Origin: Candidatus Buchananbacteria bacterium
GTDB taxonomy: Bacteria > Patescibacteriota > Patescibacteriia > 2-01-FULL-39-33
Direction: 5' to 3'
DNA length: 64,000 bases
Assembly: GCA_041666945.1 (NCBI GenBank)
Contig: JBAYFY010000003.1
Location: 7,392 to 71,391 of the forward strand
A program made the position numbers and the translations under genes. Within the stretch, counting starts at the first letter, position 1; the number at the start of each line of letters is the position of its first letter. The notes below the pieces were generated by a model, which had not been told where the DNA came from, did not search any database, and was given only the letters and a program-made list of their open reading frames with translations. Shown piece after piece: positions 1 to 64,000 of the stretch.

Positions 1-296
1 ACCGTATTCCCGCGCCTGTTCTTGAGCCCGGCTGGCACAGATTAATATTTCACCTAAATTATTTTTTTCTTCGATAAATTCCGCTTCCGCTTCCGCAAAA
101 CTTAAAACATCGGTGACTTGGTCGCGGCCGCGATACAAACGATTCCACTTTTTAATTGTTGACGGCTTGACTAAAACCAAAGAGAATTCAGCTGTTTTTA
201 TCCGGGACGCTTGAGAAAAATTTTGGATTATTTTTTTAATCAAACTGACATTAGGTCGGAATTTTGTTTCATTAGTCAAATCAAAATTTATCATAG
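1..296 (-). CDS. ybeY: Endoribonuclease YbeY (rRNA maturation factor), C-terminal part cut by the window edge. Start codon and N-terminal ~100 aa are present.
   Basis: Reverse translation from the ATG at 296-294 gives MINFDLTNETKFRPNVSL...RGRDQVTDVLSFAEAEAEF...LGEILICASRAQEQAREYG. The D-x-TDVLSF and ICxxxAxxQAxEYG motifs are typical of YbeY. The ORF runs off the window start. Confidence 0.55.
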
Positions 297-306
297 GTTA
301 GTTTGA

Positions 307-1326
307 CTAATTCGTGGTGGTGGCTGTAGAAGAAGCAATACCGGCGCTTGGCTCGCTCGCCAAGGGAGTCGTTATTAATTCAAAAAATTTAACGATAAAA
401 TTAAAAATATTAGGGTAACGGAATTCACTGCCCCGCCCCGACAAGTATTCAAAAACATACAACTTGGCCTTATCCGCTCCGGTCAAATACGCCGTTAAAC
501 CGTCAGGCGAAAAGATGCCTGATAAATCGCCATAATCAACTAAGCGCAAACTACTGACGCCGACTTGGGGGTGATTCTCTAAGTACCAAGCCATGGCCGT
601 CTGCCTGGCTTGATTATCCTTAACGGTAAGCTTAATAACTTCACCAGTATTAGCGGTAATTAAGGCCTGCTTGCCCTCTTTAATTTGAGCCACTTGCCAC
701 TCTTTGGGGTAATAAATCTGGAAATTATCACTATTGAAATCAGAATTAAACCTGGCGACAAACGGTGAATCGGCTATTTTGGCATTGCCGGGTTTCGCCG
801 GATCATAGCCGTTTAGCACTTCCACCCCGTCACGATAACCGTCGTTATCAGTATCAGAGTTGGCGGGCAAAGTGCCAAAGATGATTTCCTCGACATCAGT
901 CAAATTATCGCTATCGGTGTCTAAACTGATTGTTACAGCCAAAGCGGTTTCCGGCGTTGTTTCGGTGGAAGTGGCGACAGTGGAAGTAACCGGCGATTCA
1001 GTGGCAACGGAGGTTGTTTCCATTGCGGTGGTAGTCGGCGCCATCTCTTCCGGTACGGTTAAAGCGGTTTCCGCTACCTCTATCACAGGCGGCTTAATCT
1101 GGGTCTGAATCGGGATTCGGGATTTAGCATAATAATCATAGCCAAAATAGCCGGCGCTGACGGCGATTACTCCGAACAAAATTATTAAAGCGATGATTAA
1201 ACCCAGGCCCTTGGACTTGGTTGCCTCTGTTCTGAATTTTTCCGGCATCACATAAATTTCTCCTGTGGGGGCCGAGGGCGTCACCGGCCGGCTTGATGGT
1301 GGCATTGAATTTTGTTGATCGGGCAT
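307..1326 (-). CDS. Single-pass membrane protein with a Thr/Ser-rich linker and Asp-rich Ca-binding (thrombospondin type 3-like) repeats (DTDSDNLTD, DTDNDGYRDGVEVLNGYDPAKPGN).
   Basis: 339-aa ORF. One TM helix (LGLIIALIILFGVIAVSAGYF), then a T/S/E/P-rich low-complexity segment, then DxDxDG repeats. Paralogous to 1456..2319. Last gene of the giant-protein operon. Confidence 0.6.
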   Translation of the reverse strand: MPDQQNSMPPSSRPVTPSAPTGEIYVMPEKFRTEATKSKGLGLIIALIILFGVIAVSAGYFGYDYYAKSRIPIQTQIKPPVIEVAETALTVPEEMAPTTTAMETTSVATESPVTSTVATSTETTPETALAVTISLDTDSDNLTDVEEIIFGTLPANSDTDNDGYRDGVEVLNGYDPAKPGNAKIADSPFVARFNSDFNSDNFQIYYPKEWQVAQIKEGKQALITANTGEVIKLTVKDNQARQTAMAWYLENHPQVGVSSLRLVDYGDLSGIFSPDGLTAYLTGADKAKLYVFEYLSGRGSEFRYPNIFNFIVKFFELITTPLASEPSAGIASSTATTTN

Positions 1327-1455
1327 ATGATTAAAATCAATTACAAATTAAAATTACTGATTGCCAATCATTTGTTTCTAATCAGCTTAAAATTCACCCG
1401 GCGGCTCTGGCTTGTCAGCAAACGGAAATAATAATTTTTTTCTTAATTTATATTT

Positions 1456-2319
1456 TTACTGTTTCGGCACTTCAAACAATCGGGCATTCCCCGGTTTGAG
1501 CGGATCATAACCGTTAATAACCTCCTGGCCGTCTTTATAACCATCGCTGTCAGTATCCGGATTTAGGGGATCGGTTTGATAAATTTTTATCTCCGCCCAA
1601 TCCGTCAAACCGTCATCATCCGAATCAGCTTTAAGCGGATCCGTGCCTAAGGCCCGTTCTTCACTGTCAGTCAAACCGTCGCCATCGGAATCAGGAGCCG
1701 ACTCGGTTGCGGCCGGGATAACGGAAGTGGTGGTAGCAACAGGGGTTGCCGGCACGGTTGTGGTTGCAACAACTGTAACCGCTGTCTGATTTTGTTCTGT
1801 AACAACAGGAGTAACGACCGGAGCAATATTCTTCTTGGCGGCGGAAAAATACAAATACCCCCAATAAGCGGCGGCGCCGGCGCCGGCTAAAACCGCCAAA
1901 ATAACCAAGACGGAAATTAATCTGCCCCAGGGAAACGACCGACCGCCGAAAAGCTCTTCGTTGGAAGGAATATAGGCGGCAGTTTGGGGATTTGATTCCG
2001 AAAGCGGTTGATAAGCGGCCGATTGCGGTTGACTAACGGGTTGAGCCGGAATAAAGGGAGAGACCGGCGAGCCGAAGGCCTGACGGGCAAAAGCCGCTCC
2101 GCCCTGGCGGGATACCTGATCAGTACTGGAAAAAATATCATCAATCGGCAGATTGGCCGGAGCGGCTGGCGCAGCCGCCGGAACAGATTGGGCCGGCTGC
2201 TGATTTAACGGCTGCGGTTGATTAAAGGGATTGGGACCAAATTGCGGCGCGCGCGGCGACGCTGAACCGGGAACACCTGTCCCCGCTTGATTGGCTTGGT
2301 TGGTTGTGTTATCAAACAT
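1456..2319 (-). CDS. Paralogous single-pass membrane protein with TSP3-like Ca-binding repeats (DSDGDGLTD, DSDDDGLTD, DTDSDGYKDGQEVINGYDPLKPGN). Start moved to the internal Met (MFDNTT...) because the longer ORF overlaps the giant gene by 65 nt.
   Basis: ORF 1456..2394. Pro/Gln-rich N-region, TM helix (LISVLVILAVLAGAGAAAYW), Thr/Val-rich linker, three DxDxDG repeats. C-terminal motif shared with 307..1326. Confidence 0.55.
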   Translation of the reverse strand: MFDNTTNQANQAGTGVPGSASPRAPQFGPNPFNQPQPLNQQPAQSVPAAAPAAPANLPIDDIFSSTDQVSRQGGAAFARQAFGSPVSPFIPAQPVSQPQSAAYQPLSESNPQTAAYIPSNEELFGGRSFPWGRLISVLVILAVLAGAGAAAYWGYLYFSAAKKNIAPVVTPVVTEQNQTAVTVVATTTVPATPVATTTSVIPAATESAPDSDGDGLTDSEERALGTDPLKADSDDDGLTDWAEIKIYQTDPLNPDTDSDGYKDGQEVINGYDPLKPGNARLFEVPKQ

Positions 2320-2329
2320 AAAAAAATTA

Positions 2330-5300
2330 TTATTCAATATTACCCCAGCGGTTCCTGAATTCAAAACAATAATTAGCGGAACCGGCGTTCGCACTGCAGG
2401 TATTGAGACAATTGATCAGCGGTTTAGACGCAAAACTGCTGTAAGAAGATAAAGTGGCGCCAGTATACTCCTTAGAATCTTCTTCGGAAGCAGCTGCTCC
2501 AACAATTAAATTGCCGCTGCCATCCAAAGTCAACCATTTGTCTTCTATCTTATAATTTTGGCCGTCTAAGTAAGCGCGCAAAAATCTGATCTTTATCGGC
2601 TGATGATATTTCAAACTGCTAATATAAGCTCCATTGGCAGAGGCCTGCCCGGAAATCAATCGGCAATCCTTATCATAAAGCAAAAATTGATTGCTACCTA
2701 TGATTTCACCATTGTTAGTGCAGACAAAACCGGAAGAATTGCTCATAGTAAAGGCGTTGGCATTGCTATTATCGCGCGTCACAGGACTATAAATGGTATC
2801 ACCCTTCCGATAATGCGTTCCCGGGCATCCCCACCAACAATTATAATCTTTGTCCGCATCCCAATTAGCCATAAAACAAGCTAAGCCCGAGGGTTTAAGG
2901 AATAACAAAAACAAGGAGTCCGTGCTATTGCTATATTTTGTTTTAGCGCTTATTCGGTATGGCCCCTCTTCGGTAACCGAGCCCAAGAGTTCGTTGTCAA
3001 ACGATAAGGAATTGCCCGAAACACATTCGCCTTGATACGGCAACAAATGCACCTCCCAACTGTTTTGCGTGGCTTGAGGCGGAATATTACTCTTCCAAAT
3101 TATATAATCGTCGGCATCGCCGGTATAGGCCGGCAAATTCCAATCCAAAGAAGCATTGGGATCGGCCAAATTACCGGTCGGCGCATCGGAACAAAAAGTC
3201 AAATCGGAAATTTTGGGATAAGTGTTACTGCCGTCCGCTTCAGGATCGGCCGACTCATCATTAATCTTGTTTGTTTCCCATTGGCTATCCCAAACGCCGT
3301 TGCCGCAATAAGGTCCGTATTTTATTTCTGTTCTGCAGGAAGAGAAATCCGAACAAGAGTTGCCGGCTGCGGCGCAAGACCAAATATCGGGATTCGGGGA
3401 ACAGGCAACGCCTTTAACTTGGGTTTGCCGGCAAGGATCATTATTAACCGACCAAATAAATCCGGTGTGGCTGCTATAAAAATCCCAATTGGCTTGGCCG
3501 ACGGCCGTAGGAACCTCGCTTAAATTGCACCATTCCTGGCAAGTGGTGCAAGTGCCATTGCCCAAAGACACGGGATTTTCTGTGTCTTGGCATTTTTGAC
3601 CCAAAGGTATGGCTTGGCAAATGCCGGTTTTTAAAATATAGCCGGTTCGGCAAACGCAATTAAGCAAAATTGGATCAGTGCTGGTATTAACAAAATTATT
3701 AGCCGTATCGCATTGGCAATTGCCGGCTTCGTTACAAACTTGGCCGATTCTTGGTTCGCAACCTCTACCTGAAACCCACTGATAGCCGACAGCGCACTCA
3801 CCGGCATTTTGTGAAATATCGCCATTGCATTTAGTGGTTACCCCCGGCTGGTTATCATCCGGCTTACCACCAATAATCCACTGGCAAGATCCATCGCAAC
3901 ACTGGCCGGAGTCGCACTGTTCGCCGCCATTGACTACGCCATCGCCGCAATAAGCGAATTTGGCGGTAATTATTGATTGACAATCAGCGGAACAGGATTG
4001 ATAGCTGTCGCCTTTTCTTAAATTGGAGTAAAGTTGATTATTGCTTCCATTATTAGCCAGGCATTCAAAAAGATTCAACGGCGGTTTGGGCAGGGGCGTA
4101 TAACCGGTATTGCCGCAATCGCAAGCTTCGCCCGGCTCTTTAATGCCATTGCCGCAATTTATTACCGGCGTGGCGCTGGGACAATTATAACCGGCTTTGC
4201 ATTGGCAAAATCCGCTACAGCCGGGATCGGTCGGATAGCGGCAACAGCAACCTGCTCCAGCCGTCGCCTCGCAAAACGCCTTACCCGTAGCCGGATCAAA
4301 TTCGCAGGTTTCATCGCCCCTAATCAAACCATCGCCGCAAACCGGAAAAGGCGTTAAGCCGGAACAATTATAACCGCTATCGCAACGACAATTGGTGCAA
4401 CCGATGCCGCTATCGCACTCTTCACTCACATCTTTTATGCCATTGCCGCAATTGGTTATGGCGTAACAACCCCAAAGCCCGCCTTGATTCTGGCAGGATT
4501 GGGAAATCGGACAAGCGTTATCCAGATAACAATTGGAACAATTCTCTCCCGCATCCATTTGGCCATTGCCGCAAGTCGGGGGCAACGCCGCGCACATACT
4601 GGAAACAAAATAAGATTCAAAAGGATTTTGTCTTAATCCGGCGGCATTATTGTAATACATTAATCCCGGCACTAAACGCCACGACGGCTGCCAGGCGTTG
4701 GAGTTACTGCCGAATTCTTGTTTCACCGACAAAGTGACCGAATTACCGGAATTAGCCGCGATATAAGAATAGACCGCGGAATCAGCCGAGGGGCAGGTCA
4801 TGGTTTTGGTATCTTCATTCCAACAAGTTACCGAGGAAGCGGGACTGGCGCAACCGACGAATTTGTTAATCGGATCAACCGGCAAATTGCCGCCGCCCAA
4901 CACTGCGGCCAAGGTCTGTTGCCAAGACGGCCAGGCGCTGTATGATTTGTTGGCGATATAAGTGCCTGATTTTAAATCAGGATAATAATTGCCGCAAACG
5001 CCGCTGCCGGAACAATTCGCCGTGGTCTTGCAGATTTTAGCCAAATCGTTGCTGCAACGGGTTTGGTCATAATAATTTTTCAGCCGAACATTAATCTCCT
5101 GCACGTCGGCCAGACGTTTGGTATCGCGGATCAGTTTGGCTTTCTGCGACAGACAATAACTCTGGCCGCGTTTTAAACAATCAATATCAGTCAAACAATA
5201 ATCTTGCCCCGACGGGTTATTATCGCAACCTTTCAAATTCTCGCCTGAATCATTATAATACAACCCGCCAGAATGTTCTCCCGGATTCAAGTTATCACCG

Positions 5301-8300
5301 ACATTAAATTCCCAATTGTTCACCAATTGATTAAAAATATTAATCGTGGACTCATTGGCATCCAAATTATATGACATTAAATAAACACTGCTATAGATTT
5401 GCGTCGCATCATTGGTCAAATCTGCCGCCGCCACATAAACCGTTCGTCCGTCAGATACGGCCTGATAGCCGTCAACCAATAAAGATTTGGGATTGTTATT
5501 TTTACCGCCGAAGCGATTGGCATACCAACGAGCCGGCGAATAATGACTGTTGTTGTCATACACCCTAATGCCGACGGCATCCAATAAATCAGCGGACTCT
5601 TGCTTGACTAAGCGAATATTATACAGACGGAAATTGGAATCGACTGCGGCTCCGGCCGGGGTATCGTTAGTCCAACGAACCAACGCGCTGTGAGAGCCGC
5701 GATCCAATTCATAGGCAGCGCCGGCAGCGGTGCCGAAACGGGTTGTTTGCTGGTCATCCGGAGCGCTGGCTTCAATGCTTTCAGTGGAAGTCGGATTATT
5801 ATCGACTTTCAAATCAACTTTTTGCACTAAGCCGGGCAAGGCCTTAAAACCGTCGGAAGTTTGTAAAAAAACATAATACTTGCCTTTTGATTTAACGTCA
5901 AAATTGAATTTCAAACCGCTGTAATTCGCGTTCATTTGCACCGTACTGCCATCGGCCCAAATCTGGGGCTGGCAATTAGTGTCAGCGCCGCAGACGCGGT
6001 CAACATCGCTAAAATCGGCATCTTTAGCGGACAAATAAATTTGAGCTTCAGCGGCGGCGGAAGCAGTGGTACTGCGGGTAAATAAGAACTCTTTGACTTT
6101 GGCATCGCAATCTTTTTCTTGCAAAGTGAACCGCTGCCAAGAATTGCTAATTTTATAATAATAAAATTTGCCATCGGAAATAATCTCGGCTGGCATGCCT
6201 GTGCCGGCGTAAGAATTGTCATAATAAGCGATAACGGGTTTGAAGCCGGAGATTAATCCTGATTTAGCGGAATCATCCTTGCTGAAAATAAAGTTTATAG
6301 CGGTAACATCCGCCCGATAATGATCGCCGCGGGCGCTCCAAACATGTAAAACATTACCGACATTGTAAGCGGTCGCTAATTTAAAGTCAGCTGGCAAGCC
6401 ACGCGTTTCTTCTTTCTTCACTTCCGACCACCGCGGCAAATCATTGGCATTATTGCAAGAATTCGGCTGTTGCCAATAGGCGTAATTGCCGTCAGTATCC
6501 ATTATTTCCAAATAAGTTTTTTCGCTGCCGCCAATCGTTAAAGTATAGGTATAAGCGGCAAGCGGATGGAAATTGGCCGGCAAATTGGTTTTAGGCCCGA
6601 CATACTTGCTGCCCGTCACCCATTGGCCGTTTTTCAAAGTCAAATATTTTCCGGCGGCGTCCCAGAACTGCACCGCCTCGGCGGGACAATTGCTGTTGTC
6701 ATCATTAAAATAATAACCCAAAACCGGTTTGAAATTAGCGGGCAAACCGGCTGCTTGCCAGGGCGCTTTATCAACTTTGTGCCAGCTTTCTCCGCCAACA
6801 ATGCTTTCCCTGGCATAAACCTCTCCTTTACTGTTCCATAGATAAAGTTTGCCGTCTCCGTTATTGTAATAACCGAATTTAGGCACGAAAGTGTTGGGCA
6901 AATTAACGCAGGATTCATCTCCGCCGCCTATTACCACAGCCGTACTCGGCTTAATGACATTGGTGACGCTATCATAAGTAAAATCGCCGATTGACGGTAA
7001 ATCATCATCTTGATAGAGGCGACAACTGCCCTCCACATATTGCCCGTTGGCGAAACAATCGTTTTGCGATTGGCAGGCCTGGCCGGTGTTATCTCCCATC
7101 ACGCAAACATTAGCAGCGCCGCTGTCTCGGCAATACCAAGTCCAGAAATTAGTATTAATGCAACTGCTGCTGTCGCCGTCTTTGCAGTTGGCATTAGTAT
7201 CCTCAAAAGGAAAATATCGCGCCGCCGGCCAGGGATTATCGCACTCAACATTCATAATAGACATCGTGCCCCGGCCTTCGCCGACATTAACGCCGTTATT
7301 TGCCGCATTATTGTCAGCAGCGCTAATGGACAAAATACTCTTACCGGTTTTTTTGCCTGGCGTCATCCAGATATCAAAACTGTTATTATTGGTGTAATCA
7401 ACAGTGGAAGAAACCATGTCGGTATTTAAATTGGACAAAACCCAACTAAAGGAAGCGCGCAAAGGATAGCCGTGGCCATCCCGAGCCCAGGAACGATAAA
7501 GATGCTGATTGCCTGATTTATAACTGACGCCCTCTGCCACTATCGGAGCGCCTGTAGCATCCAAACTATAGCCGCTTTGGCTGGGATTATTTGTCCAAAT
7601 TGCCGACATGTCGTCGTCATAAGGATCAGCCGAGTAACGGCCGCAATCATCGGGCTTGCCTTGAGCCGGATCGGAATTGCAGAAAAAAGAATCCACCGTT
7701 TTTTGATCGCCTTTGGGCCAAACGTTTGTCGTAACTTTTTTTATCTGGCAAGCGGTGGCAAAAGTCAAAACCGTGGCCGCGGTTGTAGCCCTGACTTTGG
7801 ACTTAATATAACTGATCGCGGCGCGATATTCGGTATTGGCTTCCCAATTATTATTTTTATTGATGTAATTCAATTCATAACTGTCATTATCAACGGAATA
7901 ACCGATGATTTCTAAATTATTAGTTACCCCCTCCCTGGTGGTGAAACTGGCGCTATCTTGGAAATTACCCCAGCGCATTTGTTGCAAGGCGCTGGAATCA
8001 AACGTCTTTTCTGACAATTTGCACCAATAATCGGCGGCCATAACCGAACGTAAGCCGAACATGCGTTTGACGAATGACACTAATTGCTTAATGGTCCGTT
8101 GCCAAAAACCCAAATTATTGGCGGCGATGCAATCACCGCTCGGCGCCGTTGTGCCATTATAACCTTTATATAAAGTAATAGTGAATTCGCTCACATCTTT
8201 AGCCGGATGGAATTGCCAAATGCCATTGGGACACGGATTCAAGCCGACGCCAAACGGTTCGCAATATTGAGCGTTTTGATCCAATTGGAACGTCCAAGAA

Positions 8301-11300
8301 TAACTGTCCAAAATACCGCTGTCTAATTTATTATTCCGGCAAGTGCCGCTCTTCTCGGCCGAGTTAAGCAAGCAAGTGGCGCCGCAACGTTTGTCAGCTC
8401 CGTTTTTTCCTGAACCGTCGTCACACTCTTCTCCGGTTTCTATTCGATTGTTGCCGCAAACCGGCGCGCTCGGCGCGGAACCGGTATGCAGACAATCGGC
8501 AGTGCAGCCGACGGAATTTTTAAAGCAAACTTTAGAAACCGCAACGGAGCGCGCGCTGACCTGAATGGTAGTGGTGCTGATATTGTTATTATCGCAATTT
8601 AAGGCCGCATACTTGCCGCTGCCGGACGCATAACCGGCTTCATACAAACACTTAGAACTGCAACCGTCGGCGGAATTGGCATTGCCGTCATCGCACTGCT
8701 CGCCGTATTCTATCCGGGCGTTGCCGCAACGGGAATTCCAACGCGCGTTAGCGCCTTCCCATAAACAAACCGCGGAACAACCGTCATTATTTTTGATATT
8801 GCCGTCATCGCAATCTTCTCCCGGTTCAACCAGCTTATTGCCGCAAGAAGCCGAATTGGAATTGCCTTTGGCGCGGCAGGACTCGTCGCAATAATCTCCG
8901 GCCGAAAAAAGCTTGCCAACCTCATCGGCCGATAAGGCGCGATTATAAACTTTTAGTTCATCAATCAAACCGTCCCATTGCCCCTGATCCAGATAATCGG
9001 CGCGATGCCCGATTCTAAGAGGCGTGGCTAAATCGTAAGCGACAGAGGAAATAGCGGTTTTTACGCTCCCCGCTTCTTGGCCGTTGATATACAACTTAAT
9101 GCTGTTACCCGGGATAAAAACGCCCGTAACCAATGTCCATTTGCCGCCGTAATTGCTGAAAAAGTCGGGATAAGTAACGACGGCGCGCTGGCCGCTGTTG
9201 TCAAAAATCTGGAAGAAAATTTCATCCGGCGCCGGGCACCCCCAACGTAAGGCGCAGCCCCAATCATCGCCTAAAGTCCAACCTCTAAGTTGTGAAGCGT
9301 CATCGCTGTATTTATAAGTTGAGGCGATAATACCCAAACCGCGATCATCTTTGGCATCGGCCAGACCTAAAACACCATTATCCAATCTCACCCAAGCCGA
9401 GATGGTTAAAGGATTACTATTCTTCAGTTGGCTGACCAAACCAGCCGAATTAGTTGTTTCCAAAGCGGTTTGGCCGGTGGAACCGACAAATTTCGGCGCT
9501 TGGCCGAAAGGACTGCCGACAAAAGAAATATTGGTGTTGCCGGCTGAACGTAAAGCATAATTATGGCCGGAGCTGTCAATTAAATTATTTCCGGCGGCAA
9601 ATTTATAATAAGCCACTAAAGCGGCGTCTTGGGCCGCACATTCGGCTAAAGAAGTATCGCATAGGTCTTCGCCTTCTTTTATTAAACAGGTGCTGCTATC
9701 GCAAAAACCATCATAAGGATCGCCGGGACGGAAAGGATAAACCGTGGGGTCGCATTGCTCGCTGCCTTTGCTTTGGCTGGTGGCGTAGTTTAAGCCGCCC
9801 AATTGGGAATTAGCAAAAGATATCGGCCCAGACGATCCGCCCTTAACCACAACCCGGTAAGGCGTAGCCGTAGCTAAAAGACCGACTGGTTTTACCGCCA
9901 CTTCATTAGTGAATTGCTGTTCAGCCAAAGTCGGATAAACCAAATTAAGAGGTTGATTGGCGCCGCTTATAACGCAAGCCGCATCGCCGACGGCGCATTG
10001 ATACAAAAGTATATTGTCATTTTCCTTCAAACTGGCGCTGATGGCATCGGTCGTGAATTTGAATCTGACTTCAGTATTTAAGCAGGCATCATTAGTCGGA
10101 TTTATTACTTTGAAACCGCCATAACCTATTTGCAACTCGCCTCGGCCCCATTTATCAGCGGAACAAGTCGCTCCGCCTTGGGCTGAACCGACGGCTCGGG
10201 CTTTAATATTGGTAAAACCCTCACTATTGCCGAACACTTTAACGACAGGGGCGGAGCCAGTATAAACAACAGGGCAAACACCGGCGCTGGAAACAGAACA
10301 AATTTGCGCTACGCCATTGCCGGTAGCGGCATTGCAAGCGGTATTTTCATCACTTAAATTAAGGAGAGAACTCCACTGCCAAATATACAAATAAGGATTC
10401 AAATGCTGGCATTTATGTTGCGGATCGGCAATGTAAATCTGGCTTTCATCAGTATATTTCATGAGTTTCTTTTGCGGTAAAACGCCGACAAAATCAATCG
10501 GGCAATCAACTGCTCCGGTCTTAAAATACCAAAAATAATCATTTTGCCCGTCGCTAAAATAATTATCGCCCAAAGACGGGGTCTGCAAGACGCCTTCTCT
10601 CACTTCATCTATGCCTTGTTTACTCTTGGCTCCCCTCACTCCGTTATCACCCCCCAAGATTATGACGCGATAAAAGGTATTGGGATCAAGCCGAACCGGA
10701 CCGCTATTATTAAACGGGCTCAAACGAATGCCTTCGGCCGCCAGAGAATCATATTGCTCCGCCGGCGCGCTGACAATTTCCTGCCAAGACAAATCGCTAT
10801 GGCTGTAATTAAAAATATCCAGTTGCCATTTGCTTAAATCTATATCCGCGCAAGCGTTTAAAGAAGTGGATAAAACATCGTTAGCGGCGTTTGTCCCGGC
10901 GCATTTTTGCACTTTAATTCGGGTTCTATCCAAAGTTGCGTTTGTCATGTTACGGCTGAACAACGCCAAAAGCGAGGCGTTAATGCAGGCCTCGGTGGTT
11001 GTACCCCTAAATGGCGACGGGCTTTGCAACTTTCCGGCCAAACCATTGTCGCCGACGACACAAACGGGATTTTCCACCACAATCGGATCGGTAAAATTAT
11101 TATGGCCCGGGCAGGTCCCGCTGTTGCCGGTAGTCAACTCTATGCTGGCGATGCGGAAATAACCCTGATCGGAGGAAGTAAACAAAGCGTCCTGGTAAGT
11201 CCGCCAATCGCTTTCTTTTTGCGCCGTAGAAGTGGCTTTAGACCTAATAAAGTCGCTAATGATTGAATAATTATTCGTGCCTTTGGCCCAGATGCCGTTT

Positions 11301-14300
11301 GTCTGCTCTTCCTCCTGCCAACTCCAATTAAAGGTATCGGCGTTAAGCATAATGCAAACATTATCTTCGCTCAAAACATCGGATTTATGCGGCCGTTCCT
11401 GGCCATAATAACGGTTGACGAATTTCTGCGGCGAACAATGCACGCAACCGACGCGGCAATATTTATCATTGTCTCCTTGGCTGCGAGTATGAAAATTCCA
11501 ACAGAAAGCGGCATGGGGGAACTTTGTCAAATCATCGCAACCTCCGGATTGCAACGCTTGCTGGTCCACATAAAGCGGAAACCCTTCATAACTGACAACT
11601 CCGCTGGTGAGCACTACTTTGTAATCAGTATCGGCCTCTAAGGTCTGCGGCATGAATTCAAAATAATCAAATAAATCGGGACTGCCAAGATCGCGGCTGG
11701 CATAAGAACTGAAAGAACCGTTGGGTATGACCGGCTGCCATTCTCCGCTAACGTCTTTTTTGTAGATTTTCAAATTTTTCCAACCTGGCATGGTTAAATC
11801 AGTTTCAACTTCGTTCAATGACTTTACGTCCATCGGCCTATTAAATCTGGCGGAAATAGCGGCGTTCAAGCAGGCCTCGGAGTTAGTTACTCCGGCGGTA
11901 GCCATTGTCCATCTATCTGAGGGAGTCGGCGAGGGAAGGTTGTCCCCGTCTTTGCAAGCTGAACCGCGCGAACAATCCACGACAACGTAAAACTTTTTCG
12001 GTCCCAACTCATGAGTGGCCAAAAAAGTCCAAGAATACAGCGACAACGAGGCCTGTTGTCCTGTCGGATAACAAACTTGATTGGGCAACGGTTCGCAACC
12101 GCCCCAGTGGCCGTTGGCCTGACAGACGCGTTGCTGTTTGCAATTACCCAAATCAGGGCAACTCTTTAAATCAGTTTGATTGGGAGTGCACAACTGGGCT
12201 GCAGGTACGCAAGTGCAGGCCTCATGCGCCAACGAGATTTCATTAATTACCAAATGATCGGTGGAGGACGACTGACCGATTTTATTGGTTTGACCCGGGG
12301 AGGAATTGGGGAAATAGACAAAATCTTTAACTGAACCCGTATACAAGCCGTCAACCTTTCTTCCCCAAGAGCCGGGCGAAAAAGCAACGGTGGAAGAATT
12401 ATAAATTATAATATCGGCAATCTCATCACCCAGGCCTTTGATAAAAGCTATAGTGCCTTGATCTTTTCTAAGTTGGAAATTATTACCGGGATTAAGGGTG
12501 GATGTGCTGATGATGAAATAATTGCCGGCTTCCAGGATAACGCCTCGCGGTATAAAATAAGTGGCCGCGCTGCTATCGCTCAACAAATCAGCGATGCTTT
12601 CTTGCCGGCCGGAATAAACGATACGCCAATCATCCAAGCTAACGGGGGAAACGGTGGGATTATATATTTCCACCCACTCTTCATTAGAACCAGCAGTATC
12701 GCAACCCAAATCATTGCCGCAATTTTTAGGATCGCAAGTGCCATCCTGCCATAAATCGGACAAACAACGACGGCCGGCCTGCGGCGAAAGCGAGGCCAAG
12801 AACGACCAAGAATACAAACCTAATGAAGCTGGATTAGTCCCCAAATAGGGCACGCAAGCAGAATCATTTTTAACACAAACTCCCCAAGTATTGTCCGCCC
12901 GGCAGGTTTTCTGGCCGAGACAGCCGCCTAAATCGCAACCCATGACGGCGTTTTGCGCCGGATCGGAATTGTAAACGCATTCCTGGCCGGCAGCTTTTTG
13001 GCAAGTGCAGTTCTTGGCCATATCGCAATCAACGCGATAAAACCATTTACCGATATCCTCCGACTTATTGCTGCAGCCCTGGCAAGTCAAATTGCTCCGG
13101 CAATCGGCGCTGGAAGCAAAACACACGGCCGGATCACCGCCGATATTGTCACCGCAGGAATCGCCTTCGGAACCATTGCCGATATTGAATAAAACGGAAT
13201 TGCTATAACCGCCATTGTAAACTCTGACCACTGAATCGCCACGCCTGCCCTCCGGCACAACATCTTTAACTGTCGTGTCGGTCCAAGAGACGGCGGCGGT
13301 GGAAGTTACGCCGACTAAGCGCCAATAATTCACACTGGAGTCGCGAACATACCAAATTACTTTGCCCGTACCGTCGGCGGCAAAGCCGCGACCTGTCAAA
13401 TCAACGGCTGTCGGATAAACGCCGCTGGTCGGATCAATTGAGCATAAACCGGGCAATTTGATATTATTAGCTAAAAAATCCCAAGTATTGCTCACTAAAG
13501 GCGATTGCGGCTTAGTTTTATTGATGACCTCAATTTTGTAATTGGCCGGCAAATCATTAACTGAATCCAAACCAGTCGGCACTTCAATGACAATCTTGTT
13601 ATCCTGCCAGACCGAGGCGCAGTCGGCTAATTTGGCTAAGGTGATTGCTCCGCTGTTTTTGGCGACAAACCTGACCTCGCCGGCCACTCGGCCAAAACCG
13701 CGACCATAAACAGTCAGATAATTACCGGCGGCGCCATAACCGATATCATCGTCCAAAGTATTAATATCACGCAAACTGCTGTCATTATTAGGATCAAAAG
13801 ACGGGTCAACCCAGGTAATCACCGGATTTCCGACGCAATAACAATTCGCGCCGCAATAATTGATGCAATTGGAATCGTCGCACACCGGGCTGTCGGGACG
13901 GGTGCAGGGAAAATCCGAACAGTTCTGGGCGCAACCGCCGCCGCAATCAATACCTTGTTCATCCACGTCCTTAACGCCGTTAAAACAATGACTGGGAGAA
14001 AATTTAGCTTGGATTTTATTGGAGGGATAGGATTTATTATTGGCAAAAGATCGCAAAGTGGTGGAAGACAAACTGTCGTATTCGGCCAAAGAGGTATCCC
14101 AGGAAAGAGTGGCGGCCGCGGCATTATATTGCTGATTATTGATGGTGATGATTTGTGAAACGACATTGGCCGAACCGATTTGTTTTTCCGTATTATCTTT
14201 AAGATCAAATAATGAGAGTTCGCTGACGGCATCATCCGCATTGTAAGAATAAACCTTGACTTGCAAAGTCGGGCTCTTGGGCACTTGCACGCTGCCGTAA

Positions 14301-14920
14301 AAACCCACAGTGCACTCGCGACTGCGCCGCTCTTGCGGCCAATTGGGAAAAGCCGAATCGGAAAACTCGCAAATAGTCACTTTTTTCTTTGTGCTGTCAG
14401 GCAAGCAATCGGCGCCGATGCAATTCGGTATGCAACTGGGATCAGTCAGAACGCAACCGCCCCAAAACTCGTCATCACCGCAAATCTGTTGGCCACCGCA
14501 ACCGCCGCTGCTGCAAGATTTGATATCGCCGGGAGTACACGGCTGCCCTTGAGGATTGAACCAGGACATTAAAAATGAAGCGATGGCAAAAGCGGAAAAA
14601 ATGATCACTAAGCCGATAATCGCATTATAGATCATTTTTTTGGCTTTATTGACTTTATCCGGATCGCCTCCGGCCGTCATCCATAAAAAGCCGGCGTAAA
14701 TAATTAGCAGTAACGCCACCACGCCCAGTAAACCGAAAACAACCTGCAGAATGCGACCGATAATCATACCCAAACTGGCAGTACCGAAAATTCCTGACAA
14801 ACTTTCTAATGTGGGCGCGCTTGGAGTTTGCGCCCAGGCAAAATTACCGACGGCAAAAAATGCCGCCAATATCAGCAGGGAAAAAACGATTTTCAATTTT
14901 GTCTTGCGTTTTACAGGCAT
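2330..14920 (-). CDS. Giant (4196 aa) secreted, extremely cysteine-rich multidomain surface protein. Signal peptide plus VirB2/TrbC-like two-helix pilin-like N-module; IPT/TIG-like domains; lamin-tail domain; LamG/concanavalin-A-like jelly-roll; Myxococcus-type cysteine-rich repeats (CGNxxxExGExCDDGN).
   Basis: Single uninterrupted 12.6-kb ORF. N-terminus MPVKRKTKLKIVFSLLILAAFFAVGNFAWA (signal) followed by GRILQVVFGLLGVVALLLIIYAGFLWMTAGGDPDKVNKAKKMIYNAIIGLVIIFSAFAIASF (two TM helices). EWVEIYNPTVSPVSLDDWRI is LTD-like. LTISAWVRLDN...LYINGQEAGS...IDELKVYNRALSADEV is LamG-like. CGNKLVEPGEDCDDGN, CGNARIEYGEQCDDGN and CGNNRIETGEECDDGS are MXAN Cys-rich repeats. Confidence 0.8.
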   Translation of the reverse strand: MPVKRKTKLKIVFSLLILAAFFAVGNFAWAQTPSAPTLESLSGIFGTASLGMIIGRILQVVFGLLGVVALLLIIYAGFLWMTAGGDPDKVNKAKKMIYNAIIGLVIIFSAFAIASFLMSWFNPQGQPCTPGDIKSCSSGGCGGQQICGDDEFWGGCVLTDPSCIPNCIGADCLPDSTKKKVTICEFSDSAFPNWPQERRSRECTVGFYGSVQVPKSPTLQVKVYSYNADDAVSELSLFDLKDNTEKQIGSANVVSQIITINNQQYNAAAATLSWDTSLAEYDSLSSTTLRSFANNKSYPSNKIQAKFSPSHCFNGVKDVDEQGIDCGGGCAQNCSDFPCTRPDSPVCDDSNCINYCGANCYCVGNPVITWVDPSFDPNNDSSLRDINTLDDDIGYGAAGNYLTVYGRGFGRVAGEVRFVAKNSGAITLAKLADCASVWQDNKIVIEVPTGLDSVNDLPANYKIEVINKTKPQSPLVSNTWDFLANNIKLPGLCSIDPTSGVYPTAVDLTGRGFAADGTGKVIWYVRDSSVNYWRLVGVTSTAAVSWTDTTVKDVVPEGRRGDSVVRVYNGGYSNSVLFNIGNGSEGDSCGDNIGGDPAVCFASSADCRSNLTCQGCSNKSEDIGKWFYRVDCDMAKNCTCQKAAGQECVYNSDPAQNAVMGCDLGGCLGQKTCRADNTWGVCVKNDSACVPYLGTNPASLGLYSWSFLASLSPQAGRRCLSDLWQDGTCDPKNCGNDLGCDTAGSNEEWVEIYNPTVSPVSLDDWRIVYSGRQESIADLLSDSSAATYFIPRGVILEAGNYFIISTSTLNPGNNFQLRKDQGTIAFIKGLGDEIADIIIYNSSTVAFSPGSWGRKVDGLYTGSVKDFVYFPNSSPGQTNKIGQSSSTDHLVINEISLAHEACTCVPAAQLCTPNQTDLKSCPDLGNCKQQRVCQANGHWGGCEPLPNQVCYPTGQQASLSLYSWTFLATHELGPKKFYVVVDCSRGSACKDGDNLPSPTPSDRWTMATAGVTNSEACLNAAISARFNRPMDVKSLNEVETDLTMPGWKNLKIYKKDVSGEWQPVIPNGSFSSYASRDLGSPDLFDYFEFMPQTLEADTDYKVVLTSGVVSYEGFPLYVDQQALQSGGCDDLTKFPHAAFCWNFHTRSQGDNDKYCRVGCVHCSPQKFVNRYYGQERPHKSDVLSEDNVCIMLNADTFNWSWQEEEQTNGIWAKGTNNYSIISDFIRSKATSTAQKESDWRTYQDALFTSSDQGYFRIASIELTTGNSGTCPGHNNFTDPIVVENPVCVVGDNGLAGKLQSPSPFRGTTTEACINASLLALFSRNMTNATLDRTRIKVQKCAGTNAANDVLSTSLNACADIDLSKWQLDIFNYSHSDLSWQEIVSAPAEQYDSLAAEGIRLSPFNNSGPVRLDPNTFYRVIILGGDNGVRGAKSKQGIDEVREGVLQTPSLGDNYFSDGQNDYFWYFKTGAVDCPIDFVGVLPQKKLMKYTDESQIYIADPQHKCQHLNPYLYIWQWSSLLNLSDENTACNAATGNGVAQICSVSSAGVCPVVYTGSAPVVKVFGNSEGFTNIKARAVGSAQGGATCSADKWGRGELQIGYGGFKVINPTNDACLNTEVRFKFTTDAISASLKENDNILLYQCAVGDAACVISGANQPLNLVYPTLAEQQFTNEVAVKPVGLLATATPYRVVVKGGSSGPISFANSQLGGLNYATSQSKGSEQCDPTVYPFRPGDPYDGFCDSSTCLIKEGEDLCDTSLAECAAQDAALVAYYKFAAGNNLIDSSGHNYALRSAGNTNISFVGSPFGQAPKFVGSTGQTALETTNSAGLVSQLKNSNPLTISAWVRLDNGVLGLADAKDDRGLGIIASTYKYSDDASQLRGWTLGDDWGCALRWGCPAPDEIFFQIFDNSGQRAVVTYPDFFSNYGGKWTLVTGVFIPGNSIKLYINGQEAGSVKTAISSVAYDLATPLRIGHRADYLDQGQWDGLIDELKVYNRALSADEVGKLFSAGDYCDESCRAKGNSNSASCGNKLVEPGEDCDDGNIKNNDGCSAVCLWEGANARWNSRCGNARIEYGEQCDDGNANSADGCSSKCLYEAGYASGSGKYAALNCDNNNISTTTIQVSARSVAVSKVCFKNSVGCTADCLHTGSAPSAPVCGNNRIETGEECDDGSGKNGADKRCGATCLLNSAEKSGTCRNNKLDSGILDSYSWTFQLDQNAQYCEPFGVGLNPCPNGIWQFHPAKDVSEFTITLYKGYNGTTAPSGDCIAANNLGFWQRTIKQLVSFVKRMFGLRSVMAADYWCKLSEKTFDSSALQQMRWGNFQDSASFTTREGVTNNLEIIGYSVDNDSYELNYINKNNNWEANTEYRAAISYIKSKVRATTAATVLTFATACQIKKVTTNVWPKGDQKTVDSFFCNSDPAQGKPDDCGRYSADPYDDDMSAIWTNNPSQSGYSLDATGAPIVAEGVSYKSGNQHLYRSWARDGHGYPLRASFSWVLSNLNTDMVSSTVDYTNNNSFDIWMTPGKKTGKSILSISAADNNAANNGVNVGEGRGTMSIMNVECDNPWPAARYFPFEDTNANCKDGDSSSCINTNFWTWYCRDSGAANVCVMGDNTGQACQSQNDCFANGQYVEGSCRLYQDDDLPSIGDFTYDSVTNVIKPSTAVVIGGGDESCVNLPNTFVPKFGYYNNGDGKLYLWNSKGEVYARESIVGGESWHKVDKAPWQAAGLPANFKPVLGYYFNDDNSNCPAEAVQFWDAAGKYLTLKNGQWVTGSKYVGPKTNLPANFHPLAAYTYTLTIGGSEKTYLEIMDTDGNYAYWQQPNSCNNANDLPRWSEVKKEETRGLPADFKLATAYNVGNVLHVWSARGDHYRADVTAINFIFSKDDSAKSGLISGFKPVIAYYDNSYAGTGMPAEIISDGKFYYYKISNSWQRFTLQEKDCDAKVKEFLFTRSTTASAAAEAQIYLSAKDADFSDVDRVCGADTNCQPQIWADGSTVQMNANYSGLKFNFDVKSKGKYYVFLQTSDGFKALPGLVQKVDLKVDNNPTSTESIEASAPDDQQTTRFGTAAGAAYELDRGSHSALVRWTNDTPAGAAVDSNFRLYNIRLVKQESADLLDAVGIRVYDNNSHYSPARWYANRFGGKNNNPKSLLVDGYQAVSDGRTVYVAAADLTNDATQIYSSVYLMSYNLDANESTINIFNQLVNNWEFNVGDNLNPGEHSGGLYYNDSGENLKGCDNNPSGQDYCLTDIDCLKRGQSYCLSQKAKLIRDTKRLADVQEINVRLKNYYDQTRCSNDLAKICKTTANCSGSGVCGNYYPDLKSGTYIANKSYSAWPSWQQTLAAVLGGGNLPVDPINKFVGCASPASSVTCWNEDTKTMTCPSADSAVYSYIAANSGNSVTLSVKQEFGSNSNAWQPSWRLVPGLMYYNNAAGLRQNPFESYFVSSMCAALPPTCGNGQMDAGENCSNCYLDNACPISQSCQNQGGLWGCYAITNCGNGIKDVSEECDSGIGCTNCRCDSGYNCSGLTPFPVCGDGLIRGDETCEFDPATGKAFCEATAGAGCCCRYPTDPGCSGFCQCKAGYNCPSATPVINCGNGIKEPGEACDCGNTGYTPLPKPPLNLFECLANNGSNNQLYSNLRKGDSYQSCSADCQSIITAKFAYCGDGVVNGGEQCDSGQCCDGSCQWIIGGKPDDNQPGVTTKCNGDISQNAGECAVGYQWVSGRGCEPRIGQVCNEAGNCQCDTANNFVNTSTDPILLNCVCRTGYILKTGICQAIPLGQKCQDTENPVSLGNGTCTTCQEWCNLSEVPTAVGQANWDFYSSHTGFIWSVNNDPCRQTQVKGVACSPNPDIWSCAAAGNSCSDFSSCRTEIKYGPYCGNGVWDSQWETNKINDESADPEADGSNTYPKISDLTFCSDAPTGNLADPNASLDWNLPAYTGDADDYIIWKSNIPPQATQNSWEVHLLPYQGECVSGNSLSFDNELLGSVTEEGPYRISAKTKYSNSTDSLFLLFLKPSGLACFMANWDADKDYNCWWGCPGTHYRKGDTIYSPVTRDNSNANAFTMSNSSGFVCTNNGEIIGSNQFLLYDKDCRLISGQASANGAYISSLKYHQPIKIRFLRAYLDGQNYKIEDKWLTLDGSGNLIVGAAASEEDSKEYTGATLSSYSSFASKPLINCLNTCSANAGSANYCFEFRNRWGNIE

Positions 14921-14940
14921 GACCGCCTATTAGCTTAATT

Positions 14941-17900
14941 TTAATCGCAACCGTTGCCGTCGCAACATTTTCCCAAACAGCACTTAGTTGCTCCGTTTGC
15001 ATCGGCTATGGGAAAATCCTTGGTAACCACCCAGCTGCCGTATTTAAATTTTGTCGTATCCGCAGAAGTGGCGATCGGTTCCATGCAGGTCTTGGCGCAA
15101 TTAACTTTAGCGCCCGTAATATCTTTACAATTCATATAACCGAAAGAGGCGGGATTGGTTTTGTTTATCGGAGACGGCATAGTCAAGGCAACATCGGCGA
15201 CGCAACCGGCGGTATTATATTCGTCATCAATCTTATAACGGCATTTATTAAACTCAATATTCGCTTGATAGCTCCAACCTGCGGGCAGCGCTGATGAATC
15301 AGCGGCGGCATTTTGCGGACCGGAACCGGGCAAATAACAATTCTGCGTGACTGATTCCAGGCCCGAACCGGCGCCGGGCGCGTAGGTAACCGCTTGGTCG
15401 TAAGGGTTGTGATCAACTAAGGCCACGCTATAATCAATCAAGCCATCACCTGAACCCTGGCCGTAAACATCGCCTTCGTCTAAATTATTTACTGCCGCCC
15501 AATAACCGACAGGGTTGGCGTTTTGCGTTACCGTGCCTAACATTAAAAAACGGGTATAGAAATTACGGTCGGCCAAACCTTCACCATAACCGAAACCGGG
15601 CTTAAGGGTAACGGGATTCATTAGTCGATCAAAAGCGAAAACAACCGGATCGCCAAAGACCTCGCTGCTATCCTGCCCCCAACTCTCATCGCCTCGGGGC
15701 TGGATGGAAAACAATAACGGCGATTTATCATCAATTACCGTGGAAACAAAAAATGACCAGGAAAAATCATCGCCTTTCGTCGGGTTGGCATCGTAAGTCG
15801 GCTTTTCAATCCCATTATCAATTACAAACGTATCATTGACCAAATAAGGATTGGTTTTGCCGGAGTAGCCATAAAGCGCGCCGGAAACGGCTTGCCCCGT
15901 ACGACCCTCCGCCACACCCACGGTTTTGCCTTGGTTATCAACCGCATTAGTGTAATTGCCATTTAAAGAATTACCGGACATATCCGTAATGCCGCTGGTA
16001 TCAGTCAAAGCGGCTTGAGGATAATAAATATCGTCTTTCTTGCAACGATCATAAGCGCCACCCTCGCATTGCCCGCCCCAGCGCTTGCACCAAACATTAC
16101 TGCCGTCATCAACGCTTTTGCCTTGGCAGGATTGCAAAACGGCTGCGGCAACCACGATTTGGAATGGTTCGGATTTGGCAGCGGCTCCGGCCGAAGGGTC
16201 AATCCAGCAGTATCTTTCTTTACCGCAAGCATTCTGGCCGCAAGGATAAATGCCGGTCATTTGCACGGTCTTATACTGATTAGAAACATCATACTTAATT
16301 CTATCGGCGGGAATGTCAATCCAAGTGTTGCCGACTTTAGTTTGAACCTTGACCGTATCGGTTAAATTCAACGGATTAATTGCTTTATTGAAAGTAACAA
16401 AGAAAATGGAATTATTATAAACGTCAGGTGCCGCGCCTTGCTGGGTTTTGAGTTGATTTTTATTTTTACCGGATAAATCGCCAACTATGGTCATGATGCT
16501 ATCAGCCGCCGATTTATCAATGCTTAAGTTATTGGCTCCGGCTCCTTTTGGTTTGATAATCAAATATGCCGGCGAGCCCGCGGGGCTGACTGAGACATCA
16601 ACTAAATTCTTCGCTCCCGAACCGGCGATGGCATTCCGCAGATTTTCCAAAGTGCCGCCAATATTACCGGCCTTAACCACTGCGGTATAATTAACTGTTG
16701 CCGGTTGACCGTCAATTCCGACTTGGGTCTTGGCGACGTTGACGCCGTTAGCGTAGGCATCAGAAGCAAAAATGAAATTAATTTTATTAGCGCCGTTATT
16801 AATAACATAGGTATCGCCGGCAACGGCCGTTTCGGCCGTAAATCTCCATTGACTGCCTTGGGTAAAAGTTCCGCCTTCCGCGGCTATAGTCAAACCGTTG
16901 CCTAAATCAAAACTGACGCCGCTGACAATAGTAAAGGTCTTGCCGGTAAGCGGAGCTGGGGAATCATTAGTAAAAGCAGCGCTTCTGCCATCGCTGGAAA
17001 CGGTAAAAGTTGCTGTCCCCGCGCCCAAATCAAAACCGCTCGGCGTACTGACATGGGCCTTAAAGCCGGCGGGAACATTGCCGCTGGCGTTAGTTAGCTC
17101 TTTCTTCAGGGCTCGGCCCAAAAAATATTCGCCTTGCAGTTTAACCGGCTTTTCTGCTTTCAAATTAACTAAGGATAGTAAAGTAGTGGTAGATCCGCCG
17201 GTAGTGGATTGCGAGGAAACGGAATATAAATCCGGCTCCGTATCAGGGTAAGGATAAACTTCATATTTAACCACCTGCGGCGGATTCAAATCCAATTTGC
17301 CGTTTGTCTTGAATGACCAGGTATAATAATCCATCTTCCATAGTTTGAAAATCGACTCGCCGGTGGAAGAAGCAATAATGCCGTTTTTCAACGTAACCAT
17401 AAATTCTCTATTGGCGCCGTCTTCTTTGCCTAAGAAAGAATTGGTTAAAAACACAAAGGTCTTATCATTGCCCGGAGTTTGAGTGACGGTGGTACTGGCG
17501 CCGTTAAAAGTTTGCGCGGTGAAATCGCCGTTTTCCAAACACTTGCGCGGGGTAGCTTCGGTATCGGCCTCGCAGATTTCAATGTTAGCGCTGGCGCTGT
17601 TGGAACAATAACCAGCGGCATTGGGAACGCAAATGCTGTCAGGTTTGATATTTGATTTGAAAGTTACCACGATCCTGGTGTTAATCGGCACATTGGTCTG
17701 ATTGGGCGCGGGATAAACGCTTTCAATCGGCCCGTTGCCGATACCGCCACGACCCCAATCGTCCGGTCCGCCGGGTATGCCGCCGCCGGGTATGCCGCCG
17801 CCTCCGCCTCGGCCGAATATTCCCATTAACCAAGTAGTAATGGCGAAAGCCGCAAAAATTATAACTAAACCGATAATGGCGTTATAAATTATTTTCTTGG

Positions 17901-18258
17901 CTTTATTGACCTTATCCGGATCGCCTCCAGCCGTCATCCAAATGAAACCGCCGTAAATAATTAAAAGTACCACGATTACTCCCAATAAGCCGAAAATAAC
18001 TTGCAACACCCGGCCGATGTAAGTGGCTAACGAGGTTTCAGTGGCAATCCCGGCGGCTTGGCCGACCGCTTGCAGATTAGCATCTTGCGCCAGAACGGAA
18101 CCGGCTAAAAAGAGACCGCAAAGGGAAATAAAAAACACCAAAATCAGCGCCAATGCCTGCTTGGTGTTTAAAGTCACGATCAAAAACGACTTTAGTTTTC
18201 CGCCCCGGGCGGAATTTGATCGGGAGAACTTTTGCATGGGGACAAAAGCTTTTAACAT
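14941..18258 (-). CDS. Large (1105 aa) secreted Cys-containing surface protein with the same signal peptide plus pilin-like two-helix N-module as the giant protein, followed by a Gly-rich linker and beta-rich repeats.
   Basis: N-terminus ...ALALILVFFISLCGLFLAGSVLAQDA (signal), then GRVLQVIFGLLGVIVVLLIIYGGFIWMTAGGDPDKVNKAKKIIYNAIIGLVIIFAAFAITTWLMGIFG. This is near-identical in pattern to residues 55-125 of the 4196-aa protein. It is followed by GRGGGGGIPGGGIPGG. The stop lies 20 nt upstream of the giant gene start, so co-transcription is likely. Confidence 0.75.
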   Translation of the reverse strand: MLKAFVPMQKFSRSNSARGGKLKSFLIVTLNTKQALALILVFFISLCGLFLAGSVLAQDANLQAVGQAAGIATETSLATYIGRVLQVIFGLLGVIVVLLIIYGGFIWMTAGGDPDKVNKAKKIIYNAIIGLVIIFAAFAITTWLMGIFGRGGGGGIPGGGIPGGPDDWGRGGIGNGPIESVYPAPNQTNVPINTRIVVTFKSNIKPDSICVPNAAGYCSNSASANIEICEADTEATPRKCLENGDFTAQTFNGASTTVTQTPGNDKTFVFLTNSFLGKEDGANREFMVTLKNGIIASSTGESIFKLWKMDYYTWSFKTNGKLDLNPPQVVKYEVYPYPDTEPDLYSVSSQSTTGGSTTTLLSLVNLKAEKPVKLQGEYFLGRALKKELTNASGNVPAGFKAHVSTPSGFDLGAGTATFTVSSDGRSAAFTNDSPAPLTGKTFTIVSGVSFDLGNGLTIAAEGGTFTQGSQWRFTAETAVAGDTYVINNGANKINFIFASDAYANGVNVAKTQVGIDGQPATVNYTAVVKAGNIGGTLENLRNAIAGSGAKNLVDVSVSPAGSPAYLIIKPKGAGANNLSIDKSAADSIMTIVGDLSGKNKNQLKTQQGAAPDVYNNSIFFVTFNKAINPLNLTDTVKVQTKVGNTWIDIPADRIKYDVSNQYKTVQMTGIYPCGQNACGKERYCWIDPSAGAAAKSEPFQIVVAAAVLQSCQGKSVDDGSNVWCKRWGGQCEGGAYDRCKKDDIYYPQAALTDTSGITDMSGNSLNGNYTNAVDNQGKTVGVAEGRTGQAVSGALYGYSGKTNPYLVNDTFVIDNGIEKPTYDANPTKGDDFSWSFFVSTVIDDKSPLLFSIQPRGDESWGQDSSEVFGDPVVFAFDRLMNPVTLKPGFGYGEGLADRNFYTRFLMLGTVTQNANPVGYWAAVNNLDEGDVYGQGSGDGLIDYSVALVDHNPYDQAVTYAPGAGSGLESVTQNCYLPGSGPQNAAADSSALPAGWSYQANIEFNKCRYKIDDEYNTAGCVADVALTMPSPINKTNPASFGYMNCKDITGAKVNCAKTCMEPIATSADTTKFKYGSWVVTKDFPIADANGATKCCLGKCCDGNGCD

Positions 18259-18384
18259 AATTGCTATTTATACTCGGACTTAGTCCGATTATTTATCACC
18301 TTCCAAATTTAATGCCAATCCACTAAGACAACCGACGAACGGCATAAAAAATTATTGACGCGGTTCGTTTGCTGACAACAACGA

Positions 18385-18840
18385 TTATTTGCCCAACTCT
18401 TCTTTAACAATCCGACTGACGACAGTGCCATCGGCGGCACCCTTGGCGGCGGCCATAACCGCGCCCATAATCTTGCCGAAACCGGCCGGACCCGGATTGC
18501 CTTGCTCGGCAATGACTTTCTTCACCAATTCCCTGACCTGATCTTCGGACAATTGTTCCGGTAAAAACTTAGCGATCAAATCTATCTCCGCCTGTTCTTT
18601 GGCGGCTAATTCTTCGCGATTCCCTTGTTTGTAAGAAACAATGGAGTCCTGGCGTTTCTTAACTTCCGATTTTAAGACAGCCAAAACGTCTTCATCGGAT
18701 AACGGCTCTTCCTTAGGTATCAATTTCTCAATTTTTTTGTTGGCGATAGCGGATTTAAGCAGGCGCAAAGTGGAAACGAGAGATTCATTTTTAGCTTTGT
18801 AAGCGGTTAAAAACGCTTCGTTGATTTGTTGATCTAACAT
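18385..18840 (-). CDS. GatB/YqeY-domain protein
   Basis: 151-aa ORF. LTAYKAKNESLVSTLRLLKSAIANKKIEK and ...AKFLPEQLSEDQV... match the YqeY/GatB C-terminal-domain family. Confidence 0.6.
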   Translation of the reverse strand: MLDQQINEAFLTAYKAKNESLVSTLRLLKSAIANKKIEKLIPKEEPLSDEDVLAVLKSEVKKRQDSIVSYKQGNREELAAKEQAEIDLIAKFLPEQLSEDQVRELVKKVIAEQGNPGPAGFGKIMGAVMAAAKGAADGTVVSRIVKEELGK

Positions 18841-19000
18841 AGTTTTATTCTAAAAATCCGTAAAATCTAAGATCTATGAGGCAAAAATCGTTAATGGCTT
18901 AATCCAAAAAATTTACTGCTAATTTTTTCCGGTTAAGATCCTGCACGCTCCTTCCAACCTGCTTAAAACAGATTGGAAAGCGGCCTGAAGGCCTTATAAA

Positions 19001-19246
19001 TCATCTCTTATAACCGCCGCGGGTCGGTTCTTCCACTAATTTGCCGATTTTTTTCAAATATTCGCGCTTGGCGGTAATTTCCTCTCGGCGGGCAGCGGCT
19101 GATCTGACGGCGGTCTTGTTTTTCTTGGGTTTATGAAAACGGATTTTTTTGGCTTGCAAAATTCGCCCGCTCTGCTGGACTTTCTTAGAAAATCTGCGGA
19201 CCAACGATTCAAAACTCTCGCCTTTCTTTCTTTTTACTTCTGCCAC
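19001..19246 (-). CDS. rpsU: 30S ribosomal protein S21
   Basis: 81-aa very basic ORF MAEVKRKKGESFESLVRRFSKKVQQSGRILQAKKIRFHKPKKNKTAVRS..., typical bS21. Confidence 0.7.
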   Translation of the reverse strand: MAEVKRKKGESFESLVRRFSKKVQQSGRILQAKKIRFHKPKKNKTAVRSAAARREEITAKREYLKKIGKLVEEPTRGGYKR

Positions 19247-19362
19247 GATTGTTCACCTCTCTTTCTTTTGGTTATAAAGTTTATCAAGTTATAAAGTCAG
19301 CCAAGCATTGCGCTTTGACAAACTTTATCAACCCGACAAACTTTGTAAAATTAATAATTAAT

Positions 19363-20886
19363 TTAGTAATCCTCTCCGCCCGCATCGGGCGCGGCATCAT
19401 CAATCGCCGGTTCGGCCGGTTCATCTATCGTGTTTAAGTCATTCTCCGCTTCCCTTTCGCCATAGTCATGCTTGAAACGCTTATGAGACAAGGCGGCTTT
19501 GGTTTCTTCCGTATCAATAACGGCTACGCCTTCATCGCCGCTGTATTTTTCCAGTCGTTTGGTCAATTCGGTTTCAATCTTATTAAAATCAACTATTTCT
19601 TGCACGCCGCCGTTCATATCACGGAACATAATGGTGCCGTCACTGACTTCTTTTTGGCCTAAAATCAAGCAGTATTTGACTTTTGATCTGTTGGCTTGCT
19701 CCAGTTGCGCTTTTAAGCCGTCCTTATAAAAGGCCTGGGACAATTTGAACTTGTGGCGCAGCGCTTCATACAGCACCAGGGCTTTTTTCTTGGCGCTTTC
19801 ACCCAGTTGAGCGATAAACACATCGGGTTGGTAGGGTTCGGCCACGTCCAAATTCCTGTCTCGCAACTTGGCCACGACGCGATCCATGCCGATAGAAAAA
19901 CCGCAAGCCGGCGTATTTTCTCGTCCGCCCATAAGTTCCACCAAACCATCGTAACGTCCGCCGCCGCCCAAAGCGTTTTTGCCTTCAAGATCATCGGCTG
20001 ACCAATATTCAAAAATTGTCCGATTGTAATAATCCAAACCGCGAACAATCCAGGGGTTTAAAGCATACGGCAGATTGAGTTCATCCAAATATTCCAAAAC
20101 TTTCATGAAATGCTTCTTGCAATCATCATCCAGATAATCCAATATCTGCGGCACATCGGCTTTTAATTCTTGGCAACCCGGTTCTTTGCAATCAAGCAAG
20201 CGCAAAGGATTTTTGGCCAAACGGGATTCGCAATTCTCGCACAATTTTTTGACATGCTGGCGATAATATTTCACCAAGGCCTTTTTGTACTCCTCGCGGC
20301 AAACGGAACAACCGATGGAATTCACCTGGATCACCGCTTCTATGCCTAAATCATTCAGTAAATTATAACCCATCAAAATCAATTGGGCGTCCAAAGCCGG
20401 ACCATCCTCGCCGATTGCTTCATAGCCCGCTTGGTAAAATTGGCGGAAGCGCCCAGATTGCGGCTTCTCATGGCGGAACATTGATCCGTAATAAAAAAAC
20501 CTTACCGGTTGGGGTTGATTCAAAAAGCCGTGCTGGATGAAAGCGCGCACCACGCTGGCCGTGCCTTCAGGACGCAACACCAGATTATCCCCGCCCTGGT
20601 CAACAAAAGCGAACATTTCTTTTTCTACAATGTCCGTCTGTTTGCCGATGCCTTTGGCAAAAACATCAACATACTCCAAAACGGGCGTATCAATCTTGCC
20701 ATAGCCGTAATCATTGGCAATTTTAACAGCGGCATTTTCCGCCAATTGCCAATATTTCTGATCCTGGGGCAAGATGTCGCGCATACCGGTAACCGTAATA
20801 AACTCACGGCTCCGTTTTTTTCTGGGTTTATCAAGCGATTCTTTGTCAATATTTTTAGTTCGAGGCATACAATGAATAAATTCCAA
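19363..20886 (-). CDS. hisS: Histidyl-tRNA synthetase (class II), with an N-terminal basic extension and an acidic C-terminal tail.
   Basis: Motif 2 FRHEKPQSGRFRQFYQAGYEAIG and motif 3 GGGRYDGL. The Cys-rich HisRS insertion domain and the anticodon-binding domain are present. 507 aa against roughly 420 typical. Confidence 0.85.
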   Translation of the reverse strand: MEFIHCMPRTKNIDKESLDKPRKKRSREFITVTGMRDILPQDQKYWQLAENAAVKIANDYGYGKIDTPVLEYVDVFAKGIGKQTDIVEKEMFAFVDQGGDNLVLRPEGTASVVRAFIQHGFLNQPQPVRFFYYGSMFRHEKPQSGRFRQFYQAGYEAIGEDGPALDAQLILMGYNLLNDLGIEAVIQVNSIGCSVCREEYKKALVKYYRQHVKKLCENCESRLAKNPLRLLDCKEPGCQELKADVPQILDYLDDDCKKHFMKVLEYLDELNLPYALNPWIVRGLDYYNRTIFEYWSADDLEGKNALGGGGRYDGLVELMGGRENTPACGFSIGMDRVVAKLRDRNLDVAEPYQPDVFIAQLGESAKKKALVLYEALRHKFKLSQAFYKDGLKAQLEQANRSKVKYCLILGQKEVSDGTIMFRDMNGGVQEIVDFNKIETELTKRLEKYSGDEGVAVIDTEETKAALSHKRFKHDYGEREAENDLNTIDEPAEPAIDDAAPDAGGEDY

Positions 20887-20901
20887 TATCTTGGTTATTA
20901 T

Positions 20902-21498
20902 TTATATTTTATATTCTGGCGTGCTGAAAACGGTGAAGCGGCTGAATGGCCAGCCGCGAATCCAGGTCCGGCCGACAATCAAATCCTTTTTGACTGATCC
21001 GAAAATCCGGGAATCCAACGATTGCCCGCGATTATCACCCAACAAAAAGTACTCATCTTCGGCTAAAGTCACTTCGCCGTAGCCGCGTACCGGCAAGACC
21101 GTTTCCGTGCCGGCCAATAAATAAGTTTCTCCCAACTTCTCGCCGTTGATATACACGGCATTGTCTTGAATCTTTACCTTATCGCCGGGCAAACCGACGA
21201 CACGCTTGATAAAATACTGTTTAGTGTCTTTAGGATACTTGAAAACAACGATGTCGCCCCGCTGGGGCTCATTAAAACGATAACTGATTTCGTCAATGAT
21301 CAAATATTCATGATCGTAAAAGTTCGGTTCCATGGACGCTCCCTTGACATAAAACGGCTGAATCAAAAAATATCTGACGGGTAAGATAATAACTAAAGAA
21401 ATAATGGCTACTCTGACCATTTCCCAAATAAATTCGGAGATTGCCTGCCATCTTGAACGGCCAGGACTAAAACCATCGGAAATCTGATAATTATCCAT
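20902..21498 (-). CDS. lepB: Signal peptidase I
   Basis: GASMEPNF (catalytic Ser box), RGDIVVFKYP, YFIKRVVGLPGDKV (Lys box), GDNRGQSLDSR (box E). Confidence 0.8.
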   Translation of the reverse strand: MDNYQISDGFSPGRSRWQAISEFIWEMVRVAIISLVIILPVRYFLIQPFYVKGASMEPNFYDHEYLIIDEISYRFNEPQRGDIVVFKYPKDTKQYFIKRVVGLPGDKVKIQDNAVYINGEKLGETYLLAGTETVLPVRGYGEVTLAEDEYFLLGDNRGQSLDSRIFGSVKKDLIVGRTWIRGWPFSRFTVFSTPEYKI

Positions 21499-21771
21499 AA
21501 ATACTAAAAATCAATTAGAGATAAAGCGATTTGAGTTATCCCCAACTATTCAATTATTATATTTTAATCATAACATAAAACCCCAACAAAAATCAAGGCC
21601 AATAACGTCTTTTTTCCACAATTGATTAGATTAAAGCAATATGTTATGATATATAAAGATATTCTATAAAATATTTTTTTAAAAAGCGGGTAAACGGCCG
21701 TATTTTGACTTTTTCAGACGGGATTAACCGCTTTTCTTTTTTAAGGAAATTAAAGAAAGTAAACTGAAATT

Positions 21772-23406
21772 ATGTCCGACCCCATCAGAGTTAATTTTAT
21801 TGATACCCCCATAGACCAAAAAAATCGGGCTTTTACCGCCCCAAGGCAACTCCAGCCAGAACTGGAAACCGCCGGTTTAGCCGCGCCCAATCGACGGCGG
21901 CATTTTAGTTTTAAAAAATTGATCATCAGCTTCGCCGTAGTGGCCATTGTGGCCTTTATTGTTTTTTCTTCCTCCGTCGCTTTTTCTAACGAAAATCTAA
22001 TTAAAAATTTATCACAATTCAATTGGCTTAGCCAGGTTGGCAATTTAATCACTTCCGCCGATCGCGAGCTTAAAGGCGAAAGCGATGATCGCATTAATTT
22101 CATCATCATGGGCATTGGCGGCGGCGATCATGAGGGAGCGGAATTGGCGGACACGATTATTCTCGCCAGTTACAAACCTTCCACCAAGCAGATCGCCCTA
22201 ATGTCTATCCCCCGAGATTTGTATGTCAAAAGTTCTGGTTACGGCTGGGTAAAAATCAATGGCATTCGCGCTATCGCCGACAAAAAGAAAGCGGGTAGCG
22301 GCGATGAAGCCATGCGCCAAACTCTGTCTGATTTGTTAGACATAGCTATCCACTACTACGCCACGGTTGATTTTGACGGCTTTGAAAAATTAATTGACGA
22401 CTTCGGCGGCGTGGACATTGAAGTAGAGCGCGATTTAGTGGATTATTCTTATCCTATCCGCGGCCGCGAAGACGCCTACCCGATTGAAAGCCGTTACGAA
22501 AAGCTGGTGATAAAAAAGGGCCAACAGCATATGGACGGCGCCCTGGCTCTCAAATACGCTCGCAGCCGCCACGCCTTGGGTACGGAGGGATCGGATTTTG
22601 CTCGTTCCAAACGCCAGCAAAAAATCTTGCTCGCCCTGAAGGACAAGATCTTAGCGCCGGGCACTTTCTTCAATCCGCAAAAAGTCAACGGATTGTTAGA
22701 AATGTACAATGAGAATGTCCACACCAATCTGCAGGTTTGGGAAATAACGCGCCTCTTGCAGTTCGGCCGCGATATTGATTTCAGCCAAGGCATTATCACT
22801 TACAGCTTAGTCGACGGAACAGAACAGTTCTTATATGATCAGATGGTTAATGGCGCTTATGTGCTTCTGCCTTACGGCGGCAATTACGATAAAATAAAAT
22901 TTATTTGGCAGAATATTTACCTGCCGGAAATCGGCAAGGATTTGTTGATTGATAAAACCAAGTGGGCGGAATTCAAGGATTCAACTTCCACTAAAGCCAC
23001 CACCACTTCAGCCGCTGCCCCTGCCATAAAAAACAATACTGCGGCCGATAAAACAGTTGCGCCAACGGCGGCGGAGGTCGCCAAGCTCTATCCCGATGAT
23101 GAACCGGCAACGCAACAGGAATTGACTTATCAAAGTGAAAAAGCGCGCTTGGAAATTTTAAATGGCACGATGATCACCGGTTGGGCCGGGCAGGAAGCGA
23201 CCCGTTTAAAAACCAAGGGTTTCAATGTGGTTAATAGCGGCAATGCCGCGACTAAGGGCTATACTTCCATTAAAATTTACGACTTAAGCCGCGGCAAATA
23301 CCAATTGACTACTTCGGAATTGCAAGTTATTTACGGCGTGGAAGCCGCGACTCCACCGGCCAGCTTAAAATCATCCGCTGATATCGTGGTTATCTTGGGA
23401 AAATAA
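21772..23406 (+). CDS. LytR-CpsA-Psr (LCP) family cell-envelope phosphotransferase with an extended C-terminal region
   Basis: N-terminal TM, then DTIILASYKPSTKQIALMSIPRDLYV (LCP signature) and ALAYARSRH. C-terminal approximately 180 aa are additional (LytR_C-like). Confidence 0.8.
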   Translation: MSDPIRVNFIDTPIDQKNRAFTAPRQLQPELETAGLAAPNRRRHFSFKKLIISFAVVAIVAFIVFSSSVAFSNENLIKNLSQFNWLSQVGNLITSADRELKGESDDRINFIIMGIGGGDHEGAELADTIILASYKPSTKQIALMSIPRDLYVKSSGYGWVKINGIRAIADKKKAGSGDEAMRQTLSDLLDIAIHYYATVDFDGFEKLIDDFGGVDIEVERDLVDYSYPIRGREDAYPIESRYEKLVIKKGQQHMDGALALKYARSRHALGTEGSDFARSKRQQKILLALKDKILAPGTFFNPQKVNGLLEMYNENVHTNLQVWEITRLLQFGRDIDFSQGIITYSLVDGTEQFLYDQMVNGAYVLLPYGGNYDKIKFIWQNIYLPEIGKDLLIDKTKWAEFKDSTSTKATTTSAAAPAIKNNTAADKTVAPTAAEVAKLYPDDEPATQQELTYQSEKARLEILNGTMITGWAGQEATRLKTKGFNVVNSGNAATKGYTSIKIYDLSRGKYQLTTSELQVIYGVEAATPPASLKSSADIVVILGK

Positions 23407-23418
23407 TGTTAAAATCAT

Positions 23419-23937
23419 ATGAAAAAAAAATCATTTTGGGATAAAATGCCCGGCGGTGAATTATTTTTACAAGAGCGCTGGGCGGAAAAAGCTGAAGAAG
23501 AAAGAAAGGAGGGAGAAGAAAGAAAATCAACAAAAAGTGATTTTAAAACCATAGGAGAATCCGCTGATGAAGAAGTTGAATCAAAAGAAATAAAAATTTA
23601 TTATGAAATGATAGAAGCTGTAAAACAGGATGATGACTTGCAGCCCTTATTAGCCGATCTCAACAAGGCCATTATTAGTTACGCCAACAATTGCGATAAT
23701 CTAAGGGAAAATAGAAAAAGCCCTGAAAAAACAAAAGAGTTGGGAGATTACGACCATCAACGCAACATATCCCATAATGCCTTAATCGCCGCACTCAATG
23801 CTTTATCTCGCGCTTATGTCAAAAAATACGGCAAAAACATGTGGCGCTACCAAATAGATGAAGGTAGCGGAGACAGAGAAAGAATCGGCTATTGGGCGCG
23901 ATTGGTTTCCAAGCATGTAAAAAAATTAGTTGGGTAG
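23419..23937 (+). CDS. Hypothetical charged, predicted helical protein (172 aa)
   Basis: ORF immediately downstream of the LCP gene on the same strand. Glu/Lys-rich, no recognisable motif. Start uncertain (weak RBS). Confidence 0.4.
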   Translation: MKKKSFWDKMPGGELFLQERWAEKAEEERKEGEERKSTKSDFKTIGESADEEVESKEIKIYYEMIEAVKQDDDLQPLLADLNKAIISYANNCDNLRENRKSPEKTKELGDYDHQRNISHNALIAALNALSRAYVKKYGKNMWRYQIDEGSGDRERIGYWARLVSKHVKKLVG

Positions 23938-23989
23938 TTTTTATTGCTATAATAAGTTAAAATATCTTACAAAATTCATCATTGCACAA

Positions 23990-24027
23990 TAAAACCCCCC
24001 GGTTAATCCGGGAGGGTTTTATTATTA
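23990..24027. terminator. Bidirectional rho-independent terminator between the convergent 172-aa gene and leuS
   Basis: AAAACCCCCCGG-TTAAT-CCGGGAGGGTTTT hairpin with one mismatch, flanked by an A-run and a T-run. Confidence 0.5.
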
Positions 24028-24100
24028 TCGCTTTATTTTTTCAAACGCAATGCTCCCAATTTTATTGCCAAGCGTTTCTTAATGCGGCTTCATGATCAAA

Positions 24101-26965
24101 TCAAGTTACGATGGAAATTAATTTTCCCTTAATGAAAATGATTTTTTTCGGTTCGCCAATTAAATATTTTTTGACGTTCTTATCAGCCAAAGCAGCTGTC
24201 TTAACCGCTTCTTCGGTTGCATCTGTCGGCAAAATCAACTTAGCCCTGATCTTGCCGTTAACCTGCACCGGAATTTCTTTTTCCGCATCAATAATTTTTT
24301 CCGGATCGTACTGCGGCCATGACTCTTTGAAGATGCTATCCGTATGACCGAGTTTCTCCCATAATTCTTCGGCTAAATGCGGAGCGAAGGGAGACAAGAT
24401 GATTAAAATCTTTTCCCATTGCTCCCGACTAACGGCTTTAGCGTCGGGAATTTCATTAAACAAAATCATCATGGCGGAAATAGCGGTATTATAACTCATC
24501 GTTTCAATATCTTCGCCGACTTTCTTGACGGTTTTATCAAGTATAACTTCTACTTCGCTCTTCTCTTCTTTACTTAGAGTTTGCCGGCCGATATCCCACG
24601 CCTTATTCAAAAACCGGTGCACGCCCAAGATATTCTTGGTGCTCCAGGGCTTCATATCTTCCAAAGGGCCCATAAACATTTCATACAGGCGGAAAGTGTC
24701 AGCGCCGTATTCTTTCAGGATGTCGTCGGGATTAACCACATTGCCGCGCGACTTAGACATTTTTTCGCCATCCTCGCCCAAAATCAAACCTTGATTGACT
24801 AACTTAGCAAACGGTTCTTCCTGCGGCACGACGCCGATGTCAAACAAAACCATATTCCAAAAACGGGCATAAAGCAAATGCAAAACCGCGTGTTCGGCTC
24901 CGCCGAGATACAAATCAACCGGCAGCCAATATTTCATTTTTTCGGCAGCAGCGATAGCCGTGTCATTATGCGGATCAATATAGCGCAGCCAGTACCAAGA
25001 CGAACCCGCCCATTGTGGCATGGTGTTGGTTTCGCGCTTAGCCGGACCGCCGCAGTTGGGACAAGTCGTATTCACCCACTCGTCAATAGTCGCCAGTGGC
25101 GATTCGCCTGTGCCGGTCGGTTCGTATTTTTCCACTTCCGGCAAAGTCAGAGGTAAGTCCTTCTCATCCAGAGTTACAGTTCCGCATTTCTTGCAATGCA
25201 CCAAGGGAATCGGTTCGCCCCAATATCTTTGGCGGGAAAAAACCCAATCGCGCAATTTATAATTAACCGCTTTCCGGCCATAACCCTTCTCTTCCAGCCA
25301 GGCCGTCATCTTGCTGATTGCTTCTGCCGGCGCCAAGCCGTTTAAAAATTCCGAATTAACCATCAAGCCGTTATTCACGTCCGTATAAGCAATATCGCCT
25401 TTCTTAATCCGTTCCAGCCAAATATCCATTTCGGCATGAACCATAAAATCAACCGTCAGTTTCTCCGGTTCCAGCCATAAAATCTCATTCTGCGCTTCTT
25501 TTTCTTCCTCGGCTATTTCAGCTTGTTCTTCATCAACCAAATCAAATTGGATTAAATTGGTATAAGACACCCGATTAACGCCTTTATGATTGGCAAAATA
25601 CTCGGCTCGCACTTGTCCGCCCAGAATCTTGCCGTTTGCCAAATGCTTATAGCCGGTTTCTTCCAGCACTTCCCGCTTAGCGGCGGCAAGCGGTTCTTCA
25701 CCTTCGCTCATTCCGCCCATGGGAAAAGTATTCCAGTTATATTTTTTTGAATGCAGAACAAGGATTTTTCCGGTTCGCGGATTGCGGACAACGACTTGAA
25801 CGTTTTTCCGTTCCACTTTTTCCTTGCCGTCCACTGGCGGATTTCTTTTGTCTATCCTTTCTGGAACAATGACTTCAATAATCGGCAAATCAAATTTTTT
25901 GGCAAATTCAAAATCCCTATCATCATGAGCCGGCACAGCCATAATCGCGCCCGTACCGTAAGACGCCAGGACATAATCGGAAATCCAAATTGGAATTTCC
26001 GCATTATTAACCGGATTGATTGCTTTAATGCCCTTCAACTCCATGCCGGTTTTATCTTTATTGAGTTCCGTCCGTTCCAAATCGGATTTATTTTTGGCAG
26101 AATCAATATAAGCTTCAACTTCAGCAAAATTAGAGATCTGGCCTTTCAATTCTTGCGCCAATTGATGTTCCGGCGCCAAAACCATGTAAGTCGCGCCGAA
26201 CAAGGTGTCGGGGCGAGTGGTATAGACAGTGATCTTTTTATCGCTTCCGGCAATCTTGAAGTCAACTTCGGCACCCTCGCTGCGGCCAATCCAATTTTTC
26301 TGCAAAATTTTAATGGACTGCGGCCAATCCAGCTGGTCAACGCCTTTCAGCAACCGATCGGCGTAAGCGGTGATCTTCAGCATCCACTGACGCATATCGC
26401 GGCGTTCCACTGCTGTGCCGCAACGATCGCATTTGCCGTTTTTGACTTCCTCATTGGCCAATCCGGTTTTGCACGACGGACAAAAATTAATCGGCACGGT
26501 CGCCTCGTAAGCCAAACCCTTTTTAAAAAGTTGCAAAAAAATCCACTGCGTCCATTTGTAATATTTCGGATCGGTCGTATCCACTTCCCTGTCCCAATCG
26601 TAAGAAAACCCGAGCGATTGGATTTGGCGCTTGAAGGTGGCGATGTTCTGTTCGGTGGTAAGCCGCGGATGCGTGCCGGTTTTGATGGCATAATTTTCCG
26701 CCGGCAAACCGAAAGCGTCCCAGCCCATCGGGTGCAAAACATTAAAACCTTTTAATCGCAAGTAACGGGAATAAATATCGGTTGCCGTGTAACCTTCCGG
26801 ATGACCGACATGCAGGCCCGCTCCCGACGGATAGGGAAACATATCCAAAATATACTTCTTGGGCTTGGCGCCGAAATCATCGGCTCGATCAATTTTGGTG
26901 TTCAGCCATTTTTTTTGCCACTTGGCTTCGCCGCCAGCGGCTAAAAACTCTTTATACGAAAGCAT
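24101..26965 (-). CDS. leuS: Leucyl-tRNA synthetase carrying an inserted NUDIX hydrolase domain of about 165 aa
   Basis: HVGHPEGY (HIGH), EKMSKSRGN (KMSKS), CP1 editing domain. Between ...FDLPIIEVI and [12 protein letters not shown] lies a domain with a perfect Nudix box [23 protein letters not shown] (GX5EX7REUXEEXGU). Confidence 0.9.
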
Positions 26966-27099
26966 ATTTTTATTATTTAAGATAGTTTTAGATTAACACA
27001 AAATTACTACTATTTCAATAACTGATTCAATAACTAAAATTAAGCCGAGATTTTGACCTGATTCTTTCAGCCCGATCAAATAGGCGTTGTCGCTACGTA

Positions 27100-27128
27100 T
27101 TGACTTGCAACACCAAAAGTGCTACACT
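27100..27128 (+). promoter_or_regulatory. Sigma70-like promoter (TTGACT, 17 bp spacer, TACACT) for the small plus-strand gene
   Basis: TTGACT at 27100-27105, 17-bp spacer, TACACT at 27123-27128. GGAG RBS at about 27166-27169 and ATG at 27182. Confidence 0.4.
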
Positions 27129-27181
27129 AAAAGCCGACCCGTTGAATCAATGATCTCCGCAACTCAAATTGGAGAAAAAAA

Positions 27182-27436
27182 ATGAAAACTATTCCGGTGC
27201 TGACTTCGATTCTGGGAAACCTAAAATGGCTTATAATCGGCAATGTCATTTGTTTGATTACTATGTTATTTTTGCTACCCATCAATAATTTGACGGAAAT
27301 AGAAGAAAAAATCTTACTGGCTTTCTGTGGCTCAATAGCGGTGGCATCAATGTTCTCTTTCGTTTTTATTATGATTGCCGTCTGCCTTTTGCCTCTACCG
27401 GAAAAAACCGAGGATAATGAAAACACCGAGGAGTAA
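27182..27436 (+). CDS. Small (84 aa) two-TM membrane protein
   Basis: Preceded by the promoter-like element and a GGAG RBS. Two hydrophobic helices. Followed by a terminator hairpin at 27621..27656. The overlapping minus-strand 122-aa ORF lacks these signals. Confidence 0.45.
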   Translation: MKTIPVLTSILGNLKWLIIGNVICLITMLFLLPINNLTEIEEKILLAFCGSIAVASMFSFVFIMIAVCLLPLPEKTEDNENTEE

Positions 27437-27620
27437 ATAGACAACGGACGGATGGAGGGACGGGGGGACCGGCAAAAAGAAAAGCGGGCGATCAATTCCC
27501 ATGCGGGTTTATCGCCGGAATTGTTAAAAAAATAAGAATAACTGTTTGTTTTACCTTTTCCTAACCGAAATATTTACCGGTTTTATGATTGCCGGCTGCT
27601 AAGAGTACCTTAAACTAAAC

Positions 27621-27656
27621 CCCCTCCTCGGAGCTGTAGCTCTGAGGAGTTTTTCT
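27621..27656 (+). terminator. Rho-independent terminator after the small membrane-protein gene
   Basis: CCTCCTCGGAGC-TGTA-GCTCTGAGGAG hairpin followed by TTTTT. Confidence 0.45.
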
Positions 27657-27662
27657 TTAATC

Positions 27663-27699
27663 AAAAAAACACGACTATTTTGTAAGCCGTGTTTTTATG
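27663..27699. terminator. Bidirectional terminator downstream of uvrA (minus strand)
   Basis: AAAACACG-(14-nt loop)-CGTGTTTT hairpin flanked by A7 and T5. Confidence 0.5.
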
Positions 27700-27750
27700 T
27701 GTTTATAGAAAGTCGCCTTGATACTTCAATGCTCTGCCGCGGGGTCGACT

Positions 27751-30636
27751 TCATTTGCCCAAAATTTTCTTCAGATACTGTCCGGTGTAGCTTTCTTTGA
27801 CCCGCGCCACATCATAGGGCGTGCCGGCCGCCACCACGTAACCGCCTTTTTCTCCGCCTTCCGGACCCAGATCAATCACCCAATCGGCTGATTTTATTAC
27901 TTCAAGATTGTGCTCAATAATCAATACTGAATTGTCTTTGTCGGCTAGACGATTTAAGACGTGCAACAAGCGCTTGATATCTTCAAAATGCAAACCGGTG
28001 GTCGGCTCATCCAGGATATACAAGGTCTTGCCGGTCGGTCGGCGGGACAATTCCGTTGCCAGTTTGACGCGTTGCGCCTCGCCGCCGGATAAAGTGGTGG
28101 CGGGCTGGCCCAATTTAAGATAACCCAAACCGACTTGATCCAAAATTTCCAATTTATCAATAATTTGGTCATGGCCGGAAAAAAACTTTTTGGCTTCAGC
28201 GACCGACATGGCCAAAACGTCGGCGATATTCTTGCCTTTATAATAAATCTCCAAGGCCTCGCGATTATAGCGCTGGCCGTGGCATTCCTCGCATTCCACG
28301 TAAACGTCCGGTAAAAATTGCATTTCAATTTTAACCATGCCGTCGCCGCCGCAGGTTTCGCAGCGTCCGCCGCCTTTGACGTTGAAAGAAAAATGGCCCT
28401 GTTTGAATCCGCGCATTTTGGCTTCAGGCAGCTCGGAAAACAAGTCGCGGATGTAAGTGAACACGCCGGTATAAGTCGCCGGATTGCTGCGCGGCGTACG
28501 GCCGATGGGCGACTGATCAATATCAATTACCTTATCCAAATTCTCCAGTCCCTTGATTTCTTTATGCCGGCCCGGCAAGTCCTTGGTGCGGTAAAATCTG
28601 TTAGACAAGGCCTTGGCCAGAATTTCATTCATTAAGGTGGATTTGCCGCTGCCGGATACGCCGGTAATCACCACCAGCTTGCCCAAAGGAATCTTAACGT
28701 CAATGTTTTTTAAATTGAACTCTTTGGCGCCGATGATTTCAATTGATTTGCCATTACCTTCGCGCAATTGGCTTTTGGCTTCAATGCGCCTGACTCCCGC
28801 CAGATATTGGCCGGTCAAAGATTTTTTATTTTTCTTCACCTGGCTGATAGCGCCTTCGGCCACCACTTCCCCGCCCAAAGCGCCGGCGCCCGGCCCGATG
28901 TCAATCAGCCAATCGGAAGCCATCATGATCTGCTCATCATGTTCAACCACGACCACCGAATTGCCTTTGTCGCGCAAGGTCTTTAGGGTATTGATTAATT
29001 TTTCCGTATTGCGCGGGTGCAAGCCGATGGACGGCTCATCCAGCACATAGGTTACCGACTCCAAGCCGGAACCGATTTGCACGGCCAAACGGATGCGTTG
29101 GGCTTCCCCGCCGGCCAAAGTATTGGCGGCGCGCGACAAGGTCAGATACTCCAAACCGACGTTTTTCAAAAATGACAGTTTTTTTAACGCTTCGCGGATC
29201 AATTGCTTGGCAATTTTGCCCTCGCGCCTGTCTTCCCATTTCCTGACGAAACCGGACAAAAATTCCTCCAAGTCAGTCAAGGACAGATTTGTCACCTGCG
29301 AAATATTTTTTCCTTCCACTTTAACCGACAAGCTCTCCGGCCGCAGCCGAGTGCCATGGCAAATCGGGCAAGTGGACACGCGCATGTAATCTTCCAATGT
29401 TTTCTGCAAATATTCCGATTTAGTGTCATTATATTTGTCATCCAGAAATTTCAAAACGCCCTCAAACAGCAGCGGCTTGCCGTCTACCGGATATTCCCGG
29501 CCGTCGCCTTCAAAAATCAAATCAACGACTTTTTCCGGCAATTCGGCTACGGGCGCATGCAAAGAAAAATCATACGCTTTGGCCACCGCTTCCAATAATT
29601 TCATGTTGGAATTCTGGCTGGCAAAGTTGCGCGACCAGGGTTTAATGGCGCCTTCGGCCAGAGTCAAGCGCTTATTGGGAATAATCAAATCGCGATCGGG
29701 ATTAAGCTTGACGCCCAAGCCGCGGCAAGACGGGCAAGCACCGAAAGGCGAATTGAAAGAGAAGGATCGGGGTTCAACTTCGGGAATGCTCAATTGGCAT
29801 TTGGCGCAATAGTAATAAAGATTGAAAGCAATTTCCTGGCTGTCGCCTCCGGTTAAAGCGGGTAAGGCGATAACATTGACAAAACCGTTGCTTAAATCCA
29901 AAGCCACGAGCAGGGCTTTGTTCAGGCGTTGGAAAGACACGTCCTTGTCGTTCTGTTCCTTAATTTCCTTGGTGACGGGCAGATTGTCAATCTGCACTTC
30001 AATCGTGTGCGCTAAATCCTTATCCAAAGACAGTTTGCCGCCGGAAATTTCGTGCGCTTGGTAAAAATTGCCGTCAATGCGGAAAATTTCATAATTGACG
30101 CGCAATAAATTATCAATGACTTTGGCATGATTGCCTTTTTTATTGATTACTATGGGTGATAAAAGCGAAATACGGTTGCCTTCGGGCAACTTGGATAAAC
30201 GTTCCAAAATCTGCCCGGCGGTTTGGCGGGTCAGGGGTTCGCCGCACTTGTGGCAATGCACAATGCCGACTTTGGCATAAAGCAAACGCAGATAATCATA
30301 AATTTCCGTCACGGTGCCGACAGTGGAGCGGGGGTTAATGGAAGAAGATTTTTGGTCAATGGCGATGGTCGGCGATAAGCCGTCAATTGAATCCACGTCC
30401 GGCTTGTCCATTAAATCCAAAAATTGTTTGGCGTAAGAAGATAAGGACTCGGCGTAACGTCTTTGGCCTTCGGCGTAAATCGTGTCAAAAGCCAGGGAGG
30501 ATTTGCCCGAACCGGACAGGCCGGTGATGACTACCAACTGGTCCTTGGGGATGTCCACGGAAATGTTTTTCAGATTATTGACTCTGGCGCCGCGGACACT
30601 GATTTGTTTGTGGCCGGAAGAGAAAGATTTTGGCAT
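27751..30636 (-). CDS. uvrA: Excinuclease ABC subunit A
   Basis: 961 aa. Two ABC ATPase modules ([28 protein letters not shown]), Zn-finger Cys clusters, LSGGEAQR signature motifs. Confidence 0.9.
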
Positions 30637-30707
30637 AGGGTATTTTAAGATATGTCAACCAAAAGCATATCATACTTTGATTTGCGGGTCAAGTAAGGGG
30701 CGAGAAA

Positions 30708-30750
30708 ACAAAAAAAACCGCCGAGAACTCTTGCGAGTCCCGGCGGAATT
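30708..30750 (-). terminator. Terminator of the lipoprotein/84-aa/337-aa operon
   Basis: On the minus-strand RNA: CCGCCGGG-loop-CTCGGCGG hairpin followed by U8 (plus-strand A8 at 30709-30716). Confidence 0.45.
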
Positions 30751-30759
30751 AATGAACAA

Positions 30760-31773
30760 TTAAGCGTGTTCTTCATCATCAAATTTAAATCTGCTAAGAT
30801 AACCAAGAGAACCATCAAATTCCGATTCACTCAAAATCATACCCCGCGCTTCCCACTTGAAACTGGTTTCATGACTACTGCCATGAATGGCTTGGGTTTG
30901 TTGAGCGGGTACCAACCCGAAGTACTCCGCCAACTCACCGCGCTTCAGATAGCGTAAGCCATCGCGTTGTGGCGCTTGAGTCCAATGGACACGGGCCACG
31001 ATTCCGGACGGCGTCTTAATGGCGCCAAAACCGCGAGCCAAATTCCAGAATAAAACAACGGAGCGATTCGTCGCTCTTCCTTTCTCATCCGCACAATTGG
31101 AAAGCAGGGGTGACGGCTCGGGCAGTATGCCGTCTTCGCCTTGTTGCCAATCGTCAAATCGCTCGGTTAGCCAATCATTCAATTGCGGCCAATCTACGGT
31201 CGGAAAACAAACGCCGGCGCCATTCCAAACGGCCTGATGCGCGCCCAACTGCTGCAGAGTGGCAAAAAATTTTCCTTCCTGGCTGACAATGGCCGCCTGG
31301 TAAACCACGATTCGGCCAAGCGAATCAATACCAACCAGATGCAGATTATTATCCTGCGGCTTGGTGGTAAAACACTCATACTTCTCCGACCAGCCAACCG
31401 GCACCTTCCGGCTGAAGTTGGTAACGATTTCCCGACCATTATTGACAAAGCCACCAGCCCGTTTCTCCACCAACTCACCGCGGCCATCGGCCAATAGCAC
31501 CGTCCAAGGCCGGGATGATAATCCCACCGGAGTAAAAGTGGTAACGTCAAGCGTCATCCGCTGTGGGTTTTCCGGGCACTCCTCCAAGGGAATTACCTCC
31601 TTAAGCAGGGGGATGCTATAAAATGCGCCGTCAAGTGGATTTTTCGGGCACTCCTCCAAGGGAGTTACCTCCTTAAGCAGGGGAATGTTATAAAATACGC
31701 CGTCAATAAGAAATTGCGCATAAACCACGATCCCTGCTCCATCAATTTCTGGGATAATCTCTTGCTCTGCCAT
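30760..31773 (-). CDS. Hypothetical protein with an N-terminal 20-aa tandem repeat and a C-terminal cold-shock-domain-like segment
   Basis: AAGGAG RBS before the ATG. Residues about 20-60 contain FYNIPLLKEVTPLEECPKNP and FYSIPLLKEVIPLEECPENP (a 60-bp tandem duplication at the DNA level). SVVLFWNLARGFGAIKTPSGIVARVHW resembles the CspA core (V.WFN..KGFGFI...G.D.FVH). Confidence 0.55.
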   Translation of the reverse strand: MAEQEIIPEIDGAGIVVYAQFLIDGVFYNIPLLKEVTPLEECPKNPLDGAFYSIPLLKEVIPLEECPENPQRMTLDVTTFTPVGLSSRPWTVLLADGRGELVEKRAGGFVNNGREIVTNFSRKVPVGWSEKYECFTTKPQDNNLHLVGIDSLGRIVVYQAAIVSQEGKFFATLQQLGAHQAVWNGAGVCFPTVDWPQLNDWLTERFDDWQQGEDGILPEPSPLLSNCADEKGRATNRSVVLFWNLARGFGAIKTPSGIVARVHWTQAPQRDGLRYLKRGELAEYFGLVPAQQTQAIHGSSHETSFKWEARGMILSESEFDGSLGYLSRFKFDDEEHA

Positions 31774-31865
31774 GATTCGTCTCCTTAGGTTGCCGGTCTA
31801 TCCCGGCCAGGTTATGGATAAAACCGCCTGACTCACATTGCCAGACAGTAATAACGCAACAAACG

Positions 31866-32120
31866 CTAACAATCGGGGCAGTAAGGTATGACATCTTCGG
31901 AAAACAATATTTCCTTCAGTTGTCTGGTTTGACCGCACTCAAAGGCGATTCTCGCTGCCGCTTGGCGATCAACAAATTCCCCGCTGTCAGTCAAAAAGCC
32001 CTGTTCGGCCTGGAGAAAAAACCCGGGCGGAGCAGAATGGGCATATTTCTGAATAATCCTGCCGTGACGGCAGGCGGTAAACATTTTTCCGTCTTTTCTA
32101 ATTGCTGCCCAAGCAATCAT
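31866..32120 (-). CDS. Small (84 aa) Cys/His-containing hypothetical protein (C...H...CPDC at the C-terminus)
   Basis: Strong AGGAGG RBS inside the upstream gene. ATGA start/stop overlap with the lipoprotein gene, which indicates translational coupling. Confidence 0.5.
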   Translation of the reverse strand: MIAWAAIRKDGKMFTACRHGRIIQKYAHSAPPGFFLQAEQGFLTDSGEFVDRQAAARIAFECGQTRQLKEILFSEDVIPYCPDC

Positions 32121-32581
32121 AATTCCTCCTGTTTAATATATCGCCCCGTCGGATAACCGCCGATTTGATATTCCTCAACATACCCGGGCTTCAACCGATG
32201 ATCAATCCAAATGCCGTAGATATATTGACAACGAAAATAACTCTTATGAGCCACTTCCAACTTCCAATCAATCACCTCAAGCCAGGGTTTAGCCGATTCA
32301 AAATTATTAACGACATTCAATATCCTGGCTGCTTCAGAAGTATTGATTCCTGTGATATCTGAATAATCATACCCCCAACCCAACTGGATCCAGGAGTGAT
32401 TACCAACGGTAATCGTCTTCTCAATAGGATTAATGACTACCTGCTGCTGCTGTTCATCTGTTTGTTTCGGATCTTGAGCGCAGGAGGCGCACACGATAGC
32501 GCACATGGTCAAAACAATCATAACAACAGTAACTAAACAGGAGACGATGCCGCTCAAAATTTTCCAATCTTTACTCTTCAT
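32117..32581 (-). CDS. Predicted lipoprotein (154 aa)
   Basis: GAAGGAG RBS. Signal peptide with a Cys-containing lipobox-like segment (IVCASCAQD). First gene after a consensus promoter. Confidence 0.55.
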   Translation of the reverse strand: MKSKDWKILSGIVSCLVTVVMIVLTMCAIVCASCAQDPKQTDEQQQQVVINPIEKTITVGNHSWIQLGWGYDYSDITGINTSEAARILNVVNNFESAKPWLEVIDWKLEVAHKSYFRCQYIYGIWIDHRLKPGYVEEYQIGGYPTGRYIKQEEL

Positions 32582-32646
32582 TGTAAAGTTCTCCTTCAGC
32601 CGTTACAGCCGAATTCAACTCGGGCTGATTCCCGAATTAATGTATA

Positions 32647-32675
32647 ATTATAGCAAATTTACATATTTTTGTCAA
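32647..32675 (-). promoter_or_regulatory. Perfect consensus sigma70 promoter (TTGACA, 17 bp spacer, TATAAT) driving the lipoprotein operon
   Basis: Minus-strand reading TTGACAaaaatatgtaaatttgcTATAAT. The -35 is at 32670-32675 and the -10 at 32647-32652 (plus coordinates). Confidence 0.5.
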
Positions 32676-32854
32676 TACCTTTATCCACAACCGCTATTTA
32701 TCTAAATTTAAATATATTTCCCCGAGGCAAGCCCGAGGGAATAGTGTGACTTGCGTACTAAATAGCTCGGCAAGCCGAGCGGTATTTGACTATATTGGCG
32801 TCGCTCGCTCGGAATCCAGCGCCTTGAAGCGCTGGTTCACTCGCTCACTAGCCA

Positions 32855-32893
32855 ATAAAAAATCGTCTAACTAAAAAAGCCAGACGATTCTTT
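32855..32893 (-). terminator. Terminator after the 143-aa membrane-protein gene
   Basis: AATCGTCT-(13 nt)-AGACGATT hairpin with flanking A/T runs. Confidence 0.45.
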
Positions 32894-32905
32894 ATAGTAT
32901 GATCT

Positions 32906-33337
32906 TTATTTGATCTTCTTCCGTAAACCGAAAAAATACACTAATGTCATTACCACCCAATAAATACCGCCAATAAGGGACAAAATCCAACCAAGAATAG
33001 GAATGACGGCGACTAAACTGCAAACAATCGGGACCAAAACCAAAATATAAAACCATTTTTTCTTGTCCTCATTAACGGCGGTAAAAGCGGCTTTATCGGT
33101 CATGCCCCAATGGTAGATATTGATTAAACTTAAAACAGCCAAAACAATGCCAATAATTGCAAAAACAACGCCAAAGATAGCCACAACGCCCATTATGGCG
33201 CCTAATCCTCCTCCCATCATGGCATCGGCGCCGGCCGGCAATTGAGCTTTGGCCGCTTCCATGGCCTGGCGTTGCAATTCTTGCAACTGCGCCGCATCAG
33301 GCATCGCTCCCGCGGTCTGTAACACGAATGCGAACAT
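32906..33337 (-). CDS. Hypothetical integral membrane protein (143 aa, 3-4 TM)
   Basis: Hydrophobic helices (GAIMGVVAIFGVVFAIIGIVLAVLSL; FYILVLVPIVCSLVAVIPILGWILSLIGGIYWVVMTLVYFF). Upstream of the por operon. Confidence 0.5.
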   Translation of the reverse strand: MFAFVLQTAGAMPDAAQLQELQRQAMEAAKAQLPAGADAMMGGGLGAIMGVVAIFGVVFAIIGIVLAVLSLINIYHWGMTDKAAFTAVNEDKKKWFYILVLVPIVCSLVAVIPILGWILSLIGGIYWVVMTLVYFFGLRKKIK

Positions 33338-33371
33338 ATTATCACCCCCTTTCCTTTATAAATATAATTAA

Positions 33372-34262
33372 TTACAATAACCCGAACTTTTTAATATTCT
33401 CTTGGCAAATCTCCTGCATTTTTTTCAATTCCGCTTCCGCTCCGGGTTTGAATAAATGCTTGAAGCGTTTTTGCAATTTTAAAAATTCTTCTACCGGTTT
33501 CTGTTGCGTGATTTTCATTTTTCCCGACAACTCGCCGTTAATATATTCCACAATCGGGTAATAACCCGTCTGCACAGCCAGTTTAGCGACATTAACCGTG
33601 TCTTTGGGATTTATCCCCCAGCCCGGCACGCACGGCACATAAAGTTGCAAATATTTCGGCCCCTTAACGCTTAGCGCTTTTTTAACTTTAGCGATTAAGT
33701 CAGCGGGATAACCCACGGTAGCCGTGGCCACATAAGGCACGTGATGCGCCAAAGCAATGGCGATCATATCTTTCTTGCGCGTCGGATTGCCAAAAGATTC
33801 TTTGCCGGCCGGAGCGGTAGTGGTGTTAGCATCAAGCGGCGTTGAGCCGGATGTCTGATAGCCGGTGTTTTGGTAGGCCTCATTATCGTAACAGACATAC
33901 AGAATATTATCGCCTCGTTCCCACATGCCGGAGATATGCCCCAGGCCGATATCAAAAGTCGCGCCGTCGCCGCCGACCGCCACCACATTAACATTTTCTT
34001 GACCCTGCTTTTTTAAGGCGGCCAGAACACCGGTCGCCAAACAAGCGGAATTTTCAAATAATGAATGAATCCAGGGGATCTTAAAACTGGTCATGGGATA
34101 TTGCGTGGTTGTTACTTCGCTGCAACCGGTGGCGTTAGTCATAATGCTGTTTGGGCCGATGGTATCGGTCAACAATCTGGAGGCGATAATCATGCCGCAG
34201 CCGGCGCAAGCCGAGTGTCCAGGATTTAAAATATGCGATAATGGCGCTTTATATTTTTTCAT
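33372..34262 (-). CDS. porB: 2-oxoacid (pyruvate):ferredoxin oxidoreductase beta subunit (TPP-binding). Start trimmed to MKKYKAP.
   Basis: GCGMIIASR, VAVGGDGATFDIG (TPP GDG motif), Cys cluster. The ORF track start overlaps porA by 50 nt; the internal ATG at 34262 removes the overlap. Confidence 0.8.
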   Translation of the reverse strand: MKKYKAPLSHILNPGHSACAGCGMIIASRLLTDTIGPNSIMTNATGCSEVTTTQYPMTSFKIPWIHSLFENSACLATGVLAALKKQGQENVNVVAVGGDGATFDIGLGHISGMWERGDNILYVCYDNEAYQNTGYQTSGSTPLDANTTTAPAGKESFGNPTRKKDMIAIALAHHVPYVATATVGYPADLIAKVKKALSVKGPKYLQLYVPCVPGWGINPKDTVNVAKLAVQTGYYPIVEYINGELSGKMKITQQKPVEEFLKLQKRFKHLFKPGAEAELKKMQEICQENIKKFGLL

Positions 34263-34266
34263 AAAA

Positions 34267-35400
34267 TTATTTTCCCACAAAAATTGTTTGCTCTTTGGCG
34301 GTTCTGGCCAAGTCAATCGTCTGCTTAATCATCTCTTTGGTAATGTCGCGGCCGCCCAGACCCATAATCGCGCCCACGATCTTGGCTTGGCTCCGGCCAT
34401 AGAAAGCGCGGCGGAGTTCTCCGGCCAAAATTCCTTCCTCGCCGAGCGATACTGATTTGTCAACCACTAAAATATATTTTTTCCGGCCGATCAATTTCAA
34501 TAATTCTTCCGTTGGGAAGGGCCGCAAACTGGTGACTTTAACCACTCCGACGGCGTTTTTTTGTTCCAATTCATCCACGGCTTCCTTAATCGTCCCCAAA
34601 ACGGAGCCCATGGCCACTACGACCGTATCGGCATTTTTACCGCCATAATAATCAACCAAAGAAAGCGCGCGGCCAAAAACTTTCTTAAACTCTGCCATCT
34701 CTTTGGCGATTAATTTTTTGCTGGCCGCCAAATCATCATGCAACTCCTGCCTGATCTCCATATAATGCGCCGGCGTGGCGAAAGCGCCGAAGGTCAGAGG
34801 ATTTTTGACAGCTAATTTTTCGGCCGGTTTGAAAGCCGGCAAATATTTTTTAATCAATTTCGGTTCGGCGATATCCACCGGCTCCACCGTATGAGTCAAA
34901 ACAAAACCGTCCAAATTCACCATTACCGGAATCAGGCACTGCTCGGCGATTTTAAAAGCCAACAGATGCAAATCGCAAGTTTCCTGATTATCTTCGCCAT
35001 AAAGCATGATCCAACCGGCATCGCGCATAGTTACGGCGTCCTGCTGATCATTCCAAATATTTATCGGCGCGGAAACGGCGCGATTGGCATCAGTCATGAC
35101 AATCGGCAAACGCATGCCCGCGGCATTGAATATCACTTCGGTCATAAGCAACAACCCTTGCGAGGAAGTGGCGGTATAAGTCCGGGCGCCGGCGGCTGAA
35201 GCGCCGATTAAAATAGACAGCGCGGCGAATTCGCTTTCCGCGCGGATATACTCGTAATCCGCCTCGCCGTCGGCTTTGAGCTTGGCCAAATCCTCAACAA
35301 TATGCGTCTGAGGCGTAATCGGATAGGCCGAAATCACATCAACGCCGATATTTCTAATTGTCTCCGCGATCGCCCGCGATCCTTCTAATATTTTTTTCAT
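34267..35400 (-). CDS. porA: 2-oxoacid:ferredoxin oxidoreductase alpha subunit
   Basis: MKKILEGSRAIAE...SAYPITPQTHIVE... is typical of the PorA/VorA N-terminus. 377 aa. Confidence 0.8.
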   Translation of the reverse strand: MKKILEGSRAIAETIRNIGVDVISAYPITPQTHIVEDLAKLKADGEADYEYIRAESEFAALSILIGASAAGARTYTATSSQGLLLMTEVIFNAAGMRLPIVMTDANRAVSAPINIWNDQQDAVTMRDAGWIMLYGEDNQETCDLHLLAFKIAEQCLIPVMVNLDGFVLTHTVEPVDIAEPKLIKKYLPAFKPAEKLAVKNPLTFGAFATPAHYMEIRQELHDDLAASKKLIAKEMAEFKKVFGRALSLVDYYGGKNADTVVVAMGSVLGTIKEAVDELEQKNAVGVVKVTSLRPFPTEELLKLIGRKKYILVVDKSVSLGEEGILAGELRRAFYGRSQAKIVGAIMGLGGRDITKEMIKQTIDLARTAKEQTIFVGK

Positions 35401-35401
35401 A

Positions 35402-35677
35402 TTATTTTCTTTCCTCTCGCATAATTATGGCTTTAACCGGACAAACCTCGGCGCATAAGCCGCAACCCTTGCAATAATCTAAGTCCTTTTCATAAAAAAA
35501 CTTACCGGCTGAATTCTTCTCGCCGACTTTGAAACAAATTCCTTCCGGACAAATCAAATCGCATTGTCCGCAGCCGATGCATTTTTCATGATCAATCTCC
35601 GGATAATGCTGCTCGCGCCAGTTGCCGGTTTTGACCTGGCTGGTGGTGCCCGGTTTAGCGGTTAGCGGTAATTTCAT
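35402..35677 (-). CDS. porD: 2-oxoacid:ferredoxin oxidoreductase delta subunit (2x[4Fe-4S] ferredoxin)
   Basis: CIGCGQCDLICPEG and CKGCGLCAEVCP motifs. 91 aa. Confidence 0.8.
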   Translation of the reverse strand: MKLPLTAKPGTTSQVKTGNWREQHYPEIDHEKCIGCGQCDLICPEGICFKVGEKNSAGKFFYEKDLDYCKGCGLCAEVCPVKAIIMREERK

Positions 35678-35705
35678 AAGCTATGATGAATAGATTATTT
35701 ATAAA

Positions 35706-36248
35706 TTAATTGTTGGCTATGACCTCAAAGCCCCTTTTGGCGGCGGCGATATTTTTTTCCGCGATTTCTCCTTCAAACCTTTCGGCAATGGCGCGTTCAA
35801 TCGCCGGTAATTTTATCAGCCCGGTCAGGCCGGCAAAAGCGCCCAAAAAAATCGTATTGATAATCGGCTTGCCGATTACTTCCAACGCCAAACCCGAAGC
35901 GTTAATGGTTTTAACCCTCACTCCGGCCGGCACTTTCAACTCCCCTAACGGTTTGGAAGAATTGATCAGGACAATGGAACCGTTCTTTAAGTCGCTTAAA
36001 ATTTTTTCATCCGTCAGCAAAGTCGGATCTTGAACAATCGCGTAATCCGGCGAGTACACCTGACTGCGCAAACGGATCGGTTTGTTATCCAAACGCACGA
36101 AAGCCATCACCGGCGCGCCGCGCCGTTCCACGCCGAAACTGGGAAAGGCCTGCGCCTCCTGACCGGAATAAAAAGCGGCTTCCGCCAAAAGTTCCGCCAA
36201 AGTGACTGATCCCTGGCCGCCGCGGCCGTGTATTCTGATTTCCGTCAT
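35706..36248 (-). CDS. porG: 2-oxoacid:ferredoxin oxidoreductase gamma subunit
   Basis: IHGRGGQGSVTLAELLAEAA matches the PorG N-terminus. 180 aa. Gene order G-D-A-B is the canonical por operon order. Confidence 0.8.
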   Translation of the reverse strand: MTEIRIHGRGGQGSVTLAELLAEAAFYSGQEAQAFPSFGVERRGAPVMAFVRLDNKPIRLRSQVYSPDYAIVQDPTLLTDEKILSDLKNGSIVLINSSKPLGELKVPAGVRVKTINASGLALEVIGKPIINTIFLGAFAGLTGLIKLPAIERAIAERFEGEIAEKNIAAAKRGFEVIANN

Positions 36249-36250
36249 AA

Positions 36251-37117
36251 TTATTTGATGCTTTTATATAGTTTAATCAATTCTTCCCATTTAGCCAAAG
36301 GAACCGCTCCCTCTAACTTCTTGCCGTTAACATAAAATGTCGGCGTGCCGCGCGCGCCCAAATCCAGAGCGTCAGCGATATCCTCTATCACTTTTGACTG
36401 ATATTTCAATGACGTCAGGCAGTTATTGAATTTCGCCAAGTTAAGACCCGAGGCCTTGATGATGGCGTTGAATTCCTCCTCGTTATTGAAGTTGCCTTGC
36501 TGAAGGAACAAGCGGTCATGGAGCGGCCAGAACTTGCCTTGTTCTTGGGCGCAATAACCGGCTTGCGCCAATATCATGGAGTCGTCGCCCTTGACCGGAT
36601 AATTGCGGAAGATAAACAGAATGTCTTGCTCGTATTTATTGGCAATGGTTCGGATAACGGAAAATTCTTCCTGGCAAACGGAGCATTGAAAATCGGCGAA
36701 CTCCACGATCACCAGTTTAGCGTTGATATTTCCCAAATACGGCCGGTCCGTCTTTTCCGCTTTCTGCCGCGCCGGGTCTTTCTCCGTGGAAGAACTGACG
36801 CTAACAGCCGCGGCCGCAGTCGCGTTATTAATAGTGGAACTGACGATGTTTGCAAACAGCGCTTCGGTGGCGGTTGACTGGGTCATGACGCCGCTGGGAA
36901 TCTGATCTAATAATTGTTCTAATAGCGGATTGCCCGCCAAAGTTTTCTCGCCTTCAGCTTGTCCGGCAAAGTCCAGCACTTCACGCAGCTGCCGTTCCCG
37001 CGAGGCCACTTCAACGACTACCAGAGAAAAAAAACCAAGCAGCGCCAAGCTGGCTACGCCAAGTAAAATTATTTTCCACCAGTGGCGGCGGCGGTTGTCA
37101 ATCGGCTGATAATCCAT
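36251..37117 (-). CDS. Membrane-anchored DsbA-like thiol:disulfide oxidoreductase (thioredoxin fold, CxxC)
   Basis: N-terminal TM. FADFQCSVCQEEF CxxC motif. DsbA-family C-terminal helix pattern. Confidence 0.65.
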   Translation of the reverse strand: MDYQPIDNRRRHWWKIILLGVASLALLGFFSLVVVEVASRERQLREVLDFAGQAEGEKTLAGNPLLEQLLDQIPSGVMTQSTATEALFANIVSSTINNATAAAAVSVSSSTEKDPARQKAEKTDRPYLGNINAKLVIVEFADFQCSVCQEEFSVIRTIANKYEQDILFIFRNYPVKGDDSMILAQAGYCAQEQGKFWPLHDRLFLQQGNFNNEEEFNAIIKASGLNLAKFNNCLTSLKYQSKVIEDIADALDLGARGTPTFYVNGKKLEGAVPLAKWEELIKLYKSIK

Positions 37118-37212
37118 AATCGCTATTCTGATTATAGCAATTTATGCTCCTAATTGCCACCTCTTGCTTTTTCCGGCTCAAGAGCTATAATTCATAAATA
37201 ATCCATAAAACT

Positions 37213-37407
37213 ATGCCAAACCCGGAAAACAACGACAGGGGCCGCTTCGTTTATACCAGAAAAAACGGCGAAAAAATATATGAGGCCACGCCGGCGCCCG
37301 AACAGCCCGGTCAAGTGGAAACGCCCGAATGGGAAAAAGATTTCCATCAAAAATACAGCGGGATTGGTTCTGATTTAAAAAGAAAAAATAAAACCGTTAA
37401 CGATTAA
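37213..37407 (+). CDS. Possible small ORF (64 aa) in the divergent intergenic region. Weak call.
   Basis: ORF only. No convincing RBS. Lies between divergent genes and ends at the shared terminator. Confidence 0.2.
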   Translation: MPNPENNDRGRFVYTRKNGEKIYEATPAPEQPGQVETPEWEKDFHQKYSGIGSDLKRKNKTVND

Positions 37408-37432
37408 CCGGAAAACACTCTCCATACGGCTG

Positions 37433-37470
37433 CGAAAAATCCTCTTGGCAAATCAAGAGGATTTTTTGTT
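37433..37470. terminator. Perfect bidirectional terminator whose stem also encodes the C-terminus (KNKKSS*) of the AT3 acyltransferase
   Basis: AATCCTCTTG-GCAAAT-CAAGAGGATT (10-bp perfect stem) with a 5' A-run and a 3' T6. Confidence 0.55.
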
Positions 37471-38652
37471 TTTTGATTGAAGCAAAGGCAAATCAACCAG
37501 CCGACCAAACAACCAGCCCAAAAGCAATAAACCGGCGAGCCAAAGAACGGTTAATGACGCCGGAGGCAAAAATTCCAGCCACTCGCTGTAACGGCTGATG
37601 AGCGGCCAATGCAACAGATAAATTTCAAAAGAATAAACGCCGAAAATTTCCAACAGGACGAACTTGGTTTTTTTTAAAATAAAAATTAGCGCCAGGCACA
37701 GCATGGTAAACAGAGCGAACAATTGCTCGCGCCAAATCCCCTGGCCCACCCCAGAATAGTATGCGGTATAAATAGCGGCGGCCGCAAGAATTATTATCAG
37801 ACCCAATCGCCCATAATTAGGCCAGGATTTAAGATAAAGCAAAAATTCCGCCAAGGGCTTTCTCTCTTTTGCTCTCTCCAGCCAAGACCTGAATTTTCTT
37901 GCCGCCAGCCAAGGCCAGCAGCGATCACGACGGGAGCATGACTGGCAAATCTCCCGAGAGGAAACTAAAAACACGGCGGACAAAACACCCAAAGGAAACG
38001 CCAAAAAATGCGTCTGGTAAAATTTCAAAACCTGTTCGGACACGGGCCAACCGGGCCAAAGCGCCAAAAAGCTTATCGCGGCAATCAGCGCTACGGAAAG
38101 CCGCGGGTGCCGAGGCCGAAAAACGACAGGAAACAATAAATAATAAAATATCAGCGGCGTCAGAAACCATAACGGCGAATTGAGCGAGGTCCACAAATTG
38201 GCCGTCGGAAAAAACCCGGCGAAAGAAAAAACAATCTCTTTCAGCGGATAAAAACGGTTGAGCAACCAGGCATCCAAACCCAAAACCAAAACCAAAGACA
38301 GCCACAAGGGCCAATAAATTTTCACTATCCGCTTCTTGTAAAACTGCCTAAACGGCTTCGGCCGATAAATAGCCGAGGCGGCCAAGCCGTAACCGGACAA
38401 AAAGAAAAACAAATTGACCGCCACGCCGCCCCAAATTCCTAAGGGGAACAAAAAATCAGTGCCATAAAACTGGCCATAAGTCAGATGGGCAAAAATTACA
38501 CCCAAAATCGCCAAGCCGCGCAATTCATTGGATACTTCCTTGGGCAAGGGAGCGCTAACGGTCTTGCGGCGCGCCGAAATAAAAATCGCCGCGCCCAAAA
38601 TCGCTATAAAGATAGCGGTTTGGCCGGCGAAATAATTATTGGATAAAATCAT
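37453..38652 (-). CDS. Acyltransferase family 3 (AT3/OatA-like) integral membrane acyltransferase
   Basis: 399 aa, about 10 TM. LRGLAILGVIFAHL...FFFLSGYG is the conserved AT3 N-terminal pattern. Confidence 0.7.
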   Translation of the reverse strand: MILSNNYFAGQTAIFIAILGAAIFISARRKTVSAPLPKEVSNELRGLAILGVIFAHLTYGQFYGTDFLFPLGIWGGVAVNLFFFLSGYGLAASAIYRPKPFRQFYKKRIVKIYWPLWLSLVLVLGLDAWLLNRFYPLKEIVFSFAGFFPTANLWTSLNSPLWFLTPLIFYYLLFPVVFRPRHPRLSVALIAAISFLALWPGWPVSEQVLKFYQTHFLAFPLGVLSAVFLVSSREICQSCSRRDRCWPWLAARKFRSWLERAKERKPLAEFLLYLKSWPNYGRLGLIIILAAAAIYTAYYSGVGQGIWREQLFALFTMLCLALIFILKKTKFVLLEIFGVYSFEIYLLHWPLISRYSEWLEFLPPASLTVLWLAGLLLLGWLFGRLVDLPLLQSKNKKSS

Positions 38653-39382
38653 AAATCAAATCAGCCCATAAGGCATAGCCCTTGTCCGAGGGGTGAAATC
38701 TGTCCGGCGAATAAACGCCGGAGTCGGCGGTTTGGTCGCCGTTAAACGGTTTGGTCGAGGCGCTATGCAAATCAATTAATTCCACTCCGGCGGTTTGCGC
38801 CACTTCGGCGATAATCGCGTTATACTCCTTAAGCTTCCACTCAAAATACCAATTGTAAGGCGGCAACACCAAATCCCTGGCGCCCAAATAGGGCAGGTTG
38901 ATCAGATATATCCGCGCTTGGGTGGTTTGTTGCAATGATCTGACTGCCGTTTCCAGATTGCTCTGGAATTTTTCCCGGGGCACGAAATTATGCAGATCGT
39001 TGGTGCCGATAAACAAGGTAATCATCTGGGGCTGCATTTGTCCGGCATCAATGATTTGGCCGGTCAAAATATCAAAACTGGTGGCTCCGGGCACGCCCAA
39101 ATTATTGACAATGACCTGCACTCCGGCGGCCGCGGCTATTTTTTGCGCCAAAGACCCGGGCAGAGAAGCGGCGGCGGAAGTCGCCCCGACGCCGGCCGTC
39201 AAAGAATCGCCTATGGCCACATAAGTCATTCTTTGCCCTTTTTCTTCAGTCATATAGTTTTTTTCTTCCGGCGGCGCTATTAATTCAAATTTGGAATAAA
39301 CATAAGCATAAGCGCGATTGAGGTATAAACCGACAACCGCCGCGATGATCAGAAAAATAATTATATTCTTGGGCTTAGCCAT
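38636..39382 (-). CDS. SGNH/GDSL hydrolase (OatA C-terminal-domain-like), secreted or membrane-anchored
   Basis: YVAIGDSLTAGVG (block I GDSL). FIGTNDL. DxxH (RFHPSDKGY) near the C-terminus. N-terminal TM. Overlaps the AT3 gene by 17 nt. Confidence 0.7.
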   Translation of the reverse strand: MAKPKNIIIFLIIAAVVGLYLNRAYAYVYSKFELIAPPEEKNYMTEEKGQRMTYVAIGDSLTAGVGATSAAASLPGSLAQKIAAAAGVQVIVNNLGVPGATSFDILTGQIIDAGQMQPQMITLFIGTNDLHNFVPREKFQSNLETAVRSLQQTTQARIYLINLPYLGARDLVLPPYNWYFEWKLKEYNAIIAEVAQTAGVELIDLHSASTKPFNGDQTADSGVYSPDRFHPSDKGYALWADLIYDFIQ

Positions 39383-39481
39383 GATTTCATCTTAGCAAAT
39401 TGAGGGCAAAAAAACAAAAACCGACAGAATAAAAAACGTTGCCGTAAAAGGCAACGTAATTGGCCGATCTTAATTAAATGA

Positions 39482-40135
39482 TCAGGTAATTATTGTAGCT
39501 AAAGACCGCAGTTCGATTAAGGCCTTGTCTCGCATCTGGATAAATTCCGATTTGAGTTGGGGAGACAACTCCGATTCCAAATCGGCATTATTATAAATGC
39601 AGCATAATGCTGAAAAAACAAGCCTAAGTTCATCAGTTCTCATTGACAAAATGATTGTTGTAACATCACTGTTATAGAACTTTTGCGTTTTTTGTTCAAT
39701 TGTTCTCAATAAACTTTGCCGGATAGTCGCATCAGCATCAATCTCCGCTAATTCCGGATCATCCTTCCGATCATTATTGCGACTGGCGCAAATAAGCATG
39801 ATATCGGAAACAATCATTAATTCTTCCAAAGTGCTGGCCGTTTTAACCAGGGAATCTATAATGACTCGCTCCCAATCCCGGCCTGAATAAACTTTCCGAT
39901 AAAGCTTGTGCCAATCGGAAAAAGAACTGGCAGTTTCCATTAAGCGATGCTTAAGCGGATCGGTAAACAAATCAAAATCGCCGAAATTAGAATGAAAATG
40001 TTCCAGATATGCTTCCAAATCGGCAAAAGTCAAATTCTTCAAAAAACTTTCAATTGAAATAAAGCGCTTCTCGGCAATCTTGTAAGCCATTCTCAAACCG
40101 ACCAAATCAACCAGCCGCTTAACGCTCATAGCCAT
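39482..40135 (-). CDS. Hypothetical protein (217 aa), predicted helical
   Basis: ORF with coding-like composition. No recognisable motif. Confidence 0.45.
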   Translation of the reverse strand: MAMSVKRLVDLVGLRMAYKIAEKRFISIESFLKNLTFADLEAYLEHFHSNFGDFDLFTDPLKHRLMETASSFSDWHKLYRKVYSGRDWERVIIDSLVKTASTLEELMIVSDIMLICASRNNDRKDDPELAEIDADATIRQSLLRTIEQKTQKFYNSDVTTIILSMRTDELRLVFSALCCIYNNADLESELSPQLKSEFIQMRDKALIELRSLATIIT

Positions 40136-40302
40136 GATGCGTCTCCTTTTGTTGCGAGGAACTATCCGTTATCCTCTGTTTTAATGTGCCAACATGCCGG
40201 AATCAATGCAATCATCGTATATTACTAAATGGCAATGATTATGTCAAGGCCGGATTGAACAAAAATTACCAACAGGCGGAATCCGGGGGAACTTTATTCG
40301 GT

Positions 40303-40737
40303 CTACAAAAATTTAGCCCAATAAACGAACGGGCCATAATTTTCCAAACCGCCGTATTGGGAACAGGCGTTTAACATCAAAGAGTTGCCGGGATTCACAA
40401 AAAAACAGGCCGAGTTCGCCCCTTTTCGCCTTAATCTTTCCAAAGCTTCCTCCGCCAGAATCTTACCGATTCCCCGGTGACGATACTGTGGCAATACTCC
40501 CAAACGATAAACGTAAGAAATGTAGAAATCAAAAATAATCACCACGGCGCCAACAATTCTGCCCCCTGATTTAACTACTATTATGGATTCGGGATCTTGT
40601 TGGATTTTTTTTCTAAGCGATTCGCGCTTATCGCATTCGCCGTAAAATAAACCGCATTCCTCCCAAACAGCTTTGACTTCATCAAAATCCTCGTCAATAT
40701 AATTAACGACGGTTATCTGCGGTTCCGTATTTGGCAT
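40303..40737 (-). CDS. GNAT family N-acetyltransferase
   Basis: VLPQYRHRGIGKILAEEALERLRRKGANSA (motif A, R/Q-x-x-G-x-G/A). Confidence 0.7.
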   Translation of the reverse strand: MPNTEPQITVVNYIDEDFDEVKAVWEECGLFYGECDKRESLRKKIQQDPESIIVVKSGGRIVGAVVIIFDFYISYVYRLGVLPQYRHRGIGKILAEEALERLRRKGANSACFFVNPGNSLMLNACSQYGGLENYGPFVYWAKFL

Positions 40738-40828
40738 TACTTGTTTCCTCCTTCTTAATTTTTTTCAATTGGCAAAGTGCTGAAAAGACACTAAAATATT
40801 ATATCAAAACAGCGCGAGAGTCAAACGA

Positions 40829-41044
40829 TTAATCTTCAAATTCAAACAGTTTGTCGATTTTGGTCTTGAGTGTTTGGGCGACTCTATGCGCCAATTCCAG
40901 TGACGGATTATATTTCCCTTGTTCCAGAAACACGATCGTTTCCCGCCTGACGCCGACGATTTCCGCCAACTCCTCCTGCGTTAAGCCGAACTTGGCGCGT
41001 AATTCTTTGATGTGATTTTTCATATTGGCGCTGTTTATTTGCAT
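40829..41044 (-). CDS. XRE-family helix-turn-helix transcriptional regulator (start at MQIN or MKNH; the ORF track start is over-extended)
   Basis: [45 protein letters not shown] is a classic HTH_XRE. Confidence 0.6.
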
Positions 41045-41580
41045 TCCGTTTTCGGAGCGGGAAAATCCGGCTGGCCGTGCTTGACCCATTCGCCGTTCTG
41101 GCACAGCCAGTTGTCTTCGCCGGAAAACAGGCGCAAAGCGAACACGGCTAAAACCAAAAACAGAATAACGATCAAAACGATATAAAGCGATTTCTTATCG
41201 GTCAATTTTATTTTATTGTAATAGCGATAAATCACGCTGTAAAGCAACATCAGCAAACAGGTGGAAAAAGCCAAAACGATGGCGATCGGCTCGTAAGCCG
41301 GATTAATGTCCCGCAGAGCATAAAAAATAAACATGGCGATTGTCGCCGTCCAGGCATAGATTTGAATCGCCCACAAAGCCGCCCGGCCGCCGGTCAGGTA
41401 ATCCCTTTCATCGGCGATAACCTCTTTGACCTGCCGCCGCAAATACATCAAGACCAAAGAAGCGACGATTAAAACGGCGATCGGCAGAATATAATTTTTA
41501 AAAATAATCGCCTGGCTGAAAACAATCGCCAAAATGACGACCGTTCCCAATCTGATTTGCTGGTAACGTTTAAGAGTCAT
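41035..41580 (-). CDS. Four-TM membrane protein genetically paired with the XRE regulator (DUF2975-like arrangement)
   Basis: 181 aa with four hydrophobic helices. Immediately upstream of and overlapping the HTH gene. Confidence 0.55.
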
Positions 41581-41890
41581 AATTATTTCTCCTTTCCTGC
41601 GGCTGCCAGGGGGCCTAAGAGCGGCCGCGATAATTAATGTTAGATTTATATAACTATAGTCATGCCTTAATGTTATATTATTCTAACATTATTGTCAAGG
41701 GGTATTTTATTTTGGCTTAATTTAAATGAAGTTGGCCCCGCCGCCAGGCGGTCGGAGTACCCGCCTACCGGCAAGCAGGTGCGAAGGACTTCCAATAAAA
41801 AAGGACTCGGATATTTATCGCCGCAAAGCGGTAAATCTCCAAGTCCAAGTCCTATTAACATCCAAGGTGTTTATCCAGATGTTTAATGCG

Positions 41891-42886
41891 CTAACACGCC
41901 GGAGCGAAACCCACAGCCGAGCCGAAATATCTTTCCGGCGTACTGACGAATCTTTCGAAGAATCGGACTACCCATTTCGAAGAACCGAGAACGCAAAAAA
42001 AAGATGCTGACTTGCAAAAATCAATCCGCGTTTCCAGCGGCGTATCGCAAGGACGAGTGTGATTATAATTATAAGGCGAGCATTCGGTGCCGGCGCAATC
42101 AATGCCCAAACAGCCGTATTGGCTGACAAGATCAGGATGAGTCAGCAAAGCGGCGGCCATAACATAATGGCATAAACCGAATTCATTCGCTTCATCATTC
42201 GCTTCATCTTCAAAACGGCGCCGGGCATGCCGGATACTGGCTCCGCGCCATCGCATGCCGAAATTAACCGGGATCACTAAATAATCGCCGGGCAGGTATG
42301 CTTCCATCTGGCCCAGAAAACCGCGAGTCCTGGCAGTGGGACGAAAACAGCCGTCATACTCCACTTCGTCACAGCAATTGCCCTCAAGAGGCAGCGACTT
42401 CTGAAGCAACCGAAACAATTCTTTCGCCGCCTTATAATAACCGCCCAGACAGGAAAACTTCGGCACAACAAGATCAAGCTCAAGCTTCTGGGGCAACGGC
42501 CGTTCCTCAAGATGCCGGTTTCCGGTAAGGCCAAGAATATGGGAGGCGTCTAAATCCCTGGTCAAATCCAGTTGGCGCCAAAAATCAAGCTGTTCTTCCA
42601 CCGAGCGGCGCCGAAAATCACTGGGGTAGACGCGGCTTGATTCCACCCGTTCCCTGGCATAAGGCAGTTTATCGGCATTGGGATCTTCATAACGCCCCTC
42701 AATCAAATCCTGCAACGGCTTCTTAATCCGTTTAGGATCAATGGTTCCCTCTCTAATGCGACGATGCAAATCTTCCGTTTGGTCAAAAATTCTTAGCCGG
42801 GCTACTTCCCGTTCAAGATAATTAATCGTCTCGTCCGCCGCTTTCAGCCGTTGCGCTTTTTCGTCTGCGACATTTTTTTCTGTCAT
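41891..42886 (-). CDS. Unrecognised family A, long member: N-terminal coiled coil plus conserved C-terminal core (PGDYLVIPVNFGMRWRGASIRHARRR...EFGLCHY...LLTHPD...FAPAC)
   Basis: GGAG RBS 8 nt before the internal ATG (MTEKNV...). The ORF track start is 28 codons further upstream with no RBS. Paralog of 50486..51346. Confidence 0.6.
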   Translation of the reverse strand: MTEKNVADEKAQRLKAADETINYLEREVARLRIFDQTEDLHRRIREGTIDPKRIKKPLQDLIEGRYEDPNADKLPYARERVESSRVYPSDFRRRSVEEQLDFWRQLDLTRDLDASHILGLTGNRHLEERPLPQKLELDLVVPKFSCLGGYYKAAKELFRLLQKSLPLEGNCCDEVEYDGCFRPTARTRGFLGQMEAYLPGDYLVIPVNFGMRWRGASIRHARRRFEDEANDEANEFGLCHYVMAAALLTHPDLVSQYGCLGIDCAGTECSPYNYNHTRPCDTPLETRIDFCKSASFFCVLGSSKWVVRFFERFVSTPERYFGSAVGFAPAC

Positions 42887-43059
42887 GACGAATTCTCCTT
42901 TGTCAAAGTCCTTGCCCTGTTGGCACTGCGCCGCTTGGGCCAAGCGAAATCCCAACCATTGGGATATCAAATAATGATATCAGGCCAGACAAATTTTGTC
43001 AAAGACCGCGGTTTGGCGGTTTAATTGAAAAAGCGACCGTGGCCGGCCGCTTCTTCTGG

Positions 43060-46000
43060 CTAATTAATTTTTTCAATCTTTATCTTCACTTTTTCGCCAT
43101 TGATGTTAACCGGCTTGGCGTCGCTGTCCGCTTCCGCGATTTCCTGGGTGAGGGTGGATTTTTTCAGTTCTGCGTTAAGCGCCGGATCGGCCAGGACTTT
43201 TTTCACTATTTCTCCTTCGCTTTGCCAGCTTAATCTGATTCTGTCTTTAATGGTCAAGCCGGCGTCCTTGCGCAAAGTGTTGATCGTCCTGACCAATTCG
43301 CGCCAAGCGCCTTCAATTTTCAACTCATCGGTCAATTTGGTGTCCAAGTCAATTTTAATTTCCGTCCCGCCGGCAAATTCCAAATTCTTAAGGTTCAGTT
43401 TGTCTTTAATCAAATTTATGAGTTGCTGTTTATACGATTCTTCGGCTAACGCCAGACCGTAAACCGTGGCCTGATTAAGCGGCTGCCTGATTTTTATCTT
43501 GGCCTCGGCTCGGGCGGACAAACCCATCTCTTCTATGGTAGCGACTAAGCTCATTTGCTCCTTCAATTTGTTGCTGGCGTCTGTTGCTTCCCGGCTGCCG
43601 TAAAATTCCTCATCAACCTGCGGCCAGGTCTCCAAATGAACCGATTCCAGTTTGCCGCCGATCTGCTTGTAAACATATTCGGCGATAAAAGGCGTGAAAG
43701 GCGCCATGACTTTGGATAATTCCATCAGAACGAAGCGGAAGGTGGCGATGGCTTGACGCTTGTCCGTTTCATCGTCGCCTTTCAGGCGGTCGCGCGACGA
43801 TTGCAGCCAGCGAGTGGAAAATTCATCTATAAATTCGGCCAGTGGGCGGGTGGCGCGCGGCAAATCATACGCTTCCATGTTTTTGGTCACCTCCAAAATC
43901 AATAAATTCAATTTTACCAGCAGCCATTTATCCAAAATATTTACGCTGTCGGCCGCTAACGACGCCGTCGGTTCCGAGGCCTCGTACAGCTTATAAAAAC
44001 TCAAAATATTGTTCAAAAGCATAGTAACTTTCTGCATCGCTTCCTTGACGCCGTCATCGGAAAAATTCAAATTCTCCGCGGCCATGACCGGCGCGGTCAA
44101 AAGATAGAAACGCAAAGCGTCGGCGCCGTACTTGTCCATGATGATTTTAGGTTCGGTGTAGTTCAGTAAATGCTTGGACATCTTTTTGCCGTCTTCGGCC
44201 AGAACGATGCCGTTGACGATGACGTTTTTAAACGCCTCGCCGCCTCTGATGGCCGCGGCAATGATATGCAAATAATAAAACCAGGCGCGCGTCTGATCTA
44301 CGCCTTCGGCGATAAACTGCGCCGGAAAGCCGGCCAGGAATTTTTCCTGATTGGCAAACGGGTAGTGCTGTTGGGCGTAAGGCATGGAACCGGAATCAAA
44401 CCAGGTATCCAGCACATCGGGAATCCTCGTCATCTTTTGGCCGCATTTGGGGCAGACGATTTGCCATTGATCCACGAAATGTTTGTGCAAATCGGTTATT
44501 TTCTGTTTTATCTCCAGCACTTGCCCTTTATCCAAAGCTAGTTCTTTGAAAGTCCGGCTCGGCTCGTAACCGTAAAGCTTGCCCAAAAGCGACCTGATCG
44601 CATCTTCATGGCTGACTAACAGGATATTCTTGCCTTTGTGCTTCTCATTCAATTCTTGGTATAGAGCCAGCATTCTTTCGGTCACCTGCCTGACGCTTTC
44701 GCCGCCGGGATAAGCCGCATCCCAATTGTCTTTCCATTTGGCGATAAACTCCCGGGCTCCGGCATCAATATCGGATTGCTCTTCCAGTCCGCCGGCGTTG
44801 AGTTCGTTCAGGCGGGAATCAAAAACCAATTCCGCGCCCGTGGCCGCGGCAATAATTTGCGCCGTTTCCTTGGCGCGCAACACTTCGGAAGAAACAATCA
44901 GATTAATTTTTTTGTCTTGCAGTCCGCTGGCGGCCGCTTGGATTTGCTTTTGGCCGGCGGCTGTCAAAGGATGGATGTTTAAGCCGCTGCTGAACACGTG
45001 CTTGATATTTTTTTCCGCTTCGCCGTGCCTGATGGCGAAAAAATTATTCCGATCTATTTTCAATTCTTCCAGTTCGGCCACGCTGCCGATGACTTTAATC
45101 TCGCCGCACTGGCAACGCCATAAAGGAATGACGCTGGCCCAGAAACGCTGGCGGGAAATCGACCAGTCGCGCGCGCCCAAAAGCCACTTGCCGAAACGGC
45201 CTTCCTTGATATGCGCCGGCGACCAATTAATTCCCTTAGCGGTCTCTAAGGCCTTCGGCTTGATATCCGTCACCTTGACAAACCATGAATCGGTGGCGTA
45301 GTTAATGAGCGGCGTATCGCAACGCCAGCAATGCGGATAGCTGTGCTCGTATTCGGCACTGGCAAAAAGCAGATTATTTTTGTCCAAATATTCAATGACT
45401 TTTTTGTCGGTCGCTTTGGTGTCTCCTGCCGGTTTGACGTTCAGGCCGGAAAAATCCGCGACTTCATCTTTAAAATTGCCGCTGAACGTAACATTCTGGA
45501 TCATGGGCAGGTTTTTCTCTCGGCCCAGTTGCATGTCCTCTTCGCCGTAAGCCGGAGCGATATGCACTACGCCCGTGCCGTCCTCGGTGGTCACGAAATT
45601 CGCTGATACGATAGTATACAAATTATCTTTATTAGGCAGATCCTTATCTAAATAATATGGGAATAATGGTTTGTATTTTTTACCAACTAATTCTGAACCT
45701 TTAAATTCTTTTACAATTTTATATTCTTGATTACCAAAAACTTTTTCTAATAATGCTTTTGCTAAAATCAACTGGATTCCCGCCTGCGCGGGAATGACGA
45801 TGGACACATAATCAACGTCCTCACCCACTGCGAGCGCCACATTGCCGGGCAAAGTCCAAGGCGTAGTGGTCCAAGCCAAAACAAAAGTATTGTCATTAGT
45901 AACAAAATCGCCGATTTTCTGTCCCGCCGCCAATTTAAATTTAGCGGTAACCGACAAATCCTTGATATCCTTGTAGCCCTCGCTGACTTCCTGCTGGCTT

Positions 46001-46563
46001 AAAGTCGTTTCGCATCTCGGACAAATATGCATGGATTTGTAACCTTGGTAAATCAAGCCCTTGTCGTATAATTCCTTAAACACCCACCAGATTGATTCCA
46101 TGTAAGGCAAATCCATGGTTTTGTAAGAGTCGGCCATATCCGCCCAACGTCCGAAACGGGCGATGGTTTTCTTCCATTCCTCAACATAGACCAAAACTTT
46201 GCTGCGGCAATACTCATTGAATTTGCCGATGCCGTAATCCTCAATATCTTTTTTGCTTTTGAATCCCAATTCCTTCTCCACGATATTTTCAATCGGCAAG
46301 CCGTGGCAATCCCAGCCCCAGCGGCGTTCCACGTAACGACCGCGCATCGTCCAGAATCTTGGCACCGCGTCCTTCATCAAGCTGGCCACCATGTTGCCGT
46401 AGTGCGGCGTGCCCGTGGCAAAGGGCGGGCCGTCGTAAAAGCTGTGGGCCTCGCCGTCTTTTGTCTGCTCCAGCGATTTCTCAAAAATCTTGTTATCGGC
46501 CCAAAATTTTTGGATTTCCCGTTCTCTTTCCGGAATCGGATTAATCCACTTCTTTTCTTCCAT
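43060..46563 (-). CDS. ileS: Isoleucyl-tRNA synthetase carrying an inserted histidine-phosphatase (phosphoglycerate-mutase-like) domain of about 185 aa between its zinc-knuckle halves
   Basis: PHYGNM (HIGH-type), KMSKH, CP1 editing domain (TTPWTLPGNVALAV). Between CQCGEIKVIGSVAELEE and CPKCGQKMTRIPDVLDTWFDSGS lies FFAIRHGEAEKN...LLVSHEDAIRSL (RHG and SH motifs). True start is MEEKKW at 46563; the ORF-track N-terminus (MVFFCFNNFNY) translates the leader U-run. Confidence 0.9.
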   Translation of the reverse strand: MEEKKWINPIPEREREIQKFWADNKIFEKSLEQTKDGEAHSFYDGPPFATGTPHYGNMVASLMKDAVPRFWTMRGRYVERRWGWDCHGLPIENIVEKELGFKSKKDIEDYGIGKFNEYCRSKVLVYVEEWKKTIARFGRWADMADSYKTMDLPYMESIWWVFKELYDKGLIYQGYKSMHICPRCETTLSQQEVSEGYKDIKDLSVTAKFKLAAGQKIGDFVTNDNTFVLAWTTTPWTLPGNVALAVGEDVDYVSIVIPAQAGIQLILAKALLEKVFGNQEYKIVKEFKGSELVGKKYKPLFPYYLDKDLPNKDNLYTIVSANFVTTEDGTGVVHIAPAYGEEDMQLGREKNLPMIQNVTFSGNFKDEVADFSGLNVKPAGDTKATDKKVIEYLDKNNLLFASAEYEHSYPHCWRCDTPLINYATDSWFVKVTDIKPKALETAKGINWSPAHIKEGRFGKWLLGARDWSISRQRFWASVIPLWRCQCGEIKVIGSVAELEELKIDRNNFFAIRHGEAEKNIKHVFSSGLNIHPLTAAGQKQIQAAASGLQDKKINLIVSSEVLRAKETAQIIAAATGAELVFDSRLNELNAGGLEEQSDIDAGAREFIAKWKDNWDAAYPGGESVRQVTERMLALYQELNEKHKGKNILLVSHEDAIRSLLGKLYGYEPSRTFKELALDKGQVLEIKQKITDLHKHFVDQWQIVCPKCGQKMTRIPDVLDTWFDSGSMPYAQQHYPFANQEKFLAGFPAQFIAEGVDQTRAWFYYLHIIAAAIRGGEAFKNVIVNGIVLAEDGKKMSKHLLNYTEPKIIMDKYGADALRFYLLTAPVMAAENLNFSDDGVKEAMQKVTMLLNNILSFYKLYEASEPTASLAADSVNILDKWLLVKLNLLILEVTKNMEAYDLPRATRPLAEFIDEFSTRWLQSSRDRLKGDDETDKRQAIATFRFVLMELSKVMAPFTPFIAEYVYKQIGGKLESVHLETWPQVDEEFYGSREATDASNKLKEQMSLVATIEEMGLSARAEAKIKIRQPLNQATVYGLALAEESYKQQLINLIKDKLNLKNLEFAGGTEIKIDLDTKLTDELKIEGAWRELVRTINTLRKDAGLTIKDRIRLSWQSEGEIVKKVLADPALNAELKKSTLTQEIAEADSDAKPVNINGEKVKIKIEKIN

Positions 46564-46596
46564 ATAATTAAAATTATTAAAACAAAAAAACACCAA

Positions 46597-46838
46597 ACTG
46601 GTTTCTCCGGAGCCCTCGCGGGCGGTACCATCTCGGTGTTTAACTTAATTCCAGCTGTTACGGGCTGACCGGCCGGTTTTACTTTCCGCTTCAAGCGAAT
46701 TTCTTCCGGCAGCTCCAATGGTGATGACCATCGTCAAGCGCTGTTATAGTTTGTGCTTGAACTATAACACGGGCCAAGGAAAAAATCAAGTAAAATAAAA
46801 AGACGCTTTTAACTTAAAGCGCCTTTTGCCGGAATGAA
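46597..46838 (-). ncRNA. Candidate T-box riboswitch leader for ileS
   Basis: Leader of about 275 nt. Minus-strand RNA contains AAUUAAGUUAAACACCGAGAUGGUACCGCC (compare the T-box consensus AAUUAGGGUGGUACCGCG, with UGGU able to pair with the tRNA ACCA end), then GGUGUUUUUUU completing an AAACACC...GGUGUUU terminator-like helix about 25 nt before the ATG. AUCA (Ile codon plus purine) sits in an upstream hairpin. Confidence 0.4.
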
Positions 46839-47036
46839 TTATTCCTGCCAAGAAATCGCCTGTGTCGGGCAAGCGCCGATGGCTTCGTCAATCTTGGCTT
46901 TTTCCGCTTCATAATCGGCTTCTAATACGGTAGCGATCATCTTGCCTTCAACTTCCGCCACTTTAAAAACTGCCGGGCAAATGGCTTCGCAAGTGCCGCA
47001 AGCGATGCACGCTTCGCTGACTGATGGTTTTGACAT
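46839..47036 (-). CDS. Small 2x[4Fe-4S]/[3Fe-4S]-type ferredoxin
   Basis: 65 aa. CIACGTCEAICP ... IGACPTQAI. Confidence 0.65.
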   Translation of the reverse strand: MSKPSVSEACIACGTCEAICPAVFKVAEVEGKMIATVLEADYEAEKAKIDEAIGACPTQAISWQE

Positions 47037-47046
47037 AGTAATTTTA

Positions 47047-47430
47047 TTATTTATTTTTGATGATCTCCTTGACTTTTTGCGACAAGGTCCCGGGAGTAAA
47101 ATCTGATTTGATCAGATAGCCGTTGACTTTCAACCCGGTCGCGCGTTCTTTATCTTTCTTCTGCGTCAAATTGCTCCAAATATAAACCTTGAGTTTGGCC
47201 AGTTCTTTGTCTTTTTTGATTTGTCCGAACAAATTCCAACCGTCCAATTCCGGCATCATAATATCCAACAAAACCAAATCCGGTTTGAACCGCTTAAGCT
47301 CCGTCAAGGCCTTGGTGCTGTCGCCGATAATAACCGTATCAATGCCTTCCATTTGCATCTTCATGCGATAAATCTCGGCTAAATCCGGCTCGTCTTCAAT
47401 GAGCGCGACTTTGTATTTTAATTCCGTCAT
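47047..47430 (-). CDS. Stand-alone CheY-like response-regulator receiver protein
   Basis: 127 aa. VALIEDEPDL, LVLLDIMMPELDGW (phospho-acceptor Asp), KVYIWSNL... (T/S and K positions). No output domain. Confidence 0.75.
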   Translation of the reverse strand: MTELKYKVALIEDEPDLAEIYRMKMQMEGIDTVIIGDSTKALTELKRFKPDLVLLDIMMPELDGWNLFGQIKKDKELAKLKVYIWSNLTQKKDKERATGLKVNGYLIKSDFTPGTLSQKVKEIIKNK

Positions 47431-47474
47431 AAAATTAACTTTTGACTTTATGGACTTTTGACTTACTTATTATA

Positions 47475-49199
47475 CTACATTCGCTCCAAAGTTTCTATGC
47501 CCAAAATGTTCAAACCGTTGACCAGAACCTGCTTCACGCCGCCGATTAACGCCAAACGAGCCAGACGCAAATTCTCTTCCGAGTTCAATACTGGCACTTC
47601 CTGGTAATAACCGGCAAAAATTTTGGCGGTCTCAAACAAATATTTGCTTAAAACGCTGGGTTCAAATTCCCGCGCCGCTTCGCTTATCGTCTGCGGGAAT
47701 TGCGCCAGCTTTAACAACAGTTCTTTTTCCGCGCGCTCCTTTAACAACGAATAATCGGGGGCTTTGATCGCTAAGTCGTTTTTTCTTAAAATACTGTTGA
47801 TGCGGGTTACGGTATACTGCAAGTAGGGCCCGGAATAACCGTCAAAAGACAGGGCTTCGCTCGGATCAAAAACAATAACGCTATTTTTGCCCACTCTAAG
47901 CATGGAAAATTTGATAGCGGCCAAAGCGATTTTCTCCGCGGTTTCCGCCACTTCTTTCTCGCTCCAATCCTTATGGCGCTTGCCGGTTTCTTGGGAGGCC
48001 AAAGCGGTCATTTCGCGCAAAAAATCCTCAAACAAGACAACGTTGCCCTGGCGCGAAGACATGGCGCCTGCCGGCAAGGTAACGAATTCGTAAGCGATGT
48101 GCTTGACCTTCTTTTTAAAACCCATGATCTCCAAGGTTTTGAAAAATTGCTGGAAGTAAAAGCTCTGGCGGCTGTCCACCACCACATAAGAAGCGTCAAT
48201 TTTATATTTATCAAATTTCAGTTTGGCTAAAGCCAATTCCTTGGTGGAATAAAGCGAGGTGCCGTCGGACTTGAGCAATAAAAATTGCTTCAGGCCGTAT
48301 TGTTCCAAATCAATAATCACCGCGCCTTCGGATTTTTTGGCCACGCCTTGGGCCAATAATTCTTCCACGATTTTCTTGCCCGGTTTTTCCACTTCGCTCT
48401 CATAAAAAACCTTGTCAAACTTGACGCCTAAAATTTTGTAGATGCCGTTAAACTCTTCTAATGACCAAGTCCGCGTCTTTTTCCATAAGTTGGTCCAGTA
48501 TTTGTCGCCGGCTTCCAATTTATTCTGAACTTCTTGCGCTTCCTTTTTGTACTCCTCGTTCTCTTCCGCTTTTTGTACCGCTTCCGTATAGATCTTACCC
48601 AAATATTGGCCCTTGTGGCTGGCTGGTTCCGGTTCTCCTTGATGGAATTTATTCAGCGCCCATAGGCATTTGGCCACATGGCTGCCGATGTCTCCGATAT
48701 AATTGGCGGCAATGACTTTCTGCCCGGCCAAACGGTAAAGATTGACCAAAGCCGAGCCCAAAACCGCGTTGCGCAAATGGCCGACATGGAATTCTTTATG
48801 GGTATTGGGCTGGGAATATTCAATCATCACTTTTTCCTTCTCCCCAGCCAATCGGCCGTATTTTTCCTGTTTTTTGCCGATATCAGTTAACAAACCCTTG
48901 GCCAAATATTTTTCTTTAAGAAAAAAATTCAAATACGGGCCGAAATTCTGCGCCGATTTGACGCCGGCCGGCAATTTGATTTTATTCTTGATTTCCAAAG
49001 CCACTTGATTGGGCGAGATGCGCAAAAGCTTAGTCAAATAAAAACACGGTACGGCCCAGTCGCCCAGGGACGCTTCCGGCGGACGGGTAATCTCCAACTG
49101 GCTGATATCGATTTCCTGACCGACGGCTTTTTCAACGGCGGACAAGATTTCCTTTTGCAATTTGTCTATGAAATACGGCATAGTCAATGGCTTTACCAT
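47475..49199 (-). CDS. argS: Arginyl-tRNA synthetase (start ambiguous: 49256, 49199 or 49181)
   Basis: HVGHLRNAVLG (HIGH), GDIGSHVAKC, anticodon-binding DALR-type C-terminal domain. Confidence 0.85.
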   Translation of the reverse strand: MVKPLTMPYFIDKLQKEILSAVEKAVGQEIDISQLEITRPPEASLGDWAVPCFYLTKLLRISPNQVALEIKNKIKLPAGVKSAQNFGPYLNFFLKEKYLAKGLLTDIGKKQEKYGRLAGEKEKVMIEYSQPNTHKEFHVGHLRNAVLGSALVNLYRLAGQKVIAANYIGDIGSHVAKCLWALNKFHQGEPEPASHKGQYLGKIYTEAVQKAEENEEYKKEAQEVQNKLEAGDKYWTNLWKKTRTWSLEEFNGIYKILGVKFDKVFYESEVEKPGKKIVEELLAQGVAKKSEGAVIIDLEQYGLKQFLLLKSDGTSLYSTKELALAKLKFDKYKIDASYVVVDSRQSFYFQQFFKTLEIMGFKKKVKHIAYEFVTLPAGAMSSRQGNVVLFEDFLREMTALASQETGKRHKDWSEKEVAETAEKIALAAIKFSMLRVGKNSVIVFDPSEALSFDGYSGPYLQYTVTRINSILRKNDLAIKAPDYSLLKERAEKELLLKLAQFPQTISEAAREFEPSVLSKYLFETAKIFAGYYQEVPVLNSEENLRLARLALIGGVKQVLVNGLNILGIETLERM

Positions 49200-49304
49200 A
49201 TCACAAAAAAGCAAAAATGGCAATGAAAAAGGCACTGATTTGTTCAGTGCCGGCAAAGTGCCAAAAATTATTCCGTCGCTTTTTTATTCGCGGCCCGGTA
49301 AGCG

Positions 49305-50048
49305 CTAATCGGTTAGGGGCGATTCCAACACATCAAGAATTTCCAAAATTCTCAAACCGATTCGTTCGCTTCGGCATTGGCCAAGCCACAACCTGATCGC
49401 GGCTACGCCGAGCAAGAGCTCTATTTGCGACTTAGCGTCTTTTACAAAAATGAATTTATCCGTCGAAGGAGCGGCGAAATCCGGAGTTAAACCGGGTAGC
49501 GGAATACATTCGGGGATTATTTTTTCTTCTTCTTTGCAACCGAATGAAAAATGGTGTGACAGGGGCAAGAACCATTTTGTGCCGCCAATCAGCAATCCAC
49601 CCGGACACAAACAGCCGATCTTGATCTGGTAAACGAAAACCTCGGGCCAACGCAACGGGTTGGGAGAACACATGGAATCAAAAAACATACCGCCGTCAAA
49701 ATTAAAACGGCCCAAAAATGAACCGGGATTTTCTTCAATGCCGGTTTGCGCCAACATTACCGGTTGGCAGTCATGCTCTTTAAGACGTCTTTCCAACTGG
49801 AGCAAAGAATGTTCAAGTTCTCCGCCGTCATGGCGCCAAGCAATAAGATCTTTTTGAGTAACCATGAAATCCAAAATTCTGTCACCCAAGGTTTCGCCGG
49901 CTCTAACGCGTTGAGTCAGCTGTTCGCCCAGCTCCCGTTGAATCTTGCGAAAGCCGTCAATACGGAATTGCAAGTTTCTGACATACCGGTCGTGCCTTTC
50001 AATTTCCGTCAATAAATCCTTTACGTCCCGGACTGGATTGGTATCCAT
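49305..50048 (-). CDS. Hypothetical protein (247 aa) downstream of the family-A paralog. Helical N-terminal half, Cys-containing C-terminal half.
   Basis: AAGGAG RBS immediately upstream of the ATG. Two 14-bp direct repeats (TCTGAACAACTTAC) abut the RBS. Confidence 0.5.
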   Translation of the reverse strand: MDTNPVRDVKDLLTEIERHDRYVRNLQFRIDGFRKIQRELGEQLTQRVRAGETLGDRILDFMVTQKDLIAWRHDGGELEHSLLQLERRLKEHDCQPVMLAQTGIEENPGSFLGRFNFDGGMFFDSMCSPNPLRWPEVFVYQIKIGCLCPGGLLIGGTKWFLPLSHHFSFGCKEEEKIIPECIPLPGLTPDFAAPSTDKFIFVKDAKSQIELLLGVAAIRLWLGQCRSERIGLRILEILDVLESPLTD

Positions 50049-50485
50049 GGCACTTCTCCTTGTAAGTTGTTCAGAGTAAGTTGTTCAGAACCGATTAATT
50101 GCAAAGCTGAATTTATTAAGCGATTTTTAATGTCCTTCAATAGTTTATTTTAATACCGGCCGATTCTAAAGTCAAGGGCTAAATTTGCAGATGGATTAAT
50201 AACGCCAAAAATTTGTCAAATCTTTACTGATTTCATTGGCCCGACAATGACTTAAAAGCCCCAAATAAGATTGCTGGCTCTGTTTTAATGATTTTCCGGG
50301 CATTTCTCCGCCCTCAAAAACAGCGGTTTTAAAAAGCAAAGATTTCGGCGACTAGAATTTTTAAATAATCCCAATGCATTATCCTAATTTCAAAATTATA
50401 ATAACATATCTGAAATTTTAAGTAAAAATAAAAAGGGCTTGAACTTCAAGAATCAAAAAGATTAAAGAAGTCCAAGCCGCAAGAA

Positions 50486-51346
50486 TTAACACTGCGGGGC
50501 GAAGGCCGACACCGAACCATAGTACGCATGGGCACTGTCGACGATATTGCGGTCAAATTCGAGACGGTCATCGCACGAATCGAAGCCGGCCGAGTAGCGT
50601 AAATCATCACCAGCACCCGGAGACCATTCACAACCAGCCATATCCATATACAACTGGTTATCGCCGATGATGCGATCGGGATGGGTAAGCAATAAACAGC
50701 CGCCGCTGTACGGGCAAAGGCCGAATTCCGTTTCGCTCAAACGAAATCTGGCATGGCGAATACTGGCGCCGGACCAACGTCTGCCAAACTGTAATGGAAC
50801 GACAAAGTAGTCGCCCGGCTGATATTCATTCAACCGCTGAAAACAACCGGCCGTCTTGACGGTGTGACGCCAACATTCTTTCCAGCCGATTTCATCGTCA
50901 CGGTAATTACAAAAATCGCGAGAATCAGTGAGCAGGGCAAAAATTTTCTTCGCGGCCGGACGCAATCCGCCGAGTCGCGAGAACTTCGGCCAGACGCCAA
51001 TAGCTTCCGCGCCTGGCGCTAAGCTCATCCGCTTCACTAAATCAGCGACCTGACTGCCATCCAACTTCTTGGTGAGCTTCTGGGCCTGCCAAAAACTCAA
51101 CTGTTCTGCCGGAGAACGGAAACGGAACTTCGGCGGATAATTGTAACTGGATGGGACACGCTCATTGGCGTAAGGAAGATTTGTGGTCCCCTCAAACTTA
51201 CCATCAATACCCCGTTGCAAAAATTCGCCCAACTCATGCGGGTCAAACTCGTAACCATTCGGTTGGCGTATCTGCTGCTTGATTTCAAACAATTTGCCAT
51301 CAATCCAGTGGTACAGTTCGCCTGTGACAACAACTCCTGTCGCCAT
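50486..51346 (-). CDS. Unrecognised family A, short member (286 aa), paralog of 41891..42886
   Basis: GAAGGAG RBS. Shares LPYAxERVxSSxxYPxxFRxRSxxEQLxFW ... PKFSxLGG ... PGDYFVVPLQFGRRWSGASIRHARFR ... EFGLCPY ... LLTHPD ... YYGSVSAFAPQC with the long member. Confidence 0.6.
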   Translation of the reverse strand: MATGVVVTGELYHWIDGKLFEIKQQIRQPNGYEFDPHELGEFLQRGIDGKFEGTTNLPYANERVPSSYNYPPKFRFRSPAEQLSFWQAQKLTKKLDGSQVADLVKRMSLAPGAEAIGVWPKFSRLGGLRPAAKKIFALLTDSRDFCNYRDDEIGWKECWRHTVKTAGCFQRLNEYQPGDYFVVPLQFGRRWSGASIRHARFRLSETEFGLCPYSGGCLLLTHPDRIIGDNQLYMDMAGCEWSPGAGDDLRYSAGFDSCDDRLEFDRNIVDSAHAYYGSVSAFAPQC

Positions 51347-51779
51347 GACAAAACTCCTTCTAATTAATGAACTTGTCGCGAATTCGGCGAAATGCCGCGG
51401 TCACAGCGCCGCTTTTGGCTTTTACAATAAAGCCAATAAATTATTATCTAAATCATCAAAATTTAAGCAATAATTTACTGTCTTTATTCCGATGTAAAAT
51501 TATATCATACAGACATAAATTCGTCAAACAAACAAATTTCTTGAAAGCTGAAAAATTTGACGAGATAACCATAAAAGCGTATATTTAAAACAGTGATTGA
51601 AGCGGCCACCAACCGCTTACTCCATAAAGAGTCCGGTCAGCCGGCTAAGCAAAAATCAAAGCGTCCGCCATCCGCCATCCGGCGGAGCGGAAACCCGGGT
51701 GGAACCGCGGGAACATCCCAGTTGAATAAAATCATTCAACGGGATAAACTCTCGTCCCGAAAATATGTCTTTAATTTAG

Positions 51780-52369
51780 ATGTGTTTTCAGGATGAGAGT
51801 TTTTTAAATAAATTTATGTACGGACCGACTTTAAAAGGAAAAAATATTATTCTTAAGCCGATTTCATTAAAAGAGGCCCCAACCTTTGTCAACTGGTTTA
51901 AAGACGAGAATGTTGTAAAATTTTTAGGTAAACAACACAAAGGACTGACATTGGCTAAGGAAAAGCAATACATCAAAAAAATGAAGAAAAATGAAGAGCA
52001 GATCATCTGGTCCATCTATACTAAACTAAAGATGGAACTCACATTGGCAGCACCGACCTGCACTCGCTAAACAAAGATCATAAAAAAACCGACTGGGGAA
52101 TTGTCATCGGCGACAAGAAATATTGGAATCAGGGCTATGGTCAAGATGTATTAAAAACCGTAATGAAATACTGCTTTAACGTCTTAAAACTTAATCGCTT
52201 TGGCCTCTCGGTTTATGAAGGCAATCTTGGCGGCATTAGATGTTATACCAAATGCGGGCTCAAAAAAGAAGGGATAAAAAGACAAAGCATTTATCGCTAT
52301 GGCAGATATTGGGACGAGATTATTATGAGCATGTTAAAATCAGATTATAAAAAACTAAAAAAGACATAA
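51780..52369 (+). pseudogene. GNAT (RimJ/RimL-like) N-acetyltransferase interrupted by a frameshift in an A-run near 52023-52031
   Basis: N-terminal half in frame 0 (...EEQIIWSIYTKLK). The continuation ...KDGTHIGSTDLHSLNKDHKKTDWGIVIGDKKYWNQGYGQDVLKTVMKYCFNVLKLNRFGLSVYEGNLGGIRCYTKCGLKKEGI... is in frame +2. The two halves together make a complete GNAT fold. Confidence 0.5.
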
Positions 52370-52374
52370 AATAT

Positions 52375-54135
52375 ATGGGGACTAAAAACGAACAACTTGA
52401 TAAAATCCGCCATTCCACTTCCCACATCATGGCTTATGCTGTGCGGGAAATTTTTGGCGACAAAATTAAATTCGCCATTGGCCCGACGATTGACGACGGT
52501 TTTTACTATGATTTTGATTTGGGCGATAAAACCTTCACTACTGAAGACCTCAAAGCGATTGAAAAAAGAATGGCGGAACTGATCAAGAAAAAACTGCCGT
52601 TTGAAAAATCTGATTTGCCGGTCAAGGAAGCGCTGAAAAAAATGTCCGACCAGCCCTACAAACAAGAACTGATTAATGACTTAGCCAAGGCCGGAGAAAC
52701 CGCCGTCAGTTTTTACGCTGTCGGCGACTTTACCGATCTCTGCCGCGGCCCTCACGTGGAAAATACCAAGGAGTTGGGCGTATTTAAATTAATGAAAACC
52801 GCCGGCGCTTATTGGCGCGGCGACGAGAAAAACAAAATGCTGCAAAGAATCTACGGTACGGCTTTTGAAACCAAAGAACAATTGGCTGAATATTTGAAAA
52901 TGCTGGAAGAAGCGGAAAAACGGGATCACCGCACACTCGGCAAAGAATTGGATTTATTTGTTTTTTCCGATTTAGTCGGCAAGGGCTTGCCAATATTCGG
53001 TCCAAAGGGCGCGACCATTAAAAGAGAGCTGGAAAGGTTTACCATTGATGAAGAATTGAAGCGAGGATATCATCATGTCGTTACTCCGGATTTGGCTAAA
53101 GTCGATCTTTACAAAAAATCCGGGCACTATCCTTACTATAAAGATACGATGTACCCGGTAATGAAAATCGACGAGGAGGAATTGATTCTCAAACCGATGA
53201 CTTGTCCGCACCATTTCATGTTTTATAAATCAGAACCGCACAGTTACCGCGAGTTGCCATACCGTATCGGCGAGATCGCTCATCAATATCGTTATGAAAA
53301 AAGCGGCGAACTGTCCGGATTAACCCGTGTCAGAATGTTCTGTCTTGCCGATGCCCATATTATTGCCGCCAAAGATCAGGCCAAGCAAGTCATCAAGGAA
53401 GTTTTGGAATTAATTGACTTTATTAATGGAACGCTGGGTTTAGTCAAGGGCAAGGATTATCGTTATCGCCTGTCACTCGGCGACCGCTCTGATAATAAAA
53501 AATATTATAAGGATGATGCTTCATGGGATTATGCCGAAAATGTCTTGCGTGAGGTTCTGACCGAAGTTAAAGCGCCATTTTATGAGGCCGCCAATGAGGC
53601 CGCATTTTACGGTCCGAAAATAGATATTCAGGTAAAGAAGGTTTCGGGCAGCGAGGAAACGGCTTTTACTGTCCAATACGATTTTGTTATGCCGGAACGC
53701 TTCGACCTATTTTTTACAAATAAAGAAGGCGAGCAAGAAAAGCCGATTGTTATCCATCGTTCCTCCATTGGTTGTTTGGAGAGAACAATGGCATTTTTGA
53801 TCGAGCATTATGCCGGCGCCTTCCCTACTTGGCTGTCGCCGGTGCAAGCCGTGGTTATCCCGGTGTCGGAAAAATTCACTGACTATGGCCAGAAAGTTTA
53901 TGACGAACTGCTTGCCGCCGGCGTGCGCGTCAAACTGGATGATGCCGACGAATCATTGGGTAAGAGGATTAGAAACGCCGAGAAACAAAAAACTCCCTAT
54001 ATCTTAGTAGTGGGAGAAAAAGAAGCCGCCGCTAAAACCGTGTCTGTGCGCAAGCGTGGCGAAGGCGATCTGGGCAGTCAGCCGCTTAACCAATTCATTG
54101 AGGAAATACAAAAAGAAATTAAAGAAAAGGAATAA
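52375..54135 (+). CDS. thrS: Threonyl-tRNA synthetase lacking the N-terminal TGS domain
   Basis: Begins at the editing/SAD domain (RHSTSHIMAYAV). Class II motifs (FRIGEIAHQYRYEKSGELSGLTRVRMF; GPKIDIQV). Anticodon-binding domain. Confidence 0.9.
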   Translation: MGTKNEQLDKIRHSTSHIMAYAVREIFGDKIKFAIGPTIDDGFYYDFDLGDKTFTTEDLKAIEKRMAELIKKKLPFEKSDLPVKEALKKMSDQPYKQELINDLAKAGETAVSFYAVGDFTDLCRGPHVENTKELGVFKLMKTAGAYWRGDEKNKMLQRIYGTAFETKEQLAEYLKMLEEAEKRDHRTLGKELDLFVFSDLVGKGLPIFGPKGATIKRELERFTIDEELKRGYHHVVTPDLAKVDLYKKSGHYPYYKDTMYPVMKIDEEELILKPMTCPHHFMFYKSEPHSYRELPYRIGEIAHQYRYEKSGELSGLTRVRMFCLADAHIIAAKDQAKQVIKEVLELIDFINGTLGLVKGKDYRYRLSLGDRSDNKKYYKDDASWDYAENVLREVLTEVKAPFYEAANEAAFYGPKIDIQVKKVSGSEETAFTVQYDFVMPERFDLFFTNKEGEQEKPIVIHRSSIGCLERTMAFLIEHYAGAFPTWLSPVQAVVIPVSEKFTDYGQKVYDELLAAGVRVKLDDADESLGKRIRNAEKQKTPYILVVGEKEAAAKTVSVRKRGEGDLGSQPLNQFIEEIQKEIKEKE

Positions 54136-54350
54136 TTGAAATTAATTGATATTTAAAATGCGAGCATAATAAAATCTTGTGCGACTTTATGCGGGAACGA
54201 CCAGAAAAGTTTTGCAAGCCTGCCTGCCGGCAGGCAGGTGAAGCGTCAGAAACTTTTCGGGATCCTGCCGGCAGGCAGGTGAAGCATAAAGTTTAGCCAT
54301 GATTTATGCTTCGCTCGCGACTCTTTGGAGATACCTTTCTCTTAGAGAAA

Positions 54351-54592
54351 GGTATTGTAAAAAAGATTATAACCTGGATTCCCGCCTTCGCGGGAATGAC
54401 GAAAGGGGTATTGTAAAAAAGATTATAACCTGGATTCCCGCCTTCGCGGGAATGACGAAAGGGGTATTGTAAAAAAGATTATAACCTGGATTCCCGCCTA
54501 CGCGGGAATGACAAAGAGGGTGCGGGAATGACAAAGAGGGTGCGGGAATGACAAAGAGGGTGCGGGAATGACGAAAGGAGTGCGGGAATGAC
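54351..54592. repeat. Nested tandem direct repeats: three 56-bp units, each containing the hairpin GGATTCCCGCCTTCGCGGGAATGAC, followed by four 20-bp units (AAAGAGGGTGCGGGAATGAC)
   Basis: Units at 54351-54406, 54407-54462 and 54463-54512 are near-identical. The 20-bp units are at 54513-54592. No unique spacers between units. Confidence 0.75.
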
Positions 54593-54726
54593 AAAGGGGT
54601 ATCGTGAAAATTGAAACTCTCTTAATCACCCTTTCATAAAGGGGAGAAATAACCTGGATTCCTGGTCAAGTTTACCCCGTCTTTATGACTGGGGCCAGGA
54701 ATGACAAATAAAAGAATATTAAACAA

Positions 54727-54766
54727 AATAAAAAATCCGATCAATTAATCGGATTTTTATTTTTTA
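54727..54766. terminator. Bidirectional terminator overlapping the histidine-kinase stop codon
   Basis: AATCCGAT-CAATTAA-TCGGATT hairpin flanked by A-rich and T-rich runs. Confidence 0.5.
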
Positions 54767-55896
54767 ACTTTTTGCGCTTTACTTTTGTCCACCAAAGGCA
54801 AAGAAAAACTGAATTTACTCCCCCGGCCCTTGCCCGGCGACTCGGCCCAAATGCGACCGCCTAAATTCTCAATCACCACCCGGGCAAAGTATAGGCCTAG
54901 TCCCGTGCCTTCAGGATGGATAGTGGACATGCCCTGGCCGCGCACGAACTTATTAAACAACCGACCGACATCGCCGGCGGTAATGCCCGAACCGGTATCG
55001 GCCACCGAAAACACCACCGAACTGCCCTCTTGGTGCAAATCCAGGGAAATTTCACCCGCTTTGGTGTATTTGACAGCATTATCAACCAGATTAGAAGCGA
55101 CCTCCTTAATCTTAGCCGAATCAGTTGAAACGTCGGGCAAATCTTTGGAGTAATAAACATTCAGCTTCAATCCCTTAGCCGTCGCTTTAGCTTTGAATTC
55201 TTCTTTCAGCTCATCAGCGATTTTAGCCAAGTCCGCGGGCTTGATATCAAATTCCAACCGGCCGGCTTCAATGCGGGAAATATCCAATAAATTTTCAATC
55301 AAATTAAGCAACCGTTCAGTGGCGATAAAAACCTTATCCAAATTATCTTTTAAGATTTTAGGCACCTTGCCGAAGTTGCCTTCTTGCATCATGGAAACAT
55401 AACCCTTGATAATCGTGGTCGGGGTGCGCAACTGGTGGCTGGCGATGGACAGAAATTCCGATTTGGCGTCATCCAGCCGTTGCAACTCCTTATTGGTAGC
55501 TTCCAATTTTGCCGTCGCTTTTTTGACCCTTTGTTCCAAACTCTTGGTCAATTCTTCCAAGGCGTCGTTGGATTGCGCCTGGGCGAAATTGGCTTCCACA
55601 ATGCTTTCCGTGCTCCGATTGAAAAAGAAACCGTAAACAATGACAAAAGAAAAAATCATGACAACCGCCAAAGTGGAAATATGCCCTTCAACGAAATAAA
55701 ACAGGGCTAAAAAAACCAAAATCATTACCGCGCTGACAATCTGATAATGCAAAAACAAACATTCGCGGAATTTGAACCGGCAATGCTTGCAGCGCTTGTA
55801 AGGAGAATAATTGAGATTTTTTACCAACCAGCAATCTAAATTAAGGCACTCGTTTTTTTTCCTCCTTAAATCCTTTTTGGAACTGGCTGTTTTCAT
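54757..55896 (-). CDS. Sensor histidine kinase (N-terminal Cys-rich segment, 2 TM, HisKA, HATPase_c)
   Basis: H-box LSIASHQLRTPTT. N-box VDNAVKYT. G-boxes DTGSGI and GTGLGLYF. Confidence 0.8.
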   Translation of the reverse strand: MKTASSKKDLRRKKNECLNLDCWLVKNLNYSPYKRCKHCRFKFRECLFLHYQIVSAVMILVFLALFYFVEGHISTLAVVMIFSFVIVYGFFFNRSTESIVEANFAQAQSNDALEELTKSLEQRVKKATAKLEATNKELQRLDDAKSEFLSIASHQLRTPTTIIKGYVSMMQEGNFGKVPKILKDNLDKVFIATERLLNLIENLLDISRIEAGRLEFDIKPADLAKIADELKEEFKAKATAKGLKLNVYYSKDLPDVSTDSAKIKEVASNLVDNAVKYTKAGEISLDLHQEGSSVVFSVADTGSGITAGDVGRLFNKFVRGQGMSTIHPEGTGLGLYFARVVIENLGGRIWAESPGKGRGSKFSFSLPLVDKSKAQKVKK

Positions 55897-56318
55897 TTGT
55901 TAAAAATCTTTTTTAAGACGATATACATCATCGTGGCGACGCAGAAACCGACAAAACAAGCCAAAAAAATCAGTAAATCCACGATTAAAATGTAAATCCA
56001 GGCCAAATCAACGGCTCGCCCGCTATTGACCCAGAGAAAACCGATTAAAAGCAGGGCTCCGGTCATGCCGGCGACAAATTTCAATTCTCCCGATTCCTTT
56101 TGGACCGGCGGATTTTGTTTGCTAAGCATCCTTTTAATGACCAAAAGGTGAAGTTGATAAAAAACATTCAGCTTAAAAGAAAAAGCTCCCAAGATCGTCA
56201 AAATAGCTACTGCCAAAACCAGCCAAGGACTATGGATTATGATGGCGATTAGAACCAAAATCCCGTAGACGGCCCGGGAAAACCTTAGCGAATCATCATG
56301 AATTTGACATTGTTGCAT
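55893..56318 (-). CDS. Hypothetical four-TM membrane protein, translationally coupled to the kinase gene (4-nt overlap)
   Basis: 141 aa, hydrophobic helices. Confidence 0.5.
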   Translation of the reverse strand: MQQCQIHDDSLRFSRAVYGILVLIAIIIHSPWLVLAVAILTILGAFSFKLNVFYQLHLLVIKRMLSKQNPPVQKESGELKFVAGMTGALLLIGFLWVNSGRAVDLAWIYILIVDLLIFLACFVGFCVATMMYIVLKKIFNK

Positions 56319-56345
56319 AAAATATTTAATTTATTAATCTGACTG

Positions 56346-56774
56346 TTATTTGTTTCTCTTGGCGCCGTAATTCGCGGCATCAGTTTGCATTCGGTTTATC
56401 ACTTTCCATAAACTGTTGGCTTTAACCGGTGAAAAAAGTTCTCTTAGGCCGGTCTGATCGATAAAATACAACTCGGTATTTTTGATCTCTTCCGGCGTCC
56501 GGCCGTTTAAAACCCTTAACAGCAAAACAACGGCCCCCTTGATAATCAACGACAAGCTGTCTATTTTATAAAAGACCTTGCCATCTTTGAAAGTGGAACC
56601 GTACCAAGTCCGAACTTGGCAACCTTTGACCAAATTATCCTCTATCTTATGCGCCTCCTCGGCGGAGGGCAGGGTTTTGCCCAATTTCATCAGTTGGCCG
56701 TATTTTTTCAGCCAATCTTTAGCGGAACCCCCGAATTCTTTAATGATTTCTTGTTGTATTTTTTGTGTTGTCAT
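56346..56774 (-). CDS. sufE: SufE-like sulfur acceptor protein (start trimmed to MTTQKIQ)
   Basis: LVKGCQVRTWYG matches the SufE active-site Cys loop (GCxSxVW). Immediately downstream of sufS. Confidence 0.6.
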   Translation of the reverse strand: MTTQKIQQEIIKEFGGSAKDWLKKYGQLMKLGKTLPSAEEAHKIEDNLVKGCQVRTWYGSTFKDGKVFYKIDSLSLIIKGAVVLLLRVLNGRTPEEIKNTELYFIDQTGLRELFSPVKANSLWKVINRMQTDAANYGAKRNK

Positions 56775-56785
56775 GTTGATGAATT

Positions 56786-58033
56786 TTATTTGGACATTTT
56801 TTGGATTTGACGCAGGGCTTCGCACAAATAATCTATCTCTTTAAAAGTGTTATAAAACACCAGGGAAGATCTAATGGATCCCTCCGTTCCGTAATGCGCC
56901 CATAAGGGATGGGTGCAATGATGGCCGGTCCGAACCGCAATACCCAGCCGATCCAAAAGCGTGCCGACATCATAAGGATGCAAGCCGTCCATCAGGAAAG
57001 AAAAAATAGCGACTTTATTTTTGGCTGTGCCGTAAACTTTCAAACCGTCTATTTCTGCCAGTTTGGCGGTCGCATAATCCAACAGCTTCTTTTCATAAGC
57101 TCTGACGTTTTCCAAGCCCAAACCCGACAAATATTCCAAGGCCTCGCCCAGTCCGACAGCGCCGATATAATTAGGCGTGCCGGCTTCAAATTTGAAAGGC
57201 AAGTCGTTATAAGTGGTGCGCTCAAATGAAACGCGGTCAATCATATCCCCGCCGCTTTGATAAGGCGGCAGGTCATTGAGCCAGCGCTCTTTCCCGTATA
57301 AAACCCCGGTGCCGGTCGGCCCATAAACCTTATGGCCGGAAAAAGCGTAAAAATCGCAATCCAAGTCCTGAACGTCAATCAGTTCGTGCTGAATCGCCTG
57401 GGCGCCGTCAATTAAAACGGGAATATTCTTGGCATGGGCCAGCGCGATTATTTCCTTAATCGGATTGATCGTTCCCAAAGAATTGGAAACATGGGTAACC
57501 GCCACTAACTTTGTTTTGGAATTAAGCAATTTCTTGTATTCTTCCAACAACAATTCACCTCGATCGTTAAAAGGAATCGCTCTTAAACGAGCGCCCTTTT
57601 TGTCGCAAGCTATCTGCCATGGCACCAAATTACTATGATGCTCCATTTCAGAAACAATAATCTCATCATTCTTCTTGAGATACGCTTCGCAAAAAGAATA
57701 AGCGACCAGATTAATTGAAGCGGTAACTCCACTGGTAAAAATTATCTCCTGCGGCGAAGGGGCGTTAATGAATCTTTGCACCCGCGCCCTGGCCACCTCA
57801 TACATATCCGTCATTTGCGAGCTTAAAAAATGTATCCCGCGATGGACATTGCTGTTATACTGGCGATGGGCCTTATTTATGGCTTCTATGACAACCTTCG
57901 GTTTCTGTGTGGTTGCTCCGTTATCAAAATAAACCAGGCGTCGGCCATAAATCCTCTCCTTAAGTATGGGGAAATCCTTCCTGATTCTTTTGATGTTTAA
58001 TTCGACTGGCTGGGGTTTGTCTGTTTTGTTCAT
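56786..58033 (-). CDS. sufS: Cysteine desulfurase SufS (class V aminotransferase)
   Basis: PLP-Lys motif FSGHKVYGPTGTGVLYG. Catalytic-Cys loop RTGHHCTHPL. Confidence 0.85.
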   Translation of the reverse strand: MNKTDKPQPVELNIKRIRKDFPILKERIYGRRLVYFDNGATTQKPKVVIEAINKAHRQYNSNVHRGIHFLSSQMTDMYEVARARVQRFINAPSPQEIIFTSGVTASINLVAYSFCEAYLKKNDEIIVSEMEHHSNLVPWQIACDKKGARLRAIPFNDRGELLLEEYKKLLNSKTKLVAVTHVSNSLGTINPIKEIIALAHAKNIPVLIDGAQAIQHELIDVQDLDCDFYAFSGHKVYGPTGTGVLYGKERWLNDLPPYQSGGDMIDRVSFERTTYNDLPFKFEAGTPNYIGAVGLGEALEYLSGLGLENVRAYEKKLLDYATAKLAEIDGLKVYGTAKNKVAIFSFLMDGLHPYDVGTLLDRLGIAVRTGHHCTHPLWAHYGTEGSIRSSLVFYNTFKEIDYLCEALRQIQKMSK

Positions 58034-58149
58034 GGCGCGGCAAATAAATATTATTATTGGTTGACTATATTATAACACAAAAGCCGTACGACTCACCACC
58101 CCCTCATTAAATCTTTATAGCCGATCCTAACACTGCCTTAAAAATTATA

Positions 58150-58190
58150 AAAAACGCCCGGGTTTTGGTGATCCCGGGGCGGTATTTTTA
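58150..58190. terminator. Terminator after the RNHCP-domain gene
   Basis: CGCCCGGG-TTTTGGTGAT-CCCGGGGCG hairpin flanked by A5 and T5. Confidence 0.45.
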
Positions 58191-58206
58191 TTTAGAATCA
58201 AATCAT

Positions 58207-58527
58207 TTAATTGAACCGGCGCAGCTTCTTCTCGGCCAGTTCTTTTTCCAATCTGATAACTTCGTCCACGTTGTCTTCTTCTCTGATTTTGTCAACACGC
58301 GTAAAACCGCAGGACTCGCAACGCTGGGAGATAATCCATTTGCCGCCCTGGTAATATAAATCTGTCGGGCGCATTAAGCCGCCGCATTCCGCTTGCCGGT
58401 CGCCCGGATCAACATCCACGTGTTTGGACCACAGGCATTCGGGGCAATGATTGGTATAGCCCGTGCCTATTACCTCGGCGCCGCAATGTTCACACTTAAA
58501 ATCTTCTTTTCTTTTAATAAATGCCAT
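58207..58527 (-). CDS. RNHCP-domain zinc-ribbon protein
   Basis: FKCEHCGAEV ... TNHCPECLWSKHVD ... RCESCGF pattern. 106 aa. Confidence 0.6.
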   Translation of the reverse strand: MAFIKRKEDFKCEHCGAEVIGTGYTNHCPECLWSKHVDVDPGDRQAECGGLMRPTDLYYQGGKWIISQRCESCGFTRVDKIREEDNVDEVIRLEKELAEKKLRRFN

Positions 58528-58720
58528 ATACTTGACACTTTATCATGGTTTTGCTATAATTTCAATACTAAATAAGAATATCCGCAAAATCTCTAAAAAG
58601 CGGGGCTCATTAACGATTAGTCCGAAATCAACCGGTCAGCCAGCCAGGATTTCGGCCGTTAAGGGTTAAAACATGGCTTTTTATTTTATGAGCATGATCC
58701 AACCGAAAAAGGATTCGGTA

Positions 58721-59929
58721 ATGAACGAACTGCTTGAGAGCAAGCAGTATTTTAATTTGCCCAAAACGGGCGAACTGGTTACGGGCAAAATTATTGCCAT
58801 TGACAACAACGCTATCCACATTGATTTGGGCGGAGTGGCCACCGGCGTAGTCCGCGGCCGCGAACGCTATGCCGACGCTGAACAATATAAAAATTTGGCA
58901 ATCGGCGACACCATTGAAGCGACGGTTTTGGAATTGGAAAATGAAAACGGCGAAGTGGAATTGTCTTTCCAATATGCCGGCAAACAAAAGGCCTGGCAGA
59001 CCCTTAAGGACTATGTCAAATCCGGGGAAATCATTTCCGCCACCATCACCGAGGCCAATAAAGGCGGCTTGCTCGCCAAAGTTGATACGGTGTCCGGTTT
59101 CTTGCCCGTTTCCCAATTAGCGCCGGAGCATTACCCGCGCATTCCGGGCGGCGATAAAAACCGCATTTATGAAATCCTCAAGAGCTACGTCGGCAAGAAG
59201 TTTGATATCAAGGTCATTGACGCCAATGAAGACGAGGATAAATTGATTATTTCCGAAAAAGCCGCTTGGGAAGAAACCCAACGCGATGTGATAAACAAAT
59301 ACAAAGTCGGCATGATTGTGGAAGGCGCGGTTACCGCCGTCACTGATTTTGGCGTTTTCGTGGAATTTGACGACAAACTGGAAGGGCTTATCCATATTTC
59401 AGAAATTGCCTGGCAAAGAATTGATAACCCGCATAATTTCGTCAAAGTCGGCCAGAAGGTCAAAGCGGAAATCATCTCCATTGAAAACTCCAAGATTTTC
59501 CTGTCCATGAAAAAACTGGAGCATGATCCGTGGGTCGGCATTGAGAAAAGATTTGAAGTGGGCCAGAAGGTTACCGGCACTATCATCAAAGTCAATCCAT
59601 TCGGTTTGTTCGTGGAACTGGGAGAGAATATCCAGGGTTTGGCTCATGTTTCCCAATTGTCCGACAAACCGGTCAAAGATCCGTCAGAAATCGCCAAGGA
59701 GGGCGAGAAAAAAGATTTCTACGTGGTCTCGCTGGATTCCAAGAACCACCGTTTGGGTTTATCTTTAGTCAAGCCGGGCAAGGCGGAAAAAACGGAAAAA
59801 GCCGCAACGGAAAAAACAGCGGAAACAGCGGTTGAAGTCAAGACCGAAGAACTGGTTAAGGCCGAGGAGAAAAAAGAAACCAAAAAACGCGGCCGACCCA
59901 AGAAAACTGAAGTGAAAAAAGAAGAATAA
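58721..59929 (+). CDS. S1 RNA-binding domain protein (ribosomal protein bS1-like, four S1 repeats, Lys/Glu-rich tail). Start trimmed to MNELLES.
   Basis: AAAGGA RBS. Repeated GxxVxGxVxxIxxxGxFVxL S1 cores (GELVTGKIIAI; GEIISATITEA; GMIVEGAVTAVTDFGVFVEF; GQKVTGTIIKVNPFGLFVEL). Confidence 0.7.
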   Translation: MNELLESKQYFNLPKTGELVTGKIIAIDNNAIHIDLGGVATGVVRGRERYADAEQYKNLAIGDTIEATVLELENENGEVELSFQYAGKQKAWQTLKDYVKSGEIISATITEANKGGLLAKVDTVSGFLPVSQLAPEHYPRIPGGDKNRIYEILKSYVGKKFDIKVIDANEDEDKLIISEKAAWEETQRDVINKYKVGMIVEGAVTAVTDFGVFVEFDDKLEGLIHISEIAWQRIDNPHNFVKVGQKVKAEIISIENSKIFLSMKKLEHDPWVGIEKRFEVGQKVTGTIIKVNPFGLFVELGENIQGLAHVSQLSDKPVKDPSEIAKEGEKKDFYVVSLDSKNHRLGLSLVKPGKAEKTEKAATEKTAETAVEVKTEELVKAEEKKETKKRGRPKKTEVKKEE

Positions 59930-59940
59930 AATACAAAAAA

Positions 59941-59972
59941 GAAACGTCCCTCGCCGGGGCGTTTCTTTTTCT
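59941..59972 (+). terminator. Terminator after the S1 gene
   Basis: GAAACGTCCC-TCGCC-GGGGCGTTTC followed by TTTTTCT. Confidence 0.45.
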
Positions 59973-60104
59973 AATGAAAAATTCCCTTTATTCCTCCTTT
60001 AGTTAGGGCTTAAAAGTACCAATAATATTACCAGTGTCCTAAGCCATCTGAAAAAATATACCAATTTAAAAGCTGCCGAAAATCTTCGACAGCATTAATT
60101 CAAA

Positions 60105-61553
60105 TTATAGGCATTCTGCAGCGTCTCGAGCGATCTTTGACCGAACAGACATATCTAAGAAGGTATTGGCGAAATAAGGCCAATGGCCCATCTTGACTGT
60201 GACGTGAGTCAGTCCAGAGGAACGCTTATCGATCCAACGAATATCAATCTGATTGATGTCGCCGACCAAAACCATTTTTGTGTCTTCACCAATGCGGGTT
60301 ACGATCGTTTTCATCTCCGAACGCGTCAGGTTTTGTGCCTCATCAATGATAACAAAAGCGCCAGCTAAAGTTCTACCGCGGATAAAGGATAACGGCAAAA
60401 TCTCCATGCCATTAACTTTATCCCGATTGATCTTCTCAATCAATCGGCGATTGGCTTCACTCCGAGAAGCGATGTAATCGATGTTATCATAGAGTGGCGC
60501 CAACCAAGGAATTGATTTGGCTACAAGGTCACCCGGCAAGAAACCGGTGCTATCTTTGTTAGACAAATGGATAAACGGCCGCGCAATATAGACCTTGCGA
60601 TAACGTCCGCAAGGAGCATAACCGGCTTTAGCCAGTTGTTCGCCCAAACAACAATTGCCGGCAACAGGAACATTGGCTTTATCGGGCTCCGTCACCAATT
60701 GCTTAAGCGCTGCAGCAATGGACATAAGCGTCTTACCAGTACCAGCTTCTCCATGCAAGGTGATGAGCGAAATCTCCGGATCCATTAATTGTTGCAAGGC
60801 CACATACTGCGCCCAATTTATTTTATTATCCATGGGACGAGGCGAAATACCCAGCACCCCAATATCATTTCTGATGGGGACGAAAAAATTGCCTTTTCTA
60901 ATGGCGGCAAATACAACACTACCCTCACGATTAGAAATAATCGCTCCCGCGTTGATTGGCACCTTAGCAGCATCGCCTCCCCTAATGATAAACTTGCCAT
61001 CCGGTTGTTCCTCTAACTGATCAGAAAATATCTCGGGCAAACCGTGCTCGAAATCCACTAAATCAACCTGATCGGCCTTATATTCTTCAACATTAAGTCC
61101 TAATTTTAAGCCGACTACGTGAACCATAGCATCATTGCTAACCAAGAATAAAGGCACATCCTCATGGTCCCTCATAATATCCAAACAAGCGGCAATAATG
61201 TGGTGATCGGGATTGCGCGGATCCAAATCAGGATAATTCCTAATATCGCCTTGAGCGATATAGAAATTAGGATCCTTATCATGGACTTTTTTATTGATTG
61301 TTCGGACGACATCGCTGACCTGACGACTCAAATCTTGATTGCTTTTAAGCGAATCCAATTCGCTCAAAACAATCCAGGGAACCACAACACCATTAGTGCC
61401 ATTTCTTTGCAAATTATCAATGGTTTTTGAGTCATTGACTAAGACATTGGTGTCAACCACATAAATCTGTCGAGGTTGACCAAAAATTTCCTTCAATCCA
61501 TAACCAATGATCGAACGAGGACCTTGCTGGCTTTTCTCTACTTCTTGCCGCAT
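60105..61553 (-). CDS. PIN domain plus PhoH-like ATPase (PhoH2/YlaK type). Start trimmed to MRQEVEK.
   Basis: AAAAGGAG RBS. PIN acidic residues (YVVDTNVLVND ... VVPWIVLSELD). Walker A HGEAGTGKT. Walker B VIIDEAQN. Confidence 0.8.
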   Translation of the reverse strand: MRQEVEKSQQGPRSIIGYGLKEIFGQPRQIYVVDTNVLVNDSKTIDNLQRNGTNGVVVPWIVLSELDSLKSNQDLSRQVSDVVRTINKKVHDKDPNFYIAQGDIRNYPDLDPRNPDHHIIAACLDIMRDHEDVPLFLVSNDAMVHVVGLKLGLNVEEYKADQVDLVDFEHGLPEIFSDQLEEQPDGKFIIRGGDAAKVPINAGAIISNREGSVVFAAIRKGNFFVPIRNDIGVLGISPRPMDNKINWAQYVALQQLMDPEISLITLHGEAGTGKTLMSIAAALKQLVTEPDKANVPVAGNCCLGEQLAKAGYAPCGRYRKVYIARPFIHLSNKDSTGFLPGDLVAKSIPWLAPLYDNIDYIASRSEANRRLIEKINRDKVNGMEILPLSFIRGRTLAGAFVIIDEAQNLTRSEMKTIVTRIGEDTKMVLVGDINQIDIRWIDKRSSGLTHVTVKMGHWPYFANTFLDMSVRSKIARDAAECL

Positions 61554-61664
61554 GAGCAATCTCCTTTTGTTGTTGTTAAACAACTGTTCCTACTAAGTTT
61601 TGCTAAAATTTTAAGGTTCTATATTAATAAATCATCTTAGCAAAATACCAGCATTTGTCAAGGG

Positions 61665-61697
61665 GACAAAAAAGGAACCCTTTTGGGGGGTTCCTGG
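61665..61697 (-). terminator. Terminator after the Ig-domain lipoprotein gene
   Basis: GGAACCC-TTTTGG-GGGGTTCC hairpin preceded on the plus strand by an A-run (U-run on the transcript). Confidence 0.45.
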
Positions 61698-61712
61698 TCA
61701 ATATTTAAAGTG

Positions 61713-63143
61713 CTAAGGGTGTATCTGCGGATCAAGGGCATTGGACGCATAGAGATTGGGGATGGCGCCATAAGCCGTGAATTCCTCGGCATTCGTGTAG
61801 CCATCGCCGTCAGCATCGCCGTTAGGCGCAAAATACTCGGGAAAGGTCATATACGGGCCAATAAAGATAAGGTGGTCCGGATTATCTGGATCCGGCTGAT
61901 AAGCAAATCCCAACCGCGAATTGGGGATATTGTCGCCGAAAATGAAAGCCATGCCCAGAACCGTGCCAAGCGACCCGGTGCCAGAGATATACTTTTCCAC
62001 TGAATAATCCGCTTGCCCATCGCCTATCAGCATGTGGCCGGACAAAACTTCTTCCAAACCGGGAAAAATTAGCGGGGCTAACTGCCAATAGGCGCCAAAA
62101 TCAGCGGCAAACCGCTCTTTGTTATAATTCCAAGCATAATGCAGAAGCTTATGGTTTAAACCGTTAGGCAAACAGAATTCGGGATCTTCTAAAACTCTCT
62201 CCACTAACTTGAGTTCTACCGAACAATCAAGATAATCGTTGCCAGTAACATTATAAGTTACCAGATCGGTTCTTTTATCAAGTTGCAGGTTGCCATTGAC
62301 ATCTGCGGTACTTGGTTCAAAAAAATCAAGAATATTTCCGTAATCTCCTAAAATTACCCGCGGCGCTTCATAAACTTTCTGATAGCAAACGCAAAAATCA
62401 TTAAGCGGTTCCGGCAGGGGGTCACTGGGGTCGTCACCATCGTTAGCATTAAGGCAAGGGTCCTCTCCCTCTCCCTCTCCCTCTCCCTCTCCTTCACCTT
62501 CACCTTCGCCTTCGCCTTCGCCTTCTCCTTCTCCTTCTCCTTCTCCTTCTCCTTCACCAGAAGGAATGATATTTACGGTAACGGTTCGCGAAACAACTGG
62601 CTGATTGGTGATATTATTGATGATACAAAAATAATTTCCGGCATGATTAGCGTCGGCAACTAAAACTTCCAAATCGCTTAAAGTCGCCCAGGGCAATAAA
62701 GCGCCGTTTTGATACCACTGAAAACGCCAGGGCTGGGTGCCAAGCACTATGACTCTTAAAATAAACGTTTGTCCCGTTTCAATTTCAACATCCTGGGGTT
62801 CGGTCACTATAAACGGCGGCCGATTAACCTTCAGTGTGGCAATAACTGATGCTGTCTGGCCGTAAGGATTGCTTGCGACACAAACATAATTACCCTCGTC
62901 GGCAATCGTGGCCGAGAAAATAATGTGAATATTGGAGTTGGCATTAACGATGCTCTCTCCGTTTTTTTGCCACTGCCAATCCCAAGCGCCGACGGCATCG
63001 CAAATGAATTGCACTTCTGTCCCCGGATTAACGACACGAGACACCGGTTGAAGAGTAAACTCCGGCGGCTGCTGATCGCAACCTGCGGCTAAAACCAGTA
63101 AAACAACGCAAAAAATCGCCATTAATCGCCACTGTTTATCCAT
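61713..63143 (-). CDS. Lipoprotein with two immunoglobulin (I-set-like) domains, a (GE)22 linker and a C-terminal domain ending in a DADGDG Ca-binding-like motif. Start trimmed to MDKQWRL.
   Basis: AAGGAG RBS. Signal plus lipobox LVLAAGC. GTEVQFICDAVGAWDWQWQKNGESI ... DEGNYVCVASNPYGQ (Ig C-W-Y-C pattern) occurs twice. GEGEGE x22. Confidence 0.65.
   Translation of the reverse strand: MDKQWRLMAIFCVVLLVLAAGCDQQPPEFTLQPVSRVVNPGTEVQFICDAVGAWDWQWQKNGESIVNANSNIHIIFSATIADEGNYVCVASNPYGQTASVIATLKVNRPPFIVTEPQDVEIETGQTFILRVIVLGTQPWRFQWYQNGALLPWATLSDLEVLVADANHAGNYFCIINNITNQPVVSRTVTVNIIPSGEGEGEGEGEGEGEGEGEGEGEGEGEGEGEGEDPCLNANDGDDPSDPLPEPLNDFCVCYQKVYEAPRVILGDYGNILDFFEPSTADVNGNLQLDKRTDLVTYNVTGNDYLDCSVELKLVERVLEDPEFCLPNGLNHKLLHYAWNYNKERFAADFGAYWQLAPLIFPGLEEVLSGHMLIGDGQADYSVEKYISGTGSLGTVLGMAFIFGDNIPNSRLGFAYQPDPDNPDHLIFIGPYMTFPEYFAPNGDADGDGYTNAEEFTAYGAIPNLYASNALDPQIHP
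62458..62568 (-). repeat. Hexanucleotide (GGWGAR)n coding microsatellite specifying the (GE)22 linker
   Basis: Plus strand CTCTCC/CTTCAC/CTTCGC/CTTCTC repeats over about 110 bp. Confidence 0.8.
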
Positions 63144-63248
63144 GATTTTATCTCCTTGGTTGGTCTGGTTGATTTTTCGATGTAAGGAACATTGGGAAAA
63201 TACAATATATAACATTCTCACCGACAAGTCAAGATTAAAAAACCGGCC

Positions 63249-64000
63249 TTAATTCAGGTCGGCTTTATTGATTTGAATGTCCTCTTGCAGCCAATTTTTG
63301 GCGATTTCCCTGAAACGGCTGTTAGTGTCGGTAATAAAATATTCCTGGTGATTTTTTTGTTTTTGAGGATTATTTAACAGATATTGTTTGATAATTTTGA
63401 CGATTTCCTCGGCCGGGTCAACTAACCTGACCCTATGCCCCATCCTATCGGCGATGATTTTTTTCAATAGCGGATAATGGGTGCAGCCCAGGATCAAAGT
63501 GTCAATTTCTTGGCGCTTGAGAGGATAAAGATATTTGCGGGCTACGCTTTTCATTTCCGGCTTATTCAGCCAATCCTCTTCAACCAGCGGTACAAATAGA
63601 GGACAAGCCGCGCTCCTAACTTTCGCTTCCGGATTAAGATCTTTAATCGCTTTTTCATAAGCGCCGCTGCTAATGGTTCCTCTGGTGCCAATAACCCCGA
63701 TCTTGCCTTTAGTCAGCTTAACTGCTGACGCGACAGCCGGAGTAATCACTTCAAACACCGGCAAGTCATACTTTTGTTTAAGCAGATCGCCGGCAAAAGC
63801 CGAGGCCGTGTTGCAAGCTATTATAATAGCCGTAACTCCTCGCCCGACTAAAAAATCAACATCTTCGCAAGAATACTTCTGAATAATTTCTTGCGATCTG
63901 GAGCCATAAGGCATGCGGGCGTTATCACCCAAATAAATAAAAGAGCAGTCAGGCAACTGTTTTTTTATCTCTTTTACAACAGTCAAGCCGCCGACGCCCG
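63249..64000 (-). CDS. murI: Glutamate racemase, N-terminus cut by the window edge
   Basis: FIYLGDNARMPYGS ... AIIIACNTAS ... ILGCTHYPLL. The reverse translation at the window end (GVGGLTVVKEIKK) shows the gene continues beyond 64000. Confidence 0.75.
   Translation of the reverse strand, partial: GVGGLTVVKEIKKQLPDCSFIYLGDNARMPYGSRSQEIIQKYSCEDVDFLVGRGVTAIIIACNTASAFAGDLLKQKYDLPVFEVITPAVASAVKLTKGKIGVIGTRGTISSGAYEKAIKDLNPEAKVRSAACPLFVPLVEEDWLNKPEMKSVARKYLYPLKRQEIDTLILGCTHYPLLKKIIADRMGHRVRLVDPAEEIVKIIKQYLLNNPQKQKNHQEYFITDTNSRFREIAKNWLQEDIQINKADLN

What the first reader, a model, noticed from the sequence alone, without database searches (positions are those of the whole stretch)
44490..45050. Histidine-phosphatase (PGM-like) domain inserted into the zinc-knuckle region of isoleucyl-tRNA synthetase
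Between the split zinc-binding motifs CQCG...(insert)...CPKCG, where bacterial IleRS normally has about 50 residues, there are roughly 185 extra residues. The insert begins FFAIRHGEAEKN (the RHG catalytic motif of the histidine phosphatase superfamily) and contains LLVSHEDAIRSL (the second catalytic His), with Arg and Glu residues at the expected spacings.

Inference: this is a potentially active phosphatase or phosphomutase embedded in IleRS. It parallels the Nudix-in-LeuRS insertion at 25375..25870: both class I enzymes have acquired a nucleotide or phosphoester hydrolase module. Possible roles are editing-like clearance of 2'/3'-phosphorylated or aminoacylated nucleotides, or moonlighting in nucleotide salvage in a reduced genome.
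Basis: partly seen in the sequence, partly recalled or inferred. Interest (0 to 1): 0.65.

Follow-up and report, generated by a model that had tools for sequence, protein, structure and literature searches.

The report
Active phosphatase domain nested inside IleRS
The isoleucyl-tRNA synthetase of this Patescibacteria (CPR) genome carries a complete, apparently active histidine-phosphatase domain spliced into one of its surface loops; in related bacteria the same phosphatase is a separate gene just upstream of ileS, a consistent partnership that the searchable literature does not describe.

Summary
The only IleRS gene in the window (43060..46563, minus strand, 1167 aa) has a clean 181-183 aa insertion (44503..45045) between the CxC and CxxC halves of the zinc hairpin in subdomain CP3. 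The spacing is 217 aa here and 34 aa in all 66 insert-less relatives.

The insert is a branch-1 histidine phosphatase (Pfam E 2.6e-39; AF2 pLDDT 97.5; Foldseek TM 0.81-0.88 to CobC, GpgP and PspA). Its catalytic residues (R512, H513, R563, E587, H652) are essentially invariant in 97 synthetase-embedded copies. It is under purifying selection (dN/dS 0.07-0.15).

It falls below the family cut-offs for dPGM, CobC and SixA. It has no mobile-element features and is not an assembly artefact.

New here: the nested form occurs widely but patchily across many Patescibacteria lineages. Where the same phosphatase subfamily is free-standing, it usually lies immediately upstream of ileS, typically as argS-HP-ileS (42 of 80 metagenome loci). 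It also occurs at two other IleRS loops and in ValRS.

Best reading: a bifunctional IleRS plus phosphomonoesterase, the covalent form of a conserved ileS-linked phosphatase. IleRS does not need it in cis. The substrate is unknown. The LeuRS-Nudix parallel is real but the two insertions can occur separately.

The parts
43060..46563 (-). ileS: type-2 (eukaryote/archaea-like) isoleucyl-tRNA synthetase, 1167 aa, host of the insertion
   Evidence: NCBIfam TIGR00392 ileS 864 bits against a cut-off of 621. Pfam tRNA-synt_1, Anticodon_1 and DUF5915. Best PDB matches are yeast, Thermus and IleRS2 structures (E 1e-208 to 7e-198) against 6e-91 for S. aureus IleRS1. Identical to a MAG Candidatus Buchananbacteria protein.
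44503..45045 (-). Nested histidine-phosphatase (branch 1) domain, residues 507-687 of the 1167-aa protein
   Evidence: Pfam PF00300 E 2.6e-39. Single-point insertion relative to yeast IleRS. AF2 pLDDT 97.5, pTM 0.93. Foldseek TMq 0.81-0.88 to CobC, GpgP and PspA.
45025..45030 (-). R512-H513 of the RHG motif (H513 is the predicted phospho-accepting nucleophile)
   Evidence: Codons AGG CAC. R and H are each conserved in 97/97 synthetase-embedded HP domains.
44875..44877 (-). R563, second phosphate-pocket arginine
   Evidence: Conserved in 96/97 embedded domains.
44803..44805 (-). E587, predicted general acid/base
   Evidence: E in 93/97 and D in 3/97 embedded domains.
44608..44610 (-). H652, second catalytic histidine (VSHED)
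   Evidence: Conserved in 97/97 embedded domains.
45106..45114 (-). C484-x-C486, first half of the CP3 zinc knuckle
   Evidence: Invariant in an alignment of 64 IleRS with and without the insert. Coordinates.
44443..44454 (-). C704-x-x-C707, second half of the CP3 zinc knuckle
   Evidence: Invariant in the same alignment. Coordinates.
46393..46404 (-). HIGH signature, here HYGN
   Evidence: The fourth position is H in 116 of 120 homologues and N in 3, including this one.
44170..44184 (-). KMSKS signature, here KMSKH
46839..47036 (-). 65-aa ferredoxin-like ORF, conserved neighbour between the response regulator and ileS
   Evidence: Syntenic Fer4 genes in relatives.
47047..47430 (-). Single-domain response regulator, conserved neighbour
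   Evidence: Pfam PF00072 E 9e-18. Synteny.
47475..49256 (-). argS (arginyl-tRNA synthetase), upstream member of the conserved argS...ileS neighbourhood. Relatives with a free-standing phosphatase have the order argS-HP-ileS.
   Evidence: Pfam tRNA-synt_1d, DALR_1 and Arg_tRNA_synt_N. argS-HP-ileS loci.

Best explanation
The segment is a complete, catalytically competent histidine phosphatase of the short phosphatase type (like PhoE, CobC, GpgP and PspA). It is nested at the tip of the CP3 zinc hairpin of the genome's syntenic IleRS, so the protein is a two-enzyme polypeptide. The synthetase half keeps its signature motifs, its zinc cysteines and its editing-domain motifs and should charge tRNA-Ile as usual. 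The phosphatase half should hydrolyse a phosphomonoester through a phospho-His513 intermediate, with R512, R563 and H652 forming the phosphate pocket and E587 acting as acid/base. The nested domain is the covalent form of a phosphatase gene that is linked to ileS throughout Patescibacteria: in other lineages it is free-standing and lies directly upstream of ileS (argS-HP-ileS, with gaps of a few bases or overlaps). Nesting or adjacency therefore keeps the phosphatase co-expressed with, and probably physically close to, IleRS. IleRS does not require the domain in cis, because near-identical orthologues lack it. Shown: domain identity, insertion site, conservation, selection, distribution and linkage. 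Inferred: enzymatic activity, one-to-one co-expression and the reason for the association. The substrate is unknown. My working guess is a small phosphorylated metabolite or nucleotide rather than a macromolecule, because only the catalytic core is conserved and the substrate-facing cap is not.
For: Domain and site. Fold: AF2 pLDDT 97.5; Foldseek hits to phosphatase-type HPs at TMq 0.81-0.88. In the full-length model (pLDDT 88.8, pTM 0.80) the junction blocks score 86-93, so the connectors are short and ordered. Catalytic residues in 97 embedded domains: R 97/97, H 97/97, R 96/97, E 93/97, H 97/97. Selection: dN/dS 0.07-0.145 in the insert against 0.06-0.08 in the flanks, similar dS, and GC3 0.597 against 0.598. 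Same orthologue: the argS-RR-fdx-ileS order is shared with insert-less relatives and the window has no second HP. Not needed in cis: 54 of the 120 closest IleRS carry it and 66 do not, interleaved on the tree; one pair is 96% identical in the flanks, one with and one without the insert. Distribution: 77 of the best 80 loci from GTDB species representatives are nested at the same site, across many Patescibacteria lineages including a complete Wolfebacteria genome. Linkage: free-standing HPs of the subfamily lie next to ileS in L039, L057, L094, L095 and L097. Of 80 metagenome loci, 42 have the HP immediately upstream of ileS (37 with argS upstream) and 23 are nested. An IleRS tree requires at least 7 switches between nested and adjacent. 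Only the catalytic core is conserved: mean identity is 40% in the insert against 62% in the flanks.
Against: No enzymatic data exist and the substrate is not identified. The domain reaches the cut-off of no NCBIfam equivalog. Conserved adjacency can occur without shared function: from my own knowledge, ribF-ileS in Proteobacteria is an example. In the other direction, repeated insertion at three IleRS loops and into ValRS may mean the phosphatase acts directly in the aminoacylation cycle, which the small-metabolite guess would miss. The trees are simple neighbour-joining trees without support values. dS is about 1, close to saturation. I could not obtain model coordinates, so the geometry of the HP active site relative to the synthetase site is unknown.
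Confidence: 0.7

Rival explanations
1. The phosphatase is a working accessory of the synthetase. Held at CP3 (or bound as a partner when free-standing), it would act on a participant in the aminoacylation cycle. Examples: removing the products PPi or AMP locally to drive activation, or removing a 3'-phosphate or 2',3'-cyclic phosphate from a damaged tRNA-Ile end so that it can be charged.
For: The linkage to ileS is consistent: nested in 77/80 genome loci, and adjacent in 42 plus nested in 23 of 80 metagenome loci. The spacing is tight, from overlaps to a few bases. Further HP copies occur at two other IleRS loops, in tandem, and in ValRS. A related HP is fused to Sua5/TsaC, another adenylate-forming, PPi-releasing enzyme of tRNA metabolism. 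A Liptonbacteria free-standing HP lies next to a tRNA_bind gene. In yeast IleRS the CP2-CP3 linker lines the pocket for the tRNA CCA end.
Against: Near-identical IleRS work without the domain. The HP surface outside the catalytic core is poorly conserved, so there is no sign of a conserved macromolecular interface. From my own knowledge, no branch-1 HP is known to act on PPi or RNA ends. The geometry was not testable. The other aaRS genes in the window (ArgRS, HisRS, ThrRS) show no phosphatase or Nudix domain in Pfam.
Confidence: 0.22
2. The domain is a cofactor-dependent phosphoglycerate mutase (dPGM) that supplies a glycolytic step from inside IleRS in a reduced genome.
For: It belongs to the same superfamily. 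JGI names one free-standing relative 'probable phosphoglycerate mutase'. PGAM structures appear among the Foldseek hits.
Against: All dPGM models score far below their cut-offs: TIGR01258 40.6 against 81.7, matching only the N-terminal half; dPGM_arch 94 against 225; GpmB 86 against 261. The domain is 181 aa, whereas the dPGM chains in the hit list are about 228-254 residues. TM normalised to the target is 0.55-0.68 for dPGMs and 0.72-0.79 for short phosphatases. Its presence is patchy among close relatives, which would be odd for a core glycolytic enzyme.
Confidence: 0.04
3. The domain is a SixA-like phosphohistidine (or phospho-aspartate) phosphatase that regulates the two-component system encoded in the same neighbourhood.
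For: A single-domain response regulator lies between argS and ileS. A histidine kinase is nearby in relatives. In L097 the free-standing HP is directly followed by the response regulator. SixA belongs to the same superfamily.
Against: The SixA model scores 36 bits against a cut-off of 74.5 and covers only residues 2-70. Insert-less relatives L005 and L006 keep the response regulator with no HP in the locus fetched. In L095 the tight argS-HP-ileS operon has no response regulator in the locus shown.
Confidence: 0.04
4. The domain is a catalytically dead structural or ligand-sensing module, a mobile or intein-like insertion, or an assembly artefact.
For: Its distribution is patchy among close relatives, and sequence divergence is raised next to the junction in one closely related pair.
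Against: The catalytic residues are essentially invariant and selection is purifying. There are no Hint/intein or endonuclease hits and no repeats flanking the insert ends. GC3 equals that of the host gene. The same architecture appears in many independent assemblies, including a complete genome.
Confidence: 0.02

Closest known systems
Short phosphatase-type members of the histidine phosphatase superfamily, branch 1: CobC alpha-ribazole phosphatase (6nru, 6e4b), GpgP Rv2419c (4qih, 6s2q), PspA phosphoserine phosphatase (4ij6), PhoE (1h2e)
   Same: Same fold and size class (TMq 0.81-0.88). Same catalytic set RHG...R...E...H. Best sequence matches in the PDB (E 2e-15 to 1e-8).
   Different: Only 24-28% identical. 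Below every equivalog cut-off. Nested inside another enzyme rather than free-standing. Substrate unknown.
Type-2 (eukaryote/archaea-like) IleRS, e.g. S. cerevisiae IleRS (7d5c, 8wnd), T. thermophilus IleRS (1ile), bacterial IleRS2/MupA
   Same: The host protein aligns end to end apart from the insert. It has the CP3 subdomain with the Cys4 knuckle and the DUF5915 C-terminal region.
   Different: A 183-aa enzyme domain is inserted at the position of yeast residue 496 in CP3. The HIGH motif reads HYGN.
Rv2228c-type bifunctional RNase H / acid phosphatase (NCBIfam NF005567)
   Same: A branch-1 HP joined to an enzyme of nucleic-acid metabolism. The insert matches the HP half at E 1.3e-25. RNase H-HP proteins are among the relatives found.
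   Different: That is an end-to-end fusion, not a nested insertion. The score of 90.6 is far below the cut-off of 326.
Synthetases carrying extra catalytic domains: the CP1 editing domain of class Ia enzymes, NCBIfam 'ileS_w_GNAT' (NF040702), and the LeuRS-Nudix of this same window
   Same: The same principle: a hydrolase or transferase module inserted into or added to a class Ia synthetase.
   Different: A different domain family and a different site (CP3 tip). No role in editing is shown. The GNAT model matches only through the IleRS core (293 bits against 1999).
6-phosphofructo-2-kinase / fructose-2,6-bisphosphatase
   Same: A classic bifunctional protein whose phosphatase half is a branch-1 HP (PDB hits 1k6m and 1bif).
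   Different: There the two activities act on the same metabolite and the domains are in tandem. Here no shared substrate is known and the HP is nested.

Membership tests
Histidine phosphatase superfamily, branch 1 (Pfam PF00300) | Profile match above the curated threshold | tested here: met
   135.3 bits against a cut-off of 21.7, E 2.6e-39, covering profile positions 3-177 of 194.
Histidine phosphatase superfamily, branch 1 (Pfam PF00300) | RHG motif with the nucleophilic His, two further phosphate-pocket residues (Arg, His) and an acidic proton donor | tested here: met
   R512, H513, R563, E587 and H652 are present. They are invariant or nearly so in 42 aligned sequences and in 97 embedded domains.
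Histidine phosphatase superfamily, branch 1 (Pfam PF00300) | The alpha/beta fold of the superfamily | tested here: met
   AF2 pLDDT 97.5, pTM 0.93. Foldseek probability 1.00 and TMq up to 0.88 to solved HPs.
Histidine phosphatase superfamily, branch 1 (Pfam PF00300) | Phosphatase or mutase activity through a phospho-histidine intermediate | not testable with these tools
   Requires an enzyme assay.
Cofactor-dependent phosphoglycerate mutase (GpmA / dPGM) | Score above the curated equivalog/subfamily cut-off, with full-length coverage including the C-terminal region | tested here: not met
   TIGR01258 40.6 against 81.7, covering only residues 4-91. NF038349 94.3 against 225. PRK14115-14120 all below 35 bits against cut-offs above 300.
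Alpha-ribazole phosphatase CobC | Score above the curated equivalog cut-off | tested here: not met
   TIGR03162 100.8 against 162.9. PRK15004 90.3 against 250.
SixA phosphohistidine phosphatase | Score above the curated equivalog cut-off | tested here: not met
   TIGR00249 36.3 against 74.5, covering residues 2-70 only.
Isoleucyl-tRNA synthetase (ileS) | Equivalog model above its cut-off | tested here: met
   TIGR00392 864.2 bits against 621.4, in two stretches split by the insert.
Isoleucyl-tRNA synthetase (ileS) | Class I signature motifs HIGH and KMSKS, and the CP1 editing-domain motifs | tested here: met
   HYGN (variant) and KMSKH. In one search, W231, T232, T233, P235 and W236 are invariant and T234 is nearly invariant, so the WTTTPW motif is kept. 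GTGVVHIAPAYG is present in the translation.
Isoleucyl-tRNA synthetase (ileS) | Aminoacylation of tRNA-Ile | not testable with these tools
   Requires an enzyme assay. Indirect support: the gene lies in the ileS position of the conserved argS...ileS gene order.
Type-2 (eukaryote-like) IleRS | Closer to eukaryotic, archaeal and IleRS2 sequences than to bacterial IleRS1; C-terminal region of the DUF5915 type rather than the bacterial zinc-binding domain | tested here: met
   E 1e-208 to 7e-198 for yeast, IleRS2 and Thermus chains against 6e-91 for S. aureus IleRS1. DUF5915 E 1.7e-21.
Intein or other self-mobile insertion | Hint/splicing domain, homing endonuclease, or terminal repeats at the insert ends | tested here: not met
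   No such Pfam hits. No flanking repeats. The insert has the GC3 and dS of the host gene.

The most novel reading that the evidence does not exclude
In Patescibacteria, IleRS (and sometimes ValRS) has a dedicated phosphatase partner, either translationally coupled upstream or built into CP3, that takes part in the aminoacylation cycle itself. It might remove PPi or AMP locally in cells that keep PPi high for PPi-dependent glycolysis, or heal a phosphorylated tRNA 3' end before charging. That would be a third catalytic activity of a class Ia synthetase, alongside synthesis and editing.
Probability: 0.22. Interest if true: 0.85.

Novelty: new variant of a known kind. Interest (0 to 1): 0.62.

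Why it matters
Aminoacyl-tRNA synthetases are among the most conserved enzymes. In bacteria they rarely gain new catalytic modules, and the CP1 editing domain is the one well-understood example. Here a second, unrelated hydrolase is nested in IleRS in many Patescibacteria lineages. The same phosphatase is the upstream operon partner of ileS where it is not nested. That pattern meets both standard genomic criteria for a functional link, gene fusion and conserved neighbourhood. If the phosphatase serves the synthetase, it shows a new requirement of translation in ultra-small symbiotic bacteria. If it does not, it is a clear natural example of domain nesting used to tie a housekeeping enzyme to an essential gene. 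It also shows, together with Nudix, alpha/beta-hydrolase, rhodanese and GIY-YIG insertions, that class Ia synthetases of this group are unusually tolerant hosts. In both cases the protein can be expressed and the hypotheses tested directly. Current annotation is uninformative or misleading: 'class I tRNA ligase family protein' for the nested form and 'phosphoglycerate mutase' for the free-standing form.

Tried and rejected
1. Chance motif match: rejected (Pfam E 2.6e-39).

2. Assembly chimera or frameshift: rejected. The ORF is continuous and the same architecture occurs in many independent MAGs and a complete genome.

3. Extra IleRS paralogue: rejected on synteny with insert-less orthologues.

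4. Recent foreign DNA: rejected. GC3 is 0.597 against 0.598, and dS in the insert is about the same as in the flanks.

5. Intein or mobile element: no Hint or endonuclease domain and no flanking repeats.

6. dPGM, CobC, SixA, PspA or GpmB identity: all below curated cut-offs.

7. Obligatory co-occurrence with LeuRS-Nudix: not supported. Matching contig lengths between searches gives HP+/Nudix+ three times (111094, 249088, 957791), HP-/Nudix+ once (64611) and HP-/Nudix- three times (172811, 53441, 77550).

8. Searching the 5.8-billion-protein index with the insert alone returned only 13 free-standing HPs and missed the embedded ones. In the 50%-identity representative library the query's own cluster was not among the listed hits; I presume it is represented by an insert-less IleRS.

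9. Contexts of two free-standing HPs with no Patescibacteria attribution (P0122, P0126) showed no ileS or other translation gene nearby and were uninformative.

10. The afdb50 structure library was unavailable.

11. Seven literature searches found nothing on HP or Nudix domains in synthetases of these bacteria.

12. Geometry of the HP active site relative to the synthetase site could not be measured, because model coordinates are not exposed.

13. No tRNA gene in the window and no Rfam element in 40-50 kb. The antisense ORFs 44726..45301 and 44170..44541 have no family hits and are probably shadow ORFs.
Full report
OBSERVATION. The minus strand carries one long ORF, 43060..46596. The likely start is the ATG at 46563 (MEEKKW...). 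That gives 1167 aa, identical to a protein of a MAG assigned to Candidatus Buchananbacteria (Patescibacteria, CPR). Pfam splits tRNA-synt_1 around a His_Phos_1 match (E 2.6e-39, 135 bits against a cut-off of 21.7). Against yeast IleRS (8wnd), residues 10-506 align to chain 10-496 and residues 688 onward align to chain 496 onward, so this is a single-point insertion. Between the CxC and CxxC cysteines there are 217 residues here, 34 in all 66 insert-less relatives and 214-240 in 54 insert-bearing relatives. The only correction is that the normal spacing is 34 aa, not about 50.

HOST AND SITE. The host is a genuine ileS (TIGR00392, 864 bits against 621) of the eukaryote/archaea-like type 2. It has a DUF5915 C-terminus, and its best solved relatives are yeast, Thermus and IleRS2. 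The published domain map of yeast IleRS places residues 459-526 in subdomain CP3 and states that the CP2-CP3 linker lines the pocket for the tRNA CCA end (PMC7955072). The insertion corresponds to yeast residue 496, which is the tip of CP3. The four cysteines (C484, C486, C704, C707) are invariant whether or not the insert is present, so the zinc hairpin is kept and the new domain extends from its tip. KMSKS (KMSKH) and the editing-domain motifs are present. HIGH reads HYGN, a rare variant found in 3 of 120 homologues. The gene lies in the same argS, response regulator, small ferredoxin, ileS order as insert-less orthologues. It is therefore the ordinary ileS and not an extra copy.

THE INSERT. 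Residues 507-687 (44503..45045) carry the full catalytic set of branch-1 histidine phosphatases: R512-H513-G514, N519, R563, E587, H652. These residues are invariant or nearly so in an alignment of embedded and free-standing relatives. In 97 synthetase-embedded domains drawn from diverse clusters the counts are R 97/97, H 97/97, R 96/97, E 93/97 (plus 3 D) and H 97/97. AlphaFold2 gives pLDDT 97.5 and pTM 0.93. Foldseek places the model with short phosphatase-type members (CobC, GpgP Rv2419c, PspA, a riboflavin-pathway HP) at TMq 0.81-0.88. The dPGM chains in the hit list are longer, and TM normalised to the target is lower for them. No NCBIfam equivalog is reached: CobC 100.8 against 162.9, archaeal dPGM 94 against 225, GpmB 86 against 261, SixA 36 against 74.5. 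The domain is thus a generic and apparently active phosphomonoesterase of unassigned specificity. In the full-length model (pLDDT 88.8, pTM 0.80) the 10-residue blocks spanning both junctions score 86-93, which suggests short ordered connectors.

SELECTION AND AGE. Against the two closest insert-bearing orthologues, dN/dS is 0.07-0.145 in the insert and 0.06-0.08 in the flanks, with similar dS of about 1. GC3 is 0.597 in the insert and 0.598 in the flanks. Across 54 homologues the insert is more divergent than the flanks (mean identity 40% against 62%) and only the catalytic core is conserved at 90% or more. No repeats flank the insert ends and no intein or endonuclease domains are present. 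The insert is old, fully adapted to its host gene in composition, and under purifying selection.

DISTRIBUTION. Of the 120 closest IleRS, 54 carry the insert at exactly this site and 66 do not. The two states are interleaved on a tree built from 912 flank columns. One pair (P0097 and P0101) is 95-96% identical at the DNA level on both sides, but 568 nt in one are replaced by 25 nt in the other. Amino-acid differences are concentrated in the roughly 17 residues upstream of the junction. I take this as a hint of allelic replacement by recombination, but it is one case only. A scan of one genome per GTDB species found at least 574 related stretches. Of the best 80 loci, 77 have the HP nested at this IleRS site. 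Their titles name Buchanan-, Doudna-, Yanofsky-, Moran-, Wolfe- (including complete genome CP011209.1), Colwell-, Lipton-, Nomura-, Campbell- and Harrisonbacteria and Paceibacterota.

LINKAGE TO ileS, THE MAIN NEW RESULT. The other three of the best 80 genome loci were one ValRS-like host (L086) and two free-standing HP genes, both next to an insert-less ileS (L039, L057). Three more free-standing HPs from the same clade gave the same picture. P0226 overlaps the start of ileS. P0200 lies in argS-HP-ileS with gaps of 3 and 1 nt. P0417 lies in argS-x-HP-RR...ileS. A metagenome scan seeded with these free-standing HPs returned 80 loci. In 42 the HP is immediately upstream of insert-less ileS (37 of them with argS upstream; inferred spacing -12 to +96 nt in 41). 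In 23 it is nested at CP3. The remaining 15 are truncated or unlinked. On an IleRS tree of 125 loci, at least 7 switches between nested and adjacent are needed. A search of 1.84 billion representative proteins showed further HP copies. One site is in the loop after WFDSGS (about residues 737-746; for example a Peregrinibacteria IleRS, P0215). Another is at the boundary between the catalytic and anticodon-binding domains (about residues 862-877). There are also tandem pairs at CP3, and a class-I N-terminal half followed by four HP repeats. ValRS hosts exist too (P0186, P0291). This HP subfamily is therefore tied to ileS by both gene fusion and gene neighbourhood.

THE LeuRS PARALLEL. LeuRS at 24101..26965 carries a Nudix domain (aa 386-513, E 2.4e-14) with an intact Nudix box. 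This insertion is also widespread and patchy. Some LeuRS add an alpha/beta-hydrolase or a GIY-YIG domain. Some IleRS combine HP with Nudix and rhodanese. Matching contig lengths between searches gives three genomes with both insertions, one with Nudix only and three with neither. The two insertions are therefore separable.

MECHANISM. Shown: an intact HP active site, purifying selection, a precise and structurally ordered nesting at the CP3 tip, dispensability in cis for IleRS, and conserved linkage to ileS. Inferred: the protein is bifunctional, and the HP half hydrolyses a phosphomonoester through phospho-His513. Nesting would then be the covalent form of a translationally coupled operon pair and would guarantee co-expression and proximity. 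The variable cap and the interchange with free-standing forms point to a small-molecule substrate that does not need a fixed interface with IleRS or tRNA. That is my working choice (0.7 for the package of shown and directly inferred points).

MAIN RIVAL. The main rival (0.22) is that the phosphatase serves the aminoacylation cycle directly, by PPi or AMP removal or by healing tRNA ends. The strength of the linkage, the repeated insertions, the ValRS cases, a Sua5/TsaC-HP fusion and a tRNA_bind neighbour all point that way. The dispensability in cis and the lack of any known precedent count against it.

OTHER READINGS. The dPGM, SixA-like, dead-module and mobile-element readings are each unlikely, for the reasons given under rival explanations.

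KNOWN OR NEW. These proteins are in public databases under names such as 'class I tRNA ligase family protein' or 'isoleucyl-tRNA synthetase'. Seven full-text searches found no description of an HP or Nudix domain in synthetases of these bacteria. Synthetases gaining domains is a known theme. An active HP nested in CP3, together with its conserved operon form, is a new variant of it.

CAVEATS. No activity data exist. The trees are neighbour-joining without support values. dS is close to saturation. The scans return only the best 80 loci and are biased towards relatives of the query. Many record titles are automatic labels ('uncultured Candidatus Saccharibacteria', 'uncultured Gammaproteobacteria'), so phylum-level naming should be treated with care. 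The three-dimensional relation of the two active sites was not measurable here.

Noticed in passing
window 24101..26965 (-), Nudix about 25427..25810: LeuRS carries a Nudix domain after the editing domain (Pfam E 2.4e-14) with an intact Nudix box [23 protein letters not shown]. Homologues with and without it are interleaved. Some LeuRS also carry an alpha/beta-hydrolase (PF06821/PF00561) or a GIY-YIG domain.
   Followed up: partly
P0052 (1305 aa), P0087 (1423 aa), homologues of the window IleRS: Some IleRS combine the CP3 phosphatase with a Nudix domain in the CP1 region. P0087 also has a C-terminal rhodanese domain.
   Followed up: partly
window 46393..46404 (-): The HIGH signature of this IleRS reads HYGN. 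The fourth residue is His in 116 of 120 close homologues and Asn in only 3.
   Followed up: partly
P0188 (387 aa); P0232, P0253 (about 400 aa): Phosphatases related to the insert are also fused to Sua5/YciO/YrdC (threonylcarbamoyl-AMP synthase family, t6A tRNA modification) and to RNase H, as in Rv2228c.
   Followed up: no
L003 7647..8588 (Candidatus Liptonbacteria, JACQKW010000015.1): A free-standing phosphatase 35% identical to the insert lies 30 nt downstream of a 107-aa tRNA_bind (PF01588) gene. No ileS is seen within 8 kb.
   Followed up: no
L057 1938..4880: The ileS just downstream of a free-standing phosphatase is interrupted by an in-frame TAA at about IleRS codon 402. This could be a split gene, a pseudogene or a sequencing error. 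There are no in-frame TGA codons, so it is not genetic code 25.
   Followed up: partly
P0134 (1161 aa, contig 3947 nt): A class-I synthetase N-terminal half (23% identical to IleRS) is followed by four tandem histidine-phosphatase repeats. It may be cut off by the contig end.
   Followed up: no
L001 and L002 (P0097 and P0101): Two IleRS genes are 95-96% identical in DNA and differ by presence or absence of the insert. Amino-acid differences are concentrated in the roughly 17 residues upstream of the junction, as expected for a recombination tract. P0097 also has a divergent, shortened C-terminus.
   Followed up: partly
window 19363..20886, 24101..26965, 43060..46563, 47475..49256, 52375..54135: Five aminoacyl-tRNA synthetase genes (HisRS, LeuRS, IleRS, ArgRS, ThrRS) lie within 35 kb. 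No tRNA gene is found in the whole window.
   Followed up: no
window 2330..14920 (-) and 14941..18258 (-): A 4196-aa ORF is followed by a 1105-aa ORF with a type IV secretion system pilin domain (PF18895) and a weak Ig-like (Big_5) match below the curated cut-off. These may be giant surface proteins; that reading is from my own knowledge of symbiotic CPR cells and was not tested.
   Followed up: no
window 41891..42970 (-): A 359-aa ORF directly downstream of ileS has no Pfam match. The genes in this position in relatives (325-326 aa) also have no Pfam match.
   Followed up: no

Follow-up and report, generated by a model that had tools for sequence, protein, structure and literature searches.

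The dRS3 element, defined as ATTCCCN8GGGAAT, forms together with RS spacers what are called NIMEs (neisserial intergenic mosaic elements) (PMC1797815). Chenal et al. 2025 extended dRS3 to an oriented 28-nt Neisseria Transformation Sequence (NTS), CGTCATTCCCGCGMAVGCGGGAATCYRG, which is bound by SsnA, a 94-aa GIY-YIG protein that cuts beside it (PMC11893778). SsnA acts on the NTS as ssDNA only, and in the NTS sense only; it is inactive on NTS RNA, and its cutting reduces transformation by NTS-bearing DNA (PMC11893778). Cutting depends critically on the GTC immediately 5' of the palindrome, and binding on the C immediately 3' of it (PMC11893778). Ssn-related motifs flank ssnA homologs in many bacteria (PMC11893778).

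We analyzed a 64-kb stretch of DNA from Candidatus Buchananbacteria (referred to below as the window), which is identical to part of the 111-kb contig k141_1456979 of ENA ERZ27249449, a k=141 short-read metagenome assembly. An initial annotation had described a repeat-rich region between convergent thrS and histidine-kinase genes. ORFs and Pfam domains bore out this arrangement, with a gap of 621 bp between the two genes, and every feature that the annotation listed was recovered at its position. The ThrS protein is 100% identical to a database protein, the threonine--tRNA ligase of a Candidatus Buchananbacteria MAG. No tRNA or tmRNA was found in the window. Based on the evidence below, we consider it likely that the region is a NIME-like array of NTS/dRS3-type hairpins, recently gained by this lineage between the thrS stop codon and an ancestral terminator. 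The features are collected in Table 1.

Table 1. Features of the thrS-histidine kinase interval and of the additional NTS copy, in window coordinates.
Feature	Position	Strand	Basis or remark
NTS copy 1	54374-54401	-	exact match to NTS consensus
NTS copy 2	54430-54457	-	exact match to NTS consensus
NTS copy 3	54486-54513	-	2 mismatches vs NTS consensus
NTS copy 4	45772-45799	-	exact match to NTS consensus; in frame in IleRS ORF 43060-46596
thrS (threonyl-tRNA synthetase)	52375-54135	+	Pfam tRNA_SAD, tRNA-synt_2b, HGTP_anticodon; upstream flank
Left mosaic	54161-54330		repeat search; ssDNA fold z = -4.5 and -5.2
Orphan NTS-like left arm GCGGGAACGAC	54191-54201		within left mosaic
CCTGCC(TGCC)GGCAGGCAGG+TGAAGC module, two copies	54219-54244, 54264-54285		within left mosaic
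Palindrome CCTGCCTGCCGGCAGGCAGG	54219-54238		followed by TGAAGC
Palindrome CCTGCCGGCAGGCAGG	54264-54279		followed by TGAAGC
Hairpin GAAGCATAAA/TTTATGCTTC	54281-54312		local hairpin in left mosaic
Palindrome ATACCTTTCTCT-T-AGAGAAAGGTAT, perfect, 12-nt arms	54331-54355		repeat search; at array end
56-bp long units, three	54351-54518	-	TRF, NTS scan, ssDNA fold, GC wave
20-bp short units, four	54519-54598	-	unit alignment, TRF
NTS variant (degenerate copy)	54649-54708	-	repeat search, fold
Bidirectional intrinsic terminator, ancestral, common to thrS and kinase gene	54731-54758		terminator scan, both strands
Histidine kinase gene	54757-55896	-	Pfam HisKA and HATPase_c; downstream convergent flank

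A scan of the window with the 28-nt NTS consensus returned four matches, all on the minus strand. With at most one mismatch allowed, the copies at 54374-54401, 54430-54457 and 45772-45799 were retained, each with 0 mismatches. All four copies matched the degenerate SRM pattern (PMC11893778), and the dRS3 definition was likewise found four times in the window. The more specific string ATTCCCGCN4GCGGGAAT occurred 4 times in the 64-kb window versus 0.05 expected by chance, GCGGGAATGAC occurred 11 times versus 1.5 expected by chance, and four full NTS copies were seen in 84 kb. The fold predicted for the NTS as ssDNA has a stem of 8 bp and a loop of 4 nt, with an energy of -8.9 to -9.0 kcal/mol (z = -2.8 to -4.2).

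The likeness to the NTS/SsnA system (PMC11893778) covers the 28-nt consensus itself, which is identical in three copies here, the oriented flanks (5' CGTC and 3' CCAG), the hairpin predicted for ssDNA, and the clustered, gene-adjacent placement of the copies. The nucleotides reported as critical (PMC11893778), GTC 5' of the palindrome and C 3' of it, are present in every copy here. Judged by its sequence, the core hairpin is the known NTS/dRS3 element, a substrate of Ssn ssDNA nucleases, and the repeat itself is already explained. There are also differences: the host here is a Patescibacteria MAG, whereas Patescibacteria are unmentioned in the main text of PMC11893778; the units here are perfect 56-bp tandem copies rather than hairpins with diverse spacers; and one copy lies in coding sequence. 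We found nothing in the literature on NTS-type repeats in CPR bacteria.

The hairpin is widely dispersed. The exact 27-mer CTGGATTCCCGCN4GCGGGAATGAC was present in at least 120 contigs of a collection of species-representative genomes, and the matches listed included Proteobacteria, Chloroflexi, Planctomycetes, Nitrospirae, Desulfobacterota, Bacteroidetes and Gemmatimonadetes. Also among the matches listed were seven Patescibacteria MAGs and one MAG labelled Nanoarchaeota, with Paceibacteria, Parcubacteria, Saccharibacteria, Uhrbacteria and Peribacteria represented. The NTS consensus was found in at least 120 IMG/VR viral contigs. Similarity between the window and the other NTS loci that we fetched ended at 32 nt or less, which is the hairpin. 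The 36-bp spacer had 0 matches in metagenome_contigs and none in the fetched NTS loci, Neisseria-type loci included. Dispersal, raised in the initial annotation, was thus confirmed for the hairpin, which occurs in many genomes, but not for the spacer of the 56-bp unit. Since this spacer had no match elsewhere in the data searched, we take the hairpin to be the dispersed entity and the array to have grown by local duplication.

The array is built from two kinds of unit. In the long unit, the 5' flank (CYYTTY) is followed by a full NTS hairpin and then by a 22-nt tail rich in AT; the short unit consists of the 5' flank, the left arm GTCATTCCCGC and ACC. Tandem repeat analysis with TRF agreed with the three hairpin-bearing 56-bp direct repeats described earlier (x3.1, 54351-54521, 97% matches). 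It also reported a 20-bp repeat (x5.0, 54502-54600, 93% matches), the fifth copy of which is the left arm of the third full hairpin, so that the short units number four. Four 20-bp repeats had indeed been noted, but they are not a separate family: the seven units can all be aligned in one register, the 56-bp and 20-bp families form one array, and the 20-bp unit is the 56-bp unit without its internal 36 bp (the right arm and AT-rich spacer). Read along the NTS strand, the four short units come first (54598 down to 54519), 5' of the third full hairpin, and the three long units come after them (54518 down to 54351). Both variants of the 5' flank, CCTTTC and CTCTTT, occur in long as well as short units, and simple one-off slippage is therefore not a full explanation. 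The short-unit array alone was predicted to be unstructured, and each of its left arms can pair, by prediction, with the one right arm that the neighbouring full hairpin offers.

Base composition follows the same periodicity. The three dRS3 copies, at 60% GC, are spaced by 36-bp spacers at 36% GC, and the 24-nt sliding GC profile of the array ranges from 0.17 to 0.67 with a 56-bp period. This resembles the NIMEs, in that AT-richer spacers separate 20-bp ATTCCCN8GGGAAT repeats, the 36-bp spacer falls inside the reported range of 19-214 bp, and a GC wave (dRS3 peaks, RS troughs) is accompanied by other repeat modules in a mosaic (PMC1797815). It differs in that NIMEs were described as Neisseria-specific (PMC1797815), whereas the host here is Candidatus Buchananbacteria; in that the spacers here are mutually identical and similarity to the fetched NTS loci, neisserial ones among them, ends at the hairpin; and in the small size of the array, with 3 full hairpins and 4 half units.

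Half-site arrays of this kind recur elsewhere. Tandem arrays of half-sites with a period of 17-24 bp were found in loci L007, L137, L152, L176, L208, L223 and L230. In all of these except L007, the half-site array is on the 5' side of a complete hairpin that has the same orientation; in L007 (Nitrospirales), an 18.8-copy half-site array adjoins a full NTS that points the opposite way. Across 240 loci, 51 of 496 full hairpins had an orphan left arm within 45 nt upstream, versus 8 downstream, and the 197 loci without the Neisseria uptake sequence gave 16 upstream versus 0 downstream. Orphan left arms are thus almost always 5' of a complete hairpin, and such stutters occur in Neisseria, in Nitrospirales and in this CPR bacterium. 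The Ssn paper makes no mention of tandem arrays (PMC11893778), and we found no statement of a left-arm-5'-of-hairpin rule in the literature searched. This polar half-site stutter looks new.

The array is bordered by less regular elements. At its end, what had been read as an 11-bp perfect hairpin is present at 54331-54355 with arms of 12 nt, and it has the look of a unit junction copied by fold-back. On the other side, the degenerate copy ATTCCTGG...CCAGGAAT folds with the large loop ascribed to it, of 29 nt. This variant (54649-54708) keeps the outer NTS flanks, TGTCATTCC...GGAATCCAGGTTAT, and the stem ATTCCTGG/CCAGGAAT, and has a 29-nt insert that forms a nested hairpin instead of the CGCGAAGGCG centre. 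In the left mosaic, the repeat search recovered both palindromes followed by TGAAGC (54219-54238 and 54264-54279), as had been reported. The long-range inverted repeat GCGAGCATAA/TTATGCTTCGCTCGC proposed to enclose them exists, but it is imperfect and is not the dominant fold. What the prediction gives instead is pairing between the two CCTGCC palindromes, next to a local hairpin made by GAAGCATAAA/TTTATGCTTC. The 22-mer CCTGCCGGCAGGCAGGTGAAGC of the left mosaic was present in 20 metagenome contigs, and in one Patescibacteria-like contig (L272) it is followed 8 nt on by an NTS-like hairpin. The terminator at the far end of the region was also recovered, as a bidirectional terminator-like hairpin at 54731-54758.

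We compared the locus with its closest relatives by reading the gap sequences, as global intergenic alignment was uninformative. In relatives whose ThrS is 89% identical (L122/L123), thrS and the kinase gene are convergent and 58 bp apart, and the gap holds one terminator-like hairpin and a T-run. In those with an 83% identical ThrS (L124-126), the two genes are convergent and 36 bp apart, with a hairpin and then a T-run. In both L122 and L124, a hairpin with T-run comparable to the one here fills most of the short gap. At 79% ThrS identity (L127-130), a bAvd-like gene follows thrS. Around the syntenic locus, the DNA of these relatives (~65 kb of distinct sequence) yielded no NTS or dRS3. Given the gaps of 58 and 36 bp in relatives, we infer that ~550-590 bp of repeat DNA was added recently before the ancestral terminator. 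By this comparison of sequences, the array arose after the split from the relatives with an 89% identical ThrS.

The initial annotation had placed the repeats within the thrS-kinase gap. The array is there, but a fourth full hairpin lies outside it, in the IleRS ORF, with its palindrome core at 45776-45795, 8.6 kb from the array. This copy encodes IVIPAQAGIQ, and the loop of IleRS that holds the peptide is hypervariable among 60 homologs. The NTS is not present at the homologous IleRS site of relatives L122 and L127, where the sequence differs; going by these two sites, the IleRS copy is lineage-specific. The ORF is intact at 1178 aa, and the NTS hairpin is tolerated in frame inside IleRS. A parallel exists in the Rickettsia palindromic elements (RPE) of Ogata et al. 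2000, which are reportedly ~100-150 bp long. Like the NTS in IleRS, an RPE is a palindromic repeat tolerated in frame inside an essential protein-coding gene; the sequences are unrelated, and in IleRS no more than 28 nt (10 codons) take the place of a part of the hypervariable loop.

We then asked which enzymes might act on these repeats. No ssnA or other GIY-YIG gene was found in the 64-kb window by regular expression, by tblastn with the GIY-YIG protein of locus L095, by profile HMM or by Pfam. The profile HMM was built from 11 NTS-adjacent GIY-YIG ORFs, and its best E-value in the window was 1.1. A further 8.7 kb beyond the window start likewise held no ssnA homolog by profile HMM or precomputed Pfam annotation, and this annotation listed no nuclease, transposase or recombinase there. 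This differs from the NTS/SsnA loci of the Ssn paper. Pfam scanning of the long ORFs in the 64-kb window revealed no transposase, recombinase, phage or cas genes. In contrast to this locus, L095 and L166 each have a GIY-YIG gene flanked on both sides by an NTS-type hairpin, reproducing the published NTS-ssnA-NTS architecture, and nine further NTS loci carry a GIY-YIG gene. A small GIY-YIG family is common in Patescibacteria. As a candidate Ssn this family was unsupported: the example examined is adjacent to pilM, in a fixed context, without flanking hairpins. The family may therefore not be an Ssn. By analogy with Neisseria, the NTS copies in this genome could be subject to Ssn cleavage.

Other readings of the region were weighed against a NIME-like array. 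The hairpins might act as RNA, either as a structured small RNA, which the initial annotation had suggested, or as a regulatory thrS 3'UTR that, for example, stabilizes mRNA. E. coli REP elements are known to stabilize mRNA against 3' exonucleases. The plus strand has no terminator from the thrS stop to 54731, so that thrS transcripts probably cross the array; ahead of it, at 54146-54175, there is a weak promoter-like site (TTGATA-18-TAAAAT), and the palindromes would also fold as RNA. Nevertheless, a search of both strands against Rfam 15 gave 0 matches at the gathering threshold, and at an E-value threshold nothing but terminator look-alikes, the best of them at 29 bits or less. The repeat block, whose presence in close relatives was looked at as a test of the small RNA, is absent from those with 89%, 83% and 79% identical ThrS, other genomes have only the ~30-nt hairpin in common with it, and the documented activity of SsnA is on ssDNA, not on NTS RNA (PMC11893778). 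The small RNA is thus unsupported, and we regard an RNA function as improbable. We give a similarly small chance to an array that grew through recurrent rounds of integration and excision, a scheme proposed for dRS3 and an IS110/Piv-type transposase in Neisseria filamentous prophages. There, dRS3 is a documented integration site of the Nf prophage, and Bentley et al. proposed that a recombinase drove the growth of NIME arrays (PMC1797815). The many viral contigs with the NTS consensus would fit such a history, as would the variant at 54649-54708, which resembles an NTS with foreign DNA in its centre. Yet neither the 64-kb window nor the Pfam annotation of the further 8.7 kb contains a recombinase or phage gene, and the spacers between hairpins are identical copies, which argues for tandem duplication and not for independent integrations.

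The suggestion of a REP/MITE-like palindromic array was right in kind, as the hairpin is a dispersed NTS/dRS3 element and the local units are near-identical duplicates. A true REP/BIME cluster mobilized by a RAYT (an IS200/IS605-type Y1 transposase), or a MITE array, is nonetheless very improbable. Short GC-rich hairpins are clustered intergenically behind a convergent gene pair here, as are the extragenic REP/BIME hairpins of gamma-proteobacteria; the NTS has an inverted variant hairpin as its partner at several Patescibacteria loci, a pairing also seen in BIMEs; and in both systems an enzyme specific for ssDNA hairpins is suspected of spreading them. The sequence families differ, however, with a conserved 5' GTC (head CGTC) here instead of the REP GTAG/CTAC, and so do the enzymes, GIY-YIG versus HUH/Y1; no RAYT or other Y1 transposase was found among the Pfam-scanned long ORFs of the window. 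A MITE was rejected because the 56-bp unit has neither terminal inverted repeats nor a target duplication, its spacer had 0 matches in metagenome_contigs, and the hairpin alone is dispersed. Just as little probability goes to an assembly artefact, or to a fragment of foreign (host) DNA that was taken up and fixed and is not active here. The contig does come from a k=141 short-read metagenome assembly, and same-species assemblies from another run break near the locus, one of them ending within the kinase gene, 70 bp short of the repeat region. But synteny with relatives holds on both flanks, which makes the block an insertion rather than a chimeric join; a second lineage-specific NTS sits 8 kb off in the intact 1178-aa IleRS ORF; and the GC content of the region, 0.43, is close to the 0.46 of the genome. 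The k=141 short-read origin of the contig does mean that the true unit copy numbers could exceed the assembled ones. Two further candidates were rejected. As the initial annotation held, this is not a CRISPR array: the 36-bp spacers between full hairpins are mutually identical, spacers being identical or 93% identical, and there is no cas gene among the window's Pfam-scanned long ORFs. An integron attC array was dismissed upon sequence inspection, as both an integrase and a GTTRRRY core are lacking and the units are too short.

For the NIME-like array that we favor, the following history can be proposed. One or a few NTS elements would have landed downstream of thrS, after which the 56-bp unit (hairpin and spacer) would have been duplicated locally by slipped-strand events or unequal recombination. 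A 20-bp derivative without the right arm and spacer would then have been amplified on the 5' side of a full hairpin, and the left part may have been assembled from other dispersed palindromic modules (CCTGCC..GGCAGG and the GAAGC hairpin). If the Neisseria system is a guide, the NTS strand, here the minus strand, would form the 8-bp-stem hairpin when single-stranded, for example during replication or DNA uptake; SsnA, as a small GIY-YIG nuclease, would bind the hairpin and cut a few nt 5' of it; and the cut would lead to less recombination of NTS-bearing DNA and possibly to repeat proliferation. Long ORFs are mostly on the minus strand (37 of 43) and GC skew is negative throughout, so the minus strand is probably leading-strand sequence, and it would then be the lagging-strand template that exposes the hairpin. 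The only terminator on the plus strand comes after the array, which begins beyond the thrS stop and is therefore probably in the thrS 3'UTR. Most likely, the array is not a gene but repeat DNA, selfish or neutral, that the 3' untranslated region of thrS carries.

The NIME-like array, once thought Neisseria-specific, thus exists in a Patescibacteria genome of ~1 Mb. NTS arrays generate spurious "hypothetical proteins" (VIPAQAGIQ and SFPRKRES are examples of the peptides), and such repeats can be expected to make short-read assembly harder, so recognizing them aids annotation. Two lineage-specific NTS sites occur here less than 9 kb apart, and one of the two is in the gene of an essential aminoacyl-tRNA synthetase. 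More speculatively, and with a chance that we put as rather low, the NTS may be mobile now, or may have been so recently, in this ultra-small Patescibacteria genome, with the polar left-arm stutter as a footprint of its copying mechanism. Such copying could start with Ssn nicking 5' of the hairpin and continue by re-synthesis, or it could be hairpin-templated slippage. If this is true, the stutter would be the first structural clue to how the NTS multiplies, a question left open by the Ssn paper.

We found tandem orphan left arms, that is, left arms of the Neisseria Transformation Sequence (NTS) hairpin without a right arm, repeatedly at a period of 17-24 bp, in seven loci besides the window. 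A complete hairpin stands 3' of the array in six of the seven; in the exception, L007, the full NTS adjoining the array has the opposite orientation. Among full hairpins with an orphan left arm at most 45 nt away, the arm lay upstream in 51 cases and downstream in 8 when all loci were counted, and the corresponding figures for loci without the Neisseria uptake sequence were 16 and 0.

All four NTS copies in the window are in minus-strand sense. With 37 of the 43 long ORFs on it and a negative GC skew across the whole window, this strand is probably the leading one. One exact copy lies in frame within the essential gene IleRS and encodes the peptide IVIPAQAGIQ in a hypervariable loop bounded by 'VDYV' and 'ILAK'. 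The homologous IleRS site in the relatives L122 and L127 has no NTS. Separately, a histidine-phosphatase domain (His_Phos_1) is inserted in this IleRS at aa 521-694 and occurs in relatives too, and the window LeuRS (24101-26965) has a NUDIX domain inserted at aa 386-513.

The window also holds a pair of adjacent, very large ORFs. Diversity-generating-retroelement-type genes neighbour thrS in relatives (L124, L127-130), with bAvd/23S_rRNA_IVP genes on either side of it in L127-130; none occurs at that position in the window.

Microbial-mat and other JGI metagenome contigs (L254, L257, L260, L261, L263, L264, L266, L270) share an intergenic repeat of roughly at least 130 bp, for which there was no Rfam match. 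Its ends form an inverted repeat (GCTACAAGAAATTGGCG / CGCCAACTTCTTGTAGC), and it contains a CCTGCCTGCCGGCAGGCAGGTGAAGC module and hairpin loops with variable inserts.

Features in the window and in comparison loci (L-numbers)
Feature	Location	Strand	Remark
4196-aa ORF	window 2330-14920	-	T4SS_pilin, LTD, Laminin_G_3 domains
1105-aa T4SS_pilin ORF	window 14941-18258	-	adjoins 4196-aa ORF
Exact NTS hairpin	window 45772-45799	-	within IleRS ORF 43060-46596
Orphan-left-arm arrays	L007 3519-3969; L137 1251-1325; L152 2315-2384; L176 11278-11332; L208 1554-1627; L223 2898-2974; L230 1634-1732 and 7735-7816		two in L230
NTS with inverted hairpin	L017 ~4561; L021 ~6951; L033 ~2460; L050 ~63; L054 ~1135; L119 ~2134		Patescibacteria MAGs
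Small GIY-YIG gene	L095 1580-1928; L166 7785-8165		NTS-type hairpin on either side
85-aa GIY-YIG gene	L273 1501-1758
RVT_1 reverse transcriptase and bAvd	L124 1-857		~5 kb upstream of thrS
bAvd/23S_rRNA_IVP genes	L127 5579-5929 and 7776-8153		thrS between them
Intergenic repeat (example)	L263 1820-1960

Elsewhere among Patescibacteria MAGs, a similarly built hairpin in inverted orientation accompanies the NTS at a distance of 2-70 bp; in most cases it reads CTGGATCCCCGC..GCGGGGATGAC. These pairs resemble the inverted pairs of BIME/MITE elements, and also look like NTS-ssnA-NTS but lack the gene. A GIY-YIG family of 85 aa is widespread in Patescibacteria (L273-L280), in a fixed, tightly packed position directly upstream of pilM and with no flanking hairpins. 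The hairpin-flanked GIY-YIG genes of L095 and L166 match the IS-like architecture reported for ssnA (PMC11893778).
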